NCBI GenBank assembly: GCA_964551435.1
Contig: CAZKBS010000001.1
Coordinates: 79,565 to 143,564, forward strand
Length of the DNA stretch: 64,000 nt
Source of the DNA: an uncultured Micavibrio sp.
GTDB lineage: Bacteria > Pseudomonadota > Alphaproteobacteria > Micavibrionales > UBA2020
Reading direction: 5' to 3'
Shown here: positions 1-64,000 of the stretch, in pieces
Layout: the number at the start of each line of letters is the position of its first letter
Position numbering within the stretch: position 1 is the first letter of the stretch
Position numbers and translations under genes: made by a program
Notes under the pieces: generated by a model
Database searches by the model: none
What the model saw: only the letters and a program-made list of their open reading frames with translations
What the model was told of the DNA's origin: nothing

Positions 1-12
1 GAAAAAAGCAAC

Positions 13-2121
13 ATGGTTTGGGAAATCAGCCTGACCAGCCTGCCGCTGCAGGCGCCCGGACAGGAAATCGTGCATGTCGAATTTGACAATACCAGCGGCA
101 AAGCGAAGCTCCTTGCTACGCTTAAGGGCAACAGCAAGCCGCTGTCGATCGAAGACCCCGACGCGGGCGATACGCTGCAGATTATTCCCGTCGCACTCCC
201 TGAACAGCGCATCGACAAGGGCCGCCGCTTCAGCGATGTCGAGGTCATGCCCGCGCTGGCCGGCATGGTGGTGCGTACGCTGGCCGATGGCGTGAATGTC
301 ACGCGCATCAACGACTACGTCATTATCAGCGCCCCGCGCGGCGTGATGGCCACACCGGATGCCGGCCCCGTTCTGCTGACAGACGATCCCTCGCGCGCGA
401 TGGGAACGCATCCGCGTCTATTCGATTTCCCCAACTGGCGACAGGGGGGCATGCCTTATTTGTCGCGCAACCGCCGCGCGCTTGAACAGCGTGCCGCCAC
501 CGCCCCGAATGACGAGCTGCGCAACGAAGCGCTCATGAATATGGCGCTGCTGTTTTTTGCGAACAACTTCGGCCATGAAACGCTGGGCGTGCTGCGCCTT
601 TTGGAGTCACGCAATCCGGCGCTGGTGCGCAATCCGAATTTCATCGCGCTGCGCGGCGCGGCAGCCGCCATGGCGGGGCATTATCAGGACGCGCTGCAGG
701 ATTTGTCGAACCCCGCCATCCAGCAGCACCCCGAGGTGAACCTCTGGATCGGCTACGCCGCCGCCGCAACGGAACAATGGCGCATGGCCAACCGCGCCTT
801 TCCCGCCGATAACGCGCTTTTGCTTGAATATCCGCCCAATATCGCGACACCGTTTACGATTTACATGGCCGAAAGCGCGCTGCGTCTTGGCCGCACCGAT
901 ACGGCGGTCAAGCTGCTCAATACCCTCGATACATGGGCCAGCTCGACAGACAACCATCACCGCGCCGCCATCGCCTATCTGAAAGGCGAAGCCGCGCGGC
1001 AGGAAGGACGCAAATCCGAAGCGATACGCATCTGGCGTCCTGTGGCCAACGGCCTTGACAGGCTTTATCACACCAAGGCAAGTCTCGCACTCACCAACCT
1101 TGAACTGGCGGAGGGGAATATTCCGATCAAGGAAGCCATCGACCGTCTGGACAGTCTGCGCTTCGCCTGGCGCGGCGACGGGCTGGAGGTGCAGATCCTG
1201 CATAACCTCGGCCAGCTGAAAGTACAGAACGGGCAATATCTGGACGGCCTCAGCGATATGCGCAAGGCCATGACTCTGGCCGATACGCTGCTGGGCGACA
1301 CCGACGTTATCCGCGCGGATATGACTCGCGTGATTGCCGATATTTTCATCGGCGGACAGGCGAAGAATATCGCCCCGCTTGAAGCCATCGCCATTTTTTC
1401 GGCCTACGGCAATCTGCTGCCGACGGGGACGGAGGGTTCTGTCGCAACGCTCAATTTCGCGGATTTCCTGATCCGCGTTGACCTGCTTGAAAAAGCGGCG
1501 GAGCTGATCGACAGCCAGCTGCGCACGGGCGCTGCCGCACCGGAAAAAGTCCCCGCGCTCGGCGCGAAACTCGCGGCGGTCTATTTGCTCGACGGTCGCC
1601 CGTCAGAGGCGATTTCCGCCCTGCAGCGCAGCCAGCGCAGCGATACGCCCGCCGCGCTTGAACAGGAACGCCAGATGCTGCGCGCGCGGGCGCTGTCGCA
1701 GCTGAACCGCACCAGCGATGCTATCGCCGCGCTGGGTGCATTCAGCACACCGGAAACCAAACGTCTGCGCGCCGATATTTTGTGGCGCGCGCGCCAGTGG
1801 GTCCCCGCCGCACAGGCGATCGAAAGCCTGCTGCCTGCGGAAGTGCCCGCTGCACTGGATGCCGAAACCGCCGATATGGTGGTGAACGCAGCCGTTGCCT
1901 ATAAACTCGGCGGCAACAGCGACGGGATTGAAAACCTGCGCCGCCGTTTCGGCGCGGCCATCAGCCAGACGCCGAAGGCCAATGCCTTTGGCGTTGTCAC
2001 GCGCGGCGGCGGCAGCGCGGCGCTGGGCGATCGCGACACCATCCTGAAAATCGCGGGTGAAGTCGATATGTTCAAAGACTTCCTCAAAGGCTATCAATCG
2101 CCGCAGGGTTCAGGCGGCTAA
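13..2121 (+). CDS. Large helical-repeat (TPR-like) protein of unknown function; may be 5'-truncated by the window edge
   Basis: 702-aa ORF with no in-frame stop between nt 1 and the first ATG. The C-terminal two thirds read as Ala/Leu-rich helical hairpins. No catalytic motif recognised. Confidence 0.5.
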   Translation: MVWEISLTSLPLQAPGQEIVHVEFDNTSGKAKLLATLKGNSKPLSIEDPDAGDTLQIIPVALPEQRIDKGRRFSDVEVMPALAGMVVRTLADGVNVTRINDYVIISAPRGVMATPDAGPVLLTDDPSRAMGTHPRLFDFPNWRQGGMPYLSRNRRALEQRAATAPNDELRNEALMNMALLFFANNFGHETLGVLRLLESRNPALVRNPNFIALRGAAAAMAGHYQDALQDLSNPAIQQHPEVNLWIGYAAAATEQWRMANRAFPADNALLLEYPPNIATPFTIYMAESALRLGRTDTAVKLLNTLDTWASSTDNHHRAAIAYLKGEAARQEGRKSEAIRIWRPVANGLDRLYHTKASLALTNLELAEGNIPIKEAIDRLDSLRFAWRGDGLEVQILHNLGQLKVQNGQYLDGLSDMRKAMTLADTLLGDTDVIRADMTRVIADIFIGGQAKNIAPLEAIAIFSAYGNLLPTGTEGSVATLNFADFLIRVDLLEKAAELIDSQLRTGAAAPEKVPALGAKLAAVYLLDGRPSEAISALQRSQRSDTPAALEQERQMLRARALSQLNRTSDAIAALGAFSTPETKRLRADILWRARQWVPAAQAIESLLPAEVPAALDAETADMVVNAAVAYKLGGNSDGIENLRRRFGAAISQTPKANAFGVVTRGGGSAALGDRDTILKIAGEVDMFKDFLKGYQSPQGSGG

Positions 2122-2370
2122 GCCTTGCTGCAGGCCGGCATCTTTCGCAATAAAATCAAATCCTGACCCCGTTTTCTTGACATAATTTGAAAGCGGGCGT
2201 AGACTTTTCGGATATTTTACGAGTCTGACCCGCCCCGCCGTGCAGCGCCGCCTTTGACCAGCCGGCAGCGGCTTTTGCAAACGGGAAGACATCCAGATGC
2301 CGCCCGTGCCCAGCGCGCCTGCTGCATCCGTTTCACTGACAACCGAAAAAAGAATAAGAGGGTATACCAG

Positions 2371-3480
2371 ATGTCCAGCACCGATTCCGCTATCCAGCCG
2401 CCGTCCGACCAACTGCGTCAGGGTTTTGACACCGCCGCCGCACCGTCACTGGCGCAGGTGAAGGCCGCACTGGAATCAAACCCGCCCTTCAACGAACGCT
2501 GGCGTTTATACCGCACCGCTGCGCAGGTCGGCGGCAATGACGCGGCTGATTTGCTGGCCGCCGCCCTGCCCGCCGAAAAAGATGCCGGTATCCGCTACAT
2601 GACCGCAAGCCTGCTGCGTGATATCGCCAAGGCGACGCCTGACGCATCGGCCACCGCCGCGCAGGCCGTCGCAAAAGCCGCAACGCAGGAAACCGATACC
2701 TATGCCCGCCGCAGCATGGAGCTGTCACTGGCCGATATTGCCGCCACAGCGCCCGCCACCACCCCTATCGCCGCGCAGGCGCTGGCTGTGAACCTGTCAA
2801 AGCCGTCCGATGCACTGACGCGCAGCCTGCAGGCCGGACAGCTCAGCGATTTCGTCGCCGCAGCTCCGCAAACGGGTGCGCAGATTTTACCCGCTGTTAT
2901 CACTGCCTTCGCGCAGGAAAAAGACAAACTGGTCGCGCATCATCTGGCACGCACCCTCACAACCATCGCACATGCCGATGCTACCCAGCGCCCTGCTGTT
3001 ATCGCCGCGGTGATGACAGCGCTGACCACGCCGCCATCGCAAGCACACCCGCTTGAAAAAACCTTCGCCGCCGCCAGCGCGCTGAACAGCATCGGCAGTC
3101 ACGCCCCCGCGGACGTGACACAAGCCCTCGCGCAACATCTCACGCAAGGCGCTGCGGGTGACAATGCGCGCCGCCTGTGCATTCTTGGCCTCGGCGCATT
3201 TGCCGAAGCAGACAAGGATTGTGCGAAAACGGCCGCGAAAGCACTTTTGAAAGCGCTGACATCGGAAAGCGATGCACTGCACCGCCGTCACATCGTCGAT
3301 GGCGTCATGAAAGCGGTTTATAACGGATTCAGCAGCCAGTCGGCCGGCGGGGCATTTTATGCGCATCTGAATGCGCGTGAACGTGACCGTGAAACCCGCG
3401 AGAAAATCAGCCGCAGCCTGCGTCAGCTGGGCCACAAAACGCCCGCCACGCCGATGAGTATTCCGGCGCCCAAGGCCTGA
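2371..3480 (+). CDS. Ala-rich helical-repeat (HEAT/armadillo-like?) hypothetical protein
   Basis: Start moved to the ATG at 2371 (MSSTDS...), which is preceded by aagaggg. The sequence is repetitive and helical, with A/L/T-rich segments. No family recognised. Confidence 0.45.
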   Translation: MSSTDSAIQPPSDQLRQGFDTAAAPSLAQVKAALESNPPFNERWRLYRTAAQVGGNDAADLLAAALPAEKDAGIRYMTASLLRDIAKATPDASATAAQAVAKAATQETDTYARRSMELSLADIAATAPATTPIAAQALAVNLSKPSDALTRSLQAGQLSDFVAAAPQTGAQILPAVITAFAQEKDKLVAHHLARTLTTIAHADATQRPAVIAAVMTALTTPPSQAHPLEKTFAAASALNSIGSHAPADVTQALAQHLTQGAAGDNARRLCILGLGAFAEADKDCAKTAAKALLKALTSESDALHRRHIVDGVMKAVYNGFSSQSAGGAFYAHLNARERDRETREKISRSLRQLGHKTPATPMSIPAPKA

Positions 3481-3515
3481 TCGCGTTTATACAGGAAAAG
3501 AAGGCGGCAAAAGCC

Positions 3516-3899
3516 CTAGCCCTGCGCGGTAATTTGCGCGGCGGGCGGCAGAGCCGCTGAAGCGTCGGCATTTGCCGTGCGGGCCGCAGCAGCGGCGCTG
3601 TCTTTGCGCGCGGTTTCTTCGGCATGGAGTTTTTCCAGCTCTTTTTCAAGCCGTGCGGCTTTGCGGCTTTCCTGCCAATAACGGAAACGCGCTTTTTGGT
3701 GCAAGACCCAGACGAACAGCGCCCCCAGAAAAAACCCGCCGCCCAAAAGACCGAGCGCGAGCTGCCACAGCGGCAGCGTCGCGGAGAACACCTTGTCATC
3801 CGGCAGAAGATAAAACGTTACATCCGCGCCGTTCGACAAAACGACCAGCACGGCAAAAACCGTCAGCGGCAGGGTGATGAGAAGCGTGAGATATTGCAT
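3516..3899 (-). CDS. LapA/DUF1049-family inner-membrane protein
   Basis: Starts MQYLTLLITLPLTVFAVLVVL, has a second TM segment (LALGLLGGGFFLGALFVWVL) and then a basic coiled tail. It lies directly downstream of ihfB, as is usual. GGGGAG RBS upstream of the ATG at 3899. Confidence 0.65.
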   Translation of the reverse strand: MQYLTLLITLPLTVFAVLVVLSNGADVTFYLLPDDKVFSATLPLWQLALGLLGGGFFLGALFVWVLHQKARFRYWQESRKAARLEKELEKLHAEETARKDSAAAAARTANADASAALPPAAQITAQG

Positions 3900-3992
3900 G
3901 GAGAAAACTCCCCGCGCCGAAGCGCGCATCGGCAGGCCCGCGGCAAGAGCGCATCTGCGTCTGCGGCTTAAGCAGCCCGCGCCGCAGATGAA

Positions 3993-4307
3993 TTAGTTGA
4001 GATCGTCGTCGCCTGAGCCGTCGGATTCAATACCGTTCAGGCGTTCGTGCATTTTCTTGCCGATTTTGAAGAAGGGCACGCGCTTGTTGTCAACCTGTAC
4101 GGTTTCACCCGTGCGCGGGTTGCGGCCCACGCGGGCTTTGCGCTGCTTGACGGAGAAAGCACCGAAGCCGCGCAGTTCAACGCGCGCACCGGAGGCCAGC
4201 GCCTTGGTGATTTCTTCGAAAATCGTATCCACGATTTGCTCCGCATGGCTTTGGTACAGATGCGGATTCAATTCGGCGAGTTTGAGAATCAATTCTGACT
4301 TTGTCAT
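3993..4307 (-). CDS. ihfB: Integration host factor subunit beta
   Basis: MTKSELI...[49 protein letters not shown] is the canonical HU/IHF fold signature. Confidence 0.93.
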
Positions 4308-4649
4308 GGCGGCTTTAAATTCCCTACAGGCGGCCGGGCAAGGTTTTCCGGGTTGTTTTAGGTTTTTCAGTATTTCAATAGCTTACAGTTTCAGGTTGCC
4401 AAGTTTCCTCCGCAGCGTCAAGGAAAAAACCTTTGAAATCAAATGAATAAAAGGTTAACGCCCGCGCCGCGCCCGAAAGCACGTCAAAAAGCCTTTAAAA
4501 CCGCCATTTTTTGATTTTTGAACGCGTGATGAAAAGATGCTAAATCCCGAAAAAACAACCCCTTGCCACCCGTGAGCGCAACTATATTTATACATAAAAT
4601 AACGGCCTGTTCGAGAAAAGCGCGCGAATCTCCCCCGCACCGGTAAAAA

Positions 4650-5288
4650 TCAGAGACCAAAGCGGCGGTGATTCTTGGGGATAGCGCGCGCATCGGCGGC
4701 AGGTTCTGGGGAGGGCTGTTGATGCCGTGCCTGCATGGCTTTTTCGATGAAATGCAAACGAAGATCCGGATATTGGCGGAAAAGTTCGTGCCGCGCCGGC
4801 GCATCGGCCATCACGGCAGCATATTTTTCCGCAACCTCGCGGCATCTGTCGTTGAGACGTGTGCGCGCGATGTGAAGAGTCTCGATATCCATCGCGACGG
4901 ATTTCAGCGCCGCCTTATCACCAAGCCGCGCATCATCCAGCATGCGTTTAATCAGCACCGTTGGCGCATATCCCGTGAGCACAGAGGCCAGCAGCGCCGT
5001 TGTTCCGGTGAACGGCTCTAATAGCAAAAGCCCGGCAACCAGCGGGGTATTGATACCGAAGGCCGTCCAGAACCTTTTTTCATCCGCGCCGCGGCGTGCG
5101 ACGCCATAAATATCTGCCGCCAGCTGCGCGATGTCTTTATCCAGATCCTTGAGCGCAAGATAATCATCTGCCGCGGTTTTTGCAGACGGTACCGCCATCA
5201 GCGCATCATCGATACGCGCCAGCAGATCCTGCCGCCGCGCCGCGAATATCTGTTGTGGTGTCGGTTTTTTAGGTTTGCCGCCGGGCAT
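4650..5288 (-). CDS. Hypothetical membrane-hairpin protein
   Basis: 212-aa ORF with a central hydrophobic stretch of about 40 aa (FWTAFGINTPLVAGLLLLEPFTGTTALLASVLTGYAPTVLI) flanked by charged helical regions. No family recognised. Confidence 0.45.
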   Translation of the reverse strand: MPGGKPKKPTPQQIFAARRQDLLARIDDALMAVPSAKTAADDYLALKDLDKDIAQLAADIYGVARRGADEKRFWTAFGINTPLVAGLLLLEPFTGTTALLASVLTGYAPTVLIKRMLDDARLGDKAALKSVAMDIETLHIARTRLNDRCREVAEKYAAVMADAPARHELFRQYPDLRLHFIEKAMQARHQQPSPEPAADARAIPKNHRRFGL

Positions 5289-5474
5289 GCTGCGTTTCCG
5301 GTTGGAGAATAAACGAGGGTTTATACCTTGTAAGGAGGCATTTTTGTTATGTCAATGTTTCTGCGGAAATGCTGCAACGCGGGAAATATAAAAACACAAA
5401 GCGGATTGATAGAGATATTTTATTTCTATAGAGTGAATAAAATTCTTATTTTATGCACGCGAAGGGATTCAGCC

Positions 5475-6242
5475 ATGACTGTCCTCGCACTCGCCCGCCA
5501 AATATCAGATGTGCCGCAAGCTGCGGCGCAGGTGCCGAAGGCGGGCCCGCGTACAGCGGGGCCGCTGCGCGGTTACCTCATCAAACGTTTTGCCAAAGCC
5601 GCCACGCGGATTGTCGTCACCGCCCTCGCCGCCGCCGCGCTGGTCTATGGCGGGTATCTGGCCACGCATTACGCAGGCAAAGGCGTGCCGCTGACTGCGG
5701 GCGAGGCCGCGATGGTCGAAAGCGTGTTTGGCGAGGAAATCGACGCATCAAAAATGCGCAAGCACTTCCGCGAAACCTCTTTCGCTTACCGCCTTGCGCC
5801 CAAGACGGTTACGGGTATGGTTCTGCCGCCGCTCAGCCATATCGATTTTTATGGCGATGCAGGCCGCAGCGATGATTTTTCCAAAGACAATCCGCGCATG
5901 GCAAGCCTGTTCATGCACGAGGCCACGCACGTCTGGCAAAACCAGAACTGGCGATGGAGTTTGCATCACCTCGACAAGGTACGTCTCTATGACTACACGC
6001 TGGTTGAGGGGGCGCGTTTTGATTCCTTCGCGCTTGAACAGAAAGCCGAGATGGTCGGCGATTACATGCGCATCTGGCTGCACCCCAAAGGCAAAATACA
6101 AAGCGGGCATACGGCCAGCGCCGAAGATATCCTTCTGCGCGATGTGATCGAGGCGCGTTTTCCGCGCGCAAAAGAATCCCGCCTTGCCCTGCCGCCGCCC
6201 GCGAAGCTGGCGCCCGCAAAACCGAAAATGCCCAACAGCTGA
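5475..6242 (+). CDS. Membrane-anchored HExxH protein (putative Zn-metallopeptidase-like)
   Basis: Start at ATG 5475 with gaaggga RBS. N-terminal TM (IVVTALAAAALVYGGYLA). Contains the motif FMHEATHVWQNQ. Confidence 0.5.
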   Translation: MTVLALARQISDVPQAAAQVPKAGPRTAGPLRGYLIKRFAKAATRIVVTALAAAALVYGGYLATHYAGKGVPLTAGEAAMVESVFGEEIDASKMRKHFRETSFAYRLAPKTVTGMVLPPLSHIDFYGDAGRSDDFSKDNPRMASLFMHEATHVWQNQNWRWSLHHLDKVRLYDYTLVEGARFDSFALEQKAEMVGDYMRIWLHPKGKIQSGHTASAEDILLRDVIEARFPRAKESRLALPPPAKLAPAKPKMPNS

Positions 6243-6264
6243 CAGGTCTTCGTTTTACCTGCAC

Positions 6265-6305
6265 AAAAAAACCGCCGCCTGCATCGTGTCAGGCGGCGGT
6301 TTTGA
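6265..6305. terminator. Bidirectional rho-independent terminator between convergent genes
   Basis: aaaaaa-ACCGCCGCCTG-catcgtgt-CAGGCGGCGGT-tttgattt. Perfect 11-bp stem flanked by an A-run and a T-run. Confidence 0.8.
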
Positions 6306-6317
6306 TTTATAGGGCGA

Positions 6318-6941
6318 TTAGTAGTTCGGCTTGATTTTCTTGACGGGCAGATCGGCCGCGATGGGTTCATCGTCGATCATTTCGATCATGCCGTTTTCGG
6401 TCATGGAAAAACGCGCGGCGAAAAGCGCGTTGCCGTAGAGAACCATGGCGCTTGCTTCAAGCGCGCCTTCGGAGGTACGGCCTTCGAACGCGGCCGGGCG
6501 CACAGCGTCCTGAATGACTTTACGCATGCCCTCTTCAAGGCGGCTCTGGTCGATGGCGGGATGGTTGATATCCTCGACAATCAGGAAGGGGCCTTCGTCG
6601 CCATGCACGAAATAGCAGAAGAAGCGCAGGTAATCGAGCACGTTAGCTTCGGTGACCTTGATCGGATCGGCTTCGTTGGCGTCATGAATGGGCGCGGAAG
6701 AACCATCGAGCAGGAACATACGGCCCTGTTTCGCCAGAAACCAGAACGGCCCCGTACCCGGCGCCCAGGCGGTATCGTCGACGCGCACAAGACCGATGGT
6801 CGTATAAAACGGCAGCTGGCACCAGCCGACAGAAGCGGTCGCGACAGACGCGTTATGCGTGCCCTGAATAGGGTTTACAAGCTTGAGAAAGGGCTCAAGC
6901 GGCGCACCTTCGACTTTTTGCCAGTTGTACTCTTCGAACAT
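6318..6941 (-). CDS. Hypothetical protein
   Basis: ORF with start moved to ATG 6941 (MFEEYNWQ...). No family recognised. Confidence 0.45.
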   Translation of the reverse strand: MFEEYNWQKVEGAPLEPFLKLVNPIQGTHNASVATASVGWCQLPFYTTIGLVRVDDTAWAPGTGPFWFLAKQGRMFLLDGSSAPIHDANEADPIKVTEANVLDYLRFFCYFVHGDEGPFLIVEDINHPAIDQSRLEEGMRKVIQDAVRPAAFEGRTSEGALEASAMVLYGNALFAARFSMTENGMIEMIDDEPIAADLPVKKIKPNY

Positions 6942-7070
6942 GTTCTTCCGCCTTTCCAGAAACAATCCTTCAGAATCCGACCCGATGTTGTCACGTCTCG
7001 GCGCGGAATGCAAGTATCTAAGATTCCAAGGCTTTGATAACAAAGCCGGATATAGAGGGCGGCGATAGCG

Positions 7071-8252
7071 TCAAGCCGCCGCCTTGAGCCCGCCGAACAG
7101 ACGGTCGAGGAAGTGTTCGCATTTCAGCAGCTGTTCCTGCGCGATAAACTCGTTCGGCTTGTGCGCCTGTGCGATAGAACCCGGCCCGCAGACCACGGTC
7201 GGCACGCCCTTGTGCTGGAAAATGCCCGCTTCGGTCGCGAAGCTGACCTTGGCCGCCTCGTTCGCGCCGGTCAGCTGCAGCACCAGATCGACCATCGGGT
7301 GGTCGTTGGCGATATCGAATGCCTGCACCTTGGCGGCGGCGCGGAATTCAAAACCGGTTTTGGGGTCGATGTCCTTCATGCGCGGCTCCAGCGTCTTGAA
7401 GGCGTACTGGCGGATTTCTTCGGCCAGCGCTTCGGGGTCGACCTCGGGAATATTGCGGATCTCGAAAGAAAAATCACAGCGGTTCGGCACGATGTTCAGC
7501 GCCGTGCCGCCGTGCATGATGCCGGTATGCAACGTCGTGAACGGCGGGTCGAAAGCTTTGTTAAACGGCCCCTCGCTTTGCATGCGGCGGGCGATGGATT
7601 TGACATGCGCAATCAGCTCGGCCGCAGCCTCGACGGCGTTGACGGCATAGGGCGCCAGCGATGAATGCGCTTCTTTGCCATGTACGGTGCAATCGTAGTC
7701 GCAGATGCCTTTGTGGCCTGTAATCGGCTTCATCAGCGTGGGTTCACCGACAATGCACAGCTGCGGCTTGACCGGCAGCGCGGCAATCGTATCGGCAAGA
7801 CTATGTGCCCCGAGGCAGCCAAGTTCTTCATCATACGAAAACGCGAAATGCACGGGTGCGGAAAGCTTGCCCGCTTTGTGCCGCGCAACGATATCCGGCA
7901 GTTTGGCCAGCGCGACGGCAATGAAGCCTTTCATGTCGCAAGTGCCGCGCGCATACAAAAGTCCGTCATGTTCGCGCAGCGCAAAGGGGTCGCTGTCCCA
8001 TGCCTGCCCTTCAACGGGGACAACGTCGGTATGCCCCGACAGCACCACGCCCGGTTTGTCTTCTGGCCCGATGACGGCATGCAGATTGGCTTTGTTTTTG
8101 GTGTCGTCGTGAATAAGCGTGGAGGCGATGCCGTAGCTGTCCAGATAATCGCACACCCAGTGGATCAGCTCGAGATTGGATTTGCTGCTGATGGTGTCAA
8201 AACCGACCAGCCGTGCGAGCATTTGCTGGCTGGTGAAGGTGGTTTTCGTCAT
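7071..8252 (-). CDS. argE: Acetylornithine deacetylase (M20 peptidase family)
   Basis: Contains LSGHTDVVPVEGQAWDSDPF...LYARGTCDMKGFIA and C-terminal CGPGSIAQAHKPNEF, both typical of ArgE. Confidence 0.85.
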   Translation of the reverse strand: MTKTTFTSQQMLARLVGFDTISSKSNLELIHWVCDYLDSYGIASTLIHDDTKNKANLHAVIGPEDKPGVVLSGHTDVVPVEGQAWDSDPFALREHDGLLYARGTCDMKGFIAVALAKLPDIVARHKAGKLSAPVHFAFSYDEELGCLGAHSLADTIAALPVKPQLCIVGEPTLMKPITGHKGICDYDCTVHGKEAHSSLAPYAVNAVEAAAELIAHVKSIARRMQSEGPFNKAFDPPFTTLHTGIMHGGTALNIVPNRCDFSFEIRNIPEVDPEALAEEIRQYAFKTLEPRMKDIDPKTGFEFRAAAKVQAFDIANDHPMVDLVLQLTGANEAAKVSFATEAGIFQHKGVPTVVCGPGSIAQAHKPNEFIAQEQLLKCEHFLDRLFGGLKAAA

Positions 8253-8462
8253 GACGGCGGCCCCTTTCGGATAAACGGTGAGAGGACTCTAGCACAGTTA
8301 AGGCATTAACACATTGTTTTTATACGCGTTTTGCTTCCGGCCGATTGGATATGAGTTCACATAACGCGATTGACATAGAGCAGCAGGGATGCTACAAAGA
8401 ATTCCAATAAAAACTTTTAAAAACAAAGTATAAGATTCCCCGCGACGAGGAGCTGTGACACC

Positions 8463-9761
8463 ATGACCGAATTCCGCGATTCCGGCCTGCCGAACAACCC
8501 CGAAATGTTCAAGGCCTATCTGACCTATCGCCAGAATATCGAAAACCTGCCCGAAGAAATCCGGCAGGAAGAAGCGCCGCTGAAAGTCGCGCGCGTGCTC
8601 AGCGAACATACCAACGACAACAAGCCCGTGATCCTCGCGCTGCTCGGCCTGATGCCGGAAAGCACATGGGGCCTGATGGGCAAACGATTTGGCACCGATA
8701 TCGCCGAAAGCCTGCAGGAAAGCCGCCTGCATGTCGCAACCGGCTATGCCTATCTGCGTGACGCCAGCCCGCTGGTCAAGCAGATCACCCTTGCCGGCGC
8801 GATCAAGGCGTTTGAAAAAGTCGAGCAGGGCGCCCAAGAAATGGCCGAAAACCTGAGCGTCATCCGCATGTCCGGACAGGCGCCGATGAATTTCAAAACC
8901 CCGACGGTACTGCTCACCGATACCTATGCGAAAATCCGTAACGCCTGCGACGGTACGTCCGGCCTGCCCGCGCTCGAGGCGACCTACGCCGAAAAATTCG
9001 AACGCATGAAATACGCGCAGAGCGAGATGATCGCGCAAATGGCCGAGGTTGGCATTTTCATCGCCGGCATGCCGCCGGGCGCCGCGCCTGCGGAAATCCG
9101 CTATCCGACGTTTGAAGAAACCGGTTTGATGGATACACCGAAAGTACGCGCCGCCTATGACCTTTTGACCACGCATACGCGTGTGCGTCCCGAAGATTTC
9201 GAAGGCGCGATTTACGCAGCGCAGCTGCTCAGCACCGTCTCGACGACCAAAAACCCGACGGCTATCGCAGCCGCGCTGGTCGATATCGGCATCCGCGACA
9301 TCAATCCCTATGACGGTATGTTCCTGCAAAAGAAATTGGACTGGGACGTGCTGGAGGTTCTGAACACCGCGACGGTTTACCAAATCAGCCATCCGCAGCA
9401 GGTGCTGGGCGCCCCCATTGAATTCCGTCAGGTAGCCATCGCTAATGCCATCGCGGTGATGGACGATGCGCGCGAAGGCGGCAAGGAATTCATGCGCGTG
9501 GTCGCGGAAAATCCGGAATATCCCAAAAATTCCGTGCTGCAAAACATGCTGGCGCTGAAGCGCGTCAGCGTCATGTCGCAGCAATGCTTCGCCCCCGCCC
9601 TCGGCCGTACCGACATGCCGGAGCTGGACCGCCTGTTCGTCGACAAGCTGAAAGCGCTGAACGAATTTATTTCGCAGAACATGCCCGAGCAAAAAGCCCC
9701 CGCACCAAAGCCGAGCGAGCGCAAGCCGAAGCCCGAAAATGACGGTCCCGCCGGCCCCTGA
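8463..9761 (+). CDS. Hypothetical protein with a basic Pro-rich C-terminal tail
   Basis: 432-aa ORF with gaggag RBS. No family recognised. Ends in KAPAPKPSERKPKPENDGPAGP. Confidence 0.5.
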   Translation: MTEFRDSGLPNNPEMFKAYLTYRQNIENLPEEIRQEEAPLKVARVLSEHTNDNKPVILALLGLMPESTWGLMGKRFGTDIAESLQESRLHVATGYAYLRDASPLVKQITLAGAIKAFEKVEQGAQEMAENLSVIRMSGQAPMNFKTPTVLLTDTYAKIRNACDGTSGLPALEATYAEKFERMKYAQSEMIAQMAEVGIFIAGMPPGAAPAEIRYPTFEETGLMDTPKVRAAYDLLTTHTRVRPEDFEGAIYAAQLLSTVSTTKNPTAIAAALVDIGIRDINPYDGMFLQKKLDWDVLEVLNTATVYQISHPQQVLGAPIEFRQVAIANAIAVMDDAREGGKEFMRVVAENPEYPKNSVLQNMLALKRVSVMSQQCFAPALGRTDMPELDRLFVDKLKALNEFISQNMPEQKAPAPKPSERKPKPENDGPAGP

Positions 9762-9803
9762 GGCCGCGGCGTCATGCACGTGTATGCGGCAAATTAGATA
9801 TAC

Positions 9804-10358
9804 CTAAATTTTCGGCATTTTTGCGCGGTCAAATGCGCAACTGATGGTCGCACCGCGCACCGCATCGGGAATGTCAAAGGTACGCTTCACGCCAGCCTGC
9901 AAATCATCTTCGAGCATATAAAGGCTGGCGCAGACAATACGCTGGGTCGGCGGGCCGCTGCGGATGGGACAAAACAGCATTTTTTGTCCCGCCGTATCGA
10001 AAACAGCCTGAAACGCCATGCTGTCCTGCGCGCCGCGGCGGCGCAGCGTCACATTCACGCGCTGGCTATCGCGCAGCGGGAAATAGGCTTCGTCAAAATC
10101 ATACCAGCCGCGCGCGAAACGCGCGGCGCCCTTGCCCACGATGCAGTTGACCGCACCGGCAGCGGCTTGCGCTGCGGGCGCTGCCTGCGCGGCAACAGGC
10201 TCGTCAACCATGTGATAATCCGGCGCGCGCGATGCCCCGCCCCATGACGGCAAGGACAAACCCGTTGTATTGCAGCCCGTGAGCAGCAGGCATACAAGAA
10301 AAGGCGCCGCCCAAAGCCGCGACAAACCAAGGCCGAAATCGAAAACGGAAGGTTTCAT
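9804..10358 (-). CDS. Putative lipoprotein
   Basis: Signal peptide with a lipobox (FLVCLLLTGC|NTTG). No family recognised. Confidence 0.55.
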   Translation of the reverse strand: MKPSVFDFGLGLSRLWAAPFLVCLLLTGCNTTGLSLPSWGGASRAPDYHMVDEPVAAQAAPAAQAAAGAVNCIVGKGAARFARGWYDFDEAYFPLRDSQRVNVTLRRRGAQDSMAFQAVFDTAGQKMLFCPIRSGPPTQRIVCASLYMLEDDLQAGVKRTFDIPDAVRGATISCAFDRAKMPKI

Positions 10359-10521
10359 ATTGTCATTTTCCCCCGGCCTGTATTTTAATAGTATAGAAGT
10401 TGCGATGCCAAGACCTTATGCGGCGCCTGCGGTCAAATCCGGCCTTTCGTAAAAAGGGGCGTTGTTTGCCGTGCGGCAACGTAGGGCGGAAAAACAAAAA
10501 TAAAACAAAGAAAGACAGCGC

Positions 10522-11685
10522 GTGTTTTTTAAACGGGCCACACTTTTCACCTGCTTCGGCTTCAAGGTCCGGGCGGATCTCAGCTGGGTATTTTTGTCCA
10601 TCCTGATTTACTGGATGCTGGCGACCAATACTTTTCCGCGCCTGATGCCGGGACATCATGCCGATGTATACCAGTTGATGTCGCTGTCGGCGCTGGGGCT
10701 TTTGATGGTGTCGATTATCGCGCATGAAGTCGCGCACGCGATTATCGCGGAGCACTACCAGATGCCGATTGAAAGCATCACGCTTTTCATCTTCGGCGGC
10801 GTTGCTGAAATGAAGGGCGAACCCAGCCACCCCAAAGGCGAATTCCTGATGGCGCTGGCAGGCCCCGCAATGAGCGCGCTGCTCGGCGGTATTTTCTATG
10901 GCGCCTATCAAACCTATCTGATTTACATGACCTACGATCCCGCCGCCGAAGTGCTGCGGTTTCTGGGCATCCTCAATCTTTTGATTGCAGGTTTCAACGT
11001 TATCCCCGCCTTTCCGCTCGATGGGGGGCGTGCGCTACGGGCTGTTATCTGGCAGGTGAAGGGCAATCTTGTTCTGGCGACGCGTATTGCCTCCAGCCTC
11101 GGCGCGGCTTTTGCCTATGCGCTTCTGGGCTATGCCGTCTGGCTGATTCTGAAATACAGCGACGTCATGTCGGGCATGTGGACAGGTATCATGGGGCTGT
11201 TTCTGCATGCGGCTGGCGGATACAACGTGCGCCAGACCGAGAACCGCACCCTGCTGGCGGCGGAAAAAGTCGCGCGGTTCATGCACAACAGTATCGTCAC
11301 CGTCACGCCTGACCTGACCATCAACGAAATGGTCGACCAGTATGTTTACAAACACTATCAAAAAGCCTTTCCGGTGCTGGAAAAAGGCAAGCTGGTCGGC
11401 GTTGTCACGCTGCAGGCGCTGCTGTCGCTTGACCGTCACAAATGGCACTGGCTGCATGTCGGCAGCGTGATGGAAAGACCGTCCGCCGATAACACGATCG
11501 CCATGGACGCCGGCGCTTATGACGCACTGGACCTGATGCAATCGCACGGGCGGGAATTGTTGATGGTCACGGGGGAAAACAACCAGTTTATGGGCGTTAT
11601 CAGCTTCCGCGATCTGGCTACATTTTTGTCGATCACCATGAAAATCGACCACGACAAACCTGTCGCGGAAAGCCGCAAGGCCTAA
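10522..11685 (+). CDS. Site-2 protease (M50) family metalloprotease with a C-terminal CBS pair
   Basis: Polytopic membrane protein with IIAHEVAHAIIAEH (HExxH). Two CBS-like units at the C-terminus (FMHNSIVTV...LVGVVTLQALL and LMVTGENNQFMGVISFRDL). GTG start. Confidence 0.8.
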   Translation: MFFKRATLFTCFGFKVRADLSWVFLSILIYWMLATNTFPRLMPGHHADVYQLMSLSALGLLMVSIIAHEVAHAIIAEHYQMPIESITLFIFGGVAEMKGEPSHPKGEFLMALAGPAMSALLGGIFYGAYQTYLIYMTYDPAAEVLRFLGILNLLIAGFNVIPAFPLDGGRALRAVIWQVKGNLVLATRIASSLGAAFAYALLGYAVWLILKYSDVMSGMWTGIMGLFLHAAGGYNVRQTENRTLLAAEKVARFMHNSIVTVTPDLTINEMVDQYVYKHYQKAFPVLEKGKLVGVVTLQALLSLDRHKWHWLHVGSVMERPSADNTIAMDAGAYDALDLMQSHGRELLMVTGENNQFMGVISFRDLATFLSITMKIDHDKPVAESRKA

Positions 11686-11702
11686 TAGCGCGATAACCGC
11701 AC

Positions 11703-11990
11703 CTAACTTTTTTTGGAACTACGCATCGCGCCGGGACGCTTCAGTCCCGGCTTGGGCGCCGTGTCATTCGGATACATTTCGGCACGCATCTGCTGCACTT
11801 CCCGCGCCATGCGGTTGAAGGCATCCAAAAGCTGGCGGTTGACTTGCAACAGCTGGCGCTGTTCATCGCGCAAGGATTTCACCTCATCGCGCAGCGCCTT
11901 GATGTCGCGCTGGTTGTCAGCCACCCCTTTGGCAGAGGTTTTGGCGTTATCGATGATCTCGCGCTTGTCGTAGTAGCTCCACTCGCTCAT
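11703..11990 (-). CDS. Small coiled-coil protein, paralog of the upstream gene
   Basis: 95 aa. Heptad-like core (ALRDEVKSLRDEQRQLLQVNRQLLDAFNRMAREVQQMRAEM) and a basic tail (KPGLKRPGAMRSSKKS). Confidence 0.5.
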   Translation of the reverse strand: MSEWSYYDKREIIDNAKTSAKGVADNQRDIKALRDEVKSLRDEQRQLLQVNRQLLDAFNRMAREVQQMRAEMYPNDTAPKPGLKRPGAMRSSKKS

Positions 11991-12268
11991 GGCAGGCTCC
12001 TGCGACGCGGCGGCTTTTGCGGGCGCAGGCTGGCCGGTTTTTGCATGGACGGCTTCAGGTCTTCGCGCAGCCCGCGAATTTCGCGCGTCATCCCCTCGAG
12101 AGCATCCGCGACGCGGTTGAAAGCACGCGCCATCTCGGCATCGTTTTTTATACCCTGATCGGATTGTTCCTTGAGCAGGCGGAGAAGTTTATGCGTGACC
12201 TCGTCGCCACTGCGCACCGCCGCGAGAATCTCGCGCACAACCTTCAGGTCTGTACTATCCATCGGCAT
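11987..12268 (-). CDS. Small coiled-coil protein, paralog of the downstream gene
   Basis: 93 aa. Shares the AFNR[VM]A...R..L/M core and a basic tail (SLRPQKPPRRRSLP). ATGA overlap with the next gene. Confidence 0.5.
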   Translation of the reverse strand: MPMDSTDLKVVREILAAVRSGDEVTHKLLRLLKEQSDQGIKNDAEMARAFNRVADALEGMTREIRGLREDLKPSMQKPASLRPQKPPRRRSLP

Positions 12269-12392
12269 GACGAATCTGCTTTCGGCGGTGAAAATGAAAC
12301 GGTCTATTTACCTAACAAGTCGCCATTAATATGTCAATAAACGATGGCGCTGCAAATCTGTCTGATTTTAAAGGGAAAGCACCCGAAAACCT

Positions 12393-12773
12393 TCACGTAC
12401 GGCTGTCGCGCCGCCATGCCGCGCCTGCCGCACATAGCCAGCCGAGCATCAAACTGACGCCGCCGTAGGGGACAGCTGCGCGCAGGCCCTCCGTCACGCC
12501 CAGCGTGCGCATATATATAAATCCCGAAAACACGAGAATACCGAGCGTGAAAAAAATGCCGGAGAGCATCAGAAACATATTGCGTCCCGCAGCACGCGCC
12601 CAGATGCCCAGCGCCAGCAAGGCGAGGGCATGCAGCATCTGGTATTGCACGGCCATTTGCATGCTGGCGCGCGCGGCATCATCGGCAAAGACCTGACCAT
12701 GGCTGGCATAGGCGCCGAGCGCGACACCCGATGCCCCCAAAACGCCCGCCAGTGTGATGAAGATCTTGTCCAT
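12393..12773 (-). CDS. DUF423 (YgdD-like) membrane protein
   Basis: MDKIFITLAGVLGASGVALGAYASHG... with four TM segments, the typical DUF423 layout. Start moved to 12773, downstream of the pyrE stop. Confidence 0.7.
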   Translation of the reverse strand: MDKIFITLAGVLGASGVALGAYASHGQVFADDAARASMQMAVQYQMLHALALLALGIWARAAGRNMFLMLSGIFFTLGILVFSGFIYMRTLGVTEGLRAAVPYGGVSLMLGWLCAAGAAWRRDSRT

Positions 12774-12790
12774 GCAAACCGTAGCAGACG

Positions 12791-13489
12791 TCAGGCCGAG
12801 GCGCTGCGCGTCGATGCGCCGCCGTGCGCCGCAGACCAACCCGCGGGATCGCCCAGAAACTTTTCAACCTCTGCCAGCACATCGGGGGCGAAGCTGCCGC
12901 GGCGGCGCGCTTCGGCCAATACGTCACGCCAGGTGCAGAGCGCATGCAGCGCGAGGCCGGCATCGCCGAGGATTTTCGCACTCTCCGGATAGATGCCGTA
13001 GAAAAAGACCGAGAAAACATCGCTAACCACCGCGCCCGCTTCGCGCAGGGCATCGGCGAAAGATACCTTGCTGGCGCCATCGGTGGCGAGGTCTTCGACC
13101 AAGAGAACCCGCGCCCCTTCGGGAAACTGCCCCTCGATACGCGCATTGCGGCCAAAGCCCTTGGGCTTTTTGCGCACATACAGCATCGGCTTGCCCAGCG
13201 TTTCGGACAGCCACGCGGCGTAGGAAATGCCCGCCGTCTCGCCGCCCGCAATATAGTCAACCTGCGCCATATCCAGCGCCGACGCGAGCTGCTCAGCGCC
13301 GAGGGAAATAATCTCCCGCCGCGCCTCCAGAAAGGAAATCACTTTGCGGCAATCGATATACACAGGGCTGGCCCACCCGGAGGTGAAGATATATGGCGTC
13401 GCCGCATTGAAATGCACCGCACCGATATCCAGCAAAAGAGAAGCGACCCGTGCGGCGGCGGCATCACGGTTGAACGAAGAGGATGTCAT
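12791..13489 (-). CDS. pyrE: Orotate phosphoribosyltransferase
   Basis: PRPP-binding motif VLLVEDLATDGASK. Also FTSGWASPVYIDCR and IAGGETAGI. Confidence 0.9.
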   Translation of the reverse strand: MTSSSFNRDAAAARVASLLLDIGAVHFNAATPYIFTSGWASPVYIDCRKVISFLEARREIISLGAEQLASALDMAQVDYIAGGETAGISYAAWLSETLGKPMLYVRKKPKGFGRNARIEGQFPEGARVLLVEDLATDGASKVSFADALREAGAVVSDVFSVFFYGIYPESAKILGDAGLALHALCTWRDVLAEARRRGSFAPDVLAEVEKFLGDPAGWSAAHGGASTRSASA

Positions 13490-13504
13490 GGAAAGCTCCC
13501 TGTA

Positions 13505-13864
13505 TCAGTCGAAGAACCCGCGGCCGCGGCGGCTGGGCGGGGCGAAAATCCAGAAATTCCGGAGAAGAAGGCCGATGCTGAAAAAAATGATTTCTGCGCC
13601 AAGGCAACCGCCGAGCGCGAACAGCAGAAAATATTCACGGCGATTTTCGGGGGACATGTCGCTGTAGATATAGGCGCAGAGCCCGACGCAGAACATCGCG
13701 AACATGCCGACGACCGTCCAGTTGAAGGCCTTGAGCAGACGTTCGTTCACATAGCGCGGCTGAAACGAGAAAAAGGCCCACAAAACCCCAAGGGCGATAA
13801 TACCGAGCAGAAAAATGAAAGTACCGATCATGCCGGCGGCTCCTGTACACATCAGGCGCGGCAA
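13505..13864 (-). CDS. Small polytopic membrane protein, unknown function
   Basis: Three hydrophobic segments. The exact start is uncertain. Confidence 0.45.
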   Translation of the reverse strand: MPRLMCTGAAGMIGTFIFLLGIIALGVLWAFFSFQPRYVNERLLKAFNWTVVGMFAMFCVGLCAYIYSDMSPENRREYFLLFALGGCLGAEIIFFSIGLLLRNFWIFAPPSRRGRGFFD

Positions 13865-13943
13865 GCATGTCCGCGCCTGATTGTTTTAACCTTTTTAGCT
13901 CTATGTGGCAACCGCCTGCGGCAAAGGCAGGCGCGTACCTGTG

Positions 13944-14345
13944 TCAGGCAACCTGGGATTCGACAAACTGCATGGCATGGATGCCATCCAATACTTTCCG
14001 GAAACGGCGCTGCATATCCGGCGTGGTTTGCACGAATTCGGTCGCAATGCGCTTTTTCATGGCGCGGACGACCCGGCCCGTCTGGCGGATGGTGATGGTT
14101 TCATGCGGCAGGCGGAAACGGATATTCATATCAATATCCTGACCGGGGGCCGGGTTGCCGTCCGCTTCAAAGCAAAGGCCGCCCATGCTCCAGTCCCGCA
14201 GGTTGTAGGTACGGCCGTTCACTTCCACTTCCGCTTCTACACCTGATTGACGGATATCGTGCCGGACGTGCCGGCGGCGCCATTCGGAGGCTCCGTTCAG
14301 GGAGCCATCGCCGAGGCCGAGTATGTTAAGGAGACGATCGATCAT
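13944..14345 (-). CDS. Single-domain PilZ protein (putative c-di-GMP receptor)
   Basis: RRRHVRHD (RxxxR) followed by NLRDWSMGGLCF (D/NxSxxG). Confidence 0.75.
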   Translation of the reverse strand: MIDRLLNILGLGDGSLNGASEWRRRHVRHDIRQSGVEAEVEVNGRTYNLRDWSMGGLCFEADGNPAPGQDIDMNIRFRLPHETITIRQTGRVVRAMKKRIATEFVQTTPDMQRRFRKVLDGIHAMQFVESQVA

Positions 14346-14449
14346 CGGGCTCCTCCTTTCTCTCTTGTTTCATTTTCTAGGCCGCAACGGCAGAAAGTCA
14401 AGCTTTTCAATGTCATAATCTTGAACAATCGTTAAAAACTTAGAATGTT

Positions 14450-14469
14450 TTATAATTATGTAATTATAA
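14450..14469. promoter_or_regulatory. Perfect palindrome (operator-like) in the divergent PilZ / rpmI intergenic region
   Basis: TTATAATTA-tg-TAATTATAA, with 9-bp arms, inside an AT-rich island. Confidence 0.4.
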
Positions 14470-14523
14470 ATTGTCAAGCCCTGCCTTGTTGCCATATTTT
14501 TGATGACGGAATATGGCTTTTCC

Positions 14524-14553
14524 TTGACTCAAGACAAGGCTTTCCCCTATAAA
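14524..14553 (+). promoter_or_regulatory. Candidate sigma-70-type promoter for rpmI-rplT
   Basis: TTGACT, 18 nt, TATAAA, about 100 nt upstream of the rpmI ATG. Confidence 0.4.
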
Positions 14554-14652
14554 AACCCACCAAAAGCAGCCTTTACGGAGGTTGCGGCGGTACGCTGGCT
14601 CGTATTTGGCTGCCTCGCGTGCCGCTGAACGTTTAATTGAAAGGAAAAGAAA

Positions 14653-14937
14653 ATGCCAAAGATGAAGACCCACTCGGGCGCTAAAAAGCGTTTTAGTGTG
14701 ACCCGCCGCGGTAAAGTACAAGCCCGCGCTGCACACAAACGCCACCGCCTGGTCAGCAAATCCAAGAAAATGAAACGTGACAGCCGTGCGACGCTGATTA
14801 TGGCGGACATGGATGCGAAGATCATTCTCGACAACTTCCTGCCCTACGAGCGCAGCAAAAAGCGCAAAACGCGCCAGCAGCTGAAAAAGCAAATGCAGCT
14901 CAATGCAAAAAATAAAGCGAAGAAGGAGGCTGCATAA
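14653..14937 (+). CDS. rpmI: 50S ribosomal protein L35 with a Lys-rich C-terminal extension
   Basis: [14 protein letters not shown]...LPYE matches full-length L35. The ORF then continues 28 aa ([28 protein letters not shown]) to a TAATG junction with rplT. Confidence 0.9.
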
Positions 14938-15305
14938 TGGCCCGCGTTAAAGGTGGTACCGCCTCGATCAATCGTCACAAAAAAGTCCTGCGTCTGGCAA
15001 AAGGCTATCGTGGCCGCAGCAGCAAATGCTTCCGCATTGCGCTCGAGCGTCTCGAAAAAGCCCTGCGCTATGCATACCGCGACCGCCGCGCCAAGAAAGC
15101 GGAATTCCGCGGTCTGTGGATCCAGCGTATCAACGCCGGCGCACGCCTGAACGGCCTGACCTACTCCAAACTGATGGGCGGCCTGAAACTAGCCGGCATC
15201 ACGCTGGACCGCAAAGTCCTGTCGGACATCGCCCTGCGCGATCCCGCCGGCTTTGCCAGCATCGCCGAACAGGCGAAAGCTGCTCTGGCTAAAAAAGCCG
15301 CTTAA
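14937..15305 (+). CDS. rplT: 50S ribosomal protein L20
   Basis: [27 protein letters not shown]...[24 protein letters not shown]. Confidence 0.95.
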
Positions 15306-15329
15306 CCGCGCTTTGAGGCAAAGAACAAA

Positions 15330-15366
15330 AACCGCGAATGGCCCCGCCATTCGCGGTTTTCTTTTG
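15330..15366 (+). terminator. Rho-independent terminator after rplT
   Basis: AACCGCGAATGG-cccg-CCATTCGCGGTT followed by ttcttttg. Confidence 0.85.
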
Positions 15367-15435
15367 CGGCCGGAAAATGCTAAACAGGGAACAGCTAAAA
15401 CAACCGGTTTTGCTGCACCCATAATGGAATAGCCC

Positions 15436-16797
15436 ATGGCCAAAGCCCAACGCCTATACGTCTGCCAGACCTGCGGCGCGACCCATAACAAATGGGCCGG
15501 CAAGTGCGAGGCCTGCGGCGAGTGGAACAGCATCGTCGAGGAAATTTCCGAATCCCGTCCGCCGCAAGGCCTCAGCCGCGGCCGCGGCAAGGTGATTGAA
15601 TTCGCCGCGCTGTCCGGCGCGTCCGAAGCATCGCCGCGCCGCAAAAGCGGCATCGAGGAATTCGATCGCGTCACGGGCGGCGGGCTTGTGCCCGGCTCCG
15701 CGGTGCTGATCGGCGGCGATCCCGGTATCGGCAAATCGACCCTGCTGCTGCAGGTCATGGCGAAACTTTCCGCGCAGGGCCGCTGCGCCTATGTCTCGGG
15801 CGAGGAAGCGATTGACCAGGTGCGCATGCGCGCGCGCCGCCTTGACTGCGACAAAACGCCCGTCGCGCTCGCCGCGGCGACCAACGTGCGCGACATCATC
15901 GAAACGCTGGAGCGTGAAAAAATCGACGTTATCGTCATCGATTCCATCCAGACCATGTATCTCGACAATCTGGATTCCGCCCCCGGCACCGTGGCGCAGG
16001 TCCGCGCAAGCGCGCAGGAACTGATCCGCACCGCCAAAAAGCACGGCACTTCGGTTCTTCTGGTCGGCCATGTCACCAAGGAAGGCCAGATCGCCGGCCC
16101 GCGCGTACTGGAACACATGGTCGATACCGTTCTTTATTTCGAAGGCGACCGTGGTCACACTTTCCGCATTCTGCGCGCGGTCAAAAACCGTTTTGGCGCG
16201 ACGGATGAAATCGGCGTCTTCGAAATGGCCGAACAGGGATTGGCGGAAGTTGAAAATCCTTCCGCCCTGTTCCTTGCACAAAGGCAGGAGCAGATTTCCG
16301 GCAGCGCCGTTTTCGCCGGCATGGAAGGCACGCGCCCCGTGCTGGTCGAGGCGCAGGCGCTGGTCGCCCCCTCGCCGCTCGGCACGCCGCGCCGCGCCGT
16401 CATCGGCTGGGACAGCAGCCGCCTGTCGATGGTGCTGGCGGTGCTGGAGGCACGCTGCGGCGTGCAAATCGGCCCGAATGACGTATACCTGAACATCGCG
16501 GGCGGCCTGCGCGTGACGGAGCCTGCCGCCGACCTTGCGGTTGCGGTCGCGCTTGTCAGCTCGATGTCCGGCGTGCCCGTGCCCGCCGATATGGTGATTT
16601 TCGGCGAGATCGGCCTGTCGGGTGAAGTGCGTAACGTCGGCCAGGCCGACCACAGATTGAAAGAAGCGGCGAAGCTCGGCTTTCGCCACGCCCTCATTCC
16701 CGCCACAGGCGGCAAGCCGCCGCTGAAGCCCGAGGGCATGAAACTGACACAAATCCGGCACCTGAAAGACATGCTGCCGCTGTTTACGGAGGAGTAA
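15436..16797 (+). CDS. radA: DNA repair protein RadA
   Basis: N-terminal Zn ribbon (CQTCGATHNKWAGKCEACGEWN), Walker A (GGDPGIGKSTLLLQ), KNRFG motif and a Lon-like C-terminus. Confidence 0.95.
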   Translation: MAKAQRLYVCQTCGATHNKWAGKCEACGEWNSIVEEISESRPPQGLSRGRGKVIEFAALSGASEASPRRKSGIEEFDRVTGGGLVPGSAVLIGGDPGIGKSTLLLQVMAKLSAQGRCAYVSGEEAIDQVRMRARRLDCDKTPVALAAATNVRDIIETLEREKIDVIVIDSIQTMYLDNLDSAPGTVAQVRASAQELIRTAKKHGTSVLLVGHVTKEGQIAGPRVLEHMVDTVLYFEGDRGHTFRILRAVKNRFGATDEIGVFEMAEQGLAEVENPSALFLAQRQEQISGSAVFAGMEGTRPVLVEAQALVAPSPLGTPRRAVIGWDSSRLSMVLAVLEARCGVQIGPNDVYLNIAGGLRVTEPAADLAVAVALVSSMSGVPVPADMVIFGEIGLSGEVRNVGQADHRLKEAAKLGFRHALIPATGGKPPLKPEGMKLTQIRHLKDMLPLFTEE

Positions 16798-16803
16798 GAC
16801 CCC

Positions 16804-17541
16804 ATGACCCCCATCATTCTCGATACCGCGGTCATTATCGTCATTCTGCTTTCGGTCATTGTCGCGTTTTTCCGCGGCTTTGTGAAAGAAGTGCTGACCA
16901 TCGTCAACCTCATCGGTGCGGCAGCCGCATCGTGGTATCTGGGCGGACAGTTCAGCCCTGCCTTCCAGAAATGGATGGGCGCCGGGCAGCCGCTGGCCGC
17001 AGGGGAAAAACCGCATAAAGTCCTCGGCCTTGTACCGCCGGAAGTTGCAGGCACGTTCCTGTCTTACTTTGCCGTGTTTTTCGTGACGCTGATTATCCTC
17101 GCCCTTGCCGGGATGGCGATTTCGGGCAGCGTGAAGGCGATGGGTCTTGGCCCGCTCGATAAATTCCTCGGCATGGTGTTTGGCGCGCTGCGCGGATTTT
17201 TGCTGGTGCTACTGGTGTACGCACCCTTCGCGCATTTCATGCCGCCGGATAAAGAAAAATATCCGCAGTGGGCGGAAGAATCGCTCAGCTTCGGCATTCT
17301 CGATTCCAGCTACCGCTGGGTAAAAGATACCTTCGGCGATAAAGAACCCGCCGCAGGCGAACCGCAGGAAGAAGAAGGCCCGCTTGGCCGCCGTCTCAAG
17401 AAAATGGGTGATGACATTCTGCGCGAGCAGGAAAAGAAATCCACCGCCCCGCAGGAAGGCGCGATCGAGACCTATCATGACGTCACCGAAGATATCCGCG
17501 GCGAGATTCTGTCCGACGAAGAAAGCCACGCCCGTCCATGA
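16804..17541 (+). CDS. cvpA: CvpA-family membrane protein
   Basis: ILDTAVIIVILLSVIVAFFRGFVKEVLTI plus further TM segments. Conserved radA-cvpA adjacency. Confidence 0.75.
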   Translation: MTPIILDTAVIIVILLSVIVAFFRGFVKEVLTIVNLIGAAAASWYLGGQFSPAFQKWMGAGQPLAAGEKPHKVLGLVPPEVAGTFLSYFAVFFVTLIILALAGMAISGSVKAMGLGPLDKFLGMVFGALRGFLLVLLVYAPFAHFMPPDKEKYPQWAEESLSFGILDSSYRWVKDTFGDKEPAAGEPQEEEGPLGRRLKKMGDDILREQEKKSTAPQEGAIETYHDVTEDIRGEILSDEESHARP

Positions 17542-17900
17542 GCCAGAAAAAGAACAAAAAGCACGCCAAATCGTCCGGTGGCGGCCTGCGCCGCTTCGCA
17601 CTTTGCGTTTTGCTGGTTTGCGCCGCACTGGTCGCGGCGCTGAGCTTCAGCGAGCGCAAGCACTGGCCGGAAAAACTGCGCAACGAAGACGCCGTGATTG
17701 CCCTTTATAAAACGCGTGACGAGATTATCGAGCGTATCTGGTCGCGCGGCGATGTCACCATCGACGTGCTGCCCGCGCAAAGCAAAGCGAAAGAGCCCAT
17801 CAACATCCGTCCGGCCAAGGCCAAGCCAGAACACGGCTATGCCCCCAAAGACCGCGCCAAGCTGGACGCGCTGATCGAGAAAGAAGGAGAGCTGAAATGA
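17538..17900 (+). CDS. Hypothetical single-pass membrane protein
   Basis: Basic N-terminus plus one TM (FALCVLLVCAALVAALSF). ATGA-type overlaps with both neighbours. Confidence 0.5.
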   Translation: MSQKKNKKHAKSSGGGLRRFALCVLLVCAALVAALSFSERKHWPEKLRNEDAVIALYKTRDEIIERIWSRGDVTIDVLPAQSKAKEPINIRPAKAKPEHGYAPKDRAKLDALIEKEGELK

Positions 17901-18631
17901 CGACCGCAGCCGCACAGGGAAACACCGGCGGGCGCCTCGAAGGCCGCCTTGCCCTCGTCACCGGCGCATCGCGCGGACTGGGCGCGGCTGTCGCCGAAGC
18001 CTATGCCCGCGAAGGCGCGCATGTCATCCTGCTCGCCCGCACGCAAGGTGCGCTTGAAGAAGTGGACGACCGTATTCAGGCCGCGGGCGGCACGGCGACG
18101 CTGCTGCCGTTTGACCTGATGGAGCATAAAAAAATCCCCGCCCTCGGCGCCGCGATTGCGGAGCGTTTTGGCAAGCTGGATATTCTGGCCGCCTGCGCCG
18201 CCACGTTGGGCGCGCTGTCGCCCGTGGCCCTGTCCGACGCCAAAGTTTATGACGAGGTTATGCGCGTCAATTTCATGGCCAATGTGCATTTGCTGCGGAG
18301 CCTCGACGGGCTTTTGCGCGGCAGCATCGCGGGCCGCGCGATTTTCGTGACCGATCACACGCTGGGCGAGACAAGCCCATTCTGGAGCGCCTACCGCGCG
18401 AGCAAGGCAGCGCTTGAGGTCATGGCCGCAACCTATGCGCAGGAAGTATCGTTCAGCCCGCTGCGCGTCAATGTGGTCAATCCGGGCCGCCTGCGCACCG
18501 AACTGCGCGCCGCGGCTTTCCCCGGCGAAAACGCCGCCCTGCTGACGCCACCTGAAAAGGTGACAGATATTTTCGTGCGCCTTGCCGCGGAAGAATGCAG
18601 CGATACAGGCCGTATCGTCGCCGCCGCATGA
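17897..18631 (+). CDS. SDR-family oxidoreductase
   Basis: VTGASRGLG cofactor motif and the YRASKAAL catalytic YxxxK. Confidence 0.8.
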   Translation: MTTAAAQGNTGGRLEGRLALVTGASRGLGAAVAEAYAREGAHVILLARTQGALEEVDDRIQAAGGTATLLPFDLMEHKKIPALGAAIAERFGKLDILAACAATLGALSPVALSDAKVYDEVMRVNFMANVHLLRSLDGLLRGSIAGRAIFVTDHTLGETSPFWSAYRASKAALEVMAATYAQEVSFSPLRVNVVNPGRLRTELRAAAFPGENAALLTPPEKVTDIFVRLAAEECSDTGRIVAAA

Positions 18632-19590
18632 ATACGCCGAACCCCCATCTGCACGGGTCGAACCCGAAGCTGCAGCTGGAACTGAAGCTGAAGCGCATGG
18701 CGACCACCGCCAGCATCACGGTCGCCACGATTTTGATCATCACCAAGGTCACCGCCTTTCTGATGACCAATTCGGTGAGCCTGCTGTCGTCGCTGATGGA
18801 TTCGTTTTTCGATTTGCTGGCATCGCTCGTGACCATGCTCGGCGTCATGCATGCGGCGACGCCCGCCGACGAAGACCACCGCTTCGGTCACGGCAAGCTG
18901 GAGGCGCTGGCGGCGCTGGCGCAGTCGATTTTCGTTTTCGGCTCGTCGATGTTCCTGATGGTCGAATCGGCACGCCGCATCCTGAACCCCGAACCTTTGA
19001 AAGACGCCGATATCGGCATTCTGGTCATGCTGCTGTCGATTATTCTGACGGCGAGCCTGATCAGCTTCCAGCGCTATGTGGTCAAGAAAACCAAATCCGT
19101 CGCGATATCGGCCGACCGCCTGCACTATACGGGCGATTTGATGATGAACACGACGGTCATCGCCGCGCTGCTGCTGGCCAAATACACCGAATGGCCGTAT
19201 TTCGATCCGCTGTTCGCGGTCATCATCGCCGTTTTGCTGCTGCGCGGCGCCTGGGGCATCCTGATATCGTCGGCGGATATTCTGATGGACAAGGAACTGC
19301 CCGACGAAGATCGGCGCAAAATCGAAGACATCGCAACGTCCCACCCGCATGTCGTGTCCATCCACGACTTGCGCACCCGCAGCACGGGCAACCACGTATT
19401 CATCGAGTTCCATGTGGAGATGGACGGCGAGATGTCGCTGAACCGCGCGCATGACATCACGGAGGAGCTGGAGAAAAAACTCTACGCCGCCTTCCCCAAA
19501 GCGGAAATCCTGATGCATCAGGAACCGGCGGGCATTGACGACCACCGCCTCGACCACCGCATTCAATCGGCGCCCGCAGGCGGCAAATAG
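18628..19590 (+). CDS. Cation diffusion facilitator family transporter (FieF-like)
   Basis: Six TM segments, with LMDSFFDLLAS and HYTGDLMMN motifs and a C-terminal cytoplasmic domain. Start set at the ATGA overlap with the SDR stop. Confidence 0.8.
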   Translation: MNTPNPHLHGSNPKLQLELKLKRMATTASITVATILIITKVTAFLMTNSVSLLSSLMDSFFDLLASLVTMLGVMHAATPADEDHRFGHGKLEALAALAQSIFVFGSSMFLMVESARRILNPEPLKDADIGILVMLLSIILTASLISFQRYVVKKTKSVAISADRLHYTGDLMMNTTVIAALLLAKYTEWPYFDPLFAVIIAVLLLRGAWGILISSADILMDKELPDEDRRKIEDIATSHPHVVSIHDLRTRSTGNHVFIEFHVEMDGEMSLNRAHDITEELEKKLYAAFPKAEILMHQEPAGIDDHRLDHRIQSAPAGGK

Positions 19591-19605
19591 GCCGCAAACA
19601 AGAAA

Positions 19606-21045
19606 TCAATCGGCGTAGGGGTTGCGGCTGGTCTTGATAATTAGACGCACCGGTGTTGCGGGCATATTGAAATCGCGGCGCAGGCCGTTGATGAGATAAC
19701 GCTGGTGCGTCTCCGGATAATCGTCGGGGCGCGATACCCATATCGCGAATGTCGGCGGGCGGGCCTTGATCTGCGTCATGTAGCGCAGCCGGTTCTGGCG
19801 GCCATTGACCAGCGGTGCGGGGTTTTGCGATTCCATCATGCGCAGCCAACGGTTGAGCTTGCCGGTGCCGATGCGGTGGTTCCACAGGTTATAAACATCC
19901 AGTACGGCCTGCATGACCTTTTCGACGCGCTGGCCCTTGATGGCCGACACGGTCACGATGGGAATATCCCGCACTTGCGCCAGCTGGGTCGACAGCTGGT
20001 GTTTCAGCTCTTCCAGTGTCGCTTCTTTTTCCTTGACCAGATCCCACTTGTTGACGACGACGACCATAGCGCGTCCCTCGTCCACGATGTGGCCGGCAAT
20101 GGTCAAATCCTGTTTTTCAAACAGGGTTTCACCGTCAATCACCATCACCACAACCTGCGCCAGACGAATGGCGCGCAGCGTGTCTTCGACCGCCATGCGC
20201 TCGATGTAGTTCACAACCTTCGCCTTGCGGCGCAGACCTGCCGTATCGACAAGGCGCAGCTGACGTCCGCCAAATTCCCAATCCACATGGATGGCGTCGC
20301 GGGTGATGCCCGCTTCGGGGCCGGTCATGGCGCGCTCTTCGCCCAAAATGGCGTTGAGCAGCGTCGATTTGCCGACGTTGGGGCGCCCTGCAATCGCGAT
20401 TTTAATCGGCTTGCTGAGATCCTCGGCCGGAACCTCTTCGTCACCAAAACCGGTTTCGTCGCCTTCGTGATATTTCTGGAACAGAACCTCGATGTCTTCT
20501 TCGGGCTCTTCGGCGTTCAGTGCGGCAAAGCGCGCGGCTTTGGCTTCGGCTTCTTCGACTTTGGGCTTCAAAATCTCGTAAAGCTCTTCCATGCCAAGGC
20601 CGTGTTCGGCGGAAATGGCAATCGGCTCGCCAAGGCCGAGTTCGTAGGCCTCATACAAACCCTCCGCGCCGCTGCGGCTTTCGCATTTATTGACGACAAG
20701 GGCGCTCGGAATATTCTGACGGCGCAGCCAGTCGGCAAAGTGCCTGTCCATCGGCGTGATGCCGGTACGTGCATCGACCACCAGCAGCGCCATGTCAGCC
20801 CGCGCAAGCGCGCGTTCGGTCTGTTGGCGCATGCGCCCCTGGATGGAGCTGTCAAAACTTTCTTCGAGACCCGCCGTATCGATGACGCGGAAACTGAGAC
20901 CCATCAGATGGGCATCCGCTTCGCGCCAGTCACGTGTCAGGCCGGGGGTGTCGTGCACCAGCGCCAGCTTTTTACCCGCCAGCCGGTTGAACAGCGTCGA
21001 TTTGCCGACGTTGGGGCGGCCGATGATGGCGAGGGAAAAAGTCAT
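19606..21045 (-). CDS. der: Ribosome-associated GTPase Der (EngA)
   Basis: Two GTPase domains (IIGRPNVGKSTLFN and IAGRPNVGKSTLLN) and a KH-like C-terminus. Confidence 0.95.
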   Translation of the reverse strand: MTFSLAIIGRPNVGKSTLFNRLAGKKLALVHDTPGLTRDWREADAHLMGLSFRVIDTAGLEESFDSSIQGRMRQQTERALARADMALLVVDARTGITPMDRHFADWLRRQNIPSALVVNKCESRSGAEGLYEAYELGLGEPIAISAEHGLGMEELYEILKPKVEEAEAKAARFAALNAEEPEEDIEVLFQKYHEGDETGFGDEEVPAEDLSKPIKIAIAGRPNVGKSTLLNAILGEERAMTGPEAGITRDAIHVDWEFGGRQLRLVDTAGLRRKAKVVNYIERMAVEDTLRAIRLAQVVVMVIDGETLFEKQDLTIAGHIVDEGRAMVVVVNKWDLVKEKEATLEELKHQLSTQLAQVRDIPIVTVSAIKGQRVEKVMQAVLDVYNLWNHRIGTGKLNRWLRMMESQNPAPLVNGRQNRLRYMTQIKARPPTFAIWVSRPDDYPETHQRYLINGLRRDFNMPATPVRLIIKTSRNPYAD

Positions 21046-21096
21046 GGTGCAGGTATATCCGTTTCTATTGTTATCAGCGCGGCGCGCTTTTTATTG

Positions 21097-22443
21097 TCAG
21101 CGCCACGCGCTGAGGGTGCCGTTTTGCGACAACACGATCATCGTGCCACCCGCCACCACCGGCGCCATCAGCGTTTCGCCGGGCAAACGGTGGGTTGCCA
21201 GCACGCTGCCGTCCAGCGGGCTCAGCACCAGCATGTCGCGGTTGCTGCCTGTCACAATCAGATGATCGCTCGCAAGGATCGGGCCGGCCCAGACCACGGG
21301 CTCGCTGTGTTTTTTGTCGGCCCAGCGCGGCAAATCGGCAACCCAGCGCACTTCGCCGGTCGCACGTTTGAGCGCGACGACCTGCTGTTCGGTACTGATG
21401 CTGAAAACCGTATCGCCCGCCACCCACGGCATTTCGGAGCTGCCCAGTTCACGCTGCCAGCGGCGCTGGCCCGTGACCTGATCCAGCGCCACCATGCGGC
21501 CGCTGTAGCTGACGGCGAAAACCATACCGCGGTCGATGACCGGCAGGCCGCGCACATCGGCAATCGCCGACAGCGCGCCGCCACGGCGCACCGCAGACAG
21601 GTTATCCTGCCACACGACCTGTCCGTTTTCAGGACGCAGGCCAAATAATTCACCCGAAGAAAGCGGCAGCACGACCAGCGTTTCATCCGCCGCGACAGAC
21701 GCGGAACCGAGCAGGTTCGTCGCCTCGCTGACGCCGGCGTATTGCCAAATCAGCTTGCCATCGGCGGCGCCATAAACCATCAGACGGTTATCGAGGGTCA
21801 CCAGATACACGCGGCCATCCATGACCGTCGGGGCGCTGCGCGCAGGCGCGGGCAGAACCGCGCGCCAGATATCGCCGCCCGTTGCGGGGTCAACCGCCAT
21901 CAGGTGTTTGTATCCCGCCGTCACATAAAGCTTGCCTTCATGCCACGCAAGACCGCCGCCGACAGCGCCGCTTTTCCCCTCGCCGCGCGGCACCACGGAC
22001 TGGCGCCACTGGCGTTTGCCGTTTTCAAGCGCGAAGGCGCTGAGGTTGCCTTCGGTATCCAGCGTATAAACGCGGTCTTCCGCGACGACCGGAATGGCCG
22101 TCAGGGGCGTGCGTTTATCGCCGCCGGCACCGATTGACTCGCTCCAGACTTTTTTGAAGGTCGGCGAAAGCGCGACATGTGTCATCGCATGGTTGGGATA
22201 TCCGCCCACCTGCGGCCAGAATTTATTTTCCCAGATTTCGGGCAGGGCGATATCTTCCGCCTCCAGCGCCGGATTGGGCACAAGGTCTTTTTGCAGTTGC
22301 AAAATCGACAGGCGTTCGCCGGGCAGCGGCGGGTCTTTGTCGCTGCCGAAGATTTTTTCCGCGTTTTCGCAGCCGCTCAGCAGCAGCGCGCAGGCGAGCA
22401 CACAGGCCAGCCCCGCAGGGGAAGAAGCGCCGCGCCGTTTCAT
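21097..22443 (-). CDS. bamB: Outer-membrane assembly lipoprotein BamB (PQQ-like beta-propeller)
   Basis: Lipobox LLLSGC. Repeated propeller blades. Conserved yfgM-bamB-der order. Confidence 0.75.
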   Translation of the reverse strand: MKRRGASSPAGLACVLACALLLSGCENAEKIFGSDKDPPLPGERLSILQLQKDLVPNPALEAEDIALPEIWENKFWPQVGGYPNHAMTHVALSPTFKKVWSESIGAGGDKRTPLTAIPVVAEDRVYTLDTEGNLSAFALENGKRQWRQSVVPRGEGKSGAVGGGLAWHEGKLYVTAGYKHLMAVDPATGGDIWRAVLPAPARSAPTVMDGRVYLVTLDNRLMVYGAADGKLIWQYAGVSEATNLLGSASVAADETLVVLPLSSGELFGLRPENGQVVWQDNLSAVRRGGALSAIADVRGLPVIDRGMVFAVSYSGRMVALDQVTGQRRWQRELGSSEMPWVAGDTVFSISTEQQVVALKRATGEVRWVADLPRWADKKHSEPVVWAGPILASDHLIVTGSNRDMLVLSPLDGSVLATHRLPGETLMAPVVAGGTMIVLSQNGTLSAWR

Positions 22444-23090
22444 CCGCGCCCCGCTTCACCGGTGGATTGCATGTAAAGGCCGCGCAGCGTGGTCGCGCGC
22501 GCGCGCACTTCGTCGGGCGCATCGGTGCTGCCGGTAATAACGCCGAGGGTATCGACGGCTTCTTTCATTTTGTTTTCACGCGCAAACAGCAGCGCCTCCA
22601 TTTCCAGCGCAGAATAACGCCAAACGCTTTTGGGGCCCGTCAGCGGTTTCAGCGCCGCATGCAGTTTTAGCGCATCGCCCGTGTCAAGACGGTGGCTGAC
22701 CGCCAGCAGCGCCGCCAGATCACGGTAAACGCCATCAAGGCCGCGCGTCGCGGCGATGCCGTCGTAAACCGCAGCGGCCTGTTCGCCTTCGCCTTTTTGC
22801 GCGTGAATGGCCGCCGTCACAAAACCTGCGAGGGCGCTATGCGTGCCGCGGCCTTCGCCCGCCAGTTTTTTGAGCGCCGCTTCGTCCGCTGCATCCATGG
22901 CGTTGAACAGTTCGTACGTCGCCTGCGCATCGCGGTTAAGCGTATGCTGGCGCCAGTAGCTGAGCGCGGCGGTCATCACAATCGCCAGAATGATGCCGCC
23001 GACGATCCAGGCGCGGTTTTCAATCCATAACGCCTTGAGACGTTCTTCGCGCATATCATCCTGAATTTGCCTCATTACATCGTCGGACAT
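22440..23090 (-). CDS. YfgM-like membrane-anchored TPR protein
   Basis: N-terminal TM (AWIVGGIILAIVMTAALSYW) followed by a helical-repeat domain. Sits upstream of bamB. Start moved to ATG 23090 with aggaag RBS. Confidence 0.6.
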   Translation of the reverse strand: MSDDVMRQIQDDMREERLKALWIENRAWIVGGIILAIVMTAALSYWRQHTLNRDAQATYELFNAMDAADEAALKKLAGEGRGTHSALAGFVTAAIHAQKGEGEQAAAVYDGIAATRGLDGVYRDLAALLAVSHRLDTGDALKLHAALKPLTGPKSVWRYSALEMEALLFARENKMKEAVDTLGVITGSTDAPDEVRARATTLRGLYMQSTGEAGRG

Positions 23091-23329
23091 CGGGGCTTCC
23101 TGTCTGTTTGTTCTCATATCTTTGAAATGCCGCCCTAAAATTGGCCCAAAGACCCCGCCGGGTCAAGGAAAACCCCGCCCCGGCCGCGCTTAAAACCACC
23201 TTTAAAATTGACATAACGCGGGGTTGACGCCCCCAAAGACGGATGATATGACGGAAAGCATTCTTTCAACAGCTTTGAACACCCCACGCGGCGCCCGAAG
23301 GCGGCGCGTCCCGTACAGGAGCGATATTC

Positions 23330-23920
23330 ATGCCCTCTTTCCGCGACATTTTCCGCCGCGCCAGCGAATCCGAAAAAGCGCAAAAGCGTATGGAAGCCGC
23401 CAATAAAACAAACCTGCGCGGCACCAACGAGCTTTTCCGCGCGATTGAACGCGGCGCGCACAGCGACGTGGTTAAACTGATCGAGGACGGCGCCGATATC
23501 CACGCACGCAGCAAATCGCAAAGCATCTTGTCCAACATGATGTTCCGCGTGCCCTATGCCGCGGGCTCGACGCCGCTGCATGCGGCGGCGCTGCTGGGGC
23601 ATTTCAATATTGCCGATACGCTGTTGCGCCACGGCGCCGACCCGAATGTCCGCAACAACGAAGGCCACACCGCGCTTGATTACGCGCTGATGAGCCACGC
23701 GTGGTTCGAGGATAACCTTGCCAAAAAGCAACAATCCAGCATCACGCTGGCGCGCTTTGTCAGCGCGGCCGCCGATAAGGTCAATATCTATCAGCGGACC
23801 ATCACCCTGCTGCTCGCGCGCAACGGCAAACCCGGCCTGCTGGAGCTGCCGGAGCGGTTCAAAGAAATGATCCCCGCCAAACGCCGCAAAGCCCCACAGG
23901 AAGACGGCCCCGGGCTTTAA
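23330..23920 (+). CDS. Ankyrin-repeat protein
   Basis: GSTPLHAAALLGHFNIADTLLRHGADPNVRNNEGHTALDYAL. aggag RBS. Tail AKRRKAPQEDGPGL. Confidence 0.85.
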   Translation: MPSFRDIFRRASESEKAQKRMEAANKTNLRGTNELFRAIERGAHSDVVKLIEDGADIHARSKSQSILSNMMFRVPYAAGSTPLHAAALLGHFNIADTLLRHGADPNVRNNEGHTALDYALMSHAWFEDNLAKKQQSSITLARFVSAAADKVNIYQRTITLLLARNGKPGLLELPERFKEMIPAKRRKAPQEDGPGL

Positions 23921-23936
23921 GCCTTTTCAAAAAATA

Positions 23937-24434
23937 TCAGGAACAGCCCGGCCCGCGTGGCGGACGGGGACGCAGGCGAAATGCATCTGCACCGCCAGCG
24001 GCATCTATGTGCGCCTCGAGCGCCGCGCGCGCAACTGCATCAAAAGCGGACTGCGCGGTGGTTGTTTCCTCGCCGGTCTCTTCTGCGGCGGTGCCGGATA
24101 TCGGGGCTTCGGGCGTCAGGTCGTCTTCATCATGGCGACGCGCGCCGCAGCTGCGCAAGTATTCGGCAATTTGCGGATGGTCTTCGGCAATCGCGGTATC
24201 CAGCGGAAAATCACCCACGCGGTCGGCGACGTTGAGCTTCGCCCCGCCGCCCACCAGCACCTTGACCATCAAAAGATCGCCCTGAATGACCGCTTCGTGC
24301 AGCGGGGTGATATCGGGGCGGTCTGCCGCGACGTTCGGGCTTTCACCCGCTGACAACCGCGCCCGCACGGCGCTGACGCTGCCCGATTGCACGGACTTGA
24401 GAAAGGCCTGTTCCTGTGCGCTGAGTCGTGACAT
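23937..24434 (-). CDS. Ankyrin-repeat protein
   Basis: ITPLHEAVIQGDLLMVKVLVGGGAKLNVADRVGDFPLDTAI. Tail FRLRPRPPRGPGCS. Confidence 0.85.
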   Translation of the reverse strand: MSRLSAQEQAFLKSVQSGSVSAVRARLSAGESPNVAADRPDITPLHEAVIQGDLLMVKVLVGGGAKLNVADRVGDFPLDTAIAEDHPQIAEYLRSCGARRHDEDDLTPEAPISGTAAEETGEETTTAQSAFDAVARAALEAHIDAAGGADAFRLRPRPPRGPGCS

Positions 24435-24439
24435 GGCGG

Positions 24440-25213
24440 TTACGGCTGCGGCGGTTTTTTGCCGCCGGTTTTGGGCGGACGTGTGCCAAGACGGAAATCC
24501 GGCTGCACATAGGATTCAAGCTGCGCGCGATGCGCGGCGGCCATGAAGGCATCCACATCATGCGCGGCGGCATAATCTTTGGGCAGGGCATCCCACAGTT
24601 TGCGGAACTCATCGGGTGCGTCTTTCCAGACATCGACATCCATCAAAAGCGGCAGCTGGCCCTGCTGGCAAATCTTCAAAATCGTGCTGTCACCATCGGC
24701 ACCGCGCGCAGTCAGATCGCCTGCGGTAAGTTTATCGGGCGTGCCGGCCGCCGCGCGTGCCAGCGTCATGACAGCGGCAAGCCCGCCGCGACTGACCGCA
24801 TGGTGAAACTGGTCACTGAGGTTTTCAAAACTGGCCCGGCGCATATCGGCAAGAGAGCCAAACGGCAGCGCGGTTTCCGCACGCACCGCAGAGACCGCCA
24901 GCGCGGCAAGGCGATAGGCGGCGGCATCATGGCCCATCGCGCGGGCCAGCTGTTCGGGCGTACGGCCATCGGCGTCATAGGATACGGCAGGCACGCCGCG
25001 CGCCACAAAGGCGGTAATCGTTTCCGTCTCGCCCCACAGCGCCGCAAAATGCGTCAGGCTGCGGCCCGCTTCATCCGTCCAGCGCGGGTCAAGACCGGCA
25101 TCCAGCGCCGCCAGCAAATCTGCGCCGCGGCGCGCATCGATCATATCGGCGATATTTTCGTCGCTAAAACGCGGCGCGGGTGGCGTTGTTTTCGGGGGCT
25201 GTTTGCGGGCCAT
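24440..25213 (-). CDS. Ankyrin-repeat protein
   Basis: GRSLTHFAALWGETETITAFVARGVPAVSYDADGRTPEQLA. Tail FRLGTRPPKTGGKKPPQP. Confidence 0.75.
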   Translation of the reverse strand: MARKQPPKTTPPAPRFSDENIADMIDARRGADLLAALDAGLDPRWTDEAGRSLTHFAALWGETETITAFVARGVPAVSYDADGRTPEQLARAMGHDAAAYRLAALAVSAVRAETALPFGSLADMRRASFENLSDQFHHAVSRGGLAAVMTLARAAAGTPDKLTAGDLTARGADGDSTILKICQQGQLPLLMDVDVWKDAPDEFRKLWDALPKDYAAAHDVDAFMAAAHRAQLESYVQPDFRLGTRPPKTGGKKPPQP

Positions 25214-25261
25214 GTTATTTCATCCTGCTGCGCGCGCGTTTTACAGCGCACCGGTTGTTTT

Positions 25262-26497
25262 TTAAGTCGTGCCCGGACCGCGCGGTTTGCGCGGGCGGGG
25301 CTTGAGGCGGATATCGTCCGCCTGTTCGTCGGCACGGCGGTTCAGCTCTTCGCGCTGGTATTTATAAATATCGCGCACGGCCGCGTCGAAATCGACCTGC
25401 ACCTTGGCGCGCGGGTCCGCATCGATATAGGGGCGCAGCGCCAACATTTCATCCAGCCGGTCGCGCCAGACCACTGCGGTAAACAGCGACGACAGCCGGC
25501 GGCTGGCGATGAAGGCTTCAAGCAGCGTTTCACCGCCATAATAATCGCTGCGTTTCAGCAAATCCGCGCGGGTCAAACCGCCCTTGCTGCGCGCTATCGC
25601 ATCCATCACGAAATCTATCTTGCCCATGCGCACAAGGAAATGCAGCGCCGTCGTTTTGCCATCGAGGCCGATGGGCACATAGGCGCGCAGATCGGTAATC
25701 GTGAGCTCTTCGGGGCGGCGGCTGAACAGCGTGCGCGCGCCCTTGGCATCCAGCGTTTTATAAATCTCGTGCCAGGCGGTGCCGAGCAAATCCTTGGCCC
25801 CTACCCACCACAGCATATCAAGCGACGTTTCGCCGCGTCCGCTTACGGCATGCACATCCGCGCCCGCCGCCAGAAGCGCGTTGACCTTGCCGGTATCGCA
25901 GCGTGCAATCGCCAGATGCAAGGCGGAGTAGCGCGCGCGCCCTTCGGTATTTTCAATCGCATTGGCATCCGCGCCAAGGCGCAGGGCGCGCTCCACCTCT
26001 TCGGTCGTGCCTTTATGGATGGCGCGCATCAGGACCTTGTCGATGCGCGTCTGGTAATTGCTGACCAGCACTTCGTCGGGCAGGTAGCGCGGGTCGTTGC
26101 CGATCAGCTGGAAATTCGCTCCCGCATCGGACAGCAGCCGGATACCCAGCGTGAAATGGTTGCGATAAGCAGCATCGAGCGCGCTGGCGCCGTCGTTGTC
26201 GGTATCCGACAGTTCGGCGTCATATTCGATCAGCAGCTTCAAAAGCGCGGCATCGCCCCGCTCCACCGCTGCATGCACGGGCGGCAAACCGCCCGGCAGG
26301 ACGCGGTCAGGGCAGGCGCCCGCTTTCAGCGCCGCTTCAATTTCCGCATGGTCGATGACGCCGCGTTTCATCGCGGCAAGAAAACGGTTATCCGCCGCTT
26401 CCTGCGCCGCCGTTTTCACAGCATCAGCCACCGTACTGCAAAGAAGCTTTTGCAGCGGCTGGTCGTCGTCGATGTCACGCGGCTGGCGGGGGGACAC
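25262..26497 (-). CDS. Ankyrin-repeat protein (multi-repeat, 411 aa)
   Basis: LPPVHAAVERGDAALLKLLIEYDAELSDTDNDGASALD and YSALHLAIARCDTGKVNALLAAGADVHAVSGRGETSLD. Tail IRLKPRPRKPRGPGTT. Confidence 0.85.
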   Translation of the reverse strand: MSPRQPRDIDDDQPLQKLLCSTVADAVKTAAQEAADNRFLAAMKRGVIDHAEIEAALKAGACPDRVLPGGLPPVHAAVERGDAALLKLLIEYDAELSDTDNDGASALDAAYRNHFTLGIRLLSDAGANFQLIGNDPRYLPDEVLVSNYQTRIDKVLMRAIHKGTTEEVERALRLGADANAIENTEGRARYSALHLAIARCDTGKVNALLAAGADVHAVSGRGETSLDMLWWVGAKDLLGTAWHEIYKTLDAKGARTLFSRRPEELTITDLRAYVPIGLDGKTTALHFLVRMGKIDFVMDAIARSKGGLTRADLLKRSDYYGGETLLEAFIASRRLSSLFTAVVWRDRLDEMLALRPYIDADPRAKVQVDFDAAVRDIYKYQREELNRRADEQADDIRLKPRPRKPRGPGTT

Positions 26498-26720
26498 GCG
26501 GCCTATCCTTTCGCGGAATTATGTATTCATGGAAGGTAGTTTTTTACCATAGGCGCAGGGGGCGGGTAAACCCGAAATCACCCGAAAAACAGCATTGAAA
26601 CCCCCGCAGCGCAGCATCAGCAGCTTCGCTTTGCGATGGCGGTTTTGCTTGACGAATCTTGAATTTCCGTATTATTTTCATTTATACTCAAAAAGAGCAC
26701 AAATGAAAAGGAGGCGCCCC

Positions 26721-26969
26721 ATGTCCAAACCCGCCCGCGATTTCAGCAAAACCGCCTGCGTTCGGGAAACCCGCGCGCTTTGCAAAGTCATGGAGGCGCT
26801 CGCGGCCCTCGATGCCGACGGCCGCGCTTTCGTCCTTGGGACGGCAGCGGCGCGGCTAGGCGTACGGATCACCGCACCCGGCCCCGAAAAGCCTGCGAAA
26901 AAAGCCGTTGATAAAACCCACTGGTTCAGCGACACGCAGCCCTTCGGCCCGCGCAACGTTGATTGCTGA
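26721..26969 (+). CDS. Small hypothetical protein
   Basis: ATG at 26721 preceded by aaaaggagg. 82 aa. No family recognised. Confidence 0.4.
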   Translation: MSKPARDFSKTACVRETRALCKVMEALAALDADGRAFVLGTAAARLGVRITAPGPEKPAKKAVDKTHWFSDTQPFGPRNVDC

Positions 26970-27063
26970 AGCTGCGCGGGAATAAGGCCGCAATTTGCTT
27001 TATTTCCGCGCCGCCGCGCCCTAAAATGCCCCCGAGTTCAAAGAGACGCGCCAAATACGGGGG

Positions 27064-27396
27064 ATGCTCCGCGCCGATATGCTGCTTTACTTCAGGAACA
27101 AATTCGCGGGCAAGCCGACATTCAGCCAAGGGGAGCTTAGTCTCATCCTCGGCGTCTACGGCGAGCGCGTGAAGCGGGGCGAGTGGCGCGATTACGCCAT
27201 TGACTGCCTGCCGAATATGGCGGTGTTTTCGATTTTCCGGTCGTCGCGCGAAAACCCTATTTACTCCATCGCCAAAATTCCACCGCGCAGTTTTCTGAAA
27301 CAGGCGGAATATGTGGTCTATGAAGGGGGCAAGACCCTTCGTCAAAGCGCATCTCTGCGCGAAGTTCTGGAAGTGTTCGAGGATAAAAAGGCATGA
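27064..27396 (+). CDS. DUF2794-family protein
   Basis: FSQGELSLILGVYGERVKRGEWRDYAID, as recalled for alphaproteobacterial DUF2794. The true start may differ. Confidence 0.6.
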   Translation: MLRADMLLYFRNKFAGKPTFSQGELSLILGVYGERVKRGEWRDYAIDCLPNMAVFSIFRSSRENPIYSIAKIPPRSFLKQAEYVVYEGGKTLRQSASLREVLEVFEDKKA

Positions 27397-28190
27397 CGTT
27401 TTTTTCTTTGCGCCGCACATACCCGTTTCTGGCCGTATCGGTACTGGCGCTAGGTTTAACCCTCCCCGCCGCCGCGCAGGCTGCGGAGCAGATCAAATAC
27501 CTGTCCGACCCCGTCTACGAAAAAATGGCGCCGGAAGATCCGCACCCTATGGAAGATCTGGTGCTGATGGGCGAGGAAGGCGATGCGCGCGCGCAGTTCA
27601 TCCTTGGCGATTTGTATGGCAAGGGCAAGGGCGGGCTGCCGCGTAATATCAAAAAATCCCGCGAATGGTTTGAAAAAAGCGCGCGCCGAGGGTATGCGCA
27701 AAGCTTCATTCGTCTGGCGGCTCTCGAAAAGCGGGTCAAAAAGCCGGAAGATGCGTATAAATGGTACACGCTGGCCATCGATGCCTTGCCATCGGGCGAG
27801 CGTAAATGGGCGCAAACCGCGCGCGATGCGCTGGTCAAGGAACACAGCCTGACAGCTGCGCAAATCAAATCGGCGAAAGCCGCCGCGAGCGCATGGAAAA
27901 AGGCCGCCGCCGATGCCGCGGAAGCCGCCAAGAAAAAAGCCGCCGAAGAAAAAAAGCAGGACAAGAAAACCGACGCAAACATCATGACCGACGCGCTGCT
28001 GGTTGAACCCGCCGCCGGCGAAAGCAGCGAAGCGCCAGCCCCTGCCGCCATGCGCGCCGATGCAACACCCGCGGCAGAAACACTCCCCGCAGCCGATATT
28101 GCAGCCGCCCCCGATGCCGCCAGCACGCCGGCAGCCGAAGCCGCGCCCGCCGCAGCGCCCGCCACTGCTGCGGAAACGCCGGCCCCCTGA
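27393..28190 (+). CDS. Secreted Sel1-repeat protein with an Ala/Pro-rich tail
   Basis: Signal peptide (LALGLTLPAAAQA). Sel1 unit DARAQFILGDLYGKGKGGLPRNIKKSREWFEKSARRGYAQSF. Low-complexity C-terminal third. Confidence 0.7.
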   Translation: MTFFSLRRTYPFLAVSVLALGLTLPAAAQAAEQIKYLSDPVYEKMAPEDPHPMEDLVLMGEEGDARAQFILGDLYGKGKGGLPRNIKKSREWFEKSARRGYAQSFIRLAALEKRVKKPEDAYKWYTLAIDALPSGERKWAQTARDALVKEHSLTAAQIKSAKAAASAWKKAAADAAEAAKKKAAEEKKQDKKTDANIMTDALLVEPAAGESSEAPAPAAMRADATPAAETLPAADIAAAPDAASTPAAEAAPAAAPATAAETPAP

Positions 28191-28244
28191 TTTTACCGCT
28201 TCAATTCCACCAAGACACCATCTGCAAACCCAAGGAGAGATGAC

Positions 28245-29474
28245 ATGAGCAAGATTAAAGTCAAAACCCCCGTCGTCGAGATGAACGGCGATGAAATGAC
28301 CCGCATCATCTGGGACATGATTATCGACCGTATGATTAAGCCGTATCTCGATATCGATCTCAAATCCTATGACCTGTCGATTCAATCGCGTGACGCCACC
28401 AACGACCAGATCACGGTTGACGCCGCCAACGCCATCAAACAATACGGCGTCGGCATCAAATGCGCGACCATCACCCCCGACGAAGCGCGCGTCGAGGAAT
28501 TCAAGCTCAAGAAAATGTGGAAATCGCCGAACGGCACCATCCGCAATATCCTGAACGGCACCGTGTTCCGCGAGCCGATCATTTGCAAAAACATTCCGCG
28601 TCTGGTCACCACATGGACGAAGCCGATTGTTGTGGGCCGTCATGCGTTCGGCGACCAGTACAAGGCGACCGACGTCAAAATTCTCGGCCGCGGCAAGCTG
28701 ACCATGACCTTCACGCCCGATAACGACGGCACGCCCGAAACATGGGAAGTGTATGATTTCGCCAAAGGCGGCGGTGTCGCCATGGGCATGTATAACACCG
28801 ATGAATCCATCGCGGGTTTCGCGCGCAGCTGCTTCAACTACGGCCTTGCCCGCGGCTATCCGGTGTACCTGTCGACCAAGAACACCATCCTCAAAGCCTA
28901 TGACGGCCGCTTCAAGGATATTTTCCAGGAAATTTTCGATGCGGAATTCAAGGCGAAATTCGATGCCGCAGGACTTGTCTACGAACATCGCCTGATCGAC
29001 GACATGGTCGCCTCCGCCCTGAAATGGGAAGGCGGTTTCCTCTGGGCTTGCAAAAACTACGACGGCGACGTGCAGTCCGACAGCGTCGCGCAGGGTTTCG
29101 GCTCGCTCGGCCTTATGACGTCGGTGCTGCTGACGCCCGACGGCAAAACGGTTGAAACCGAAGCCGCGCACGGCACCGTCACGCGCCACTACCGCCTGCA
29201 CCAGCAGGGCAAGCCGACATCGACCAACCCCATCGCGTCTATTTTCGCATGGACGCAGGGCCTGAAATACCGCGGCCAGTTTGACGGCACGCCGGATGTC
29301 ATCGCCTTCGCCGAAACGCTGGAGCGTGTGTGCATCGACACCGTCGAAAGCGGCGACATGACCAAGGACCTCGCGCTGCTGGTCGGGCCGGAGCAAAAAC
29401 ACCTGACGACGGAGCAATTCCTCGACAAGCTCATCGCCAACCTTGATCGCGCCATGCAGAAAAAAGCGGCATAA
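28245..29474 (+). CDS. icd: NADP-dependent isocitrate dehydrogenase (about 405-aa eukaryote-like type)
   Basis: [23 protein letters not shown]...[41 protein letters not shown]. Confidence 0.93.
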
Positions 29475-29530
29475 AAAAACGCATAAAGCCAAAAGCCGCA
29501 CAGGTTGATTGCTTTATTGCCTGTATAAAA

Positions 29531-29561
29531 ACCCGATGCTACGCTGGCATCGGGTTTTTTA
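29531..29561 (+). terminator. Rho-independent terminator after icd
   Basis: ACCCGATGC-tacgctg-GCATCGGGT followed by ttttttat. Confidence 0.8.
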
Positions 29562-29585
29562 TTGGATTTGAATGGGGGTTACGTC

Positions 29586-30608
29586 ATGCGTCTGCCGGTT
29601 CTTTTTATGTGCTTTGCGTTTCTGCTGCCCACTGTACCCGCCGTTTTTGCAGGCGAGGCGCCGGCAAAAGCAGCTGTCGACATGACCGCGTTTTACAAAC
29701 CGGGCATGGGGCCCTATAAAGACATTTCCAAGTTCGACGGCCAGCTGAGCATGCCCGGACGCCGCACGGCGCTGCAATACCGCGCAACCTTCAGCCGCAG
29801 TGCGCAGAACATGCCCGTGATTGTCTGGTCCCACGGCGCGTTTGGCAGCCATACCGCCTATGTGCCGCTGGCGGAATATTGGGCCAGCCATGGCTATCTG
29901 GTCTTGCAGCCAACCCACAGCGATTCCATGCGCGAAGGCACAAAGCCGAATGTCAAAAACCCGCTGGTGTTCAAGGATTGGGACGACCGCCCGCGCGAAG
30001 TGTCTTATTTGATTGACCAGCTGCAAAACCTGCAAACGCTGATCCCCGCCATCAAGGGACGCGTGGATGCCGGTAAAATCGGTATCGGCGGCCATTCATT
30101 CGGCGCGCATACAACCCAGCTGCTGGCGGGCATGCAAGTCAAACGCTTCATGGGCGGCGGGGAGCGCTATGATTTCCTTGAAAAACGCGCACAGGCTTTT
30201 GTCATCGTTTCGCCGCAAGGCACCAGCAACCAAATTGATGCCGCCGCACTGTCCAAAATGGACGCGCCGTTTTTGATGATTACCGGCACCAACGACAACG
30301 CCGCCAATAACGGCAAGGATTATATATGGCGTCTGGAAGCGTGGAACCACGCACCCGCAGGGCCGAACCGCTATCTGCTGCTGATGCAGGGGGCGCATCA
30401 TGGCTTTGGCGGCATTTCGGGCGCGGTACGTTTTTCGGGCGCAGGCCCCGCCGACGCGGCGGAGGTGGAGGCTGTCCGCAGCAGCGCCCTTGCGCTGTTC
30501 GATGCGAAAGTGCGCGGCGATGCGGCCGCTGAAATGTGGCTGCTGGATGGCGAGATCAGCCGCGCCACAAAAGACGGCACGCGATTTACATGGCTAAGCA
30601 AGCAATAG
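29586..30608 (+). CDS. Secreted alpha/beta hydrolase (PAF-acetylhydrolase / dienelactone-hydrolase-like)
   Basis: Signal peptide MRLPVLFMCFAFLLPTVPAVFA. Nucleophile elbow GIGGHSFGAHT. Start moved past the icd terminator. Confidence 0.6.
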   Translation: MRLPVLFMCFAFLLPTVPAVFAGEAPAKAAVDMTAFYKPGMGPYKDISKFDGQLSMPGRRTALQYRATFSRSAQNMPVIVWSHGAFGSHTAYVPLAEYWASHGYLVLQPTHSDSMREGTKPNVKNPLVFKDWDDRPREVSYLIDQLQNLQTLIPAIKGRVDAGKIGIGGHSFGAHTTQLLAGMQVKRFMGGGERYDFLEKRAQAFVIVSPQGTSNQIDAAALSKMDAPFLMITGTNDNAANNGKDYIWRLEAWNHAPAGPNRYLLLMQGAHHGFGGISGAVRFSGAGPADAAEVEAVRSSALALFDAKVRGDAAAEMWLLDGEISRATKDGTRFTWLSKQ

Positions 30609-31570
30609 CCGTCCGCAAAGATATTCTAAAGTGGCTGCATCCTTTTATATATCTGGGCGCGGCAGCGGCGCTGCTGGGCAGTTTAATGCCGCATGCGCCG
30701 TTTTCTGTTTTGATCACTGATCTGCCCAGTCATTTTGTTGTTTATTACCTGCTGGGCAGCCTTGTGCTGGCGGTCTGCGCGGCGGCATTCCGGATGCACA
30801 GGCTTGTCTGGTTGCCGCTGGTCGCCGTGATGGCCCTGAATATCGCTGCCCTGATGCCCTATCTGCCTGCAGGAAAAATCCCCGCCGCCGCTGCGGAGAT
30901 TAAAATCCTGCAGGCGAATCTACTGTATCTGAATGGAAAGGCCGCATTGCTGCATCAGCTCATCGCGGCAGAAAATCCCGACATCATCGCACTGTCCGAA
31001 GTTAACGCGGATATGGCGCAAAGCCTTGAGAAAATCAAAAACGCTTATCCCTATCATTTGATAGAGCCGATGCAAAACGATGCACGCGGACTGGCGCTGC
31101 TATCGCGCATCCGGGCGGCATCGATGACGCGCGTCACTTTCGGGGATAGTACCGTGCCCGCACATCTTGCGCGGCTGGAAACGGCGCAAGGGCCGCTGAC
31201 GATTGTTTCCATCCATCCGCGCACACCGCTGCACGGACTGGCGCTGCGCGATGCCGATTTTGCGGCGCTGGCTGAAAAATTCCGTGACCGCGCCGATATG
31301 CCGCTGGTTATCACGGGCGATTTCAACGCAACGCCATGGTGCCCCGCGCTCAAGGGTCTGAAACGCAGTCTCGCCCTGCGCGATACGCGCGAGGGCCATG
31401 GCCTCAACGGCACATGGCCGGTCTGGCTGCCCGCACCGCTGCGCTTGCCGATCGACCATACGCTGGTGAGCGGCCACGTACAGGCGACCAGCCACCGTCT
31501 GGGTCCCGGCATAGGTTCTGACCACCTTCCCAGCCTGATAAGCATTACCTTGCGCCCAGCAAACCGTTGA
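30590..31570 (+). CDS. Membrane-anchored endonuclease/exonuclease/phosphatase (EEP) family protein
   Basis: Three N-terminal TM segments, then ILQANLLYLN...IIALSEVN...VITGDFNATPW...SDHLP. Confidence 0.7.
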   Translation: MAKQAIAVRKDILKWLHPFIYLGAAAALLGSLMPHAPFSVLITDLPSHFVVYYLLGSLVLAVCAAAFRMHRLVWLPLVAVMALNIAALMPYLPAGKIPAAAAEIKILQANLLYLNGKAALLHQLIAAENPDIIALSEVNADMAQSLEKIKNAYPYHLIEPMQNDARGLALLSRIRAASMTRVTFGDSTVPAHLARLETAQGPLTIVSIHPRTPLHGLALRDADFAALAEKFRDRADMPLVITGDFNATPWCPALKGLKRSLALRDTREGHGLNGTWPVWLPAPLRLPIDHTLVSGHVQATSHRLGPGIGSDHLPSLISITLRPANR

Positions 31571-31675
31571 TTTTGAAATGAATTCACGCTTTTTCTTTTG
31601 CGCGTGACTTTATGGCAAAAATGGATATGGTAATCGGATATTCAAAATTCCGATTCAGCTTGCAAGGAAGTCACC

Positions 31676-32566
31676 ATGGCCAGCAGCTACCCTTACGGTA
31701 AGAAACCCGAAAAAAAGCCCAGCAAATTCAGAAGCGCTTTTCTGAAAGTCACGCTGGCGGGGGTTTTGCTGAACGGCAGCTATCAATACTACGTGCCCGA
31801 ATCCGCCAAGGAAACACTGAGCGGCGCTGTCAACAGCGTCCTGCATGTGGATCAGGCGAAGGCCGCGATGGGCGGCGCGCCCGAAGCGGGCAAAATGAAT
31901 TTCGTATTCGAAAACCAGAACCAGCCCGCCATTCTGGGCGAGGCGACGAAGGGGGTTTTCTTTTCCCACACCAACATCATGGATGAATGGTACGCCGCGC
32001 AGGGCCGCCATAACCAGCTTTTGCAAAACAGCGATAACCGCGCATCGCTGCAGCTGTGGCTGATGCAGCTTGACAGCCTGAAAGGAAAATCGCTGGAAGA
32101 AAAGGCGCGCGGTGTCGATGCGCTGATCGACAGGCAAATCAAATACAGCCTCGATCCGCAAACCTACGGCAAGGAAGAATACTGGGCATCGCCGATGGAA
32201 ACGCTGCAGGCGGGCCGCGGCGATTGCGAAGATTTCGCCATTTTGAAATACCATGCCCTACGTTATCTGGGCGTGCCAGCTGATAAAATGTTCGTCGTCG
32301 CCGTCAGCAACAAGGGCGCAGGCCAGCTGGACCACGCGACGCTGATGGTCGATGTGCGCGAACCCGGCATTCTGACCCAAGCCTGGGAAGCCGCGAAAAG
32401 CAAAGTCACCGGAAAGCCGGCCGCCGCGCAATTCGTCATTCTGGACAACGACGGCAGCGAAGCGGGCAAGCTTGTGGAATCGCGCAGCAGCGATTACAAA
32501 CCCTATTACGCCATGAATGAAAAAGGCATCTGGGCGGTGCCCAGCAACAGCGGCCTGCACTGGTAA
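31676..32566 (+). CDS. Transglutaminase-like cysteine peptidase (BTLCP / LapG-type fold)
   Basis: GRGDCEDFAILKYHALRYLGVPADKMFVVAV...LDHATLMV (Cys-His-Asp arrangement). Confidence 0.7.
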   Translation: MASSYPYGKKPEKKPSKFRSAFLKVTLAGVLLNGSYQYYVPESAKETLSGAVNSVLHVDQAKAAMGGAPEAGKMNFVFENQNQPAILGEATKGVFFSHTNIMDEWYAAQGRHNQLLQNSDNRASLQLWLMQLDSLKGKSLEEKARGVDALIDRQIKYSLDPQTYGKEEYWASPMETLQAGRGDCEDFAILKYHALRYLGVPADKMFVVAVSNKGAGQLDHATLMVDVREPGILTQAWEAAKSKVTGKPAAAQFVILDNDGSEAGKLVESRSSDYKPYYAMNEKGIWAVPSNSGLHW

Positions 32567-32569
32567 AAC

Positions 32570-32800
32570 CTAGGGCGCGGACGGCGCGTCGGGCTTTTTT
32601 TCCATCGACGGCCAGCGCACATAGGCAAAAGCCCATATCATAACCGGCGCCAGAAACGGCACGATGACAAACAGCGCCCAATAAGGGTTGCGGCCCGCGC
32701 GCGCGGCAATCACTGCTGCGCTGGCCATCATCACAAAAATCGTCAGCCCGCCGACGAGATACGACAGCCATTCGGGAATAGCGGGGAACAGCGCGCTCAT
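32570..32800 (-). CDS. Small membrane protein
   Basis: 76 aa with two TM segments. Start set at the ATGA overlap with the upstream gene. Confidence 0.45.
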   Translation of the reverse strand: MSALFPAIPEWLSYLVGGLTIFVMMASAAVIAARAGRNPYWALFVIVPFLAPVMIWAFAYVRWPSMEKKPDAPSAP

Positions 32801-33051
32801 GCCGCACCGCCCGTTTCGTGCCGCGCGCGCTTGACGCGCGCCGGCTGCGGCGGCAGATGCGGCCATTTACGCAGCGCCATCAGCAGCATCATAAACGCAA
32901 ACCCCATCAACGGCACGAACAGCAGCAGCGCACACAGCGCAGGCAGCCCCATGCGTTTCAGTACCCGCAGCACCGGCCAGACGCACAAAACAGCGGCTAG
33001 GTAGTATTGCGCCAGCGCCGATTGCTGCAAAAGCGCGATGAATTCTGTCAT
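32797..33051 (-). CDS. Small membrane protein
   Basis: 84 aa with two to three TM segments. ATGA overlap with the ctaA stop. Confidence 0.45.
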   Translation of the reverse strand: MTEFIALLQQSALAQYYLAAVLCVWPVLRVLKRMGLPALCALLLFVPLMGFAFMMLLMALRKWPHLPPQPARVKRARHETGGAA

Positions 33052-34103
33052 GAACGGCTCCGGATATCGGGGATTTCAAACAACAGCCAGATCAGCACGC
33101 TGAGCACCACCAGCGCCCCGCCCTGATGAATAGCGCCCAGCGCGACAGGCACCGCATGCAAAAGCGTGGCGATGCCCAGCCCCGCCTGTGCCAGCAGCAC
33201 CCACGGCAAAGCCTTGAACAGCGTACCCGCGCGGCCCTGCACGTTGAAACCGCGCGCGCGTTTGTAAAGCCAAAGGCCCGAAAGCACCGTCAGCACCGCC
33301 AGTACGCGGTGCGTGAACTGCACGGTTGCAGGCTCTTCGATAAAGGCTTTCCAAAGCGGCTTATGCGCCCATAGCTCGGGCGGCAGCCAATGCGCATCCA
33401 TCATCGGAAAGGTGTTATAAAGAAGCCCCGCGCGCAGACCCGCGACAAACGCGCCCCAGATCATGGTCAGCACCGCAAGTCCCAGCACGATTTTGATGCC
33501 GCCGCGCAAGGCCGTCGCGCGTCCCGCATCGGGATCGGGCCGGCAGCTGAACGCCAGCGCCATGCGCAGCATGCAGGCGTAAATCAGAAAAGCCAGCATC
33601 AAATGCGCCGCCAGACGGTAATGGCTGACTGCGGGCTGGTCGACCAGACCGCTTTTGACCATCAGCCAGCCCATCAGCCCTTGCGCAAAACCCAGCGCGA
33701 GAATACCCAGCAGCGCCGGTTTCGCCTCCGCCGGAATGCGTCCGCGCAGCCAGAAAAACGCCAGCGGCACGGCGTAGATAAGACCGATCATACGGCCCCA
33801 CAGACGGTGCAGCCATTCCCAGAAATAAATGTCCTTAAATTCCGAAAGGCTCATGCCGCGATTGACCTTCAGGTACTGCGGCGTTTGTTTATAAAGATCA
33901 AACTCGCGCTGCCAGTCGGCGGCATTCAGCGGCGGCAGCGCCCCTTTGATCGGCGCCCACTCCACAATCGACAGGCCGGATTCGGTCAGGCGCGTCACGG
34001 CCCCGATCAGCGCCATCAAAAATACCGATGCCGCACAGATAAAAAGCCATGTGGCAATCGCACGGCTGGAATCTTTCTGGAGAGAGGAAGCGGCGGCTGT
34101 CAT
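33048..34103 (-). CDS. ctaA: Heme A synthase (COX15/CtaA)
   Basis: GAVTRLTESGLSIVEWAPIKGALPPLNAADWQREFDLYKQTPQY...FWEWLHRLWGR. Confidence 0.9.
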   Translation of the reverse strand: MTAAASSLQKDSSRAIATWLFICAASVFLMALIGAVTRLTESGLSIVEWAPIKGALPPLNAADWQREFDLYKQTPQYLKVNRGMSLSEFKDIYFWEWLHRLWGRMIGLIYAVPLAFFWLRGRIPAEAKPALLGILALGFAQGLMGWLMVKSGLVDQPAVSHYRLAAHLMLAFLIYACMLRMALAFSCRPDPDAGRATALRGGIKIVLGLAVLTMIWGAFVAGLRAGLLYNTFPMMDAHWLPPELWAHKPLWKAFIEEPATVQFTHRVLAVLTVLSGLWLYKRARGFNVQGRAGTLFKALPWVLLAQAGLGIATLLHAVPVALGAIHQGGALVVLSVLIWLLFEIPDIRSRS

Positions 34104-34104
34104 A

Positions 34105-34929
34105 TCAAAGGCTCATAAACATACGGACGGAAACAATCACCAATACCACCGCAAACACGCGGCGCAGCATCGCGCGCGGCATGTTGTGCGACAGGCGGAC
34201 ACCCACCGGCGCCAGCAACATGGAAGATGGGATGATCATGCCCACGGTCAAGAGGTTGACATAGCCAATCGACCACGGCGGCAGGGTATCGCTGACCAGC
34301 ATGCCCGATACCATATAGCTGATAACTCCCGGCACGGCCACAGCCACGCCCAGCGCCGCCCCCGTCCCCACCGCGCGCGGCATGGGAAGGCCGATGCAGG
34401 TCATCAGCGGCACCGTCAAAATCGCCCCACCGACGCCCAGCATGGCCGAAATCACGCCAATCACCGCCGCCACGCCCTTTTGCACCTTTTCGGTCAAAAA
34501 ACGCAGCGGCTTGGGCTCCGCCTTGTCCTTGGAAAACGCCATATAGGCGGCAATCAGCAAGGTCATGCAGGCGAAGATTTCTTTCAGAACGATGCTTTTG
34601 ACGCTGGAGGCGAGCATCGCGCCCAGAATAACCCCGACCACAATCGCCGGACCCCAGCCGCGCACGATGGCGATATCCACCCCGCCGCGTTTGTAGTGGC
34701 TGAATGCGGACATGCTGCCCGTGGCCATAACCACCGCAAGCGAGGAGCCGATGGCAATATGCATCGCATGGTCTTCGCTAAAACCAAGGGAGGAGAGGGA
34801 GAAAAACAGGGCAGGCACAAAAATAATGCCCCCGCCCACGCCCAAAAGCCCCGACAAAAAACCGCCCACGCAACCGATTGCCAAGAGCAGCATAATCAGT
34901 TCAGCGGGGATCATCGAAGTGTCGGCCAT
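34105..34929 (-). CDS. TauE/SafE (DUF81) family anion exporter
   Basis: GLLGVGGGIIFVPAL and a second MLGVGGAILTVPLM repeat. Polytopic. Confidence 0.75.
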   Translation of the reverse strand: MADTSMIPAELIMLLLAIGCVGGFLSGLLGVGGGIIFVPALFFSLSSLGFSEDHAMHIAIGSSLAVVMATGSMSAFSHYKRGGVDIAIVRGWGPAIVVGVILGAMLASSVKSIVLKEIFACMTLLIAAYMAFSKDKAEPKPLRFLTEKVQKGVAAVIGVISAMLGVGGAILTVPLMTCIGLPMPRAVGTGAALGVAVAVPGVISYMVSGMLVSDTLPPWSIGYVNLLTVGMIIPSSMLLAPVGVRLSHNMPRAMLRRVFAVVLVIVSVRMFMSL

Positions 34930-35049
34930 GATGCTTTCTGCAGCGGGAAGGTTAGTTTTCGTAACTCGGATATGAGTCGTTTAAACTATACGCTTTCCGC
35001 GCCGGCGAAACAACACGCGAAGCCTGTTTATTTTTGCCGTTCAGGTCAA

Positions 35050-35910
35050 TTATGCCGCCGCTTTGTAATCCAGCCCGACATCGAAATTGGGGGCGCTGTG
35101 GGTGATCGCGCCGGAGGAAATCAAATCCACGCCCGTCGCGGCAATTTCGGGGATGCGGGCAAGAGTAACGCCGCCCGATGCCTCCACAACCGCGCGGCCG
35201 CCGACCATGGCCACGGCCTGTTTCATCTGCTCGCTTGTCATGTTGTCGAGCATGACGATATCCACGCCTTCGTCCAGCACTTCGGCCAGCTGGTCGAGCG
35301 TATCGACTTCAACCTCGATTTTGACGGTATGGCCGATATGCGCCTTGGCGTTGCGGATGGCATTGCGCACACCGCCCGACATGGCGATGTGGTTGTCCTT
35401 GATCAGCACGGCATCATCAAGGCCGTAGCGGTGCGGGATACCGCCGCCAATCATCACGGCATATTTCTGCACGGCGCGCAGCCCCGGCAGGGTTTTGCGC
35501 GTCGCGGCGATTTTTGCCTTGTGATTGCCGACGGCACGTACCATTTTCAGCGTGAGTGTCGCGATGCCCGACATGTGGCCCATGAAATTGAGCGCCACAC
35601 GCTCCGCCGTCAGAATAGACCGCGCGCGGCCTTCGACTTTCATCACCTCGTCGCCTTTCTTGACGTCCGCGCCTTCGCGGATCAGACGGGTGATTCTAAG
35701 GTTGTCATCGACCATGCGAAACGCTGCCTCGGCGATATCAAGGCCGGCGATGCGGCCCTCTTCACGCGCCGCAATCACCACGCAGGCACGCGCCGATTCA
35801 GGCACCGTGCTGTCGGATGTGATATCGCCCGCGCGGCCCAGATCTTCGGCCAGCGCCATGCGCACAAGGGGGTCGATGATGAAGGGGGACAGGGGGGCGA
35901 CGCCGGTCAT
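35050..35910 (-). CDS. nadC: Nicotinate-nucleotide pyrophosphorylase (quinolinate PRTase)
   Basis: ALAEDLGRAGDITS...RKTLPGLR...DNHI...MLDNM. Start at the ATGA overlap with the nadB stop. Confidence 0.9.
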   Translation of the reverse strand: MTGVAPLSPFIIDPLVRMALAEDLGRAGDITSDSTVPESARACVVIAAREEGRIAGLDIAEAAFRMVDDNLRITRLIREGADVKKGDEVMKVEGRARSILTAERVALNFMGHMSGIATLTLKMVRAVGNHKAKIAATRKTLPGLRAVQKYAVMIGGGIPHRYGLDDAVLIKDNHIAMSGGVRNAIRNAKAHIGHTVKIEVEVDTLDQLAEVLDEGVDIVMLDNMTSEQMKQAVAMVGGRAVVEASGGVTLARIPEIAATGVDLISSGAITHSAPNFDVGLDYKAAA

Positions 35911-37559
35911 GCGACTTTCTCCGTTTGGGTGTTTTGCAGCGCGGCAGGCACAGCGACAAGGCTGGCGGCAACCGCTTCGGTTTCCTTGAGCGTGACAAAG
36001 CTGCGTTTTTGCAGGGCGCGCACGGCTTGCGGATAATCGCTGCGGCAATGGCCGCCGCGGCTTTCGCGGCGCATCAGCGCCGATACCGCAATCATACGGC
36101 AGAGAAGCGCCATATCGGCCGTGCGGGCATCGCGTGTTTCGGCAGCAGCGCCAAGGCGCATGAAATCACGGATAGCCGCCGTCAGGCCCGCTTCGCTGCG
36201 GATGACGCCGACCAGCTCGCTCATGATATGGCGCAGGATATCACGCTCGACCACCGGTTCTTTGGCGACAGGCAGCAGACGCACGTCGGTCAAATCGGCT
36301 TTGGGCGCAGCGGTTTTGCCTGCAATCGCCACAGCGATATCTTCGGCGGCACGCGCGCCCATCACAACGGCTTCCATCAGCGAGTTGCTGGCAAGGCGGT
36401 TCGCGCCGTGCAGTCCGGTGGCCGCGCATTCACCCGCCGCCCACAGGCCCGTAAGACTGCTGCGGCCGTTCAGATCAGTGGCGATACCGCCCATGTGGTA
36501 ATGCACCGCCGGCATGACGGGGATAAGGTCGCGCTGCGGGTTCAGACCTGCACGGCCCGCAGCGGAAATCAGCGCGGGGAAATGTGCGGTATCGATGTGG
36601 CGGCAATCCAGATACACTTTCTGGCCTTTTTGCATTTGCGCGAAAATACCGCGGCTGACCACGTCGCGCGGCGCCAGCTCGCCCGCCTCGTGGTAATCCA
36701 GCATGAAACGCTCGCCGCGGCTATTCAGCAAATAAGCGCCTTCGCCGCGCAGCGCTTCGGTCGCGAGCGGCGCGGGGTCTTCGCCGATATCCAGCGCCGT
36801 CGGGTGGAATTGCACGAATTCAAGGTCAGACAGCACAGCACCCGCGCGCGCCGCCATGGCGACACCACGGCCAATCGCATGCAGCGGGTTGGTGGTCGCG
36901 GCAAACAAACCGCCGACCCCGCCCGTGGCCAGCAAAACAGCCTTGCTCAGAAAAACAACCGGTGCGTTATCGTCCAGACGGCGGGTCAGCACACCGCTGA
37001 CGGCGCCCGTGCGCTCGCCGCCTTCGCGCAGCAAACGCTCTGCCGATACGCCGGCAACGAATTCGATATCCGGCGTCTGGCGCACGGCTTCGCTGAGCGC
37101 GCGCATCAATTCTGCCCCGAAGCCATCGGCCGCAGCGGCTTTGAGCACGCGGCGGCAGGCATGGCAGGCTTCGCGGTTGAGGCGGTAGGCGCCTTCTTCA
37201 TCACGCTCGAAGCGCACGCCGTATCTGGCCAAGATTTCGATATATTGCGGCGCGGCCTCGACCAGCGTTTTAACCGCCATGATATCCGCCGTGCCCGCCG
37301 CCGCTTTCAGCGTATCGGCAATGTGGTTGTCGGTGGTATCTTCGGGTGCCACAACCGCGGCGATGCCGCCCTGCGCCCAGGCGCTGGCGCATACGCCGCC
37401 CAGCTGTTTTTCACTAAGAACGATGATGCGCGTTTTCTTGCCGTCCGCCTGTTTATCCGCGGCTAGGGTCAGCGCCGCGAAAAGCCCCGCCGCGCCGGAG
37501 CCAACGATGACAACATCGGCCGTTCTGGTTTCAATACTTGCGGTTTTCTGGGTGGTCAT
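35907..37559 (-). CDS. nadB: L-aspartate oxidase
   Basis: FAD motif VVIVGSGAAGLFAAL. Also HYHMGGI and GLWAAGECAATGLHGANRLASNSL. Confidence 0.92.
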   Translation of the reverse strand: MTTQKTASIETRTADVVIVGSGAAGLFAALTLAADKQADGKKTRIIVLSEKQLGGVCASAWAQGGIAAVVAPEDTTDNHIADTLKAAAGTADIMAVKTLVEAAPQYIEILARYGVRFERDEEGAYRLNREACHACRRVLKAAAADGFGAELMRALSEAVRQTPDIEFVAGVSAERLLREGGERTGAVSGVLTRRLDDNAPVVFLSKAVLLATGGVGGLFAATTNPLHAIGRGVAMAARAGAVLSDLEFVQFHPTALDIGEDPAPLATEALRGEGAYLLNSRGERFMLDYHEAGELAPRDVVSRGIFAQMQKGQKVYLDCRHIDTAHFPALISAAGRAGLNPQRDLIPVMPAVHYHMGGIATDLNGRSSLTGLWAAGECAATGLHGANRLASNSLMEAVVMGARAAEDIAVAIAGKTAAPKADLTDVRLLPVAKEPVVERDILRHIMSELVGVIRSEAGLTAAIRDFMRLGAAAETRDARTADMALLCRMIAVSALMRRESRGGHCRSDYPQAVRALQKRSFVTLKETEAVAASLVAVPAALQNTQTEKVA

Positions 37560-37596
37560 GGTTCACATCCTCCGGCCTTTACCGGTTTTTCAGTGG

Positions 37597-38619
37597 TTAG
37601 ATTTTCACGGCCAGCATGCGTTCAACTGCTGCGCGGGCGCGATCGGCGACGGCAGCATCAACGTGCACTTCGGTGGTGCGCGTTTGCAGGCTTTTCAAAA
37701 TTGCCGGCAGGGTGATGCGCTGCATGTGCGGGCAGAGATTGCAGGGTCGCACGAATTTCACATCGGGGTTCGCGGCCTGCAGGTTGTCGGACATGGAGCA
37801 TTCGGTAATCAGCACCACGCGGCTCGGACGTTTATCGGTAACGTAATCGGCCATGGCTTTGGTCGAACCTGCAAAATCGCATTCGGCGACAACTTCGGGC
37901 GGGCATTCGGGGTGACCCAGAACCACTGCATCCGGCCATGCCTTGCGCATTTTTTTGATGTCGGCGGAGGTGAATTTTTCATGCACCTCGCAGGCGCCTT
38001 CCCAGGTCAGGATTTTCTTTTTGGTTTGTTTGGCGATGTTGCGCGCCAGATATTTGTCGGGGATCATCAAAACCTGATCTTGCGGCAGGCTTTCGACGAT
38101 TTTCAGCGCATTGGACGACGTGCAGCAGATATCCGACTCTGCCTTCACATCGGCCGACGTATTGACGTAGGTCACAATCGGCGTATTCGGATATTTTTCA
38201 CGCAGCAGGCGTACATCCGCCCCCGTGATGGAGGAGGCGAGCGAGCAGCCCGCGCGCATATCGGGGATAAGCACGGTTTTTTGCGGGCTCAGGATTTTCG
38301 AGGTTTCGGCCATGAAGTGAACACCCGCCTGTACAATCAGGTCGGCTTCGGTCTTGGCCGCTTGCTGCGCCAGTTGCAAGCTGTCGCCTGCGAAGTCCGA
38401 CACGCAATGGAAAATTTCCGGCGTCATATAGTTATGCGCCAGAATGACCGCGCCCATGTCACGCTTCAGGCGGTTGATTTCGAGGATGTAGGGGGCGTGC
38501 ACGCTCCAGTCCAGTTCGTTCACCACGTTCTTCACGCGTTCGTACAGCGGCGCGGTTTCGCGCGCGACGGCGGGCGTGAATTTCAAATCGGCTTCGGGAC
38601 GGATGACGGTATCGAACAT
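37597..38619 (-). CDS. nadA: Quinolinate synthase
   Basis: [11 protein letters not shown]...GDSLQLA...[11 protein letters not shown]...CPHM. Start could be 38619 or 38637. Confidence 0.9.
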
Positions 38620-38665
38620 TCTTTTTCTCCTTGGCACCGCGGTGTGTTGTTTGACGGCGTTTTGC

Positions 38666-38768
38666 TCTCTATGAGCATTTTATATACTCTATTAGAGCAT
38701 AAGTAAAGGTATTTATCAATAAAATGAGTATAAGTATTTTATTGTTATATTACAGATAGATAAATCAT
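38666..38768 (-). promoter_or_regulatory. AT-rich promoter/operator region upstream of nadA, with repeated half-sites
   Basis: About 100-nt AT-rich island in a GC-rich genome. Contains TATGAGCAT ... TTAGAGCAT and the palindrome CTCTAtTAGAG. Candidate NadQ operator. Confidence 0.4.
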
Positions 38769-38889
38769 GGCCGCGCCTGCAAAACCAGCGCCAAAACATG
38801 TCCCCTGCCCCCAACAGGTGCGAATCATAGAGAAAGCGCGCGGGCGCCCCGCCTTTGACCTATGAAAAACGCTTTGCTAGAGTGCGCGC

Positions 38890-39771
38890 ATGCGTTTCAC
38901 TGACCATTTCAAAAAAGCCGTCGGCCTGTGGCCGCCGAAGGGCCCTTATACCGCGCTGAGACAGATGCTGTCCGGCGGCGGTGATGTCACGCATATGCCC
39001 GCGCTGCTGCGTGAATACCCCGATGCCGCGCGCTGGGAGAAAAAAGGCGACATGCAGCCGCTGCATTACGCGCTGTGGCAACGCAACTATGCCGCCGCCG
39101 AAATTTTGCTGGAACATGACCATAGCCTCCTCCGCGATGCGGGCGACGATGGCGTGACGATTGTGCACCGCTATGCCGCGCACGGCGAAACCCATGCGCT
39201 GCAATTTCTGGTTCATCAGGGCGCCGATTTGAATTTGCAAGACCGCAACGGCCGCACCGCGCTGCATCACGCGGCGATGAACCGTTACAACGGGGGGAAT
39301 ATCGGGCTGCTGCTGCGCTATGGCGCGCAAGCGGACATACGCGATTCAGACCGCCGCACCCCCCTGATGATAGCGCTGATGACGGGTAACAAGGCGGGCG
39401 CGGAGGCGCTGATTAAAAAACCGTTCGATGCGCGGCAAACCGATGCCTTTCGCCGCACGCTGCTGATGGCGGCGGCGGAAACCGGCATGGATCATTTAAT
39501 GCCGCAGCTGCTGCGTGCGGGCGCGGATATCCATGCGGTCAATCCGCTGGGCGAAACCGCGCTTGGTCTGGCCATCAAGAAAAAACACGCGCGCGCCGCG
39601 CTTTTGCTGGTCGAGGCCGGCATGCCCGCGACCTTTGACTATAAATGGCGCAAGAAACTCGGCAATCTCATCCGCCCGCTGGAGGGCAGCGAGCCTGCGC
39701 TGCGCCGCCTTGGCCTGCGCCCGTCGCCAAAGAAAAAGGCGAGCTTTGCGCAAGGACCCAAACCTTATTAA
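38890..39771 (+). CDS. Ankyrin-repeat protein (about 6 repeats)
   Basis: MQPLHYALWQRNYAAAEILLEH, GRTALHHAAMN, RRTPLMIALMTGNKAGAEALI, GETALGLAIKKKHARAALLLVEAG. Tail RRLGLRPSPKKKASFAQGPKPY. Confidence 0.85.
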   Translation: MRFTDHFKKAVGLWPPKGPYTALRQMLSGGGDVTHMPALLREYPDAARWEKKGDMQPLHYALWQRNYAAAEILLEHDHSLLRDAGDDGVTIVHRYAAHGETHALQFLVHQGADLNLQDRNGRTALHHAAMNRYNGGNIGLLLRYGAQADIRDSDRRTPLMIALMTGNKAGAEALIKKPFDARQTDAFRRTLLMAAAETGMDHLMPQLLRAGADIHAVNPLGETALGLAIKKKHARAALLLVEAGMPATFDYKWRKKLGNLIRPLEGSEPALRRLGLRPSPKKKASFAQGPKPY

Positions 39772-39792
39772 CCCTGATAGCGCAGGCGGCGT

Positions 39793-40542
39793 TTAGCGCT
39801 GCGGCCCCTTGCTGTCTTTTTTCGGCGCGGCGGCGGGCGGCGTATAGGCCGTGCGCTGTTCATGAATGGTCTGACCGGGGATGCCGTATTTATCACGGAA
39901 CGAGCGCGACAGACCGCCCGCCGGATCCCAGCCGCCATGCGTGAGCGCGCTATCCAGTTCACGCGTCAACTGCGCGAAGGCTTCGGGTATTTTATGGCGG
40001 TGATCGGCCAGCTGGTTCATGCTCGCCTGCACGCTGATGCTGCAGCGGTAACCGGCCAGACCCGCCTGATTGAACATCGACGACAGCTGCTGCTGGCTGA
40101 GGACCAGTGCGGTGATATCGGTTTTTTGTTCGTTCATGAACTTCATATAGTCCATGAACTTGAAATAATGCTGATGTCCTTCCAGCACGAATTCACGCGC
40201 GATATCGACCTTGAGCGCATCGACCTTGCCGTCGGCGCCGAAACTGCAGGCGGGTACGTATTGCTTGCCGTTGAATTCGATCAGCAAAGCTTCACCGCGG
40301 TCGGCCATGGCGATGAACTCTTGCGCGCTCACGCCTTGTTTTTTCGCGGCTTCCTCCACGCTCAGGGTCGGCTGGGTTTGCAAAAATGCTTCGGCATCGG
40401 CATAGAGCCTGCGGTAGGTATCCGGCCCTGCCATGACGCGCGCTTCGATGCCTGTATATTTCGGCAAGGCAGCGATCAGGTCATCAAGCGGGCGGGCGGT
40501 TTTAAAAATGCGCGTACCGTCGTAGGGGTTTTTGTCGGTCAT
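39793..40542 (-). CDS. Hypothetical protein with a basic C-terminal tail
   Basis: 249-aa ORF. No family recognised. Ends in PPAAAPKKDSKGPQR. Confidence 0.45.
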   Translation of the reverse strand: MTDKNPYDGTRIFKTARPLDDLIAALPKYTGIEARVMAGPDTYRRLYADAEAFLQTQPTLSVEEAAKKQGVSAQEFIAMADRGEALLIEFNGKQYVPACSFGADGKVDALKVDIAREFVLEGHQHYFKFMDYMKFMNEQKTDITALVLSQQQLSSMFNQAGLAGYRCSISVQASMNQLADHRHKIPEAFAQLTRELDSALTHGGWDPAGGLSRSFRDKYGIPGQTIHEQRTAYTPPAAAPKKDSKGPQR

Positions 40543-40664
40543 GGTGCGGCTCCTGCTGCAGGCTGTCCGCGTTTTGCACGCGGGACTTTTTGTAAATCAC
40601 GATGTATTATGACATGCCTGTTATGGCATGTTTTCAAAAGACCTTCAATACCTTGGAAAATATA

Positions 40665-41693
40665 TCAACCGCCGAGGCTGGCCGACAGCTTCACGCCGGG
40701 GGCCGGACGCTCCAAAAGCACCTCGCGGCGGAAACGGAACAGCGCGGCCGGGCGGCCGCCCGCTTCGGCGGATTTTTTACCCGCGACTTCCTCGACCATG
40801 CCGGAGCCTTCGACAAGGCGGCGGAAATTTTGTTTGTGCAGGCGATGGCCGACAATCGCTTCGACCGTTTTTTGCAAATTCAACAGCGTGAATTCGGCGG
40901 GCATCAGTTCGAACACAACGGGGCGGTATTTGAGCTTACCGCGCAGGCGGCCCATTGCCGTCGCCAGAATCCGGCGGTGGTCATAGAGCATGGAGCGACC
41001 GGGCACCAGCACGTAATCGACTTTCATGCCTTTGTCGCGGATGGCTTCGTACACAAGGTTCGCGCCATAAAGAAGCTCGTAGCGCTCCAGGACTTTTTCT
41101 TCATCCCACGCGGCAGCGCCTTTGGTATCGGAAAGGCCGAAGCAGACCTGCGCGCGCACGCGGCGGTGTTCTTTTTCTTCGGCGGTATCGGCGGCGGAAA
41201 TCCAGCGCTTGAGACCCGGTTCAATCGCATCCTGTAAAATACGCGGTTTGCCGTCGCGCCAGTCTTCCCACGGGAAATAGTCGTACCAGCTGCCGAAGAA
41301 AACACGCTCGGACTTTTCCGCGCTCTCTCTTTCATGCGTCAGCGCCAGATATCCCACCGACACCACGCGCTTTGTTTCATCACGCTGCCCCGCGTAACGT
41401 CCGCGGTTGCCGAAGGTGTAAAGCTGTTCGAAATAACCGGGGCTGAGCGGCGTCTGGTCGCGCACCCAGGTGCGCAGACCTTCTTCAAGCGTTTTATGCT
41501 GCAGCGGATCGAAAGGGCCGAATGGCAGCGCATCACCGTCTTCGTTAGGCGATGTCACGCCTGCCGCCAGCGCATGTTCGGCGCCACGCACGATGAAGAC
41601 TTTGGGCTCATGCCCCTGCACCGCCACCACCACGGCAGACAGGCCAATCACAACGGCTGGCATCTGTTTCTGGAGATCGGCTTCGGCTGTCAT
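40665..41693 (-). CDS. Nudix-related transcriptional regulator of the NrtR/NadQ type
   Basis: N-terminal Nudix-like fold, plus a C-terminal wHTH resembling NrtR/NadQ (MPAEFTLLNLQKTVEAIVGHRLHKQNFRRLV...GGRPAALFRF). The 342-aa size and proximity to nadCBA fit NadQ. Confidence 0.6.
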   Translation of the reverse strand: MTAEADLQKQMPAVVIGLSAVVVAVQGHEPKVFIVRGAEHALAAGVTSPNEDGDALPFGPFDPLQHKTLEEGLRTWVRDQTPLSPGYFEQLYTFGNRGRYAGQRDETKRVVSVGYLALTHERESAEKSERVFFGSWYDYFPWEDWRDGKPRILQDAIEPGLKRWISAADTAEEKEHRRVRAQVCFGLSDTKGAAAWDEEKVLERYELLYGANLVYEAIRDKGMKVDYVLVPGRSMLYDHRRILATAMGRLRGKLKYRPVVFELMPAEFTLLNLQKTVEAIVGHRLHKQNFRRLVEGSGMVEEVAGKKSAEAGGRPAALFRFRREVLLERPAPGVKLSASLGG

Positions 41694-41742
41694 CGGATAG
41701 AACTCGCTTGATCGCGCAGGCGCAGGCGAAAGACGCTGCGGC

Positions 41743-43086
41743 TTATTCGTATTTGAAAGCCGGCGCAGGCGGTTTATTCATGCCCGGTACGTTGGTGCCG
41801 CGCATGCTTTGACGCGCCAGCCAGGTTTCGATTTCACGCTCCGCTTTCGCGCGCTCGTCGTTGGTCATGCTCTTGGCCAGCTCCGTCAGGCTGCGCACGG
41901 CGGTGGCGCGCAGTTCGTTTTCGCTGTCGGCCAGCTTTTCAACGGCGATCTTGTACCATTTATAGGCACTCACGATATCCTTGTCGCCACCGACGCCATA
42001 GCGGTTGGCGCGGGCAAATTCAAGGAAACCCAAACCGTAATCGGCTGCCATCGCTTTTTGATACCATTCGCGCGCCGCGACGGGATCTTTGCGAACACCA
42101 ACGCCGCCTTCGTACATCTGGCCCAGCGCGACCATCGACGGCGGAAATCCGCCTTCTTCTGCCGCCTTGCGGTACCAGCTGGCTGCTGATGCCGCATCCG
42201 CGGGCAGGCCGCGGCCCGTTTCATACATCAGACCCAGACGGTGCTGCGCCTGCGTGTTGCCGGTTTTCGCGGCGTGCATGTACCAGATCGCGGCATCTTC
42301 GATGCCTTTTTCGCCGCCAGCTTCACCGGTTTCATACATATGCGCGATAATCAGCTGCGAGGGCATGTGACCCTGCTCTGCGGCGCGGCGGTACCAGTCG
42401 ATGGCCACCTGAATATTTTTATCAACGCCGACGCCGTTGCGATACATATAACCCAGCGCGTTTTGGGAATAGACATCTCCCTGATTGGCAGCAAAGGTGT
42501 ACCAGCGCAGCGCTTCGGCGTAATTCGTTTTCACGCCTTCGCCAAGGCGGTACATGGTGGCAAGATTATATTGCGCGCGCATGTTGCCCTGCGTGGCGGA
42601 TTGCAAAAACCATTGCGCCGCCAGCGGCAGGTTCTTTTTGTAAGGACGGCCCATGCGCAGCATGGTCGCAAGGTTGTTTTGCGCGACCGCATCACCCAGT
42701 TGCGCCGCGCGGGCGTACCATTTGAAAGCCTGTTCGTCGTCGCGGCGAAGGCCATGACCGGTCGAATAGATATAGCCCATGTAGGAAACCGCGGGCAGGT
42801 AATCCTGCTCCGCCGATTTGCGGTACCAGTTGGCCGCCTGCGCGATGTCCTTGTTCATACCAAGGCCGGTATCCAGCATATAGGCCAGATAATATTGCGC
42901 GACCGGATCGTTGGCATTCGCCAGACGCCAGAAATGGCGCTGCGCCAGTTCGTTGTCGCCGTAGTTGAATGCGGAAAGGCCTTCCTCCAGCGAGGGCTGG
43001 AATGCCTGCGCCATGGCGCGTTCGGCCGGCAAGCCGCTCAGCATCATGGCGATCACAAATGCCGGAACATAACGGGGCAGGGTCAT
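41743..43086 (-). CDS. Secreted multi-Sel1-repeat protein (about 10 repeats)
   Basis: Repeated A.[YN]LA.MY..G.GV.K[DN]...A..WY.KAA.QG units. Signal peptide ...PAERAMA|Q. Start could be ATG 43086 or TTG 43128. Confidence 0.8.
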   Translation of the reverse strand: MTLPRYVPAFVIAMMLSGLPAERAMAQAFQPSLEEGLSAFNYGDNELAQRHFWRLANANDPVAQYYLAYMLDTGLGMNKDIAQAANWYRKSAEQDYLPAVSYMGYIYSTGHGLRRDDEQAFKWYARAAQLGDAVAQNNLATMLRMGRPYKKNLPLAAQWFLQSATQGNMRAQYNLATMYRLGEGVKTNYAEALRWYTFAANQGDVYSQNALGYMYRNGVGVDKNIQVAIDWYRRAAEQGHMPSQLIIAHMYETGEAGGEKGIEDAAIWYMHAAKTGNTQAQHRLGLMYETGRGLPADAASAASWYRKAAEEGGFPPSMVALGQMYEGGVGVRKDPVAAREWYQKAMAADYGLGFLEFARANRYGVGGDKDIVSAYKWYKIAVEKLADSENELRATAVRSLTELAKSMTNDERAKAEREIETWLARQSMRGTNVPGMNKPPAPAFKYE

Positions 43087-43158
43087 CGGAAGGAATATCC
43101 TGAACGAGGCATGGGAACTTTTTTGCAAGCTCCAAGATAATACGTCCGCGCAAAAGTT

Positions 43159-43189
43159 AAAAGCCTTTGCGTATCAGGCAAAGGCTTTT
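43159..43189 (-). terminator. Hairpin terminator downstream of gapR
   Basis: AAAAGCCTTTGC-7 nt-GCAAAGGCTTTT. On the minus strand it is followed by aacttttg. Confidence 0.6.
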
Positions 43190-43256
43190 AAGGGCTGTTT
43201 TTTGTGTTATTTCAATATCCTGCCGCGTTTCGTAAATGCCGCGGGGCGCGAAAGGC

Positions 43257-43538
43257 CTATTCGGCCATGCCGATGGCGGCCATATAAAGCTCGAGCAGTT
43301 CCTGCTCTTCGCGGCGTTTTTCCAGATTCGCTTTGCGCAGGGAAACGATTTTGCGCATGATTTTGGGCTCGAAGCCTGTCGCCTTCGCTTCGCTGTAAAC
43401 GTCGCGGATATCTTCGGCGAGGGCTTTTTTCTCCTCCTCCAGACGCTCCACGCGCTCGATGAAGGATTTCAGGCGGGCGCCGGAAACTTCGCCGCTGTTA
43501 TCGGGGGTTTCTTTGGTTTTGAGATTTGCACTTGTCAT
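43257..43538 (-). CDS. gapR: GapR (DUF2312) nucleoid-associated protein
   Basis: LKSFIERVERLEEEKKALAEDIRDVYSEAKATGFEPKIMRKIVSLRK...LLELYMAAIG closely matches Caulobacter GapR as I recall it. Confidence 0.88.
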   Translation of the reverse strand: MTSANLKTKETPDNSGEVSGARLKSFIERVERLEEEKKALAEDIRDVYSEAKATGFEPKIMRKIVSLRKANLEKRREEQELLELYMAAIGMAE

Positions 43539-43671
43539 AAAAATTCTCCCGATAAGCCGTGCCTGCGCTAAAATAGCCCAAACACGATAAAGTGATTCAT
43601 GGTGACCAGAGGGGCGCATGATACCCCCTTCCCGCCCAAGGTCAATATGGAGAATCAGCGCCAAAGCCGCA

Positions 43672-44202
43672 TCAGGCGGGCGGCGGCAGGATGGTGATAT
43701 GGCTGTCGGGTGTGAGATGTTTCAGCACCGCCAGCAGATCGTCATGCTTGAGCCCGACACAGCCCGCCGTCGGCGTCCATTCCTCGCGCGCAAGATGCAT
43801 GAAAATCGCACTGCCCTTGCCGGGCGTCACGGGGTCGTCGTTATAACCGATCACCACCGTCATGTCATAGAGATGGTCATCGCGCGTCATGCGGTCGCAG
43901 ACGGCCGGATGCGGCAGCACGACTTTTTTGTTATAATCCGCATGCGACGCATCTTCGCACCAGCCGGTATCCGGCGTCAGGATTTCAACCGGCAGCGCGG
44001 TTTCGGGCTGCGCCATGCGGTCGGCGCGGTAAATCAGCTGACGCAGCGGATAAGTGCCCACCGGCGTTTTGCCGTCGCCTTCGGTTTTATCCAGCGTCAC
44101 ACCCGTGCGGCCCAGCGTGCAGTCATAGCGCGCGCCGCCGATAAACAGCACGCCCGTCGTCGCATCCCAGGATGATGTCTGTACGATAATATTCATGGCC
44201 AA
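43672..44202 (-). CDS. L,D-transpeptidase (YkuD) family protein
   Basis: Catalytic motif GSAIFMHLAREEWTPTAGCVGL (His ... Gly-Cys). Confidence 0.7.
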   Translation of the reverse strand: MAMNIIVQTSSWDATTGVLFIGGARYDCTLGRTGVTLDKTEGDGKTPVGTYPLRQLIYRADRMAQPETALPVEILTPDTGWCEDASHADYNKKVVLPHPAVCDRMTRDDHLYDMTVVIGYNDDPVTPGKGSAIFMHLAREEWTPTAGCVGLKHDDLLAVLKHLTPDSHITILPPPA

Positions 44203-44265
44203 ATGATGACAGATTGCGCATGGGCGTCAAGCGTGATGACGCCAGCGATGTATTCTGAAGGCGCG

Positions 44266-45438
44266 TTAATGCAGCGTGGGTGTCAGGCGGTCCGTGGCAG
44301 CCGCTGCATTCTGCGATTTTTTCAGCGCTGCGTATTTATCGAGCGCCGCCATCATCTGCTGCGGCACGGCGGCGCGGCCCGCCATGGGGGATACCAGTCC
44401 CGCGCTGTCGCCCTGCGCCTCAAGCGCGGCGGACATGAAAGAAGATGCAATTTGCTCCGGCGAGGATGCCCTTCTGGCCGCCTCGGCCGGAGCATTTTGC
44501 GATTGAAGAACAGGGGTGGCCTTCGCCTGATGCGTGGCAGGATTTCTATCGCCCACATCTGGTGCCGTTGATCGCCCGGCACCCGACGTCTGGCCGGTGT
44601 GCGTCCGGTCAGCCGTTTGCGTGGGCGCGAGCATCCCTCTCTTCGCTTGGATAGCCGGCGACACGGAGGGTAGGGAGCCTCCGTCCGGCCCGATATTCCC
44701 GCCCGTCTGCGTGCGTAGGGTTGTAGGAGTGACAGACGGTGGGAAGCTTTTGGAATCAAGCGCGGCCAGTTGCGCGGCGCGCGATTCACGAATTTGTTTT
44801 TCAATTTCGCCGCCGGATTTATGCGCGGCGGGGGTCATGGCAGTATTGGCCTGCGCCAGCTGCGTCGATACGGTGGCGTTCTGCGCCGGGGCATTTTGCG
44901 CGGGGGTGTCGTTCCAAATAATATCGGCGGCGGCCAGCATGGTGGCAGGCGCTTCCTTGGCGGGTTTATGCGGCGAGGTCTTGTCATCGCCCGTGACCAT
45001 CGCCAGCATCGTCTCGCCGATATCTTTGCCTGTCGCATCTTCGACGGCGGCATTGGCAACGCCCGCGGCCAGACCGATAGGCCCGCCATAAAGCGCGCCG
45101 CCCGCAATACGTGCCACGGGGCTGATCTCGTCGCCCGTCATATGACGGTATATGGTGCTGATCACCGGAATATGCTGCAGCGGGTTGATGATATCGATGA
45201 CCGTTTTGATAAAACCGATAAAGCCGCCGCCGTCGTTATCTCCGCTGGAGGCAACATCGGATGCGGCGGAAGATTGGCGCACCATCTGGCTGAAGCTCTC
45301 GCTTTTGGCCGCTGCGCCGGATATATTCGTTTTGGCCGCTGCGCCGGCCGTGCGCCCGTCACCGCGCAGCTCCGCACGAAAAGCGTTTTGATAGACGCCT
45401 TGCGTTTGTGCTGTTGTGCTGGTCTGCGGCGTGGCCAT
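44266..45438 (-). CDS. Hypothetical Ala/Thr/Pro-rich protein, divergent from flgK
   Basis: Start moved to ATG 45438 with gagggagaggg RBS. One conserved-looking hydrophobic core (FIGFIKTVIDIINPLQHIPVISTIYRHMTGDEISPVARIAGGALYGGPIG). The rest is low complexity. Confidence 0.45.
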   Translation of the reverse strand: MATPQTSTTAQTQGVYQNAFRAELRGDGRTAGAAAKTNISGAAAKSESFSQMVRQSSAASDVASSGDNDGGGFIGFIKTVIDIINPLQHIPVISTIYRHMTGDEISPVARIAGGALYGGPIGLAAGVANAAVEDATGKDIGETMLAMVTGDDKTSPHKPAKEAPATMLAAADIIWNDTPAQNAPAQNATVSTQLAQANTAMTPAAHKSGGEIEKQIRESRAAQLAALDSKSFPPSVTPTTLRTQTGGNIGPDGGSLPSVSPAIQAKRGMLAPTQTADRTHTGQTSGAGRSTAPDVGDRNPATHQAKATPVLQSQNAPAEAARRASSPEQIASSFMSAALEAQGDSAGLVSPMAGRAAVPQQMMAALDKYAALKKSQNAAAATDRLTPTLH

Positions 45439-45587
45439 ACGAATCCCTCTCCCTCTCGGAAAATCAGCCTTGCAAGCGTCATGCCATTTTTGATCGGCCG
45501 CATCACATCGCTCTGCGCACATATATGAAGTGCGCATGAAATGCACCGCCCCCGTCACCAGCGCTTATTATGGTGAATAATTGGGTT

Positions 45588-45603
45588 TGGCACGGGGCTT
45601 GCT
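45588..45603 (+). promoter_or_regulatory. Sigma-54 (RpoN) -24/-12 promoter for flgK-flgL
   Basis: tTGGCACGgggcTTGCt matches YTGGCACGrNNNTTGCW at every specified position. It lies about 85 nt upstream of the flgK ATG. Confidence 0.75.
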
Positions 45604-45687
45604 TATATATCAGCGGGAAGTCTTGTCCGCCTTGGGTGGGCAGGATCTAGGGAAAAAGACAAGATATTGTAAAACAAGGCAAAAACG

Positions 45688-47775
45688 ATGACGACTGTAT
45701 CCTTAAATTCGGCCCTGAGTGGCCTGAAGGCAGCGCAGCAGGCGCTGAATACCGTCTCGACCAACATCGCCAACGCCAGTACCCCGGGCTACACCCGGAA
45801 AATTTTGCCGCAGCAGACCCTGATTGTCGGCGGCACGGGCGCAGGCGTGACCACGGGCGCGCTGGTGCGCAACGTCGACAAGACCTTGATGAAAAGCCTG
45901 TTCGGGCAAGTCAGCGCGACACAATCGGCGCTGGTCAAAAGCACCTATCTTGGCCGTGTGCAGGATTTCCACGGCGCAACCGAAGCGGAAGCCGCCCTGT
46001 CGAACCGCATCGGCAAGCTGTCGGATGCCTTCTCCGCGCTTTCAAGCGCGCCGGAAAATACCATTTACCTAAACCAGACCGTACAGGCGGCACAAACTCT
46101 GGCGAAATCGTTCAATGATTATACGACGCTGATTACCGACCTACGCCGCCAGACGGAATCGGAAATTTCCGCCTATGTGGGCGAAGTCAACAACAGCCTG
46201 AAGCAGATTGCCGAACTGAACGTGCAAATCGCGCAGCTGACCGCGGGCGGTCAAGCAAGCGCCGATCTGGAAGACCAGCGCGATACCGCCATCCGCAACG
46301 TATCGCAATATATCCAGATTTCGACCTTCACCGACCAGAACAACGTCGTCGTCGTATCGACCAAACAAGGTCAGGCGCTGGCGGATACCAAGGCACAGAA
46401 ACTGGTTTTCAATGCATCGGAAACACTGTCGACGACGTCCTATTACCCGGGCGGCGGGCTGGGCGGGCTTTATATCAACTCGACGGGCGGCATCGAAGTT
46501 GCGCAAAGCTCCATCGGCGGTGCGATTGGCGGTTTGTTCGAACTGCGCGATCAGGTACTGCCGCAATATCAGGCGCAGGTTGACGAACTGGCGCAAAAAA
46601 TGGCGGAGCGTTTCGATAAGCTGGGCCTGCGCCTTTTTACCGATGCCAGCGGCAACGTACCCGCCAGCGTCGCGCCCCCCGCGCCTGTCACCTATAGCGG
46701 CTTTGCCGGTGAAATCCGCGTCAATACCAATATCGTGAACGACCCGACGCTGCTGCGCAAAGGCACCAACGGCGGCGCGGTGCAGGCTGGATCCAACAGT
46801 GTTATAAACCGCATCACCGCCTTCGCCTTCGGCAACGTCGCCGCGCAGAACGCGAACGGTACGGTTGATATCACGGGCAATATTTTCACCGCTGCCAGCC
46901 TGACGCAGACGAACAAACTCTCGGGTAACGTCAACCTCAACAACTACAATCCCGACCTGTCGGATGCAACCAACCTGACGCTGCCTGCCGCGTTCGACCT
47001 GACCATCGGCAGCACGACGCAAACCATCAACATCGGCGCAACCGATACGCCGATTGACCTTGTGAATACCATCAACGCGGCCTTCGGCCCCGGCACAGCG
47101 GCGCTGAACGGCCTTGGCCAGCTGTCGTTCACCACGACCGAGGATATCACCCTGGCCGATAACACTATCGGCGCTGCGGGTATGGCCGATCTGGGCTTCA
47201 CTTTCGGCACGTATCCCGCCAGCAATCCGGCCTTTACCGTCAGCGTGAACGGCCAGCCTGCCGTGACCATCACCATTTTGCCGACGGATACCGAAACGGA
47301 TCTTTTGAACAAGCTCAACGCCGTCCCCGGCCTGACCGCGACACAGGGCACGGGCGGCGTGTTGCAGCTTGTTCCCGACGAAGGCGGCAGCCTGAACCTG
47401 CAAAACACCAGCGGCAATCCGCTGGGCGGACTGGGACTGTCGATTACCAATGTCAACCATACCTCGTTCCGCCAGAACAACCTTGGCCCCGCGGGCAATC
47501 TGTCGACGGGCCTTGCGGCGAACAGCAGCATCGGCGATTACGCCAAGAACCTCGTCAGCCAGCAATCGGCCACCTATAACGCGGCGGAAAGCACCTATAA
47601 CAGTGAACAAAGCTATCTGGAGACCCTCGACAGCCGCAACAGCAGCATCAGCGGCGTTGACCTCGATCAGGAAATTGCGGAGCTGATCCGCGTACAGACC
47701 GCCTATACCGCCGCCGCGCGCATGATTACCGCGACCGAAGAGTTGTTCGACACGCTTTTCGCGGCGATACGCTAA
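45688..47775 (+). CDS. flgK: Flagellar hook-associated protein 1
   Basis: N-terminus LNSALSGLKAAQQALNTVSTNIANASTPGYTRK and C-terminus DQEIAELIRVQTAYTAAARMITATEELFDTL. Confidence 0.92.
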   Translation: MTTVSLNSALSGLKAAQQALNTVSTNIANASTPGYTRKILPQQTLIVGGTGAGVTTGALVRNVDKTLMKSLFGQVSATQSALVKSTYLGRVQDFHGATEAEAALSNRIGKLSDAFSALSSAPENTIYLNQTVQAAQTLAKSFNDYTTLITDLRRQTESEISAYVGEVNNSLKQIAELNVQIAQLTAGGQASADLEDQRDTAIRNVSQYIQISTFTDQNNVVVVSTKQGQALADTKAQKLVFNASETLSTTSYYPGGGLGGLYINSTGGIEVAQSSIGGAIGGLFELRDQVLPQYQAQVDELAQKMAERFDKLGLRLFTDASGNVPASVAPPAPVTYSGFAGEIRVNTNIVNDPTLLRKGTNGGAVQAGSNSVINRITAFAFGNVAAQNANGTVDITGNIFTAASLTQTNKLSGNVNLNNYNPDLSDATNLTLPAAFDLTIGSTTQTINIGATDTPIDLVNTINAAFGPGTAALNGLGQLSFTTTEDITLADNTIGAAGMADLGFTFGTYPASNPAFTVSVNGQPAVTITILPTDTETDLLNKLNAVPGLTATQGTGGVLQLVPDEGGSLNLQNTSGNPLGGLGLSITNVNHTSFRQNNLGPAGNLSTGLAANSSIGDYAKNLVSQQSATYNAAESTYNSEQSYLETLDSRNSSISGVDLDQEIAELIRVQTAYTAAARMITATEELFDTLFAAIR

Positions 47776-47795
47776 TTGAATAAGGAGACCACGTC

Positions 47796-48821
47796 ATGGT
47801 TTACACACCCGGCATTTCCTTCCTCGGCACGACGAATACGCAGATTTCGCGCCTGAAGCAGCTCAATACCACGCTGACCGATTTGCAGCGCCAGCTGACC
47901 ACGCAAAAAAAATACGACAACGTCAGCGGTTTTGGCGCGCAGGCCTACAGCGTGCAGAAGCTGCGCACCGACAAGGCGCAGCTGGATACCTTTCTGACCA
48001 ATATCTCGACGGTCGAAACGCGACTGCAGGTCATGTCAAGCGCTCTGCAGCAGGCATCGGACGCAGGGCGGATGATGACCGACGCTGTGAGCAATTTTTA
48101 CAAATACGGCGCCACCGATATCGAAACCGTCAGCCTTGTCGCCCGCCAGCAGCTGGATTTGATGCGCGACGTCGCCAATCTTGAAATCGACGGGCGGTAT
48201 ATGTTCGCCGGAAGCGCAACGGATGCGGAGCCGTTTTCGAACTACGGCCAGCTTGACCTCAACATGCAAAACCTTGTCACCGACTGGCAAGCGGGCACCA
48301 TCACCACAGCGCAGCTGATTACCGCGGTCAACAACCTGTCGGATACCGATGTCGGATTCAACCCCGCCCTGTCATCGACGGGCAAGGTTACCACGCAAAT
48401 CGATAAAAACCTGAACATTGATTACACCTCCGTCGCCACGGATAACGGCATGAAAGAGCTGATGCGCATGATGGCGCTGGCGGCAAACCTGCGGCCGCTC
48501 GACCTGTCGGCATCCCCGCCGGGCCCGACGCAGGCGGATATGGACCAGCTGGTCAAACATATCGTCGACAGCATCAATACCGCGACCCAGAAAACCGACC
48601 AAGGCAACGGCCAGATCGGCGTGCATCTGGCAACCATCGAATCCGTGCAGAACCAGCACCTGACCGACAGTTCGGTTTTCGACAGGATTTTGATCGAAAA
48701 AGAAAACGCCGATACGACAGAGGTTGTGGCGAAAATACAGTCGCTGCAAACGCAAATCACGTCGTCTTATGAAATCACCAGCCTTGTCAGCCAGCTGTCA
48801 CTGGTGAACTATCTGCGCTAA
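47796..48821 (+). CDS. flgL: Flagellar hook-associated protein 3 (flagellin-like)
   Basis: Follows flgK. Flagellin-type N- and C-terminal helices (C-terminus VAKIQSLQTQITSSYEITSLVSQLSLVNYL). Confidence 0.75.
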   Translation: MVYTPGISFLGTTNTQISRLKQLNTTLTDLQRQLTTQKKYDNVSGFGAQAYSVQKLRTDKAQLDTFLTNISTVETRLQVMSSALQQASDAGRMMTDAVSNFYKYGATDIETVSLVARQQLDLMRDVANLEIDGRYMFAGSATDAEPFSNYGQLDLNMQNLVTDWQAGTITTAQLITAVNNLSDTDVGFNPALSSTGKVTTQIDKNLNIDYTSVATDNGMKELMRMMALAANLRPLDLSASPPGPTQADMDQLVKHIVDSINTATQKTDQGNGQIGVHLATIESVQNQHLTDSSVFDRILIEKENADTTEVVAKIQSLQTQITSSYEITSLVSQLSLVNYLR

Positions 48822-48850
48822 ACCGCGCGGGCGCGATTTCGCCGCGAAGA

Positions 48851-50488
48851 CTATTTCGGATTGATGTTGAAGATTTTGGGGCGGCGGCGGTTGATGTTGG
48901 CAGCATCCTGCGTTTGTTCGGGCGGTTTGGGCTGCGGCGCGGTTTTCATCAAATAATGACGGTCAGACCATGTCGCGCCTTGCAGGGTTTTGAAGCCGAC
49001 CAGTTTCGGCGCGCCCTTGGTTTCAGGGTCGACCGAGCGGCAACCGTCGCGCGTGACGCGAATGGCATCGCCGTTGTCGGCCTTAATCACGCGCTGGCCC
49101 ATTTTTTCCATCGCCTCGGCGCAGGATTCGCGCAGCTTGCTGTCGCCGTGGATGGGCATGACGGTTTTGGGCTTGGCCATTTTCGCCATTTCAATCAGCT
49201 CTGGCAGGCGGGCATGCGCCTGCGCATACAGCGGCGCATCGGCGCGGGTCAAAACCTTGATACCCTTGTTTTTCAGCGTCGCCATCAGGCGCGCATGCTG
49301 GCCTTCCTGACCCGGAATCACGGGTGCGCAAAACAAAACGATATCGCGCTGCGGGTCCAGCGTCAGACCCGGATGATGCCCGTCTGCCGCGCGCGTCAGC
49401 GCCGCGCCGGGCGAACCTTGTGCGCCAGTCACGATGACCACGCTGTCGCGCGGGCGGCTTTCTTCAAAATCGCGGATGGAGCGCGGGGTCGAAAGCACGC
49501 GCACATCGACTTTTTCGCCAATCGAATCCGAGAGCGTCAAACCCGTTTGCTGAAGCGCGGAGAGCGATTGTTCATGCGACCAGCCCGATACCCAGACCGT
49601 GCGCCCCTTTTCCGCCGCAACCTTGGCGACAGAGGCGACGTTTTCCTCAAACCCGCTCATGACCGCAATCACGAAACGCTTGCCCGGATATTTTTCCATG
49701 AGATCGCGCAGCGCATCGCGCACGTCTTCTTCGGTTGTCGGCACCACGTCGCGGTCGGCGCCGGTGGAATCGAGCAAAAGAAGGTCCACCGGTTTATTGA
49801 CGATACGCTGGAATTGCTGTTCATCAAACGCAGGACCCCAAACCACCGACTGGTCGAGCTTGAAGTCGCCGGGGTTGAGCATGTTGCCTTCGGGTGTTTC
49901 GATGAAAAATCCGACCGATTGCGGCGTCGAGTGGCTGACCCAGAAAGCGGACACTTTCACGGGGCCTTCCTGCACAGGCTTGCCGGGGGCGATGGTGATA
50001 ATTTGCGGCCATTCCGACGGATCAAGGCCGGCGTTGGACAGTTCCTGTTCCAGCCGCTTCGCCGTGTAGGGCGTGGCGTAGATTTTCGGCAGCTCATACC
50101 CCATCAACAGCAGCATCGGCAGCGCATTCATGTGGTCGGAGTGGTTATGCGTCAAAAAAATCGCATCCACCGGCTGCCCCGGCTGGTGGCTGGCATCGTC
50201 GCGGCGACGGAAATGGTTGGCGTAATCGGGGATGACCGTATCGCAATCGGTGAGCGCTGGGTCTTCGAGCTGGCGCGCGTCCGACGACATCACCCCCGCG
50301 TCGAACAGAATATTCCATGTGCGTTTATCGCCATTGGCATCGGTTTCGCTATAGCTACAAAGCCCGCTGTTCATGCCGATGCGGTGTTTGTTATTCCCGC
50401 CCAGAATATGCCAGTGCAGCGACCTGCCCGAATGTCCGTCGCGATCGCCGTTATCGCCAGATGGGGGCACGGGGGGCAGAGACGTCAT
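48851..50488 (-). CDS. MBL-fold / beta-CASP RNA-metabolising hydrolase (RNase J-like)
   Basis: FLTHNHSDH (HxHxDH) and a late PIHGD motif. The 545-aa size fits RNase J. The N-terminus is divergent. Confidence 0.6.
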   Translation of the reverse strand: MTSLPPVPPSGDNGDRDGHSGRSLHWHILGGNNKHRIGMNSGLCSYSETDANGDKRTWNILFDAGVMSSDARQLEDPALTDCDTVIPDYANHFRRRDDASHQPGQPVDAIFLTHNHSDHMNALPMLLLMGYELPKIYATPYTAKRLEQELSNAGLDPSEWPQIITIAPGKPVQEGPVKVSAFWVSHSTPQSVGFFIETPEGNMLNPGDFKLDQSVVWGPAFDEQQFQRIVNKPVDLLLLDSTGADRDVVPTTEEDVRDALRDLMEKYPGKRFVIAVMSGFEENVASVAKVAAEKGRTVWVSGWSHEQSLSALQQTGLTLSDSIGEKVDVRVLSTPRSIRDFEESRPRDSVVIVTGAQGSPGAALTRAADGHHPGLTLDPQRDIVLFCAPVIPGQEGQHARLMATLKNKGIKVLTRADAPLYAQAHARLPELIEMAKMAKPKTVMPIHGDSKLRESCAEAMEKMGQRVIKADNGDAIRVTRDGCRSVDPETKGAPKLVGFKTLQGATWSDRHYLMKTAPQPKPPEQTQDAANINRRRPKIFNINPK

Positions 50489-50493
50489 GGCGC

Positions 50494-50832
50494 TTAACTC
50501 CCGCTATCCGATTTTTTACCGCCACTGCCGCGCAGCGCGGCCCCGTCCGCATAACAAACAGGAGAAGACATCTCGACCGCTTCGGCCGCGGCATCCGCAA
50601 ACGCGGCGCTGCGCGGCGTCATGCCGCAGCGCGCATCGGCAACACGCATCCAGGTCCAGAGAATTTTATCGAGAATGCGTGCATCCGGCGGAATCGCCGC
50701 ATCACAAAAGCCGGGGAGCGCCACAATCAGGCGGCGCAGGGATTCGCCATCGAGCGCGAGCCTGTCCTGTTCGGGATAGGCCGCCCAGAGGGCTTCTGCA
50801 AGACGATCCTGTTCTGACCAGGACAGTTGCAT
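50494..50832 (-). CDS. IscX (YfhJ)-like small acidic protein with a C-terminal extension
   Basis: LSWSEQDRLAEALWAAYPEQDRLALDGESLRRLIVALPGFCD...ILDKILWTWM parallels E. coli IscX ([21 protein letters not shown]...ILEAILLVWL). Confidence 0.5.
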   Translation of the reverse strand: MQLSWSEQDRLAEALWAAYPEQDRLALDGESLRRLIVALPGFCDAAIPPDARILDKILWTWMRVADARCGMTPRSAAFADAAAEAVEMSSPVCYADGAALRGSGGKKSDSGS

Positions 50833-50977
50833 CCGAAAGACTCCGGTGTTTTTTGAAACTAGGCGATGATACCAAAGCCCTGCCCCCTTGTCGATACAAC
50901 ATCGAACAAATGTTCAAGTAACTGATATCGGAAAGAAAATCTGGATGCTGCGCTACAACAAGACCGTGCGGTGTCAT

Positions 50978-51011
50978 AAAAAACCCCGCACACAAAGGAG
51001 CGGGGGTTTTT
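50978..51011 (-). terminator. Rho-independent terminator ending the four-paralog operon
   Basis: Minus strand reads aaaaaCCCCCGC-tcctttgtgt-GCGGGGtttttt, about 20 nt after the stop at 51031. Confidence 0.8.
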
Positions 51012-51030
51012 GTGAGCCGGAAAGCCGTCC

Positions 51031-52359
51031 TTACGGGGCGCGGTTGGTCGGCAGGTCTTTGCTGTCGAATTTCGGAATATTGATGTCCATATCGGAAGCA
51101 AAAGCCGCCGTTTCCATGAACACCATTTCTTCCATACGTTTGTAGAGTTCGTTCATCTGCTGCAGGCGCACGGCGTTGACCGTCCCCTGTTCACGGATGA
51201 CCTGTTCGGGGCTTTCGATCAGGCGCACGATATATTGCGGGTTATGGAAGCGGTCTTTGCTGACCGCATGCACGATTTCCGCATAGCTGGCGTCGGTCGA
51301 GGCATCCGCCGCAGGCAAACCCGAAGCCGTACGCATTTCCTGCGTATTGACCTTGCTGCCCCCGACACGCTGGCCAATCATCAGCGCCACGGCGTTATAG
51401 ATGGTGTTCTGACGTGCCGTCAGAGCGCGGCGGCGCAGCAGCGTTTGCTGACCCGCAGGCGACTGCACCACAGATTCCGGCACCGGCGGCAGGGATTTGG
51501 GCGCCAGCATGTATTTCATGACAGCATCGACGACCAACCGGTTATCGGGCGATGTCGCATCAATCGTCTGACGGTCACCCCACAGCAAGGCAGGCAAGTC
51601 GACATGACGACCGGCCAAATCACCCGGCGCGCCATCACAACCCTGACCGCCTTTGTCGGGGTCGCAGAAGCGGGTGATATATTCCTGCCAGCGTTCGTTC
51701 TGGTCGGCAGCCGTGCTGCGGCCTGCTGCAGTACCTTCCGCGTTCATCCGGCGGGGCTGGGATTGTTTTGCCAGGGCGCGGGCTGTCGCGCGCGCCATGC
51801 GCGCGGCCTTGCCAACGCCCGAACCGCCGGGGGGCGGACTGCTCGGATTGGCGTTACCCGTGGCGATCGCGTCGAACTGGCAGGCGATTTCGCTCGGCTG
51901 GTAACGGCGGAGCGCTTCAACCTGACGTCTTTGGATATCCTGCATATATTCGTTCTGGTTTTGCGCATCCATCATGGAGCCGTAAACACGGCTCTGGTCG
52001 ATTTGCGAGGCGTGCAACTGGCTGGTCATTTGCTTCAACGCCGGTTCGAAATGTTCACGCCACCACACCGACAGACCTTCGCGGATATTCTGGTCGAACT
52101 CCTCGAGGCGGGTGATGACTTCGTTTTTCGCGGTATTGGTGATTTTATCTTCGATAAAATTTTCTTCCTGTTCGATGAAATCGTTCAGGTCGTCTGCAAT
52201 ATCCTGCGCCATCTGGTTGAACGTCGAGGTCGCGGTGAAAGAGTTTTCGCACTGCGCGCGCGCAATGCCCGGCGCAAACAGCACCGGCAGGGCCAGCGCC
52301 AACGCCAACGCGGGAATAACCCCGACAGCCTTGCGTTTACTGGTTCGTCGGCAATTCAT
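51031..52359 (-). CDS. Secreted Cys-containing protein, paralog 4 of 4 (unassigned family; IcmX-like?)
   Basis: Signal peptide ...PGIARA|QCE. Shares blocks with the three upstream genes: VWWREHFEPALKQMTSQL, RFCDPDKGGQGC, STDASYAEIVHAV. Overlaps the upstream gene by 23 nt. Confidence 0.7.
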   Translation of the reverse strand: MNCRRTSKRKAVGVIPALALALALPVLFAPGIARAQCENSFTATSTFNQMAQDIADDLNDFIEQEENFIEDKITNTAKNEVITRLEEFDQNIREGLSVWWREHFEPALKQMTSQLHASQIDQSRVYGSMMDAQNQNEYMQDIQRRQVEALRRYQPSEIACQFDAIATGNANPSSPPPGGSGVGKAARMARATARALAKQSQPRRMNAEGTAAGRSTAADQNERWQEYITRFCDPDKGGQGCDGAPGDLAGRHVDLPALLWGDRQTIDATSPDNRLVVDAVMKYMLAPKSLPPVPESVVQSPAGQQTLLRRRALTARQNTIYNAVALMIGQRVGGSKVNTQEMRTASGLPAADASTDASYAEIVHAVSKDRFHNPQYIVRLIESPEQVIREQGTVNAVRLQQMNELYKRMEEMVFMETAAFASDMDINIPKFDSKDLPTNRAP

Positions 52360-53641
52360 TGCGACCCCCTCCTCTCAGAGACGTGGCTTTTCTATCCAGA
52401 ATATTACCCGCTTCGATAGCCTGTGCGGTGGCGATCTTTTCGGCCTTTTCAAACATGCGGTACAGCAGCATCAGGTTATAGGCCTGAAGGAATACTTCTT
52501 TTTGCGAAACACTGGTCGCACCATCGGTCAGGCCGACGTAGTATCCCGGATCCCAAAGCTGTTCCATGATCGCCTGGCGGATTTCACGCTCCGACGGATT
52601 GGCGGAGGCGTCGTTGATACCGACACGCTGGCGAATTTCGCGGACCTGATCCGATCCATCGGCATTCGTCGGCGCGCGTTCGGCAACGATAGAGAAACCG
52701 AGCGCGTTCACCGCGTCCATCTGCGCGAGATAGCTGCGGTTATGCTGGCGCTGCTCTTTACCGGCGGCACCGTTGAGAACGTTGTTTTCGATGGTCTCCG
52801 GCGGTTCGAAACCCGTGATGTTGTAAATCAGTTCATTGACGGCAATCGCGATATCGGGGTTGGTCATGTCGAGCGTTTCGCGGCCAAACAGCGTCACGCT
52901 GGGCATCAGGTGTGCGTTCGGGGTTGTCGCCGAGCTGCCGCCGCAGGCCGTGTTGCCGCCGTTGGCCAGATGGTCGCAGAAACGGTTGCGGTATTCTTCG
53001 AAACGGGCACGCACCACACCGCCGGGACCGTTCGCCGCGGGCGTACCGGCATTGTTGTTGGCAAGCTGGCTGGTCGTTTTCGACAGCATGTTCGTGGCCG
53101 CGCGCGTCGTGCCGCTGGCTTTGGTCAGCGGAACGGCAACCGTATCGAAACGGCAGCCTTCATCCGTCGGGCGGAAGTTTTGGCGGGCTTCAAATTCGCG
53201 GCGTTGGAAACCGCGCGCGGTTTCGGTCAGGTTACTGCTGTCAAACAGGCTGGACATCTGGCGGGCCTGATCGGTGACGCCGGCGTTCAGCTGGGTGGTC
53301 ATGGCCTTCAGCGCCTCTTCCCAGTCGCGCCAGAACTGGCGCATGCGCTGGTTGAGGGCGGTTTCCATCGCTTCAAGCGAGGCAATCAGCGCCGCGCTCG
53401 ACGCTGTGGTGGTGGCGGTGTAAAGCGCGCTCAGGGTTGTTTGCATCGCGGTAATCGCCGCCGCCTGCGCCGGAATAACCGTACCTGTCGCAATGCCCAT
53501 GGTAGAACCCGGGGCTTCGCACTGCGCGAAGGCGTCTGTGGGTTGCGCAACCGCGATTGTCGCCGCTATCGCCGCCAAAGCCCATACCGGCAGGGCTTTC
53601 CTGCGCTGTGCCTCTTGGTGGTGCTGGGGTTTCGATTTCAT
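52337..53641 (-). CDS. Secreted Cys-containing protein, paralog 3 of 4
   Basis: Signal peptide ...TDAFA|QCE. Blocks QFWRDWEEALKAMTTQL, RFCDHLANGGNTAC, SANPSEREIRQAI. gaaaggg RBS. Confidence 0.7.
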   Translation of the reverse strand: MKSKPQHHQEAQRRKALPVWALAAIAATIAVAQPTDAFAQCEAPGSTMGIATGTVIPAQAAAITAMQTTLSALYTATTTASSAALIASLEAMETALNQRMRQFWRDWEEALKAMTTQLNAGVTDQARQMSSLFDSSNLTETARGFQRREFEARQNFRPTDEGCRFDTVAVPLTKASGTTRAATNMLSKTTSQLANNNAGTPAANGPGGVVRARFEEYRNRFCDHLANGGNTACGGSSATTPNAHLMPSVTLFGRETLDMTNPDIAIAVNELIYNITGFEPPETIENNVLNGAAGKEQRQHNRSYLAQMDAVNALGFSIVAERAPTNADGSDQVREIRQRVGINDASANPSEREIRQAIMEQLWDPGYYVGLTDGATSVSQKEVFLQAYNLMLLYRMFEKAEKIATAQAIEAGNILDRKATSLRGGGRNELPTNQ

Positions 53642-53655
53642 GAAAACACCCTTTC

Positions 53656-55113
53656 CTATTGGTTCGTATTGCGCGTCAGGGCAAGACTGGGCAGCTGTAC
53701 GTCATCTGCCATCATGCCGACCTGAACCGCCAGCGCCAGCGCCTGACGTTCCAGCAGATCGTGATAGTCGCGCAGCAGCATCAGATAGAAGGTGCTGATC
53801 GCGAGTTTTTCCATTTCCACACCGGCACGTTCCATTTGCAGGCCGTTGGCGAATTTACCGCTGTTGAAACGGTCAACCGTCAGCGCGTTCAGCACTTCGC
53901 GGTAGCTGGGGTTTTCAGAAATGTCAGAGATGGGAATACCCGCTTCCTGACGCAATTCCCGAATCCACTGGCCAAGCTGCGAGCCGGGCATACGCTGGCT
54001 GAAAACATATTGCGGTACGGCGCGGATGGCGTTGTACTTCGCCAGATAGTCGCGGCGTTTGATGATGGTTTCGATACCTGCCGGCCCGCCCATGGCTGCC
54101 TCCGGTATCGGATCGACCGCAGGGCTGCCCACAAGGTTTTCCATGTTTTCACGAATGGCGCGTTCGTAAACCTGACCCGTCGTCATGGGGTTGCCATCGG
54201 GACCGATAACGGTGGTTGCGGTTGCGTCATCGACGTTGATGGTCAGCTTGTTGTAGACGAATTTGGTGATTTCGGTATCGGCGTTATAAAACTCCGGCGG
54301 GGCCGGGGTGGTACCGCAGACGTTGCCGCCACCATTCGCATTCGGGTCGCAGAAGGCCGTTTCATAGGCGCTGGTGCGATATCGCAGATAGGCGCCCTGA
54401 CCGTCCGCACCCTCTTCACCCATGACGTTGGCGCCGGTGTTGCTGGCTTTGCGCTGCCATGCACCACGCGTCGCGCGAGCGAAAGTTTTGGCGCGGCCCG
54501 CACCGCCCGTCAGACCGGCAGGCGGGCACACGTTGTCACGCACGACCCGCGCCGTTTGGGTTTCTGAGCGCATAACGGCGCTGTTGGTCTGGGTTTCATG
54601 CTCCGAGTCCATCGACGCCTGATAGCTTTTGTTCAGGTCGCTGTTGGCCGTGTTCATCTGCACGGTCATGGAGCGCAGGCCCGGGCTCAGGTTGTAGTAC
54701 CACATAGTGGACCACCAATCGATCATCTTCTTCTCGATGTCGTTTACCTTTTCGAGCAGGTTCTGCACCATACCGTCAACGTGCTGTGCCAGCCAGTTTT
54801 CAAGGAATACGGAGGTTGCGACCAGCTGGGTGTAGAAAGCATTGTAGATCGCGTTACGGACAAGGCTGGCAGTACCGGAGACTTCGCAAGGCGTAACGCA
54901 GCCTTTGCAGCAGGGACAAAGACCGCCCGCCACCGTTACCGTAGAGGCCGTTACCTGCGCCTGACAGGCGTTGTTGTAAGAGGTCATCGAGTTATAGCCG
55001 GAGGCAAAGCCAAGCGCTACCACCACAACCATCGCCAGCGACGCGGCATATGCCTTTTTCGGCAAGATCCGTTTTGCAAGGCTGCTCAGTCGTTCCTTGA
55101 TCAATGTCATCAT
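53656..55113 (-). CDS. Membrane-anchored or secreted Cys-rich protein, paralog 2 of 4
   Basis: N-terminal TM, then a Cys cluster (GLCPCCKGCVTPC). Blocks DWWSTMWYYNLSPGLRSMTVQM, AFCDPNANGGGNVC, SENPSYREVLNAL. ATGA overlap with the upstream gene. Confidence 0.7.
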   Translation of the reverse strand: MMTLIKERLSSLAKRILPKKAYAASLAMVVVVALGFASGYNSMTSYNNACQAQVTASTVTVAGGLCPCCKGCVTPCEVSGTASLVRNAIYNAFYTQLVATSVFLENWLAQHVDGMVQNLLEKVNDIEKKMIDWWSTMWYYNLSPGLRSMTVQMNTANSDLNKSYQASMDSEHETQTNSAVMRSETQTARVVRDNVCPPAGLTGGAGRAKTFARATRGAWQRKASNTGANVMGEEGADGQGAYLRYRTSAYETAFCDPNANGGGNVCGTTPAPPEFYNADTEITKFVYNKLTINVDDATATTVIGPDGNPMTTGQVYERAIRENMENLVGSPAVDPIPEAAMGGPAGIETIIKRRDYLAKYNAIRAVPQYVFSQRMPGSQLGQWIRELRQEAGIPISDISENPSYREVLNALTVDRFNSGKFANGLQMERAGVEMEKLAISTFYLMLLRDYHDLLERQALALAVQVGMMADDVQLPSLALTRNTNQ

Positions 55114-56420
55114 TGGTTCACCGGCTTGTCGTTAAGCTTGTCTTCGAATTTGGAATGTTCGCGTACGTTTTTACCGACGCGCGCCGCGAGCAGCAGCGCA
55201 TAGCGGTCAAGAAGGTCAATCTGGTCGGACATCTGCATCGCCTGCAGCGCCTGTTGCATCACGAGCTCGCGGCTGTTGTTTTCCGGCTCGTCCACCTGGT
55301 TGACGGTGTTCTGGCCGCTGCGGTAACGCTCGACCATCAGCGCGTCGAGCACTTCGTTATGGCTGGGGTTATCGCTGGAATTGGTGAGACCGGCGGCGTT
55401 ACGGATCGGCTCGATGAATTCGGCCATATCGCTACCGGGCACCCGGCGCGCGACGATATAATAAACCGCATCGAACAGCACCTGACGGCGCGCCTTGTAC
55501 GATTCGCCCTTGAGGAACATTTCCTGCCCCTCGGCACCGGTCAGCATTTCTTTCGGCACCGGCGCCATCGTGACCGGCTCGACGATGTTGGTCAGCAGAT
55601 CGTCGACAGCTTTGCGTGTCTGCGGGTTGCGCACGTCGATGGTATCTTTTTCAAAAATCTCGCCCGTCACATCAAGGTCGCGGCCAACCATCGGGCCTGC
55701 CGCCGTGCAACCTGCCGCGCCGCCGTTAACAGCGGGATCGCAATAATTGGCGACGTAGTCTTGCCATCTTTCGCCCTGATCGGCGCCCGGGCCCTTAGCG
55801 GCAGCCGTACCCTCACGCGCGCCGGAGCGGTTGAGACGCTCACGCGGCGCCGCGGTGCCATAGGCACGGCGCACGTTGGCCGCACGCGCCATACCGCCTG
55901 CGGTGGTTGCGCCAACGCAAACGGTTTCACTCGGCCGCATCGCGCGGTGTGTTTCGATTTCAGTCCCCATCAGCGCCATGTTGGTGCGGTTGGCGTCCAT
56001 GCTGTCGGTGAATTGACCAATCAGGTTCGACTGATCCGCATCGGCGGTGTTGAGCTGTACGGTCATCGCCTGCATCGCGGGGCGCAGGTTATACAGCCAG
56101 AAAGTATCGAACCAGTCGTTGAGGTTTTTGCCGACTTCGAGAATTTTTGCCGCAACCGCCATATCAAACGCGATCATCGCCTCGGTAAATTTGGCGGTGA
56201 TCATTGTGGTTGCAATGGCGATGCCGGGAATAGTCGTTGTCGTGTTGACAAGGTTGATCGCAACGCCCATACCGCCCGCAGCATACGTGCAAAGACTGCA
56301 CGCGCACTGCGCTTGCGATTTGCAGGATGTCGCCACGTTAAGAGAAAGATAGCCCGCCGCCATAAAGGCGCAGATGCCAACAACGGCGAGGATTTTCTTG
56401 ATCGAGCCGAAAAGAGACAT
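55110..56420 (-). CDS. Membrane-anchored or secreted Cys-rich protein, paralog 1 of 4
   Basis: N-terminal TM, then SCKSQAQCACSLC. Blocks DWFDTFWLYNLRPAMQAMTVQL, NYCDPAVNGGAAGC, SDNPSHNEVLDAL. Start could be ATG 56420 or GTG 56459. Confidence 0.7.
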   Translation of the reverse strand: MSLFGSIKKILAVVGICAFMAAGYLSLNVATSCKSQAQCACSLCTYAAGGMGVAINLVNTTTTIPGIAIATTMITAKFTEAMIAFDMAVAAKILEVGKNLNDWFDTFWLYNLRPAMQAMTVQLNTADADQSNLIGQFTDSMDANRTNMALMGTEIETHRAMRPSETVCVGATTAGGMARAANVRRAYGTAAPRERLNRSGAREGTAAAKGPGADQGERWQDYVANYCDPAVNGGAAGCTAAGPMVGRDLDVTGEIFEKDTIDVRNPQTRKAVDDLLTNIVEPVTMAPVPKEMLTGAEGQEMFLKGESYKARRQVLFDAVYYIVARRVPGSDMAEFIEPIRNAAGLTNSSDNPSHNEVLDALMVERYRSGQNTVNQVDEPENNSRELVMQQALQAMQMSDQIDLLDRYALLLAARVGKNVREHSKFEDKLNDKPVNQ

Positions 56421-56479
56421 ATCCAGAAATACCCCCGTCAGACGCGCCCCGATCGTCACCGGAATCGCTGGTTGACACT

Positions 56480-56540
56480 AAACTTATTCTTTCATTCTAT
56501 CACATTTATCTAAAATGTGATATATTTCAAAAATAAGTTT
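56480..56540. promoter_or_regulatory. Nested inverted repeat in the AT-rich region upstream of the four-paralog operon
   Basis: Outer arms AAACTTATT / AATAAGTTT (56480-88 / 56532-40). Inner arms ATCACATTT-atcta-AAATGTGAT (56499-56521). Confidence 0.5.
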
Positions 56541-56564
56541 GTATTTCAGATATTTACGAAACGA

Positions 56565-57890
56565 TTACGGCGTCAGGTCGTAGGATTTGACCACCAGAAC
56601 GCTCGGGCCGTCCTTGCCTTTGTGCAGTTGACCATAGGGCTGGGGGCGGACTTCGGCGAACTGGTCGAGCAGTTTGCCCACGGCTTCATCGTAGGAGCCG
56701 GTGAAGCTGACATCTTTTTTCAGCTTGTAGTCATAATCAATCGACCAGAACAGCTCGACACTTGCAGCATCCGACCAGTTTTTAAGCGTATCGCGCAGGG
56801 TGGCGCCTTTGGCACCGGCCCAGGGCTGCCCCGCCTTTTGCGGAGCAGCGGCCGATTTTTCAGCCGGTGCGGCCAGCGCGGTCGGTGCGGCAACCGTAGC
56901 GGCAGGCGCTGCGGCGGCGGCTTCGGGCGCGGGACTCATTTGTTCCATCGGCGGGGGCACGGCCAGATCAGCCGGTGCCTCGCTCACAGGTGCAGCTTTG
57001 TTGGCCGCCGACGGCGGCAGCGACGTCACTGCAACCGGGCGCGAACCTGCGGTTTCCGGCGGATAAGACATCACAGGCTCTTTTGCTTTCGGTGCGGCCA
57101 TCACGGCAACAGAGTCGCTTTGCGTCCCTGCGGTGCGGCTTTCCGATGCCGGACGGGTGCGGCGAATGGTCACCGGTTCTGCCGTAGCGGCAACGACCGG
57201 AGTTTCGCTAACCGCTGCGGGTGCAGCGGCAGCCGTTTCTGCGGGCGCGCTGGTCAGCGGCGTCGGTGCGGTATCGGCGCTGTCGGACGGCATGACGGAC
57301 ATGCCTTCAGGTGCCGCAGGCATCGGCGCATCAGACGCAGCGAAGCCCACAACAACAACGTTGCCTTGTAGTTGATAGCTGAGGCCCTGCGGCGCGAGCA
57401 TGTCGGTAATCACTTGCTGCCAGGGTTTGCCGCCTTCCCACGAAACCATCACGCCGGGGTTCACGCCGGAGGCGAAAGAAAACTGATGACCCGCAGGAGC
57501 GACTTGCTGAAGCGCAATCACCAGCGGCAGATCGCGGCCGAAGCCAGCGACAACATCCGTCGGTGCCGCAGCGGCAGCAGGCGCGGGCGTTGCTGGCGCG
57601 AAAGGCGCCAGCGCGGGACTGACGGGTTCTGTTTCAACCGGCATGGTCGGTGCAGCGGCGGCAACAGGCGCGGACGCCGGCGCAGCAGCTTTGCCATCCC
57701 AGCCGACAACAGGCTCTAGACCCGACATGTCGCCTTCAACGGGCGCGGGTGCTGCCTGACGCACAGGCGGTTCGATCGGACCGCGCCATTCGAAGCCGGC
57801 ATGTGCCGGAGAACTGAAGCAAAGAAGAGCAACACCCGAAACCATGAGGGCGCGGCCAAAGAACTGCTTGAACGAAGGCGTGTGTGTCAT
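56565..57890 (-). CDS. Secreted protein with an STN-like domain, long Pro/Ala linkers and a C-terminal TcpQ-like domain
   Basis: Signal peptide ...SSPAHA|G. LPLVIALQQVAPAGHQFSFASGVNPGVMVSWEGGKPWQQVITDMLAPQGLSYQLQGNVVVV resembles a secretin/TonB short N-terminal (STN) domain. The C-terminus (LRDTLKNWSDAASVELFWSIDYDYKLKKDVSFTGSYDEAVGKLLDQF) resembles TcpQ/PilL-type domains. Confidence 0.6.
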   Translation of the reverse strand: MTHTPSFKQFFGRALMVSGVALLCFSSPAHAGFEWRGPIEPPVRQAAPAPVEGDMSGLEPVVGWDGKAAAPASAPVAAAAPTMPVETEPVSPALAPFAPATPAPAAAAAPTDVVAGFGRDLPLVIALQQVAPAGHQFSFASGVNPGVMVSWEGGKPWQQVITDMLAPQGLSYQLQGNVVVVGFAASDAPMPAAPEGMSVMPSDSADTAPTPLTSAPAETAAAAPAAVSETPVVAATAEPVTIRRTRPASESRTAGTQSDSVAVMAAPKAKEPVMSYPPETAGSRPVAVTSLPPSAANKAAPVSEAPADLAVPPPMEQMSPAPEAAAAAPAATVAAPTALAAPAEKSAAAPQKAGQPWAGAKGATLRDTLKNWSDAASVELFWSIDYDYKLKKDVSFTGSYDEAVGKLLDQFAEVRPQPYGQLHKGKDGPSVLVVKSYDLTP

Positions 57891-58016
57891 CGTGATGTCC
57901 CGCTGTATGTGCCTGTGGCGTGAAAATCGAATGTATCGTTTATAGTCCTAAAATCAGTCAAAAACAACTGCCTGTCGGACGTTATCGCAGGGTTGCGATA
58001 AAACCCGTCCGGAAGA

Positions 58017-58316
58017 TCAGGAGCCGGTATCCTGAAGCTTGCGGCGGCGCGTCCAGATCCAGCCCGGACGCTTGGTGCCGACCAGCCAGACGCGCAGCGA
58101 ACGCAGCGCGGCCGGAAAGGACAAACCCTTGCGCTCGAGCAGATAAAAAATAAACAGCATGCCGACAAGAAGGCAGATCGTCCAGATACGGAAATGCAGC
58201 AGCACCAGCGCGACAAAAAGACCCGCACGCGCATCGAAACTGAAGAACCGTACGGTCTTCATCGTATTACGCCAGTGCCACGAGCGGCCTTCGTCTTCGT
58301 CTTTATCTGCTGCCAT
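58017..58316 (-). CDS. icmT: Type IVB secretion protein IcmT (TraK-like)
   Basis: 99 aa. WHWRNTMKTVRFFSFDARAGLFVALVLLHFRIWTI...LERKGLSF fits the IcmT/TraK pattern (WRDS..(F)F..DA...hydrophobic..H.R.WT). Starts 5 nt after dotB. Confidence 0.75.
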   Translation of the reverse strand: MAADKDEDEGRSWHWRNTMKTVRFFSFDARAGLFVALVLLHFRIWTICLLVGMLFIFYLLERKGLSFPAALRSLRVWLVGTKRPGWIWTRRRKLQDTGS

Positions 58317-58321
58317 TTATA

Positions 58322-59515
58322 TTAATTTCCCCCTGCCGTTTCTTCTTCGCCTGCTTCCTGTTTGGTGCCTTGTTGGTAGATCAGGTAGTGGCGCCTTTCG
58401 ATGAGACCGGCTTCGAAAGCGTCTCTGGCCGCTTTTTCCATGGTTTTTCCGTATTTCGGAACCATCTGCATCAGCTCCAGCGGCCATTGGTCGAAGGTCA
58501 GGCTGAGCAAACGCTCGCGGATTTCTTCGGTAAAGGGCATGTATTCGCGCAGCGCCACGCGGCCGCCGCCGATTTTCGGCACCAGCGTTTGCGTGACCAC
58601 CATGCGGATGGTTTCCATCAGGGCGAAAGCACGTTCGGTACGCTCCGACGGCTCGAAGGTCGAGACCATGCGTCGGATTGTCGCCGCCACACCCGTCGTG
58701 TGCACCGTAGCGTAAACGGTGTGACCCGTCTGCCCCGCTTCGATGGCGGCAGAAATGGTTTCGCGGTCGCGGGCCTCACCCACCAGAATGATTTCGGGCT
58801 TGCGGCGCAGTGCGTTACGCACGCCCGCGGCGAAGGACGGCAGGTGGCGCGGAATTTCCGACTGCGCAACCAGCGAGCGTTTCGCCTGAATGGTATCGTA
58901 GGTAAACTCGATCGGCGCCTCGTAGGTCAGCATCTTGCCGCAGCCGTGCAGACTTTCGATGAGCATGCGGTTACCCGCCGCCAGCAGGGTGGATTTGCCC
59001 GAACCCGTCGGCCCCGTGACCAGCACAAGACCCTGACGCGGCTTCCAGTTGGCGATGATTTCCGGCTCGATGTTCAGCTGTTTCATTGTCGGCGGCGCGG
59101 AGGGCAACGTACGCATCGTGACCTGTACGCCGTCGCGGCCATCGGCCAGAATAGCCGTCATGTTCACACGGAAACGCGTGCGCGTGAAACGGTCGGTCAT
59201 GACCTCGTAGGACAAGTCGATGTCGGCGCCGCCCGCGAGAATAGCGAGGGCTTCTGTACCGTAGAGTTTGACGAGAACCGCCGCCATGTCCGCCGCGTCA
59301 AGCGCGCGGTAGGTGGACGGGTAAAGCGTGCCGTAAATCTCGCTGTAAACGGGACGGTTGGACTGGAAGGTGATATCCGACGCGCCCTTCTTCACGCACC
59401 ACAGCAGAAAGGGGTCGATGTGATGCTCCAGAAAACGGTCGGGTTCAGCCGGCCATGTCTCCTTGAGGTCGTCGACGCCTTTCTTGAGGAGACTTACCGG
59501 TCTGCCGGCTTCCAT
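58322..59515 (-). CDS. dotB: Type IVB secretion ATPase DotB (TraJ-like; PilT-superfamily hexameric ATPase)
   Basis: Walker A LVLVTGPTGSGKSTLL. Asp box and His box (GHTVYATVHT). About 397 aa. Sits between dotC and icmT. Confidence 0.85.
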   Translation of the reverse strand: MEAGRPVSLLKKGVDDLKETWPAEPDRFLEHHIDPFLLWCVKKGASDITFQSNRPVYSEIYGTLYPSTYRALDAADMAAVLVKLYGTEALAILAGGADIDLSYEVMTDRFTRTRFRVNMTAILADGRDGVQVTMRTLPSAPPTMKQLNIEPEIIANWKPRQGLVLVTGPTGSGKSTLLAAGNRMLIESLHGCGKMLTYEAPIEFTYDTIQAKRSLVAQSEIPRHLPSFAAGVRNALRRKPEIILVGEARDRETISAAIEAGQTGHTVYATVHTTGVAATIRRMVSTFEPSERTERAFALMETIRMVVTQTLVPKIGGGRVALREYMPFTEEIRERLLSLTFDQWPLELMQMVPKYGKTMEKAARDAFEAGLIERRHYLIYQQGTKQEAGEEETAGGN

Positions 59516-60672
59516 AGATCTGCACCTGTCAGGAATTGCGAGGGGCCGGTGATGCGCAGGGCACGGTCGCCGACACGCATCTCGTTGCCGCCGCCCGTCA
59601 CGCCGCGATCTTCATGCAGCGCATAGGGTTGGGAAATTTTACCTTCGGCCAGCAACAGGCGATAACGCACCATGCCATTATAATCGGCGGTCAGCTGGTT
59701 GAGACCGGTTTCAAAAGCCTCTTCGGCCTGCTGGAAACCTGCATCCCAACCGTCCTTCACCCAGCCGCTCCATTCGCCCTGCTCTTTGGCGTTTTTCGGC
59801 CAGAGGATGCGCGGCGGCGGCGTAATTTCGGATTCATAGTTCATGACCAGATACTGGCGCCAGTTACGCGCCGTCGGCACGATTTTCGCCTGCTGGTTGA
59901 TTTTGAGAACCTGATCGGCAACGGCAGCTTCAACGCCGCCCTCGGTAATCACCATCGCGCCAAGGGACTCTTTCACGATCGGCGGCTCGATCAGCAGACC
60001 CGAAGGCGCTTTCACGAGCAGCGGACGGAAATCGAATACCTTGTCGAGTACACGCTCGTAACCGCCCAGACGCTCGAGGATCTGGTAGTTGCGCTTGGCG
60101 AGACCGCCGCGCGCGCCGTAAGACAGGGCCGCTTCGCGCTGCGCGTCGCGGCGCATGTCGAGGGCGATTTCTTTCGAAATCAGATCATCGACGATTTCGG
60201 GCGTCGTGCCGTGGGTTTTGTGAACCTGCTGGAGGCTGATCAGCTCCGGCGGCGGTTTGACGTTGTCGAGCGGATTGATTTCAGGCTTCTGCGGCTGGAT
60301 GCCGAAGAGATCGATGCTCGATTTCGCTTTATCGGCCAGCTTGCCGGCTTTATAGGCCGGGCTATCGGGATCGAGAATATCGCCCGTGTAGTTGCCGCCA
60401 CCAAAACCTGCATCCGCCTGAATGCCGGGAACGCCCTGCATGGGCGCCTGACCGTAGGGCGTGCTCGGCACTTGCTGCATCGGGAAGGGCGATGCGCCTG
60501 CTTTTGCAGCGGCGGCTTGCTGGTCAGCCAGCGCCTGCGCGAGTGCATCGGGCGTCAGTTGCTGTTGCTGCGCCTGCGCGCCTGCCGAAAAAGCCGTCAG
60601 CAGCGCTGCGGCGCAAAGACCGAGAAACAGGCGGGACAAGGCCAGACGATTAACCACCGGAAACGGGCGCAT
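59494..60672 (-). CDS. dotC: Type IVB secretion outer-membrane-complex protein DotC (TraI-like)
   Basis: Signal peptide. Core AALSYGARGGLAKRNYQILERL...LDKVFDFRPLLV...LIEPPIVKE...ARNWRQYL matches my recollection of the DotC/TraI family. N-terminal Gln/Ala/Pro-rich extension. Confidence 0.75.
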   Translation of the reverse strand: MRPFPVVNRLALSRLFLGLCAAALLTAFSAGAQAQQQQLTPDALAQALADQQAAAAKAGASPFPMQQVPSTPYGQAPMQGVPGIQADAGFGGGNYTGDILDPDSPAYKAGKLADKAKSSIDLFGIQPQKPEINPLDNVKPPPELISLQQVHKTHGTTPEIVDDLISKEIALDMRRDAQREAALSYGARGGLAKRNYQILERLGGYERVLDKVFDFRPLLVKAPSGLLIEPPIVKESLGAMVITEGGVEAAVADQVLKINQQAKIVPTARNWRQYLVMNYESEITPPPRILWPKNAKEQGEWSGWVKDGWDAGFQQAEEAFETGLNQLTADYNGMVRYRLLLAEGKISQPYALHEDRGVTGGGNEMRVGDRALRITGPSQFLTGADLWKPADR

Positions 60673-61138
60673 AGTTCAACTCCACAACACGTTGATCGGG
60701 ATCGACGACGATATTAGCACGCAGTCCGGCCTGCAGGCCAAGATCGCGCAGAACCTCGACAACCGATTTCTGCTTGGCCTGTACGTTGACGACAAGCGGT
60801 GCAGACGGCTGATCGCCGTTGACCTGGAATTCATAACCCGCACGGTCGGCGAGACGTTTGGCGATGGGCTCGATCGGGCCGGCCCAGTCAACCGAAACGG
60901 TACGGCGCAGTTCCTGCGGTGCATACGGCGCGGCTTGCACCGATACGCCGGGATTGCGCGCCTGCTCGACCGATGCGAGGGTTTGCAGTGCGGAGGAAGC
61001 TTTGTCGACAGCCGCGGCAAGACGCAGGCTGACCGGGTCGGGAGTAGCGACCATCTGATGATCGATCTTCGCCGCCGGTGCGCAGGCCGAAAGAGCGAGC
61101 AGAGCCGCGGCACCGATAAAAGAAATTTTTTTGTTCAT
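60650..61138 (-). CDS. dotD: Type IVB secretion lipoprotein DotD (TraH-like)
   Basis: MNKKISFIGAAALLALSAC lipobox. 162 aa. C-terminal N0-like domain (VSVDWAGPIEPIAKRLADRAGYEFQVNGDQPSAPLVVNV...VVELNY). Confidence 0.8.
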   Translation of the reverse strand: MNKKISFIGAAALLALSACAPAAKIDHQMVATPDPVSLRLAAAVDKASSALQTLASVEQARNPGVSVQAAPYAPQELRRTVSVDWAGPIEPIAKRLADRAGYEFQVNGDQPSAPLVVNVQAKQKSVVEVLRDLGLQAGLRANIVVDPDQRVVELNYAPVSGG

Positions 61139-61204
61139 GAGAGTTGTTCCATCACTGCCCGAAAAAAGGGAAACACATTTGCGTGGACTGATTTTAACCA
61201 TTTT

Positions 61205-61232
61205 CAGTCGCAATGCAAACGGCATGCGACTG
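61205..61232. other. Stable hairpin in the transglycosylase-dotD intergenic region
   Basis: CAGTCGCAATGC-aaacg-GCATGCGACTG (one bulged base). Flanked by T/A runs. Confidence 0.4.
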
Positions 61233-61290
61233 TTTTCAACATTTTCTCGTCGCTATCTGGAAAAGAGGCGCGAAAGACCGCGCGGCGCGG

Positions 61291-61755
61291 TCATCCGGGC
61301 TTGCGGCGGGCCTGCTGGCGCTGCGCGGCGGCGACCAGATCGTCAGGGCTACGCACCAGGCGGTAACGCTGCATGGCGTCCATGACCTTGCTGCGGTATT
61401 TGCTGCCCAGATGCGGGGTCGCGGAATGATAATAGGCGATGCCCTGATAGAGGCTGCCCGTCTGGTTAATCTTTTTGCGTAAAATCCAGGTGCCGACGCC
61501 GATATTGACGCAGGCGTCATCGCGCACAAGACGGTGTGCGGTTTCGCGCGGCACGTTCCAATGGCGCGACAATTCGGGAATCCAGATCGTATTGATCTGC
61601 ATCGGGCCGAGGTCATACGTATTGTTAGTGTTTTTGGACGCCATGCCGATGCGCCCGCCCTCGACATGCAAAATGCCGAGAATCAGCGCTGGCGGCACGG
61701 AATAGGTCTGTGCCGCGGTAAAAATACAAACTGCCAGCGCCTGCGCCGTCATCAT
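61291..61755 (-). CDS. Lytic transglycosylase (SLT domain; VirB1/specialised T4SS-type)
   Basis: ILGILHVEGGRIG...YDLGPMQINTIW...NIGVGTWIL...YYHS. Catalytic Glu in HVEGG. Confidence 0.75.
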   Translation of the reverse strand: MMTAQALAVCIFTAAQTYSVPPALILGILHVEGGRIGMASKNTNNTYDLGPMQINTIWIPELSRHWNVPRETAHRLVRDDACVNIGVGTWILRKKINQTGSLYQGIAYYHSATPHLGSKYRSKVMDAMQRYRLVRSPDDLVAAAQRQQARRKPG

Positions 61756-61821
61756 GGCTGTGGTGCGTCCTTTAATACCGTATGTCTTGTCGTTTCGCTG
61801 CCGCGCGAAGCAGGGCCGCCA

Positions 61822-62706
61822 TCAATTACGGGCCAGTTCCGATTCGAGCAGCATCATATTCGACGGTTTGCCTGCAATCACCGTCAGCTTGCCGTCATCC
61901 GGACGGCGATAAATCGTAAAGGGCGTTTTGGCCAGACCAAAAGTCTTCACCATTCGCGTATTGGCGTCAATCGCAGCCAGCGAGCCATCGACAGCTTTTT
62001 CCTTTGCCAGTGCATTTTGCTTGCCCGCAATATAATCGGACCATGCCGCCCCCGGATCTGCGCTCGACAGCAGCGCCGCCCCGCCTTCGCGGTTGGCCTG
62101 CGCCTGACCGAAGGGCACAAGGCGCACTTGCAAACGGCCCGCTTTCACCGCCGGCTCCAGCGCTTTCCAGTATTCCTTGCAGTGGTCGCAGTTCACGTTC
62201 ATGAACATATAAAGATAAGGCGCATCCTGTTTGCCGGCCTGCACCCAGGCGGCTTTTTTCTCGACCGTGGCATAGAAGCGTTCGGATTTGGAAACATTGC
62301 TGGACGGCTCTTCCGCGCCCGGAATGGCCTCTTGCGAGCCTTCCATTTTGGCCTTGAGCGCGTGCAGCTGGCTCATGGTTTCGACTTCGCCTTGCGGATT
62401 GACGAGATTGCCCAGCACAAGGCCGCCCTGCGGCGTCGTGTAGGCGGTGCGCGGCGGGATGTCCTTGCGCGTCAGAAGCCAGCCATCGAGGCCATAGGCA
62501 TGACCGATGAATTCGACATCGCCGCCTTCGCTTTTGAATTTTTCCAGCTCCGGATGGCGCAGTTCATTGCCCGGTGCGGCCGTGGCGGGTACAGGCTGCT
62601 GCGCGGTCGGTGCCTTTTGCGCGGCAGCCGTCAGCGGCAACGCAAGTGCGGCGCATACAACAGCGGCGGCAACCGTTTTTTTGAAACCGTGAGCGTTCTT
62701 CATCAT
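61822..62706 (-). CDS. Periplasmic thiol:disulfide interchange protein (DsbC/DsbG-like; TrbB-like)
   Basis: Start at ATGATG 62706 with aaggaga RBS. Signal peptide ...LPLTAAA|Q. Has an N-terminal dimerisation-like domain and a thioredoxin fold with NCDHCKEYW (CxxC) and a late TPF cis-Pro-like motif. Confidence 0.75.
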   Translation of the reverse strand: MMKNAHGFKKTVAAAVVCAALALPLTAAAQKAPTAQQPVPATAAPGNELRHPELEKFKSEGGDVEFIGHAYGLDGWLLTRKDIPPRTAYTTPQGGLVLGNLVNPQGEVETMSQLHALKAKMEGSQEAIPGAEEPSSNVSKSERFYATVEKKAAWVQAGKQDAPYLYMFMNVNCDHCKEYWKALEPAVKAGRLQVRLVPFGQAQANREGGAALLSSADPGAAWSDYIAGKQNALAKEKAVDGSLAAIDANTRMVKTFGLAKTPFTIYRRPDDGKLTVIAGKPSNMMLLESELARN

Positions 62707-62973
62707 CCCGTCTTCTCCTTTGCGGAGCCCCTGTTTTTGACGTGGGCAGAGCCGGACGTCCAGCCTGCGCGTCCACAAGAGACTAGAGCATTCACTGCGG
62801 CGCGACAATATTTTCCGCGTTTTGCACGCAGACGGCACAGCCGCGCCCACAAACGGCAGACTGCGCCCTGTCCGAAGCCAAGGCCCATCCTTCATATTAT
62901 AAATGATGATTGGATATTTTCTATAACAGAAAAAGAGTGTCCTAAAGCCAAGATATAGCCCCTGAACCCCTGC

Positions 62974-63420
62974 TTAGAGCCTAAATCCGCCCGGCCCCTT
63001 GCCCTTTCTGACGGGGGCGGCGGGAACGTCGAGCGCATTGCCCGTTTCGGCCACAGGTACGCTCGCGGCGGGATCGGCACTGCGGTCAGGCATGGCGCTC
63101 AGCAGCATGCGGGTGATATCGGCGCGCGCGGTAGCATTTCGGGTATCTTTGTTCAAATCGAAAACCGTGCGGTTACGATGATCCTTGATGAACAGGTCGG
63201 GGCCGTAGCGCAGCAAGAAACGCACGCGGGCGGTCGACTCTTTCCAGACCGCACGCATCAGAACCGTCTGCCCGTCGGCGTTACGCGCATTGATATCGGC
63301 GCCTTTTTTAAAGCATAGCGTCAAACGCTCATCGAAATTCGATTCATCGAGCGCGGTGAACATTTCTTCGTTCACGATGCGCTGTTGTTCGCGGCTCAGG
63401 GCTGTGTTTTTGTCGGTCAT
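62974..63420 (-). CDS. Ankyrin-repeat protein
   Basis: KKGADINARNADGQTVLMRAVWKESTARVRFLLRYGPDLFIKDHRNRTVFD. Tail PVRKGKGPGGFRL. ATGA overlap with the upstream gene. Confidence 0.8.
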   Translation of the reverse strand: MTDKNTALSREQQRIVNEEMFTALDESNFDERLTLCFKKGADINARNADGQTVLMRAVWKESTARVRFLLRYGPDLFIKDHRNRTVFDLNKDTRNATARADITRMLLSAMPDRSADPAASVPVAETGNALDVPAAPVRKGKGPGGFRL

Positions 63421-64000
63421 AGCGTGAAGCCCCCGCCGCCGCGCGGTTTTTGCGGACGGCGCGCGATGACCGCAGCGGGCTTCATCACCTCGATATCCGC
63501 CTGCGCGGATGCTGCGGGCGCGGCGGACGCTTTGCCGGTTGCGGTGTTTTGTGGCTGCTGGTCGGGCATTTTCGCCATCACGGCGTTGATGATGTTTTGG
63601 CGCACATTGCTGTCACGGTCGATGCGGCTGGCCACCGTAATCGCGATATCGCCTTTTTTATCGGCGACCATGGTATCGGCGCCGCGCGACAGCCAGTAAT
63701 TCACCATGCGTTCGGAATAGGTTTTGATGCCGATCATCAGCACCGTATCGCCCGCATCGTTTTTCGCGTCGATACGCGCACCAGCGCTGAGCAGAAAATC
63801 GGTCATGTCGGCGGAAAAGCCACCGCTGTTCTGGCCGACCGTCGCCGCCAGATGCAAAACCGGCCCGAAAACGTTTTGGGATGTGCTGCTGGCCATGCTC
63901 TGGCGCACGGAATAAAAAATGCCGTGGGTCATGCAATTCGGATCCGCCCCCTTTTGCACATACAGCTTCGCCTGCACAACGTTGCGGTTGCGCACGGCTT
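63417..64000 (-). CDS. Ankyrin-repeat protein, 5'-partial (runs off the window end)
   Basis: The frame stays open to nt 64000; the 'M' in the ORF track is an internal GTG. GPVLHLAATVG...LLSAGARIDAKNDAGDTVLMIGI. Tail ARRPQKPRGGGGFTL. Confidence 0.8.
   Translation of the reverse strand, partial: AVRNRNVVQAKLYVQKGADPNCMTHGIFYSVRQSMASSTSQNVFGPVLHLAATVGQNSGGFSADMTDFLLSAGARIDAKNDAGDTVLMIGIKTYSERMVNYWLSRGADTMVADKKGDIAITVASRIDRDSNVRQNIINAVMAKMPDQQPQNTATGKASAAPAASAQADIEVMKPAAVIARRPQKPRGGGGFTL

What the first reader, a model, noticed from the sequence alone, without database searches (positions are those of the whole stretch)
23330..26497. Ankyrin-repeat proteins share a basic Pro/Gly-rich C-terminal tail, a candidate T4SS translocation (or host-targeting) signal
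Reading the last 15-25 residues of the repeat proteins shows a recurring tail. Examples: ...AFRLRPRPPRGPGCS (23937-24434), ...DIRLKPRPRKPRGPGTT (25262-26497), ...DFRLGTRPPKTGGKKPPQP (24440-25213), ...AKRRKAPQEDGPGL (23330-23920), ...RRLGLRPSPKKKASFAQGPKPY (38890-39771), ...ARRPQKPRGGGGFTL (63417-64000) and ...PVRKGKGPGGFRL (62974-63420). Weaker versions occur on non-ankyrin hypotheticals: 8463-9761 (KPSERKPKPENDGPAGP), 39793-40542 (PKKDSKGPQR) and the small coiled-coil pair at 11703-12268. The core is [FI]RL.[PT]RP..[KR]..GPG. T4SS substrates are recognised through unstructured C-terminal signals. Arg-rich RxR-type tails are the established signal for VirB/D4 substrates, whereas Dot/Icm signals are usually described as Glu-rich or small-polar. 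A conserved Arg/Pro/Gly tail attached to a type IVB system would therefore be a distinct signal class. An alternative is that KKK/RRK-type tails act as eukaryotic nuclear localisation signals.
Basis: partly seen in the sequence, partly recalled or inferred. Interest (0 to 1): 0.82.

Follow-up and report, generated by a model that had tools for sequence, protein, structure and literature searches.

The report
Shared basic tails mark likely effectors
In a Micavibrio-related alphaproteobacterium that carries part of a Legionella-type (type IVB) injection machine, ankyrin-repeat proteins and several unrelated proteins end in the same kind of floppy, positively charged, proline/glycine-rich tail; the tail is conserved across related species and is most likely the address label for export through that machine, but this is untested.

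Summary
All seven ORFs are ankyrin proteins, their C-termini read as quoted, and dotD, dotC, dotB and icmT are in the window. A tail score (K+R+P+G minus D+E, last 20 aa) separates the ANK proteins from the other 57 (p=3.5e-5). Such segments are about 37 times commoner at C-termini than internally.

It is not a GC artefact: R:K is 1:1 in the tails and 5:1 in non-coding-frame ORFs. The tails persist in orthologues down to roughly 25-50% identity, with synonymous codon changes. AlphaFold models them as disordered after a terminal helix.

Two corrections apply. The proposed core regex matches nothing literally. Its "FRL..RP" part belongs to three tandem paralogues.

The cross-family signature is a basic/Pro block ending in K-[GP]-P-x-x* or G-x-F-x-Φ*. 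It occurs on ANK proteins, an alarmone-hydrolase-like family (77 clusters), a T4BSS-linked ClpB-like ATPase and orphans. Housekeeping and T4BSS structural proteins lack it, except IcmT, which has a basic end of another kind.

Best reading (~0.5): a Dot/Icm-type C-terminal signal with the Glu-rich block replaced by a basic/Pro block. Type I, Agrobacterium RxR and NLS consensus tests were not met. This is a new variant of a known kind and is unproven.

The parts
25262..26497 (-). ANK protein A (411 aa). The tail IRLKPRPRKPRGPGTT* is encoded at 25262-25312.
   Evidence: Pfam ANK. There are 23 orthologues at 53-98% identity that keep [IL][RK]LKP[RK]P..KPDxP; L398, K399 and P400 are nearly invariant. 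In the AF2 model a helix spans 370-395 and is followed by low-pLDDT coil.
24440..25213 (-). ANK-like protein B (257 aa). The tail FRLGTRPPKTGGKKPPQP* is encoded at 24440-24496.
   Evidence: Weak Ank_2 hit. It is a paralogue of A over the C-terminal half. Orthologue tails are DFRLGRRPPKGPKP, DFSLARRPPKQ..PKN and IRLKDLKPKK.
23937..24434 (-). ANK protein C (165 aa). The tail FRLRPRPPRGPGCS* is encoded at 23937-23981.
   Evidence: Pfam ANK. Orthologue tails are AFRLPPRRKNAPRP and KFHLGKS..GKPSGPPGP. It shares the helix + FRL + tail module with A and B.
23330..23920 (+). ANK protein D (196 aa). The tail PAKRRKAPQEDGPGL* is encoded at 23873-23920.
   Evidence: Pfam ANK. Orthologue tails are LPRRRQKPQDGAPKV, LPKRRKNADGPKAG and ..KNPKPNGGF. 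It is the only tail with a K[KR].[KR] NLS-like match.
38890..39771 (+). ANK protein E (293 aa). The tail LRPSPKKKASFAQGPKPY* is encoded at 39715-39771.
   Evidence: Pfam Ank_2 at 113.6 bits. The orthologue in L032 ends ..GLRPSPKPRQTWPLPKF.
62974..63420 (-). ANK protein F (148 aa). The tail VRKGKGPGGFRL* is encoded at 62974-63012. It lies 78 bp upstream of the dsbG-like gene of the T4BSS string.
   Evidence: Pfam ANK. Orthologues in L008, L009, L011, L012 and L013 end ..GGF[RK]L* with synonymous codon variation. Gene gaps are given.
63417..63998 (-). ANK protein G (its N-terminus runs off the window). The tail RRPQKPRGGGGFTL* is encoded at 63417-63461. Its stop codon overlaps the start of F.
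   Evidence: Pfam ANK. Orthologues end KPRGGGGF[TA]L*, KPRHGGFTL* and, in L015, KKGGHGFNL*.
8463..9761 (+). Non-ANK family H (432 aa, all-alpha, small-alarmone-hydrolase-like fold). The tail KAPAPKPSERKPKPENDGPAGP* is encoded at 9693-9761.
   Evidence: No Pfam or NCBIfam hit. AF2 pLDDT is 86, with residues 413-416 and 419-432 below 50. Foldseek's top hits are RelH/Mesh1. The family has 77 clusters, and almost all end in a P/K/R/G tail finishing F-x-Phi(D)* or GPxx*.
39793..40542 (-). Non-ANK family I (249 aa). The tail PPAAAPKKDSKGPQR* is encoded at 39793-39840.
   Evidence: There are 28 clusters. A variable 8-22 aa tail follows a conserved domain end and finishes KGPQR, KGPKA, AKPPKP, KKPPKP or SAPRP.
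11703..12268 (-). Two small tandem coiled-coil proteins (95 and 93 aa) with K/R/P tails.
   Evidence: Tails are shown. Orthologues in L029, L030 and L031 keep basic/Pro tails of different sequence.
5349..6242 (+). Orphan family J (297 aa), ending RLALPPPAKLAPAKPKMPNS*.
   Evidence: No family hit. The conserved RFPRAxxSRLAL motif plus an A/P/K tail is seen in L029 and L031.
58017..61225 (-). T4BSS core genes: dotD (60650-61225), dotC/traI (59494-60672), dotB (58322-59515) and icmT/traK (58017-58316).
   Evidence: Pfam PF16816, PF16932 and PF00437. NCBIfam NF038220. The genes overlap or lie close together.
61291..62895 (-). T4BSS-linked accessory genes: a DsbG-like thiol:disulfide interchange protein (61822-62895) and an SLT lytic transglycosylase (61291-61755).
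   Evidence: PDB DsbG match at E=8e-13. NCBIfam DsbG and Pfam SLT hits.

Best explanation
The tails are C-terminal recognition signals that mark cytoplasmic proteins for export through the chromosomal Dot/Icm-like type IVB secretion system of this Micavibrio-related alphaproteobacterium.

Anatomy (shown). After the last helix of the folded domain comes a disordered stretch of 12-30 residues. It is rich in Lys/Arg, Pro and Gly and nearly free of Asp/Glu. It ends either in K-[G/P]-P-x-x-COOH or in G-(x)-[D/Q/S]-F-x-[L/M/F/A](D)-COOH.

Mechanism (inferred). The coupling-protein complex (homologues of DotL/DotM/DotN) binds the exposed tail. The terminal hydrophobic residue or Pro at -3/-4 would play the role described for Legionella RalF. 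The basic/Pro block would replace the Glu-rich E-block, which implies a co-evolved receptor surface that is acidic rather than basic.

The cargo is a set of ankyrin and other repeat proteins, a conserved alarmone-hydrolase-like protein and lineage-specific orphans. They would be delivered into a eukaryotic host or into bacterial prey.
For: (1) Position and disorder. The tail-like composition is about 37-fold enriched at C-termini over internal windows, and it is the top-scoring segment of every ANK protein. AF2 gives a terminal helix followed by low-confidence coil for A and H.

(2) Selection. The tails are kept in orthologues of A (53-98% identity), of B, C and D, F and G, H down to E=1e-24 among 50%-identity clusters and I. 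R-to-K swaps and synonymous codon changes occur within them.

(3) Modularity. The same endings occur on unrelated folds: ANK proteins, the SAH-like H family, a ClpB-like AAA+, orphans I and J, and L031:8467-9792 (KGPDFGM*). In alignment A2 the Phe is invariant.

(4) Specificity. By family mean, the tail families score 8.5 or more and the housekeeping families 5 or less. Examples are Der, BamB, RadA, L20, Icd, NadA/B and FlgK. DotB, DotC and DotD also score 5 or less.

(5) No Sec-type hydrophobic N-terminus or TM segment is seen in A-I or the coiled-coil pair. The orphan J is borderline: its 19-residue hydropathy maximum is 1.82, in the range of the membrane and secreted controls.

(6) Linkage. 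ANK G and F head the co-directional string dsbG-slt-dotD-dotC-dotB-icmT, and this synteny holds in six or more genomes.

(7) Literature. A hydrophobic residue at -3/-4 is a known Dot/Icm signal feature (PMC3052360). The Legionella effector CegC3 ends ..SRFTM (PMC5802825). That paper's authors suggest that DotM interfaces co-evolve with non-acidic tails in other species. Basic C-termini typify alphaproteobacterial type IV effectors (PMC3814349). T4BSS clusters have been reported in Micavibrionales MAGs (PMC9418006).
Against: - There are no translocation data.
- Only dotD, dotC, dotB and icmT were seen. DotL, DotM, IcmS and IcmW were not located, so the receptor is hypothetical.
- The E-block is absent (0 of 64 proteins), so the best-studied Dot/Icm recognition mode does not apply.
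- The focal A-D tails have Pro, not a hydrophobic residue, at -3/-4.
- A conserved 350-370 aa ANK protein next to the T4BSS lacks a basic tail.
- The tail also sits on a ClpB-like ATPase and on small coiled-coil proteins, which may not be cargo.
- IcmT, an apparatus protein, also ends in a basic segment.
- The sample is about 64 proteins plus the same few regions in relatives, not a proteome.
- The A-D cluster lies about 32 kb from the T4BSS genes.
Confidence: 0.5

Rival explanations
1. The tails are short linear motifs that act inside the target cell, not export signals. Candidates are nuclear localisation, SH3/WW-type proline-motif binding, or binding to acidic membranes.
For: The tails are basic and Pro-rich. 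Family D carries KRRK, kept as RRRQK, KRRK or KKK in orthologues. A and C contain [RK]xxPxxP. The cargo includes eukaryote-like ANK, Sel1 and HEAT/TPR proteins.
Against: K[KR].[KR] occurs in only 1 of 12 tails, and the SH3-type matches are not conserved in orthologues. SLiMs need not sit at the extreme C-terminus, yet here the position is invariant. The conserved element is the very end (GPxx* or FxPhi*), which is unusual for an NLS. Relatives are labelled Micavibrio, a predator of bacteria (PMC3189940), so a eukaryotic nucleus may not even be the target. The two roles are not mutually exclusive.
Confidence: 0.1
2. The tails are C-terminal signals for a type I (ABC/MFP/TolC) secretion system, as shown for Orientia and Ehrlichia ankyrin proteins.
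For: T1SS signals are C-terminal, uncleaved and unstructured, and Orientia Anks are T1SS substrates (PMC4315096). Micavibrio relies on T1SS with RTX proteins (PMC3189940), and a 2507-aa HemolysinCabind protein lies in relative L033. Endings such as GNDFSFD*, GGNDFNA* and QEFDL* loosely recall a Gly-rich/Asp stretch followed by a hydrophobic terminus.
Against: The compositional criteria are not met. LDAVTSIF is 47% in tail proteins and 52% in the others. KHPMWC is 23% against 18%. The C-terminal 20-aa pI is 10.9, not acidic. There are no RTX repeats, and only a single Gly cluster. No T1SS genes lie next to these genes, whereas T4BSS genes do.
Confidence: 0.1
3. The tails are generic disordered basic extensions of fast-evolving, lineage-specific proteins, serving solubility, nucleic-acid or ribosome association, or nothing at all. 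No dedicated recognition machinery exists.
For: Sequence and length vary a lot between orthologues. Weak versions occur on many orphans. Net charge alone is not discriminating. IcmT, which is not a substrate, also has a basic end.
Against: Specific endings recur across unrelated families and persist to roughly 25-35% identity. Pro residues in the H tail are invariant (P429) or nearly so (P408, P415). The strict C-terminal position and the enrichment on repeat proteins with p=3.5e-5 argue against a generic extension.
Confidence: 0.15
4. The tails are a tag read by another cytoplasmic machine. One candidate is the T4BSS-linked ClpB/ClpV-like AAA+ unfoldase; another is a C-terminal-specific protease. 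The tag would act as a degron or unfolding tag rather than a secretion signal as such.
For: A divergent Clp/Hsp100 ATPase sits beside the T4BSS/ANK genes in five relatives. C-terminal F-x-Phi endings resemble class II PDZ/Tsp-type ligands; this rests on general knowledge and was not tested.
Against: The ATPase carries the same tail itself, which is odd for a receptor. There is no evidence of interaction. The ATPase lies outside the window and was not examined further.
Confidence: 0.1
5. The tails are an artefact: GC-rich codon bias, mis-called stop codons or frameshifts produce P/G/R-rich ends.
For: The genome is 59% GC. Non-coding-frame ORFs also have raised scores, with a mean of 5.5 and 5.7% at 10 or more.
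Against: Lys (AAR codons) is as common as Arg in the tails, against 1:5 in non-coding frames. The tails are conserved in genomes of 50-60% GC with synonymous variation. Independent gene calls on public contigs give the same ends.
Confidence: 0.02

Closest known systems
Legionella/Coxiella Dot/Icm (type IVB) C-terminal translocation signals (RalF-type -3 hydrophobic residue; E-block bound by DotM)
   Same: - The machine is of the same class: dotD, dotC, dotB and icmT are present.
- The signal sits in the last ~20-30 disordered residues.
- Many tails end F-x-Phi, with a hydrophobic residue at -3/-4 (compare CegC3, which ends ..SRFTM).
- The signal is attached to ANK and other repeat proteins.
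   Different: - There is no Glu-rich block. The stretch is net positive and rich in Pro and Gly instead of Ser/Thr/Glu.
- Half of the tails end GPxx, not in a hydrophobic residue.
- The lineage is alphaproteobacterial (Micavibrio-like), not Legionellales.
- The receptor has not been identified.
VirB/VirD4 (type IVA) positively charged C-terminal signals of alphaproteobacterial effectors (Agrobacterium VirF/VirE2/VirE3; Anaplasma/Ehrlichia; the tail following the Bartonella BID domain)
   Same: The C-terminus is net positive and hydrophilic, with at least 3 H/R/K in the last 25 residues (12 of 12 tails). The bacterium is an alphaproteobacterium and the cargo includes ANK proteins.
   Different: The Agrobacterium consensus R-X7-R-X-R-X-R (recalled from memory) is matched by none of the tails. 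Lys is as frequent as Arg. Pro/Gly richness and the defined endings are not part of that signal. The only secretion genes seen here are type IVB. No BID-like domain was found: Pfam reports only ANK.
Type I secretion signals of Orientia/Ehrlichia ankyrin proteins
   Same: The signal is an uncleaved C-terminal signal on bacterial ANK proteins of an alphaproteobacterium.
   Different: The composition and pI criteria are not met, and there is no linkage to T1SS genes.
XVIPCD C-terminal domains of Xanthomonas/Stenotrophomonas antibacterial T4SS effectors
   Same: A shared C-terminal element marks diverse cargo. The use may also be against bacteria, if this organism is a predator.
   Different: XVIPCD is a folded domain of about 120 residues bound by VirD4 of a type IVA system (PMC8740702). 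Here the element is a disordered tail of 12-30 residues.

Membership tests
Dot/Icm (T4BSS) C-terminal signal, Legionella type | A type IVB apparatus is encoded by the organism | tested here: met
   DotD, DotC and DotB and IcmT are present. This is only part of the system. Micavibrionales MAGs carrying such (pT4SSi) systems are reported in PMC9418006.
Dot/Icm (T4BSS) C-terminal signal, Legionella type | The signal lies in the last ~20-35 residues and is unstructured | tested here: met
   The compositional maximum is at the C-terminus. AF2 gives low pLDDT after the terminal helix.
Dot/Icm (T4BSS) C-terminal signal, Legionella type | Hydrophobic residue at -3 or -4 (PMC3052360, citing Nagai 2005) | tested here: inconclusive
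   The rule is met by F and G, by many H-family members, by the ClpB-like protein and by L031:8467 (F at -3/-4). Only 2 of 7 window ANK tails have a hydrophobic residue there. All 7 have a hydrophobic residue or Pro, against 25 of 52 other proteins.
Dot/Icm (T4BSS) C-terminal signal, Legionella type | Glu-rich E-block (EExxE) or acidic stretch bound by DotM | tested here: not met
   EE..E occurs in the last 30 aa of 0 of 64 proteins. Ten of the 12 tails have no Glu at all in the last 20 residues.
Dot/Icm (T4BSS) C-terminal signal, Legionella type | Tail-dependent, Dot/Icm-dependent translocation | not testable with these tools
   This needs reporter fusions in wild type versus a dotB or dotL mutant.
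VirB/VirD4 (T4ASS) positively charged signal | At least 3 H/R/K and net charge of at least +2 in the last 25 residues (S4TE, PMC3814349) | tested here: met
   H/R/K of 3 or more in 12 of 12 tails and charge of +2 or more in 9 of 12. However, 43 of 52 and 14 of 52 other proteins also pass, so the criterion is weak.
VirB/VirD4 (T4ASS) positively charged signal | Agrobacterium consensus R-X7-R-X-R-X-R (recalled from memory) | tested here: not met
   No match in any window protein.
VirB/VirD4 (T4ASS) positively charged signal | A VirB/VirD4 apparatus is present | not tested
   None is in the window.
Type I secretion C-terminal signal | Last 60 aa rich in LDAVTSIF and poor in KHPMWC, with an acidic pI (PMC4315096) | tested here: not met
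   LDAVTSIF is 47% (background 52%). KHPMWC is 23% (background 18%). The pI of the last 20 aa is 10.9.
Classical monopartite NLS | K-[KR]-x-[KR] core | tested here: not met
   Present in only 1 of 12 tails (family D, KRRK).
BID / XVIPCD-type folded translocation domains | A conserved folded C-terminal domain of about 100-120 aa | tested here: not met
   Pfam reports only ANK families on A-G. The element shared by A, B and C is one helix plus a disordered tail.

The most novel reading that the evidence does not exclude
Micavibrio-related alphaproteobacteria use a charge-inverted Dot/Icm signal. It is a Lys/Arg-Pro-Gly block ending in GPxx* or G-x-F-x-Phi*, read by a co-evolved (acidic) DotM/DotL surface. 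Delivery may be assisted by a T4BSS-linked ClpB-like unfoldase that docks through the same tail. The cargo includes a conserved 'core' effector with an alarmone-hydrolase fold, and the target may be bacterial prey rather than a eukaryote. If so, this would be a second, independently readable address code for type IVB systems and would allow effector discovery in a whole uncultured order.
Probability: 0.3. Interest if true: 0.8.

Novelty: new variant of a known kind. Interest (0 to 1): 0.6.

Why it matters
Type IVB effector prediction relies on Legionella/Coxiella rules: an E-block, small polar residues and a hydrophobic residue at -3. A conserved, easily scored basic/Pro/Gly tail with defined endings in a different class of bacteria would do three things.

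- It would give a direct way to list candidate substrates in uncultured Micavibrio-like genomes.
- It would test the prediction of Meir et al. (PMC5802825) that DotM surfaces co-evolve with the charge of effector tails.
- It would help decide whether these bacteria, which are related to an epibiotic predator reported to have no T4SS (PMC3189940), inject proteins into prey or into eukaryotic hosts.

If the tails turn out not to be export signals, they remain an unusually clear example of a conserved C-terminal linear motif shared by unrelated bacterial proteins.

Tried and rejected
- **Literal core motif.** It was replaced by family-wise tail comparison.
- **Database-wide fishing with a tail profile.** An HMM built from alignment A2 gives its own members at most 27 bits, too little for a library of billions, so the search was not spent on it.
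- **Metagenome scan with the H protein.** It returned only 90-99% identical loci. This identified a 2.56 Mb same-species contig but added no evolutionary depth. Depth came from protein searches instead.
- **Charge-only (S4TE-like) criteria.** They are not discriminating in this window.
- **T1SS, Agrobacterium RxR, NLS and SH3 consensus tests.** None was met or conserved.
- **PDB, Pfam and NCBIfam searches of the four paralogues at 51031-56459.** They gave nothing.
- **Literature searches.** No description of these tails or of effectors in Micavibrionales was found.

Full report
**1. What is in the sequence**

The window is about 59% GC. A codon-usage-based gene call gives about 66 genes. 24440-25213 hits only weakly (Ank_2 at 22.7 bits, below the 27.3 cut-off). 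Their C-termini read exactly as quoted.

The type IVB genes are real. DotD is PF16816 at 128 bits, DotC/TraI is PF16932 at 235 bits and DotB is T2SSE at 118 bits. The 99-aa ORF at 58017-58316 is IcmT/TraK (NF038220, 86 bits against a cut-off of 40). Upstream lie a DsbG-like protein and an SLT transglycosylase. ANK G and ANK F head this co-directional string. The stop of G overlaps the start of F, and F ends 78 bp before the dsbG-like gene.

**2. Is it more than chance?**

I scored the last 20 residues as (R+K+P+G) minus (D+E).
- The seven ANK proteins score 7-13. The other 57 proteins have a median of 3 (Mann-Whitney p=3.5e-5).
- Six of the top seven scores in the window are ANK proteins.
- A score of 10 or more occurs in 0.42% of internal 20-aa windows, 15.6% of C-termini and 4.7% of N-termini.
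- In every ANK protein the best-scoring window lies at or within a residue or two of the C-terminus.
- 'GP' within the last eight residues occurs in 7 of 64 proteins (about 2% expected), and all seven are in the tail set.

- Arg:Lys is 28:30 in the tails and 824:163 in the ends of 280 non-coding-frame ORFs.
- Conserved tail residues are encoded by different synonymous codons in different genomes, for example Leu by CTC, CTG, CTA and TTG, and Phe by TTT and TTC.

Net positive charge alone is not discriminating (Fisher p=0.17). The signal is the combination of basic residues, Pro and Gly with a lack of acidic residues.

**3. Corrections to the observation**

The literal core regex [FI]RL.[PT]RP..[KR]..GPG matches none of the proteins. 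A loosened form matches only A (25262-26497), B (24440-25213) and C (23937-24434), each at its C-terminus.

These three adjacent genes are paralogues whose similarity runs through the C-terminal region. A and B align at 25-29% identity over 120-220 aa. B aligns with the L005 orthologue of C at 37% over 54 aa. The 'FRL..RP' element is therefore inherited by duplication, and three of the four focal tails are not independent observations. Even so, that element is the best-conserved stretch after the paralogues diverged to about 25% identity.

**4. Where it comes from**

Contigs carrying identical or near-identical genes exist in public assemblies, including a 2.56 Mb same-species contig.

Scanning one genome per species with DotC returned 18 loci. 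They come from MAGs labelled Micavibrio sp., Rhodospirillaceae or Alphaproteobacteria, at 48-92% identity. The lineage is therefore related to Micavibrio, an epibiotic predator of bacteria. The genome paper for its type strain reported no T4SS (PMC3189940). Such (pT4SSi) systems were later noted in marine Micavibrionales MAGs (PMC9418006).

The dotD-dotC-dotB string lies near the flagellar genes flgK/flgL both in the window and in Micavibrio-labelled MAGs. This points to an old chromosomal system rather than a recently acquired element; that is an inference.

**5. Conservation**

- **Family A.** It has 23 orthologue clusters at 53-98% identity. All keep [IL][RK]LKP[RK]P, a variable insert, then KP[DG]xP. 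L398, K399 and P400 are nearly invariant.
- **Families B, C and D.** The syntenic orthologues in four other genomes all keep basic/Pro tails of differing length and sequence.
- **Families F and G.** The orthologues end in ..K(K)GxGPGGF[RK]L* and ..KPRGGGGF[TA]L*. In L015 the ending is KKGGHGFNL*.
- **Family H (8463-9761).** This non-ANK family was followed through 30 clusters and then 77 clusters at 50% identity by exhaustive HMMER. Nearly every full-length member has a P/K/R/G-rich tail. The endings are either F-x-Phi(D)* or GPxx*/PG[FM]*. Examples of the first kind are GNDFSFD, GQDFSLD, GGGQSFSM, GQSFDL, GGDFGM and GRSFDL. Examples of the second are NDGPAGP, KGPKL, NGPSI and RGPR. P429 in the tail is invariant in the 29-sequence alignment.
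- **Family I (39793-40542).** Its 28 clusters share a conserved domain end followed by a variable tail of 8-22 residues. The tail finishes KGPQR, KGPKA, AKPPKP, KKPPKP, PKPPQP or SAPRP. These endings are almost identical to those of the unrelated ANK proteins B (KKPPQP, KGPKP) and C (NAPRP).

**6. A cross-family signature**

I aligned the ends of five unrelated families: ANK F/G, H, a ClpB-like AAA+, D from L002, and later L031:8467-9792 (KGPDFGM*). The consensus is ..KPKxGG..FxL, with an invariant Phe.

A family-level table of all fetched loci separates the tail families from the rest.
- Tail families have mean scores of 8.5-13.
- Housekeeping families score 5 or less. Examples are Der, BamB, RadA, L20, Icd, NadA/B, CtaA and FlgK/L.
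- DotB, DotC, DotD, the DsbG-like protein and the TcpQ-like protein also score 5 or less.
- IcmT is the one apparatus protein with a basic end (..TRRRKLQDTGS), but that end is of a different kind.

**7. Physical nature**

AlphaFold2 models of A (pLDDT 82) and H (pLDDT 86) both end in a long helix followed by low-confidence coil. In A the helix spans 370-395 and the last three 10-residue blocks have pLDDT 61, 52 and 40. In H the helix spans 386-406 and residues 413-416 and 419-432 are below 50.

None of the tail proteins A-I or the two coiled-coil proteins has a Sec-like hydrophobic N-terminus or a TM segment, unlike the BamB, DotC and Sel1 controls. The orphan J is borderline, with a 19-residue hydropathy maximum of 1.82 against 1.74-1.96 for the controls. 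These proteins would need a one-step export route if they are exported at all.

**8. Comparison with known signals**

- **Legionella Dot/Icm.** Position and disorder fit. A hydrophobic residue at -3/-4 (PMC3052360) fits the F-x-Phi class; CegC3 ends ..SRFTM (PMC5802825). It does not fit the focal A-D tails, which have Pro there (7 of 7 hydrophobic-or-Pro, against 25 of 52 other proteins). The E-block is absent (0 of 64). Meir et al. showed that basic patches on DotM bind acidic tails, and they proposed that DotM co-evolves with different tails in other species (PMC5802825). A basic tail would need the opposite surface.
- **Type IVA.** The S4TE criteria (at least 3 H/R/K and charge of at least +2 in the last 25 residues; PMC3814349) are met but are non-specific here. 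The Agrobacterium R-X7-R-X-R-X-R consensus, recalled from memory, is not matched.
- **Type I.** The composition and pI criteria used for Orientia Anks (PMC4315096) are not met.
- **NLS.** One of 12 tails matches.
- **Folded translocation domains (BID, XVIPCD).** None is detected.

**9. Most likely explanation and its limits**

The tails are best explained as C-terminal recognition signals for the chromosomal T4BSS, in which a basic/Pro block replaces the Glu-rich block. I put this at about 0.5.

Shown:
- the composition, position and disorder of the tails;
- their conservation in orthologues;
- their modular spread over unrelated folds;
- their absence from housekeeping proteins;
- the linkage of F and G, and in relatives of other tail-bearing genes, to the T4BSS string.

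Inferred:
- binding to the coupling complex, and translocation itself;
- the target cell.

Points against:
- There are no functional data.
- The coupling proteins were not found.
- A conserved T4BSS-adjacent ANK protein has no basic tail.
- The tail also occurs on a ClpB-like ATPase and on small coiled-coil proteins.
- The sample is small.

The rivals, with the probabilities I assign, are:
- a motif that acts only in the target cell (0.1);
- type I secretion (0.1);
- a generic disordered extension (0.15);
- a tag for another cytoplasmic machine (0.1);
- an artefact (0.02).

**10. Novelty and score**

Basic C-termini on alphaproteobacterial type IV effectors are known, and so are C-terminal Dot/Icm signals. 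Three things are new here.
- An E-block-free, Lys/Arg-Pro-Gly tail with two defined endings occurs alongside a type IVB system.
- The lineage (Micavibrio-like) has no described effectors.
- A deeply conserved, non-ANK tail-bearing family has an alarmone-hydrolase-like fold. Foldseek gives probability 1.0, E about 0.04 and target TM about 0.6, but no invariant HD dyad is present.

I rate it a new variant of a known kind, with interest 0.6. The genome-wide survey, the DotM electrostatics and reporter translocation would decide it.

Noticed in passing
window 51031-56459 (-): Four tandem paralogous ORFs (442, 434, 485 and 449 aa) lie directly downstream of dotD-dotC-dotB-icmT and the TcpQ-like gene. 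They have no Pfam, NCBIfam or PDB match. They are conserved in relatives and share their own short C-terminal ending, ..[RK]P[VT][NKR][QNRP]* (KPVNQ, RNTNQ, LPTNQ, RPVKN, PVRR).
   Followed up: partly
L009:1284-4217 (-), L011:425-3163, L012:448-3183, L013:1368-4187, L025:3764-6487 (just beyond the window's right end): A divergent ClpB/ClpA/ClpV-like AAA+ protein of 907-977 aa scores below all NCBIfam equivalog cut-offs. It sits beside the T4BSS/ANK genes and carries the same basic tail (..RKRKPSGGNDFNA*, ..RKPRKSAGKDFNA*, ..KKRRNGPSL*). It could be a secretion-linked unfoldase or itself cargo.
   Followed up: partly
window 8463-9761 (+): The H family is all-alpha (AF2 pLDDT 86). Its best structural matches are small alarmone hydrolases (RelH, Mesh1, PaSAH). 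The alignment shows no invariant HD dyad, so it may be a pseudo-enzyme or have a different chemistry. The family has 77 clusters at 50% identity.
   Followed up: partly
window 58017-62895 (-): The gene order dsbG-like, SLT, dotD, dotC, dotB, icmT resembles, from memory, the traH-I-J-K order and DsbC-like trbB of IncI plasmid R64. Here the string is chromosomal and lies next to flgK/flgL and RNase J. The same neighbourhood is found in Micavibrio-labelled MAGs.
   Followed up: partly
window 63417-63420: The stop codon of ANK G overlaps the start codon of ANK F (CTATGA). This overlap is conserved in relatives and suggests translational coupling of the two tail-bearing ANK genes.
   Followed up: partly
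window 56565-57890 (-): This 441-aa protein has a C-terminal TcpQ domain and a weak STN (secretin N-terminal) match. Its C-terminal part resembles an unnamed 'Lipoprotein' chain in PDB entry 9u5s (E=1.2e-6). It is conserved after icmT in all relatives and may be a lineage-specific outer-membrane part of the T4BSS.
   Followed up: partly
window 5349-6242 (+); L031:3457-5497: The orphan J family has a conserved ..RFP[RQ]A[KRQ]x[ST]R[LM]AL motif followed by an Ala/Pro/Lys tail. It is present as three tandem paralogues in a distant relative.
   Followed up: no
window 41743-43128 (-), 2254-3480 (+), 1-2121 (+), 27393-28190 (+): Further eukaryote-like repeat proteins are present: a seven-repeat Sel1 protein, a HEAT-like protein, a TPR protein and a signal-peptide-bearing Sel1 protein. 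The first two have Pro-rich but only weakly basic ends. The last has an acidic Ala/Pro end.
   Followed up: partly
L033:1-714: A 2507-aa HemolysinCabind (RTX) protein lies in a more distant relative that carries an I-family gene. This is a reminder that type I secretion is prominent in this group.
   Followed up: no

Follow-up and report, generated by a model that had tools for sequence, protein, structure and literature searches.

Ankyrin-repeat genes with a basic C-terminal tail and a Dot/Icm-like type IVB locus in a Micavibrio-lineage alphaproteobacterium

The stretch of DNA analysed here, 64,000 nucleotides from an uncultured Micavibrio sp. (the window), carries four adjacent ankyrin-repeat (Ank) genes beside a housekeeping operon, and raises the question of what their products do and whether the genes arose by local expansion, as a preliminary description of the sequence had proposed. 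In the ORF listing the four were A196 (23330-23920, plus strand, 196 aa), B165 (23937-24434, minus strand, 165 aa), C257 (24440-25213, minus strand, 257 aa) and D411 (25262-26497, minus strand, 411 aa), in exact agreement with the coordinates and strands first assigned to them; the spacers of 5 and 48 nt between the minus-strand genes were also as first given. The conserved flanking operon (19606-23090, minus strand) had been named correctly as yfgM-bamB-der, encoding a YfgM-like TPR_21 protein, BamB (PQQ_2) and Der (two MMR_HSR1 domains and a KH_dom-like domain). The immediate neighbours of the four genes were yfgM, an 82-aa ORF and a DUF2794 gene. A196 points away from yfgM and towards B165; it is transcribed apart from the other three, which look like a single operon with D411 as its first gene and B165 as its last. 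The intergenic region upstream of D411 (26498-26721), divergent from the small 82-aa ORF, is the presumed promoter region of this putative operon; no minus-strand consensus promoter was found within it, and a promoter and terminator scan of the Ank cluster gave a result no better than that for shuffled sequence. A 703-aa antisense ORF at 24428-26539 was rejected as a GC-rich artefact.

All four genes encode ankyrin repeats, as the preliminary description had said, on the evidence of a Pfam scan for A196, B165 and D411 and of PDB and profile matches for C257. A196, with repeats at about residues 30-125, the small protein B165, and D411, with ankyrin-like helical repeats throughout, exceeded the gathering thresholds of more than one Ank family. 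C257 has two repeats, at about residues 33-112, and reached 22.7 bits on Ank_2, under the cut-off of 27.3; residues 33-112 matched designed and natural ankyrin proteins with E=3e-25 (phmmer, PDB), and the C257 family profile aligned to D411 at 97.5% probability. The AF2 model of D411 was all-helical with a mean pLDDT of 82.3, and its best Foldseek matches were DARPins and ankyrins; the single-sequence AF2 model of C257 was unusable (pLDDT 42). The count of seven Ank genes in the window also stood, since three further genes passed Pfam: E293 (38890-39771, plus strand), a strong Ank protein at 113.6 bits; F148 (62974-63420, minus strand); and G (63417-64000, minus strand), a gene of 207 aa in full whose N-terminus lies past the window end. 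The two Sel1-repeat proteins were likewise present, at 27393-28190 and 41743-43128 (the latter at 238 bits). Ank genes thus make up 7 of the approximately 67 genes in the window, an unusual density, and an eighth, of 347 aa, lies just outside the window end. The Ank proteins showed no F-box, no CaaX and no other motif specific to eukaryotes.

The preliminary description had read the array as an effector family that was amplified and diversified locally in a bacterium living inside cells or with amoebae. The high density of Ank and Sel1 genes, the presence of a type IVB system in the window and the paralogy of C257 and D411 would all be in keeping with recent amplification and fast diversification. 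Against this reading, blastp among the Ank proteins found similarity confined to the repeats, plus one 17-residue tail match, so that apart from the pair C257 and D411 the four proteins resembled one another at the repeat level only, and a repeat search found no DNA-level repeat longer than 26 nt in the region. Moreover, each gene had its own ortholog at the same site in relatives with BamB identities as low as 67%. Across a clade of metagenome-assembled genomes (MAGs) of the Micavibrio lineage, the closest named relatives, orthologs of the four genes sit between yfgM and DUF2794-Sel1-icd, and they were one-to-one and syntenic in relatives L014, L015, L018, L019 and L023. A196 was the most widely kept, with an ortholog beside yfgM in L021 at 61% BamB identity; B165 gave no match in L017 or L020, and the corresponding gene was not called in L093. 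The dN/dS values of the four genes, 0.05-0.35, indicated purifying selection at rates similar to those of their neighbours, with B165 evolving fastest (0.19-0.31) and D411 the most conserved (0.05-0.14). The four ORFs are real genes, each under purifying selection. In distant alphaproteobacteria DUF2794 lies approximately 0.2-4 kb from yfgM, without homologs of the four Ank genes between them, and the Ank insertion between these two genes is therefore old. Furthermore, neither a tRNA nor an integrase nor a GC deviation marks the region, and it is for preying on bacteria, rather than for living inside cells, that the lineage is known. Taken together, these results contradict a recent amplification and make the reading as a whole quite improbable, although the bacterium may still live in or with eukaryotic cells. 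We conclude that the four genes are best explained as distinct, vertically inherited Ank proteins of a Micavibrio-lineage alphaproteobacterium with a genome of approximately 2.1 Mb. For annotation, this would mean four separate conserved families, two of them with a common family-less C-terminal module, and no recent expansion.

Two other candidate descriptions of the cluster were tried and rejected. As a genomic island it failed, there being no tRNA in the 64 kb, no integrase and no Rfam family, with the site conserved across the clade and a cluster GC content of 58-64%, the same as that of the surroundings. As an anti-phage defence locus it gave, in PADLOC, partial repeat-level matches to Ank-containing models only, and none for C257.

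The sole paralog pair among the four is itself ancient. The C-terminal module of D411 (residues ~250-395; 25313-25750) belongs to no family and bears a W-R-D/G-R-L-D/E-E-M signature, and C257 consists of two Ank repeats, then a module homologous to that of D411, and then a tail. The relatedness of C257 and D411 spans 231 columns of the profile alignment and is remote. C257 is thus a shortened version of D411, paralogous to its C-terminal two-thirds and stemming from a duplication older than the clade; A196 and B165 are related to the pair through the repeats only. When the C-terminal part of D411 alone was used as query one fragment was found; a full-length query and an exhaustive search each recovered homologs. 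As Foldseek of D411 yielded generic ankyrin and DARPin matches only, it offered no functional clue for the module.

What the Ank proteins have in common beyond their repeats is the C-terminus. All seven in the window end in a disordered, basic, Pro/Gly-rich tail and lack a signal peptide, the latter judged by eye from N-termini in which a signal-peptide-like hydrophobic stretch was absent. The tail motif is a hydrophobic residue followed by R/K-L-x-R/K-P...GPG (phi-R-L-x-R-P...GPG), or ...GGFxL at the very end. Strict motifs occurred in B165 (FRLRPRPPRGPGCS, 23940-23981, minus strand), C257 (FRLGTRPPKTGGKKPPQP, 24443-24496, minus strand), D411 (IRLKPRPRKPRGPGTT, 25265-25312, minus strand, disordered in the model) and E293 (RRLGLRPSPKKK...GPKPY). 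The tail of A196 is IPAKRRKAPQEDGPGL (23870-23917, plus strand), whose orthologs retain LPE+F+..P++R+.P, and F148 and G end in ...VRKGKGPGGFRL and ...ARRPQKPRGGGGFTL, their orthologs in relative L097 ending in ...GKPPSPGGKTGGGFDL and ...GRKPKPPGNAGGFDL, respectively. The tails were conserved in orthologs while flanking sequence diverged; in D411, [RK]-L-K-P-[RK] was retained in most of 23 ortholog clusters, and homologs of its C-terminal module in other metagenomes, 30-43% identical, had the tail as well. Signal peptide and tail were mutually exclusive, in that the 347-aa Ank protein has a signal peptide and no tail. Both Sel1 proteins lacked the tail. Within the last 25 residues the strict motif was found in 5 of 684 six-frame ORFs, four of the five being Ank genes, against an internal background of 0.0026 per 25 aa, statistics that are optimistic because the motif was defined after inspection of the tails. 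By the S4TE criteria, which ask that the last 25 residues include three or more H/R/K and carry a net charge of +2 or higher, five of the seven Ank proteins passed, as did 21 of 60 other window proteins (35%; Fisher p=0.07). Generic C-terminal basicity is therefore non-discriminating in this genome, whereas the specific motif does discriminate.

Basic, Pro-rich, disordered tails can serve in membrane, nucleic-acid or SH3/importin binding, and the Ank proteins might stay inside the bacterium as its own cytoplasmic scaffolds or regulators, tethered by the tail to nucleic acid, the inner membrane or a partner that they share. The missing signal peptides would fit such a role, as would purifying selection near the level of housekeeping neighbours, the position of the cluster inside a housekeeping region, the basic C-termini of 35% of the other window proteins by the generic criteria, and the similar tails carried by several small orphan proteins. 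We nevertheless consider it rather unlikely. The strict motif is nearly confined to Ank proteins; the restriction of the genes to the clade, their high density and their co-inheritance with the type IVB system fit effectors better; and the lack of homologs between DUF2794 and yfgM in distant alphaproteobacteria argues that the four genes do not serve a core cellular function.

The type IVB system in question is a chromosomal Dot/Icm-like locus at 51031-61755 (minus strand), which we propose as the export machine of the tailed Ank proteins. In order of transcription it encodes an SLT-like protein, DotD, DotC, DotB, IcmT, a TcpQ-domain protein and four tandem family-less paralogs. The best match of DotB was TIGR02524, at 382 bits versus 238 for plasmid TraJ; IcmT and DotD matched their own NCBIfam models, the scores of DotB and DotD lying under the curated equivalog cut-offs; and DotC matched Legionella DotC (6x62) with E=3e-33 in a phmmer search of the PDB. 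The four tandem paralogs matched no Pfam or NCBIfam family, and the 442-aa paralog had no PDB match of its own by phmmer, the only matches of that run, DotC and a TcpQ-like lipoprotein, coming from other proteins in the concatenated query. In the sequence examined, approximately 75 kb of the 2.09-Mb genome, DotL/M/N, DotA/G/F/H/O and IcmS/W were not seen. The type IVB genes (DotB/C/D and IcmT) were the only secretion genes in that sequence. Two Ank genes, F148 and G, abut the dot locus, and the four-gene cluster lies approximately 25 kb away. A relative at 60% DotC identity has a chromosomal dot locus with identical gene order and flanking Ank genes, and in three relatives DotC and the Ank cluster were on the same contigs, as judged from same-sized contigs (181345, 351081 and 479328). 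The part of the preliminary description that saw effectors in these genes is thus plausible, in view of the type IVB locus in the window, the tails and the lack of signal peptides, all of which that description had overlooked, even though the part that saw amplification did not hold.

The same tails could also be addressed to a different machine elsewhere in the genome, for example a VirB/D4 type IVA system, in which case the dot locus would be unrelated or have another job. Positive C-terminal charge is a known hallmark of alphaproteobacterial type IV secretion (T4SS) effectors (PMC3814349), and tails such as RPRPPR and RPRKPR resemble the Arg-rich, positive signals of VirB/D4 substrates described there. 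They are unlike the Legionella-type Dot/Icm signal, an acidic, Glu-rich E-block recognised by DotM (PMC5802825, PMC3814349): the Ank tails carry a net positive charge, are rich in Pro and Gly and contain no EExxE. The portion of the genome covered, approximately 75 kb, leaves room for such a machine. However, two of the tailed Ank genes abut the dot locus, an arrangement also found in a relative whose DotC is 60% identical; in relatives, the Ank cluster shares contigs with the dot locus; and VirB/D4 genes were absent from the sequence examined. We therefore regard export by another machine as improbable.

Export by the type IVB system would place these proteins close to known effectors. The Legionella AnkB/LegA family and the Coxiella Ank proteins are likewise cytoplasmic Ank-repeat proteins without signal peptides, many per genome, in part clustered and in part beside dot/icm genes, and with probable export information in the extreme, disordered C-terminus. 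They differ in that the bacterium here is a Micavibrio-lineage alphaproteobacterium and not a member of the Legionellales, in that the tail is basic, Pro/Gly-rich and of the form phi-R-L-x-R-P where theirs is an acidic E-block, and in that the presumed recipient here could be a bacterium. The VirB/D4 effectors (Agrobacterium VirF and VirE2, Anaplasma AnkA and the Bartonella Beps) are all alphaproteobacterial, as here, and have an Arg-rich, net positive, unstructured tail, and AnkA is itself an Ank-repeat protein; by comparison, the secretion genes seen here are of type IVB only, there is no BID domain, and the motif, phi-R-L...P...GPG or a terminal GGFxL, is more sharply defined. The X-T4SS, a T4SS for contact-dependent antagonism against bacteria, would fit an epibiotic predator, but its effectors carry an XVIPCD domain of approximately 120 aa and have adjacent immunity genes, neither of which was found here, and such effectors do not typically contain Ank repeats.

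Predation suggests one more role. The cultured member of the lineage, M. aeruginosavorus, is an obligate epibiotic predator of bacteria, and its genome paper reported type III and type IV secretion to be absent (PMC3189940). In another predator, Bdellovibrio bacteriovorus, the ankyrin protein Bd3460 neutralises the predator's own DD-endopeptidases (PMC4686830), and the Ank proteins of this relative of a predator might similarly be self-protection proteins. Bd3460 is, like them, an ankyrin-repeat protein from a predatory lineage; the four Ank proteins differ from it in that they lack both a signal peptide and a gene for a partner enzyme, and in that their tail is basic and conserved. Bd3460 is reportedly exported to the periplasm, its gene lying beside the cognate DD-endopeptidase gene, and that system is not known to involve a conserved tail at the C-terminus. 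A periplasmic location of the four Ank proteins is unlikely because no signal peptide was apparent at their N-termini on inspection. No hydrolase or toxin gene was paired with any of the four, and the PADLOC matches were at the repeat level only. A self-protection role is, in our estimation, very improbable.

The common basic tail and the type IVB system in the window together suggest that the Ank proteins may be injected into another cell. We propose that the tailed proteins would be made in the cytoplasm; that the tail would be recognised by the coupling apparatus of the Dot/Icm-type system approximately 25 kb off, with export in one step into a contacted cell; and that the ankyrin surfaces would there bind target proteins. 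The tail would then be the secretion signal and the type IVB system its machine, and the recipient would presumably be a protist host or bacterial prey. We see about an even chance that the four Ank proteins are substrates of a T4SS and carry a basic signal for it at the C-terminus. The fuller version, in which an uncultured branch of the Micavibrio lineage injects a conserved set of ankyrin and orphan proteins into bacterial prey, and not into eukaryotic cells, by a chromosomal Dot/Icm-type system, by means of a previously undescribed basic signal (phi-R/K-L-x-R/K-P...GPG or GGFxL) whose charge is the reverse of that of the Legionella E-block, is decidedly unlikely as a whole.

Type IVB systems that translocate effectors are regarded as a hallmark of the Legionellales and their relatives, and literature searches on Micavibrio and Micavibrionales found no account of ankyrins or of type IVB secretion. 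A co-evolution of DotM with tails that are not acidic has been put forward for other type IVB species (PMC5802825), and a basic rather than acidic tail would, if true, bear on the co-evolution of this coupling complex with its substrates. The type IVB system and the tailed ankyrin and orphan proteins constitute a candidate mechanism of cell-to-cell protein delivery in the Micavibrio lineage. They may bear on the way in which epibiotic predators of the Micavibrio type kill their prey and drain it or, alternatively, may mean that some members of the lineage live with eukaryotes.

The four clustered ankyrin genes lie exactly where the preliminary description had placed them, beside the yfgM-bamB-der operon, whose products were recognized by domain search as a YfgM-like TPR_21 protein, BamB and Der. 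In the ORF list they are A196 (23330–23920, + strand), B165 (23937–24434, −), C257 (24440–25213, −) and D411 (25262–26497, −), each named by a letter and its length in amino acids; A and B are convergent with 16 nt between them, and the minus-strand genes are separated by the 5-nt and 48-nt spacers already described. A196, B165 and D411 exceeded the Pfam gathering score for several Ank models. Residues 33–112 of C257, which fell under the cut-off (Ank_2, 22.7 versus 27.3 bits), matched PDB ankyrin and DARPin chains (E=3e-25), and therefore all four are ankyrin-repeat proteins. Pfam also confirmed three other ankyrin genes: E293 (38890–39771, +; Ank_2, 113.6 bits), F148 (62974–63420, −) and G (63417–63995 within the window, −; the full gene, of 207 aa, extends beyond the window end). 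Both Sel1-repeat proteins (27393–28190 and 41743–43128) were likewise found. An eighth ankyrin gene lies just beyond the window end, at 8114–9157 of L012, a locus running past that end (approximately 64264–65307 in window numbering). Its 347-aa product has a signal-peptide or TM-like N-terminal segment and no basic tail, is kept in L097 (361 aa), a locus of the relative at 60% DotC identity, and looks like a separate, Sec-exported ankyrin class. At 13–2121 lies the C-terminal portion of a protein of 1035 aa that gave only faint TPR matches, and a 369-aa protein (2371–3480) matched HEAT_2 below threshold; the two add to the window's density of protein-protein interaction repeats. Antisense ORFs of 647–703 aa (24428–26539, +; 19705–21648, +; 27456–29501, −) are artefacts of approximately 60% GC coding sequence opposite real genes, and the first of them, which spans nearly the whole cluster, was rejected as such a by-product. 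Metagenome assemblies annotate an 82-aa ORF between D411 and DUF2794 (26722–26970, +) as a gene; it was detectable in close relatives only (90% in L002, 51% in L023), and L093 has a peroxiredoxin-like gene in its place.

The cluster had been thought to be locally amplified. Several metagenomes and a contig of 2,091,142 bp (ENA ERZ795108) contain this region with an identical order of genes. With a BamB probe and one genome per GTDB species, the closest MAGs were at 84–90% identity and a second tier at 67–68%; the window contains no rRNA gene. When window proteins were searched against relatives' loci by tblastn, A, B, C and D were each matched by a separate ortholog at the corresponding position and in the same order. 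L014, L015, L018, L019 and L023 have all four; L017 and L020 have A, C and D, an arrangement also seen among the called genes of L093; only A was found in L021 (BamB 61%), and none of the four in L022. In more distant alphaproteobacteria DUF2794 lies approximately 0.2–4 kb upstream of yfgM (a gap of about 240 nt in Oceanibaculum, L027) and no homologs of these four genes were detected between the two, which makes the cluster an old insertion with vertical inheritance. Values of dN/dS against three relatives were 0.05–0.14 for D411, 0.10–0.35 for C257, 0.18–0.26 for A196 and 0.19–0.31 for B165, with 0.03–0.30 for neighbouring genes, and show purifying selection. Blastp among the seven ankyrin proteins gave at most 37% identity, in repeat units only, except that the C-terminal tails of B165 and D411 match over 17 residues. 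At the DNA level, no repeat of more than 26 nt was present in 22900–27100, and neither tRNA, Rfam family nor GC deviation was found. We rejected recent amplification because similarity is limited to the repeats, DNA repeats are absent, orthologs are syntenic and one-to-one, and dN/dS is 0.05–0.35; it is a very unlikely origin for the cluster. By profile-profile alignment, C257 (20–253) matched D411 (155–409) with 97.5% probability (E=5e-12); judged from sequence, this is the one real paralogy, A and B being tied to the others by repeats alone.

No Pfam match was obtained for D411 residues ~250–395, a C-terminal module that C257 has as well. An AF2 model of D411 built from 24 orthologs (mean pLDDT 82.3) predicted helical repeats throughout, a long helix at 370–395 and then a disordered tail, and Foldseek with this model returned ankyrins and DARPins only. 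An exhaustive HMMER search with the C-terminal part found 38 proteins in two groups, one of ~370–390 aa with the Ank-plus-module architecture of D411, and the other of ~480–670 aa with three or four copies of the module (signature W-x-G-R-x-x-E-M); no Pfam family was found among those of the longer proteins that were scanned. The tandem-module proteins (P0050, P0053 and P0057–P0062, all metagenomic) lack ankyrin repeats, and most end in a basic tail.

All seven ankyrin proteins of the window end in a basic, Pro/Gly-rich stretch: IPAKRRKAPQEDGPGL in A196, FRLRPRPPRGPGCS in B165, FRLGTRPPKTGGKKPPQP in C257, IRLKPRPRKPRGPGTT in D411, RRLGLRPSPKKK...GPKPY in E293, VRKGKGPGGFRL in F148 and ARRPQKPRGGGGFTL in G. 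Among 684 six-frame ORFs, only five matched the expression [FILVMRY][RK]L.{0,2}[RK]P.{0,2}[RKP] in their last 25 residues, namely the ankyrin genes B, C, D and E plus a spurious antisense ORF, and the internal rate of the motif was 0.0026 per 25 residues; these statistics are indicative rather than a clean test, because the motif was defined after inspection of the tails. A net charge of at least +3 with at least two Pro in the last 20 aa was found in 6/7 ankyrin proteins versus 9/59 others (p=3e-4), the latter count including one flag from a wrongly placed CzcD coordinate; five of these nine are orphans with no Pfam hit, and hyp369 has a sub-threshold HEAT_2 match only. Generic S4TE criteria did not discriminate (5/7 versus 21/60, p=0.07). 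Conservation of the tail is the stronger argument. Most of 23 D411 ortholog clusters have [RK]-L-K-P-[RK], a variable linker and then K-P-x-G-P; F-R/S-L...R-P/R is kept in most B and C orthologs and absent in the most divergent ones; the F and G orthologs have the C-termini GRKPKPPGNAGGFDL and FRGKPPSPGGKTGGGFDL in the relative at 60% DotC identity; and remote module homologs end in KLKL.., RLKPRPPAP or FRLP. Similar tails occur on orphans without a Pfam family at 5349–6242, 8463–9761, 11703–11990, 11987–12268 and 39793–40542, and past the window end at L012 1552–3381 and 3491–3955 (for example ...SLRPQKPPRRRSLP, ...GLKRPGAMRSSKKS, ...PPKGPRGPKPGY and ...GRKNSGPGGPR); these proteins may be substrates of the same kind as the ankyrin proteins. 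Near the dot/Ank region, a 944-aa ClpA/ClpB-like double-AAA+ protein (L012 4142–6976, past the window end) carries a long basic C-terminal extension (...AKKPRKPANDEAGKTPAPRKRKSGGNDFNA); the protein is kept in L097.

Judged by eye, signal peptide and tail were mutually exclusive: the 347-aa ankyrin protein and both Sel1 proteins have a signal peptide and no tail, and the seven tailed proteins have no signal peptide. That the latter are cytoplasmic, non-secreted ankyrin proteins with the tail as an anchor is unlikely, though a reading to be weighed. That they are immunity proteins like Bd3460 (PMC4686830) is highly improbable, since the four clustered proteins lack a signal peptide and none has a gene for a partner enzyme beside it.

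A Dot/Icm-like locus, which the preliminary description did not mention, occupies 51031–61755 (−). In order, it encodes an SLT-like protein, DotD (NF033882, 117 bits), DotC (Pfam T4SS_TraI; Legionella DotC 6x62, E=3e-33), DotB (TIGR02524, 382 bits versus 238 for plasmid TraJ), IcmT (NF038220), a TcpQ-domain (or TcpQ/STN-domain) protein and four tandem paralogs of 434–485 aa (51031–56459, −). The paralogs (442, 434, 485 and 449 aa) matched no Pfam or NCBIfam family, have N-terminal hydrophobic segments by eye, share the motifs W..W.E.L..MT.QL, RW.EY...FCDP and NPS..E, and are kept as four copies in L097 (14265–19627). Directly beside the locus are a DsbG-like thiol-disulfide protein gene (61822–62706) and then the F/G pair; RNase J and an Fe-S assembly gene flank it on one side and a ClpB-like gene on the other. 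The gene order, including the flanking ankyrin genes, is the same in the relative at 60% DotC identity. DotC homologs were found on contigs of 181,345, 351,081 and 479,328 bp; the contigs with the four-gene cluster in L015 and L017 have the first two of these sizes, and the contig with the D411 ortholog P0024 has the third. On the basis of these equal sizes, DotC and the ankyrin genes share contigs in relatives. The chromosomal setting, the kept order and the lack of a relaxase in sight around the locus argue for what looks like an effector-type type IVB machine, of whose components a minority lie within the sequence read, rather than a conjugative element. Export through another system elsewhere in the genome is quite unlikely.

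We propose, as the best-supported reading, that the tailed ankyrin proteins are substrates secreted in one step, for which the tail would be the recognition signal, and that the ankyrin surfaces would bind proteins of the recipient cell. Of the earlier idea of an amplified effector family, the effector part was strengthened by the dot locus and the tails, and the amplification part was lost to synteny, blastp, dN/dS and the lack of a DNA repeat. In alphaproteobacterial T4SS effectors, a positive charge at the C-terminus is a recognised hallmark (PMC3814349), and the four genes resemble in working principle both VirB/D4 effectors of that class, whose tails are also basic, and the ankyrin effectors of Legionella and Coxiella. 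They would differ from the Legionella-type class in the signal, since the tail here is basic and theirs acidic; the Legionella Dot/Icm signal is bound by basic patches of DotM, which has been suggested to co-evolve with different tails in other species (PMC5802825).

Either a protist or a prey bacterium may be the recipient: the former would fit the density of Ank, Sel1 and TPR proteins and type IVB secretion as in Legionella, the latter the known lifestyle of the Micavibrio lineage. M. aeruginosavorus, the species in culture, depends on epibiotic predation of Gram-negative bacteria, and T4SS was reported absent in its genome paper (PMC3189940). The window segments 45688–48821 and 35050–41693 encode the flagellar hook-associated proteins FlgK and FlgL, and therefore the bacterium is motile; they also encode nadA/B/C (NAD biosynthesis) together with an NrtR-type regulator, and aerobic respiration is implied by a gene for heme A synthase CtaA. 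These genes suggest no hint of the extremely reduced genome of an intracellular bacterium. In the library searched, no paper on Micavibrio or Micavibrionales mentions ankyrins or type IVB secretion in these bacteria. The four-gene cluster encodes candidate ankyrin-repeat T4SS substrates, which would go beyond known ankyrin effectors in being borne by a predator lineage, in carrying a defined basic motif on an apparent type IVB system, and in containing a family-less module.

Follow-up and report, generated by a model that had tools for sequence, protein, structure and literature searches.

Gene content of the locus

The window, a 64-kb stretch of DNA from an uncultured Micavibrio-like alphaproteobacterium, holds a minus-strand gene cluster in which type IVB secretion system (T4BSS) genes are followed by four tandem genes, here named P1 to P4. 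Its features, in the direction of transcription, are:

62974..63995, minus strand: two small ankyrin-repeat proteins, candidate T4BSS substrates (Pfam Ank matches)
61822..62895, minus strand: DsbG/DsbC-like periplasmic thiol:disulfide interchange protein (NCBIfam DsbG E 9.2e-28, below the family cutoff)
61291..61755, minus strand: SLT-family lytic transglycosylase, TrbN/IagB-like (profile match)
60650..61225, minus strand: DotD lipoprotein, VirB7 class (Pfam DotD E 2.6e-37; NCBIfam T4SS_lipo_DotD E 1.1e-33)
59494..60672, minus strand: DotC/TraI-family outer-membrane lipoprotein (Pfam T4SS_TraI E 7.6e-70)
58322..59515, minus strand: DotB/TraJ ATPase, VirB11 class (TIGR02524 DotB E 2.5e-114)
58017..58316, minus strand: IcmT/TraK homolog, VirB3 class (NCBIfam NF038220 IcmT_TraK E 1.7e-24, above the cutoff)
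56565..57890, minus strand: TcpQ-domain protein, 441 aa (Pfam TcpQ E 3.6e-12, STN E 1.4e-4)
56498..56522, no strand assigned: perfect palindrome TATCACATTT-N5-AAATGTGATA, conserved; putative operator of the P1-P4 promoter
55110..56420, minus strand: P1, TraW/IcmX-like (VirB5-class) paralog, 436 aa from a conserved ATG
53656..55113, minus strand: P2, the largest TraW/IcmX-like paralog, 485 aa ORF
52337..53641, minus strand: P3, TraW/IcmX-like paralog, 434 aa ORF
51031..52359, minus strand: P4, TraW/IcmX-like paralog, 442 aa ORF
50978..51011, minus strand: intrinsic terminator closing the four-gene unit (sequence and fold)

The first-pass annotation had placed the four genes beside dotD-C-B, and Pfam and NCBIfam profiles confirm DotD, DotC/TraI and DotB, the last with 48% identity to Legionella adelaidensis DotB. 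Orthologs of the IcmT/TraK homolog carry PF28014 (IcmT_2). The DsbG-like gene heads the cluster, as it does in related loci; the ankyrin-repeat genes lie immediately upstream of it, and such genes also stand upstream in many related loci. In related loci the TcpQ gene always lies between icmT and P1. Its product begins with a signal peptide, continues with an STN-like segment and a linker rich in Ala and Pro, and ends in the TcpQ domain, for which chain 9u5s_R of the BFP type IVb pilus secretin complex is a match (E 1.2e-6). Neither in the window nor in the 10 kb around the cluster in over 30 related loci did we find a gene for DotA/TraY, DotO/TraU, DotG/TraO, DotH/TraN, DotL or a coupling protein. 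Calling the site the distal end of a dot/icm cluster is thus an overstatement, its T4BSS content being DotD, DotC, DotB, IcmT and accessory genes only.

The P1-P4 transcription unit

All four minus-strand ORFs are present where they had been reported, with lengths of 442, 434, 485 and 449 aa. The start of P1 needs revision: the 449-aa ORF (55110-56459, minus strand) begins at an upstream GTG that is not kept in the orthologous locus L011, and the conserved ATG at 56420 gives 436 aa, the length of most orthologs. The junctions also read as first described. P1 and P2 meet in a 4-nt ATGA overlap (CAATGATGA), P2 and P3 are separated by a 14-nt gap, and P3 and P4 overlap by 23 nt; similarly close packing is present in distant orthologous loci. 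Two long plus-strand ORFs (52112-53725 and 55104-56513) were rejected as arginine-rich antisense artefacts of 59% GC DNA; homologs were found for the minus-strand products only.

Downstream of P4, the strong terminator that had been claimed there was recovered at about 50978-51011 as AAAAACCCCCGC-N10-GCGGGGTTTTTT, a hairpin of -17.1 kcal/mol followed by a T run; a simple hairpin scanner missed it because its loop is longer than 8 nt. At the other end, the palindrome lies in the AT-rich spacer between the TcpQ gene and P1 and shares bases with a promoter-like site (ATCACA-16-TAGAAT with TG). The window contains a single copy, and each of 25 related loci also has exactly one, always just upstream of P1, even where the proteins are only about 45% identical. 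These features show P1-P4 to be one tightly packed predicted transcription unit with its own conserved palindromic putative operator and terminator.

Paralogy and protein features

In the all-against-all comparison that the first-pass annotation had suggested, P1-P4 share 24-31% identity over 350-445 residues (BLASTP E 7e-24 to 2e-50). Judged by this similarity, which is far above chance, the four are true paralogs. The motif blocks described as common to all are visible in the four-protein alignment with two small exceptions: block 1 has no P[ST] in P2, and EQLW replaces [DE]R[FY] in P3. The N-termini are as reported: the signal peptides of P3 and P4 are classical and end in AFA|QCE and ARA|QCE, respectively, and the hydrophobic N-termini of P1 and P2 are longer, end in SQA|QC and CQA|QV and lead into Cys clusters (CPCCKGCVTPC in P2). 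Cysteine counts in the mature proteins are even throughout (6 in P1, 8 in P2 and 4 each in P3 and P4). Orthologs of P2 carry N-terminal extensions of variable size, one of them with Big_9/cadherin-like Ig domains.

Assignment to the TraW/IcmX family

The first-pass annotation had treated the family as unassigned and had considered a fourfold expansion of an IcmX-like periplasmic component. Similarity of P1-P4 to TraW is below detection by tblastn and hmmscan, identity being too low, and the Pfam set used has no model even for genuine TraW and IcmX. "Unassigned" holds for older libraries only; the newer Pfam entry PF28212 ("TraW-like") has a precomputed weak match to two P4 orthologs (P0103 and P0104). 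A profile of 123 family sequences aligned to the IncI-type TraW profile over 286 columns (hhalign 97.3%, E 2.3e-11), pairing the RPSE..C and FCD..GG..C blocks with VPDSIC and YCT..GGT..C of TraW, and matched a single R64-type TraW at E 5.6e-5. The match to the IcmX profile was weaker (E 8.3e-4, hhalign probability 24%) and fell on the C-terminal helices. When the family HMM was run over all fetched loci, IcmX and TraW were among the top non-family ORFs. P1-P4 had no match at E<=1 to the NCBIfam IcmX equivalog model (IcmX_IVB), and the set is therefore no expansion of IcmX proper. By profile comparison, the closest detectable relative is TraW rather than IcmX, so that the earlier suggestion was right as to the kind of protein and named the more distant of the two relatives.

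Structure prediction points the same way. Two AF2 models of the family were obtained (pLDDT 70.8 and 87.4, the latter for P1), and for both the sole meaningful Foldseek match in the PDB was chain 9ngy_AP1 of the Legionella DotA-IcmX protochannel, confirmed to be IcmX. This match, with E 2.4e-3 and 4.4e-3 and probability 1.00 over up to 269 columns, is weak in its superposition (TM 0.32-0.34, rmsd 7.5); the next match had E 3.6. In the model, long helices at the N- and C-terminus flank a mixed middle domain, in agreement with the published architecture of IcmX (NH, extended domain, CH; 10.1101/2025.06.23.660953). TraW is itself the recognised counterpart of IcmX and VirB5 in the stalk pentamer class (PMC12624023; PMC12857230). 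We conclude that P1-P4 are very probably homologs within the TraW/IcmX family.

P1-P4 resemble TraW of IncI-type plasmids (R64/ColIb-P9, MPF-I) in profile homology over about 290 residues and in size (about 400 aa); both have a signal peptide and share the Cys-containing blocks P[SD][ES]..C and YC..GG..C, which are conserved, and dotD-C-B-icmT follow the gene order of their equivalents traH-I-J-K. On the plasmids a single traW has traV, traX and traY (DotA) as neighbours, whereas the Micavibrio-like locus has four divergent chromosomal copies and no adjoining traX/traY. IcmX of the Legionella/Coxiella Dot/Icm system (PDB 9NGY) shares the size class, signal peptide, helix/extended domain/helix layout and proximity to dotDCB, its weak profile match being co-linear over the C-terminal helices; it differs in being single-copy, in adjoining icmW, icmV and dotA, and in having two conserved cysteines against four or more in P1-P4. 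VirB5/TrwJ/TraC of type IVA systems are assigned by recent reviews to the same functional class, as the pentamer that sits on the VirB6 platform and makes up the tip or stalk of the pilus (PMC12857230; PMC12624023), and a helical-bundle core is common to all. VirB5 proteins, however, reach only about half this size and have no counterpart of the large extended domain (10.1101/2025.06.23.660953), and neither sequence comparison nor Foldseek gave any similarity between them and P1-P4.

Conservation of the four copies

A survey of gene neighbourhoods found the homologs together with dotD, dotC, dotB and icmT in 30 species-level Micavibrio-like genomes, with the order DsbG-SLT-DotD-DotC-DotB-IcmT-TcpQ-P1-P2-P3-P4 in every sufficiently long locus. 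The locus is chromosomal and keeps a constant position next to iscX and the RNase J gene. P1-P4 are in position-wise 1:1 orthology even where the proteins are only 40-50% identical; the P3 ortholog, for instance, is at position 3 in all long loci. P1 orthologs, from Alphaproteobacteria MAGs, range from 41 to 99% identity and are all labelled "hypothetical". Estimated dN/dS is about 0.07-0.13 in every copy (0.11-0.13 for P3), similar to DotC, showing purifying selection on all four. Canonical T4BSS loci (Legionella, L005; IncI, L008) have one TraW/IcmX ORF each, and it is this fixed set of four, against a single copy in known T4BSSs, that is unusual. The best explanation of these data is that P1-P4 are four anciently duplicated TraW/IcmX-family members within a T4BSS gene cluster on the chromosome of uncultured Micavibrio-like Alphaproteobacteria.

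Tandem multiplication of a surface-exposed or channel T4SS subunit within a secretion locus is also seen in Bartonella Trw (VirB5/VirB2 arrays) and in Ehrlichia/Anaplasma (four VirB6 paralogs), which are type IVA whereas the present genes are type IVB (PMC12857230). The Trw arrays vary in copy number and are read as antigenic or host-range variation; P1-P4 are a fixed four of ancient divergence. By analogy with Trw VirB5 (TrwJ)/VirB2, each of P1-P4 might form its own homopentamer, the four being interchangeable caps or adhesins suited to different prey or host surfaces. Such use of multiple variable VirB5/VirB2 copies is a known strategy (PMC12857230), and Legionella IcmX is host-exposed and the least conserved Dot/Icm protein (PMC6761968). 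P1-P4 also evolve faster than DotB or RNase J, and the variable extensions of the P2 class would fit this reading. We nevertheless consider it unlikely, given the invariant order and orthology of the four copies, the similar selection on each, and the tight or overlapping junctions, which imply co-expression of four rather than choice among them. Where diversification drives an array, its copy number is usually variable. Because each lineage retains the full set in one order, the copies are most likely not interchangeable.

Predicted role as a secretion system cap or stalk

In Legionella, a pentamer of IcmX serves as cap and gate of the channel and changes its arrangement on firing. A comparable role for P1-P4, as cap or stalk of a T4BSS, is reasonably likely. 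Each protein would be Sec-exported to the periplasm and oxidised there, plausibly aided by the cluster's DsbG-like protein, and would then take its place along the central axis of the DotC/DotD outer-membrane complex, atop a VirB6-class (DotA/TraY) platform, as the IcmX pentamer does in Legionella. The four could make up a single heteromeric or layered cap or stalk, with the P2 class as the distal part touching the target cell. This joint assembly is a tentative proposal, somewhat on the doubtful side, as IcmX and VirB5 are homopentamers and four paralogs have no simple match to fivefold symmetry. The complete account, in which P1-P4 as TraW/IcmX members form a Sec-exported, disulfide-stabilised, non-redundant T4BSS cap or stalk, we place slightly on the likely side.

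Several observations count against it. The machine to be capped is itself only predicted, the remaining core genes being absent from the window and from the 10-kb flanks; the structural and profile matches to IcmX are weak, and the IcmX equivalog model is missed; and cultured Micavibrio aeruginosavorus is reported to lack a T4SS. P1-P4 also have their own predicted promoter and operator, making regulation and use apart from dotDCB possible. The cluster may instead be a self-contained, reduced T4BSS derivative without VirB4, VirD4 or a DotA channel, in which the VirB5-like P1-P4 would form a new periplasmic or surface structure, such as an attachment organelle, and the TcpQ/STN protein, DotC/DotD and the motor DotB would be their partners. 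The absence of other T4BSS genes from window and flanks, the identical gene set in all genomes compared and the resemblance of the TcpQ domain to a type IVb pilus secretin partner agree with this, as does a 2011 genome paper reporting cultured Micavibrio aeruginosavorus to be without a T4SS (PMC3189940). The conserved upstream ankyrin-repeat genes, by contrast, have the look of effector genes, whose products would require a genuine translocon. DotB, IcmT, DotC and DotD are not known to function outside a complete T4BSS. Moreover, the L. pneumophila genes are split between regions I and II, with dotDCB and icmX apart from the 17-plus region II genes, so absence within 10 kb proves little. A reduced derivative thus seems to us quite improbable.

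The cap or stalk reading was also weighed against one in which P1-P4 are exported as toxins, effectors or pore-formers, whether the system itself or some other route releases them; the substrate set first offered as an alternative falls under this reading. IcmX and DotA do appear in culture supernatants in a Dot/Icm-dependent manner, IcmX is required for pores in host membranes (10.1101/2025.06.23.660953; PMC6761968), and the long amphipathic helices of the AF2 model could enter membranes. This non-structural role is nonetheless highly improbable, the homology detected being to a structural subunit. T4BSS effectors recruited from the cytoplasm normally lack the Sec signal peptides seen here, and effector repertoires differ by lineage, whereas the P1-P4 set is fixed in strict 1:1 orthology.

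Four paralogous genes in one minus-strand unit

The first-pass annotation had described four same-strand ORFs with close junctions, closed by a strong terminator, and all of these features were confirmed. The genes, numbered P1 to P4 in order of transcription, are the following:

55110-56459, minus strand: P1, ORF of 449 aa from a GTG, or 436 aa from the conserved ATG at 56420
53656-55113, minus strand: P2, ORF of 485 aa
52337-53641, minus strand: P3, ORF of 434 aa
51031-52359, minus strand: P4, ORF of 442 aa

The GTG start of P1 is not conserved at the orthologous locus L011; the ATG at 56420 is conserved and 436 aa is the commonest ortholog length. P1 and P2 share a 4-nt ATGA overlap (CAATGATGA), P2 and P3 are separated by a 14-nt gap, P3 and P4 overlap by 23 nt, and a hairpin (AAAAACCCCCGC-N10-GCGGGGTTTTTT; fold -17.1 kcal/mol) closes the unit. 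Pairwise BLASTP of all four products gave 24-31% identity over 350-445 residues (E 7e-24 to 2e-50), and the motif blocks that had been noticed at first pass were found again in the comparison of all four proteins. Judged by their sequences, P1 to P4 are thus true paralogs.

The GC content of the window is 59% and many long arginine-rich antisense ORFs are present, two of them overlapping the P1-P4 region. These two plus-strand ORFs, 52112-53725 (537 aa, antisense to P2/P3) and 55104-56513 (469 aa, antisense to P1), contain 13-14% Arg and were rejected as artefacts; the retrieved homologs, obtained with queries other than the plus-strand ORFs themselves, match minus-strand products only. A naive longest-ORF caller would choose such high-GC artefacts over the real genes.

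The paralogs are divergent members of the TraW/IcmX family

Pfam and NCBIfam scans of P1 to P4 assigned no family. The silence of Pfam means little, because the release scanned is without a model even for genuine TraW or IcmX, the VirB5-class subunits of the type IVB secretion system (T4BSS) of IncI plasmids and Legionella, respectively. We compared a profile of the family (P1 to P4 and their orthologs, 123 sequences) with profiles of both proteins. The TraW profile was built from eight plasmid sequences that are 25-75% identical (IncI, IncK, IncL/M, Pseudomonas, Erwinia, Serratia and Janthinobacterium).

Profile-profile comparisons (hhalign)
Comparison; probability; E; aligned columns
Family (123 sequences) and TraW profile (8 plasmid TraW); 97.3%; 2.3e-11; 286
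Family and single R64-type TraW; 66%; 5.6e-5; 198
Family and IcmX profile (44 Legionellales IcmX); 24%; 8.3e-4; 112, co-linear and C-terminal
IcmX profile and TraW profile; 1.3%; 0.039; 38

Since TraW and IcmX each match the family better than they match each other, the family bridges the two. Its RPSE..C and FCD..GG..C blocks align with VPDSIC and YCT..GGT..C of TraW. We also considered equating 'SYC..DGT..C' of IcmX with 'FCD..GG..C' of the family; a relaxed hhalign pairs TPD.SYC of IcmX with RPSE..C instead. In addition, the new Pfam family PF28212 ('TraW-like') has a weak precomputed match on a P4 ortholog. The NCBIfam model for IcmX (NF038225, IcmX_IVB) matched none of P1 to P4 at E<=1, whereas a genuine IcmX scored 542 bits, and the four proteins are therefore not IcmX equivalogs.

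Predicted structure gave a further line of evidence. P1 was modelled twice with AlphaFold2, from 43 sequences (pLDDT 70.8) and from 123 diverse family members (pLDDT 87.4, pTM 0.65). In the modelled chain, residues 64-174 form a very long helix and residues 178-212 a second one; a mixed domain lies in the middle, and residues 392-435 make up a long C-terminal helix. Foldseek searches of the PDB with both models returned a single meaningful match, weak by its TM-score, to chain 9ngy_AP1 (E 2.4e-3 and 4.4e-3; TM 0.32-0.34 over as many as 269 columns; probability 1.00; next match E 3.6), which is L. pneumophila IcmX within the DotA-IcmX protochannel. IcmX is described as VirB5-like and pentameric, with a signal peptide followed by an N-terminal helix, an extended domain and C-terminal helices (10.1101/2025.06.23.660953). 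Reviews group R64 TraW, IcmX and VirB5 by function, as pentamers that stand on the VirB6/DotA/TraY platform (PMC12624023, PMC12857230).

Three independent lines, namely structure, precomputed Pfam and profile-profile comparison, therefore agree, and we assign P1 to P4 with high confidence to the TraW/IcmX family as divergent VirB5-class proteins, closer to TraW than to IcmX. The likeness to IcmX proposed at first pass was right as to kind, but the proteins are not IcmX itself; likewise, the label of an unassigned family fits the empty Pfam and NCBIfam scans but not the TraW and PF28212 matches. Like TraW, the family lies in a T4BSS/MPF-I cluster; TraW is single-copy beside traX/traY (DotA-family), and here there are four copies, with no TraX, TraY or DotA match in the window or within 10 kb in related loci.

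Family profiles of 4, 43 and 123 sequences searched by HMM against PDB sequences never reached IcmX, and tblastn of P1 against 72,556 plasmids gave no match. Residues ~60-125 of P1 (window about 56085-56280) recurrently drew weak profile matches with E 0.2-1, both to apolipoprotein A-I and to influenza haemagglutinin HA2, whose long helix has a W.YN motif in common with this region; we rejected these long-helix matches as chance, probably compositional or coiled-coil.

The best non-family match of the family HMM (E 0.004) was a 333-aa 'hypothetical protein' in a T4BSS-like cluster of Xanthobacter dioxanivorans plasmid NZ_CP063364.1 (33663-34664; locus L006), which may be another unannotated TraW-like protein.

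The genes end a conserved T4BSS cluster whose chromosomal position is fixed

On the minus strand, the order from 5' to 3' is two small ankyrin-repeat genes, a DsbG/DsbC-like gene, SLT, DotD, DotC/TraI, DotB, IcmT/TraK, a TcpQ-domain gene, P1 to P4 and the terminator. The neighbours that matter here are:

62974-63995, minus strand: two small ankyrin-repeat genes, directly upstream of the cluster
61822-62895, minus strand: DsbG/DsbC-like thiol:disulfide interchange protein, at the head of the cluster
58017-58316, minus strand: IcmT/TraK homolog (VirB3-class), 99 aa, between dotB and the TcpQ-domain gene
56565-57890, minus strand: TcpQ-domain protein, 441 aa, with signal peptide, STN-like segment, long Ala/Pro-rich linker and C-terminal TcpQ
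48851-50832, minus strand, and 45688-48821, plus strand: iscX, RNase J, flgL and flgK, downstream of the terminator

The order dotD-dotC-dotB-icmT, in which icmT is an addition to the first-pass gene list, corresponds to traH-traI-traJ-traK of IncI plasmids. The TcpQ domain of the 441-aa protein matches the 114-aa chain 9u5s_R of the BFP type IVb pilus secretin complex (E 1.2e-6), and such a secretin partner domain is unexpected within a T4BSS cluster. The order iscX, RNase J, flgL, flgK is shared by most related genomes; therefore the T4BSS genes occupy a fixed chromosomal site. No mobile-element genes were found in the Pfam-annotated related loci or among the scanned downstream ORFs of the window.

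The N-termini of P1 to P4 are hydrophobic and on inspection all four end in A-x-A|Q with an invariant A-Q, and the proteins are accordingly predicted from sequence to carry Sec signal peptides and to go to the periplasm. After the predicted cleavage site they contain 6, 8, 4 and 4 cysteines (P1 to P4), always an even number. C181, C240 and C251 of P1 vary little or not at all across the family, and each family alignment also has an invariant cysteine just past the predicted cleavage site, P1 C52 in one and C57 in the other. The conserved, even-numbered cysteines, together with the DsbG-like gene, whose position at the cluster head is conserved in related genomes, suggest that P1 to P4 are disulfide-stabilised periplasmic proteins, for which the DsbG/DsbC-like protein could be a dedicated folding factor.

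A fixed and ancient fourfold set

An exhaustive profile search collected 1,512 family clusters at 50% identity, 710 of them at E<=1e-30, and the named members are all 'hypothetical' proteins. Starting from an alignment of P1 orthologs alone and scanning one genome per species, we obtained 30 loci from MAGs labelled Micavibrio sp., Rhodospirillaceae UBA8982, 'Bdellovibrionales' and Alphaproteobacteria. In these species-level genomes the family always lies downstream of dotD-dotC-dotB-icmT, and every long-enough locus reads DsbG-SLT-DotD-DotC-DotB-IcmT-TcpQ-P1-P2-P3-P4-IscX-RNaseJ. The copy at each position is closest to the window copy at the same position, even at 35-50% identity, and no copy loss was seen among the lineages examined. 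Conserved order and position-wise orthology therefore place the quadruplication before the clade. In canonical T4BSS loci, by contrast, TraW or IcmX is encoded only once. Each paralog is constrained, with dN/dS of 0.07-0.13 (Nei-Gojobori, against the two nearest relatives), similar to DotC (0.09-0.10) and above DotB (0.03).

The fixed set bears on what the four proteins might do. Interchangeable caps for different targets have a precedent in Bartonella Trw (PMC12857230), but the invariant copy number disfavours this explanation for P1 to P4. Released pore-formers or cargo are disfavoured as well, both by the Sec signals and by a four-gene set fixed in all lineages; T4BSS effectors are cytoplasmic, without a Sec signal and variably present, a description that P1 to P4 do not fit. 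Because number and order are fixed and orthology is 1:1, we favour a reading in which P1 to P4 would be non-redundant parts of one heteromeric or layered assembly. A DotA/TraY-class platform would carry the proteins on the axis of the outer-membrane complex of DotC and DotD, where they would cap and gate the channel and, as in the account of DotA-IcmX, join in extending it once contact is made. The variable P2 class might be the distal, target-contacting element: in a set of 150 representatives, most sequences with an extended N-terminus belong to the P2 class (with extensions lacking a Pfam match), and in one lineage a position-2 paralog of 722 aa (P0176, locus L041, 10001-12169) has two N-terminal Big_9/cadherin-like Ig domains.

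A conserved palindrome precedes P1

The TcpQ-domain gene and P1 are separated by an AT-rich spacer of 105 bp that contains a perfect palindrome, TATCACATTT-N5-AAATGTGATA, at 56498-56522, overlapping a promoter-like ATCACA-16-TAGAAT with an upstream TG. Its core, CACATTT-N5-AAATGTG, occurs once in the window. Each of 25 related loci likewise has exactly one copy, invariably placed directly upstream of P1 (L001 9941-9959, L004 9897-9915, L023 9889-9907, and others), even where protein identity falls to about 45%. By this distribution it looks like a putative operator, conserved as deeply as the proteins, and P1 to P4 thus look like a separately regulated, co-transcribed operon. A scan of metagenomes for a co-regulated second region gave 95 stretches, of which the 13 high-GC ones all represent the same TcpQ/P1 spacer and the remainder are unrelated low-GC contigs; no second palindrome-bearing region was found among them. 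The half-sites resemble everted CRP/FNR half-sites.

Extent of the secretion system and significance

The first-pass description of a dot/icm cluster holds for DotD, DotC, DotB and IcmT; it does not extend further, as no other Tra/Dot match, whether to DotA, DotO/IcmB, DotL, DotG, DotH or DotF, was found in the window or the 10-kb flanks. In particular, when the full IncI Tra set and DotA, IcmV, IcmW and IcmX of Legionella served as tblastn queries, only DotD, DotC and DotB were recovered, both from the window and from 10 kb on either side of the cluster in >30 loci. Legionella likewise keeps dotDCB/icmX separate from the large region II, and so the remaining T4BSS genes may lie elsewhere. Alternatively, the eleven genes (dsbG-like, slt, dotD, dotC, dotB, icmT, the tcpQ-domain gene and the four traW-like genes) could be the whole apparatus, a streamlined T4BSS derivative without VirB4/VirD4 ATPases or a DotA channel, in which four non-redundant VirB5-like proteins build a new heteromeric envelope-spanning or surface structure with which Micavibrio-like bacteria attach to or feed on other cells; we consider this unlikely. 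In the literature searched, no paper connected a T4BSS, Dot or Icm with Micavibrio or Micavibrionales, and the genome paper of the cultured predator M. aeruginosavorus ARL-13 reports no T4SS (PMC3189940).

The VirB5-class T4SS subunit as a kind of protein, and tandem paralogs of T4SS surface subunits in type IVA systems, are already known. New are a large unannotated TraW/IcmX branch that connects the two arms known so far, a fourfold set that is both ancient and fixed and occurs in a type IVB setting, the host clade and the conserved putative operator. The DotA-IcmX complex has only recently been shown to gate the Dot/Icm machine. The fourfold split, into conserved forms that are probably co-expressed and not interchangeable, offers a natural experiment on the cap functions of platform docking, gating and target contact. 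In sequence space the family lies between IcmX and TraW, which helps to bring the VirB5-class proteins of type IVB systems together.

The cluster also points to a chromosomal T4BSS with ankyrin-repeat neighbours in Micavibrio-like bacteria. Runs of 2-5 small ankyrin-repeat genes lie directly upstream in many related genomes (e.g., L004 1-2191, L001 1059-3392), and their products are candidate substrates of the T4BSS. The usual targets of ankyrin repeats are eukaryotic proteins, and these genes fit oddly with a purely bacterial-prey lifestyle.
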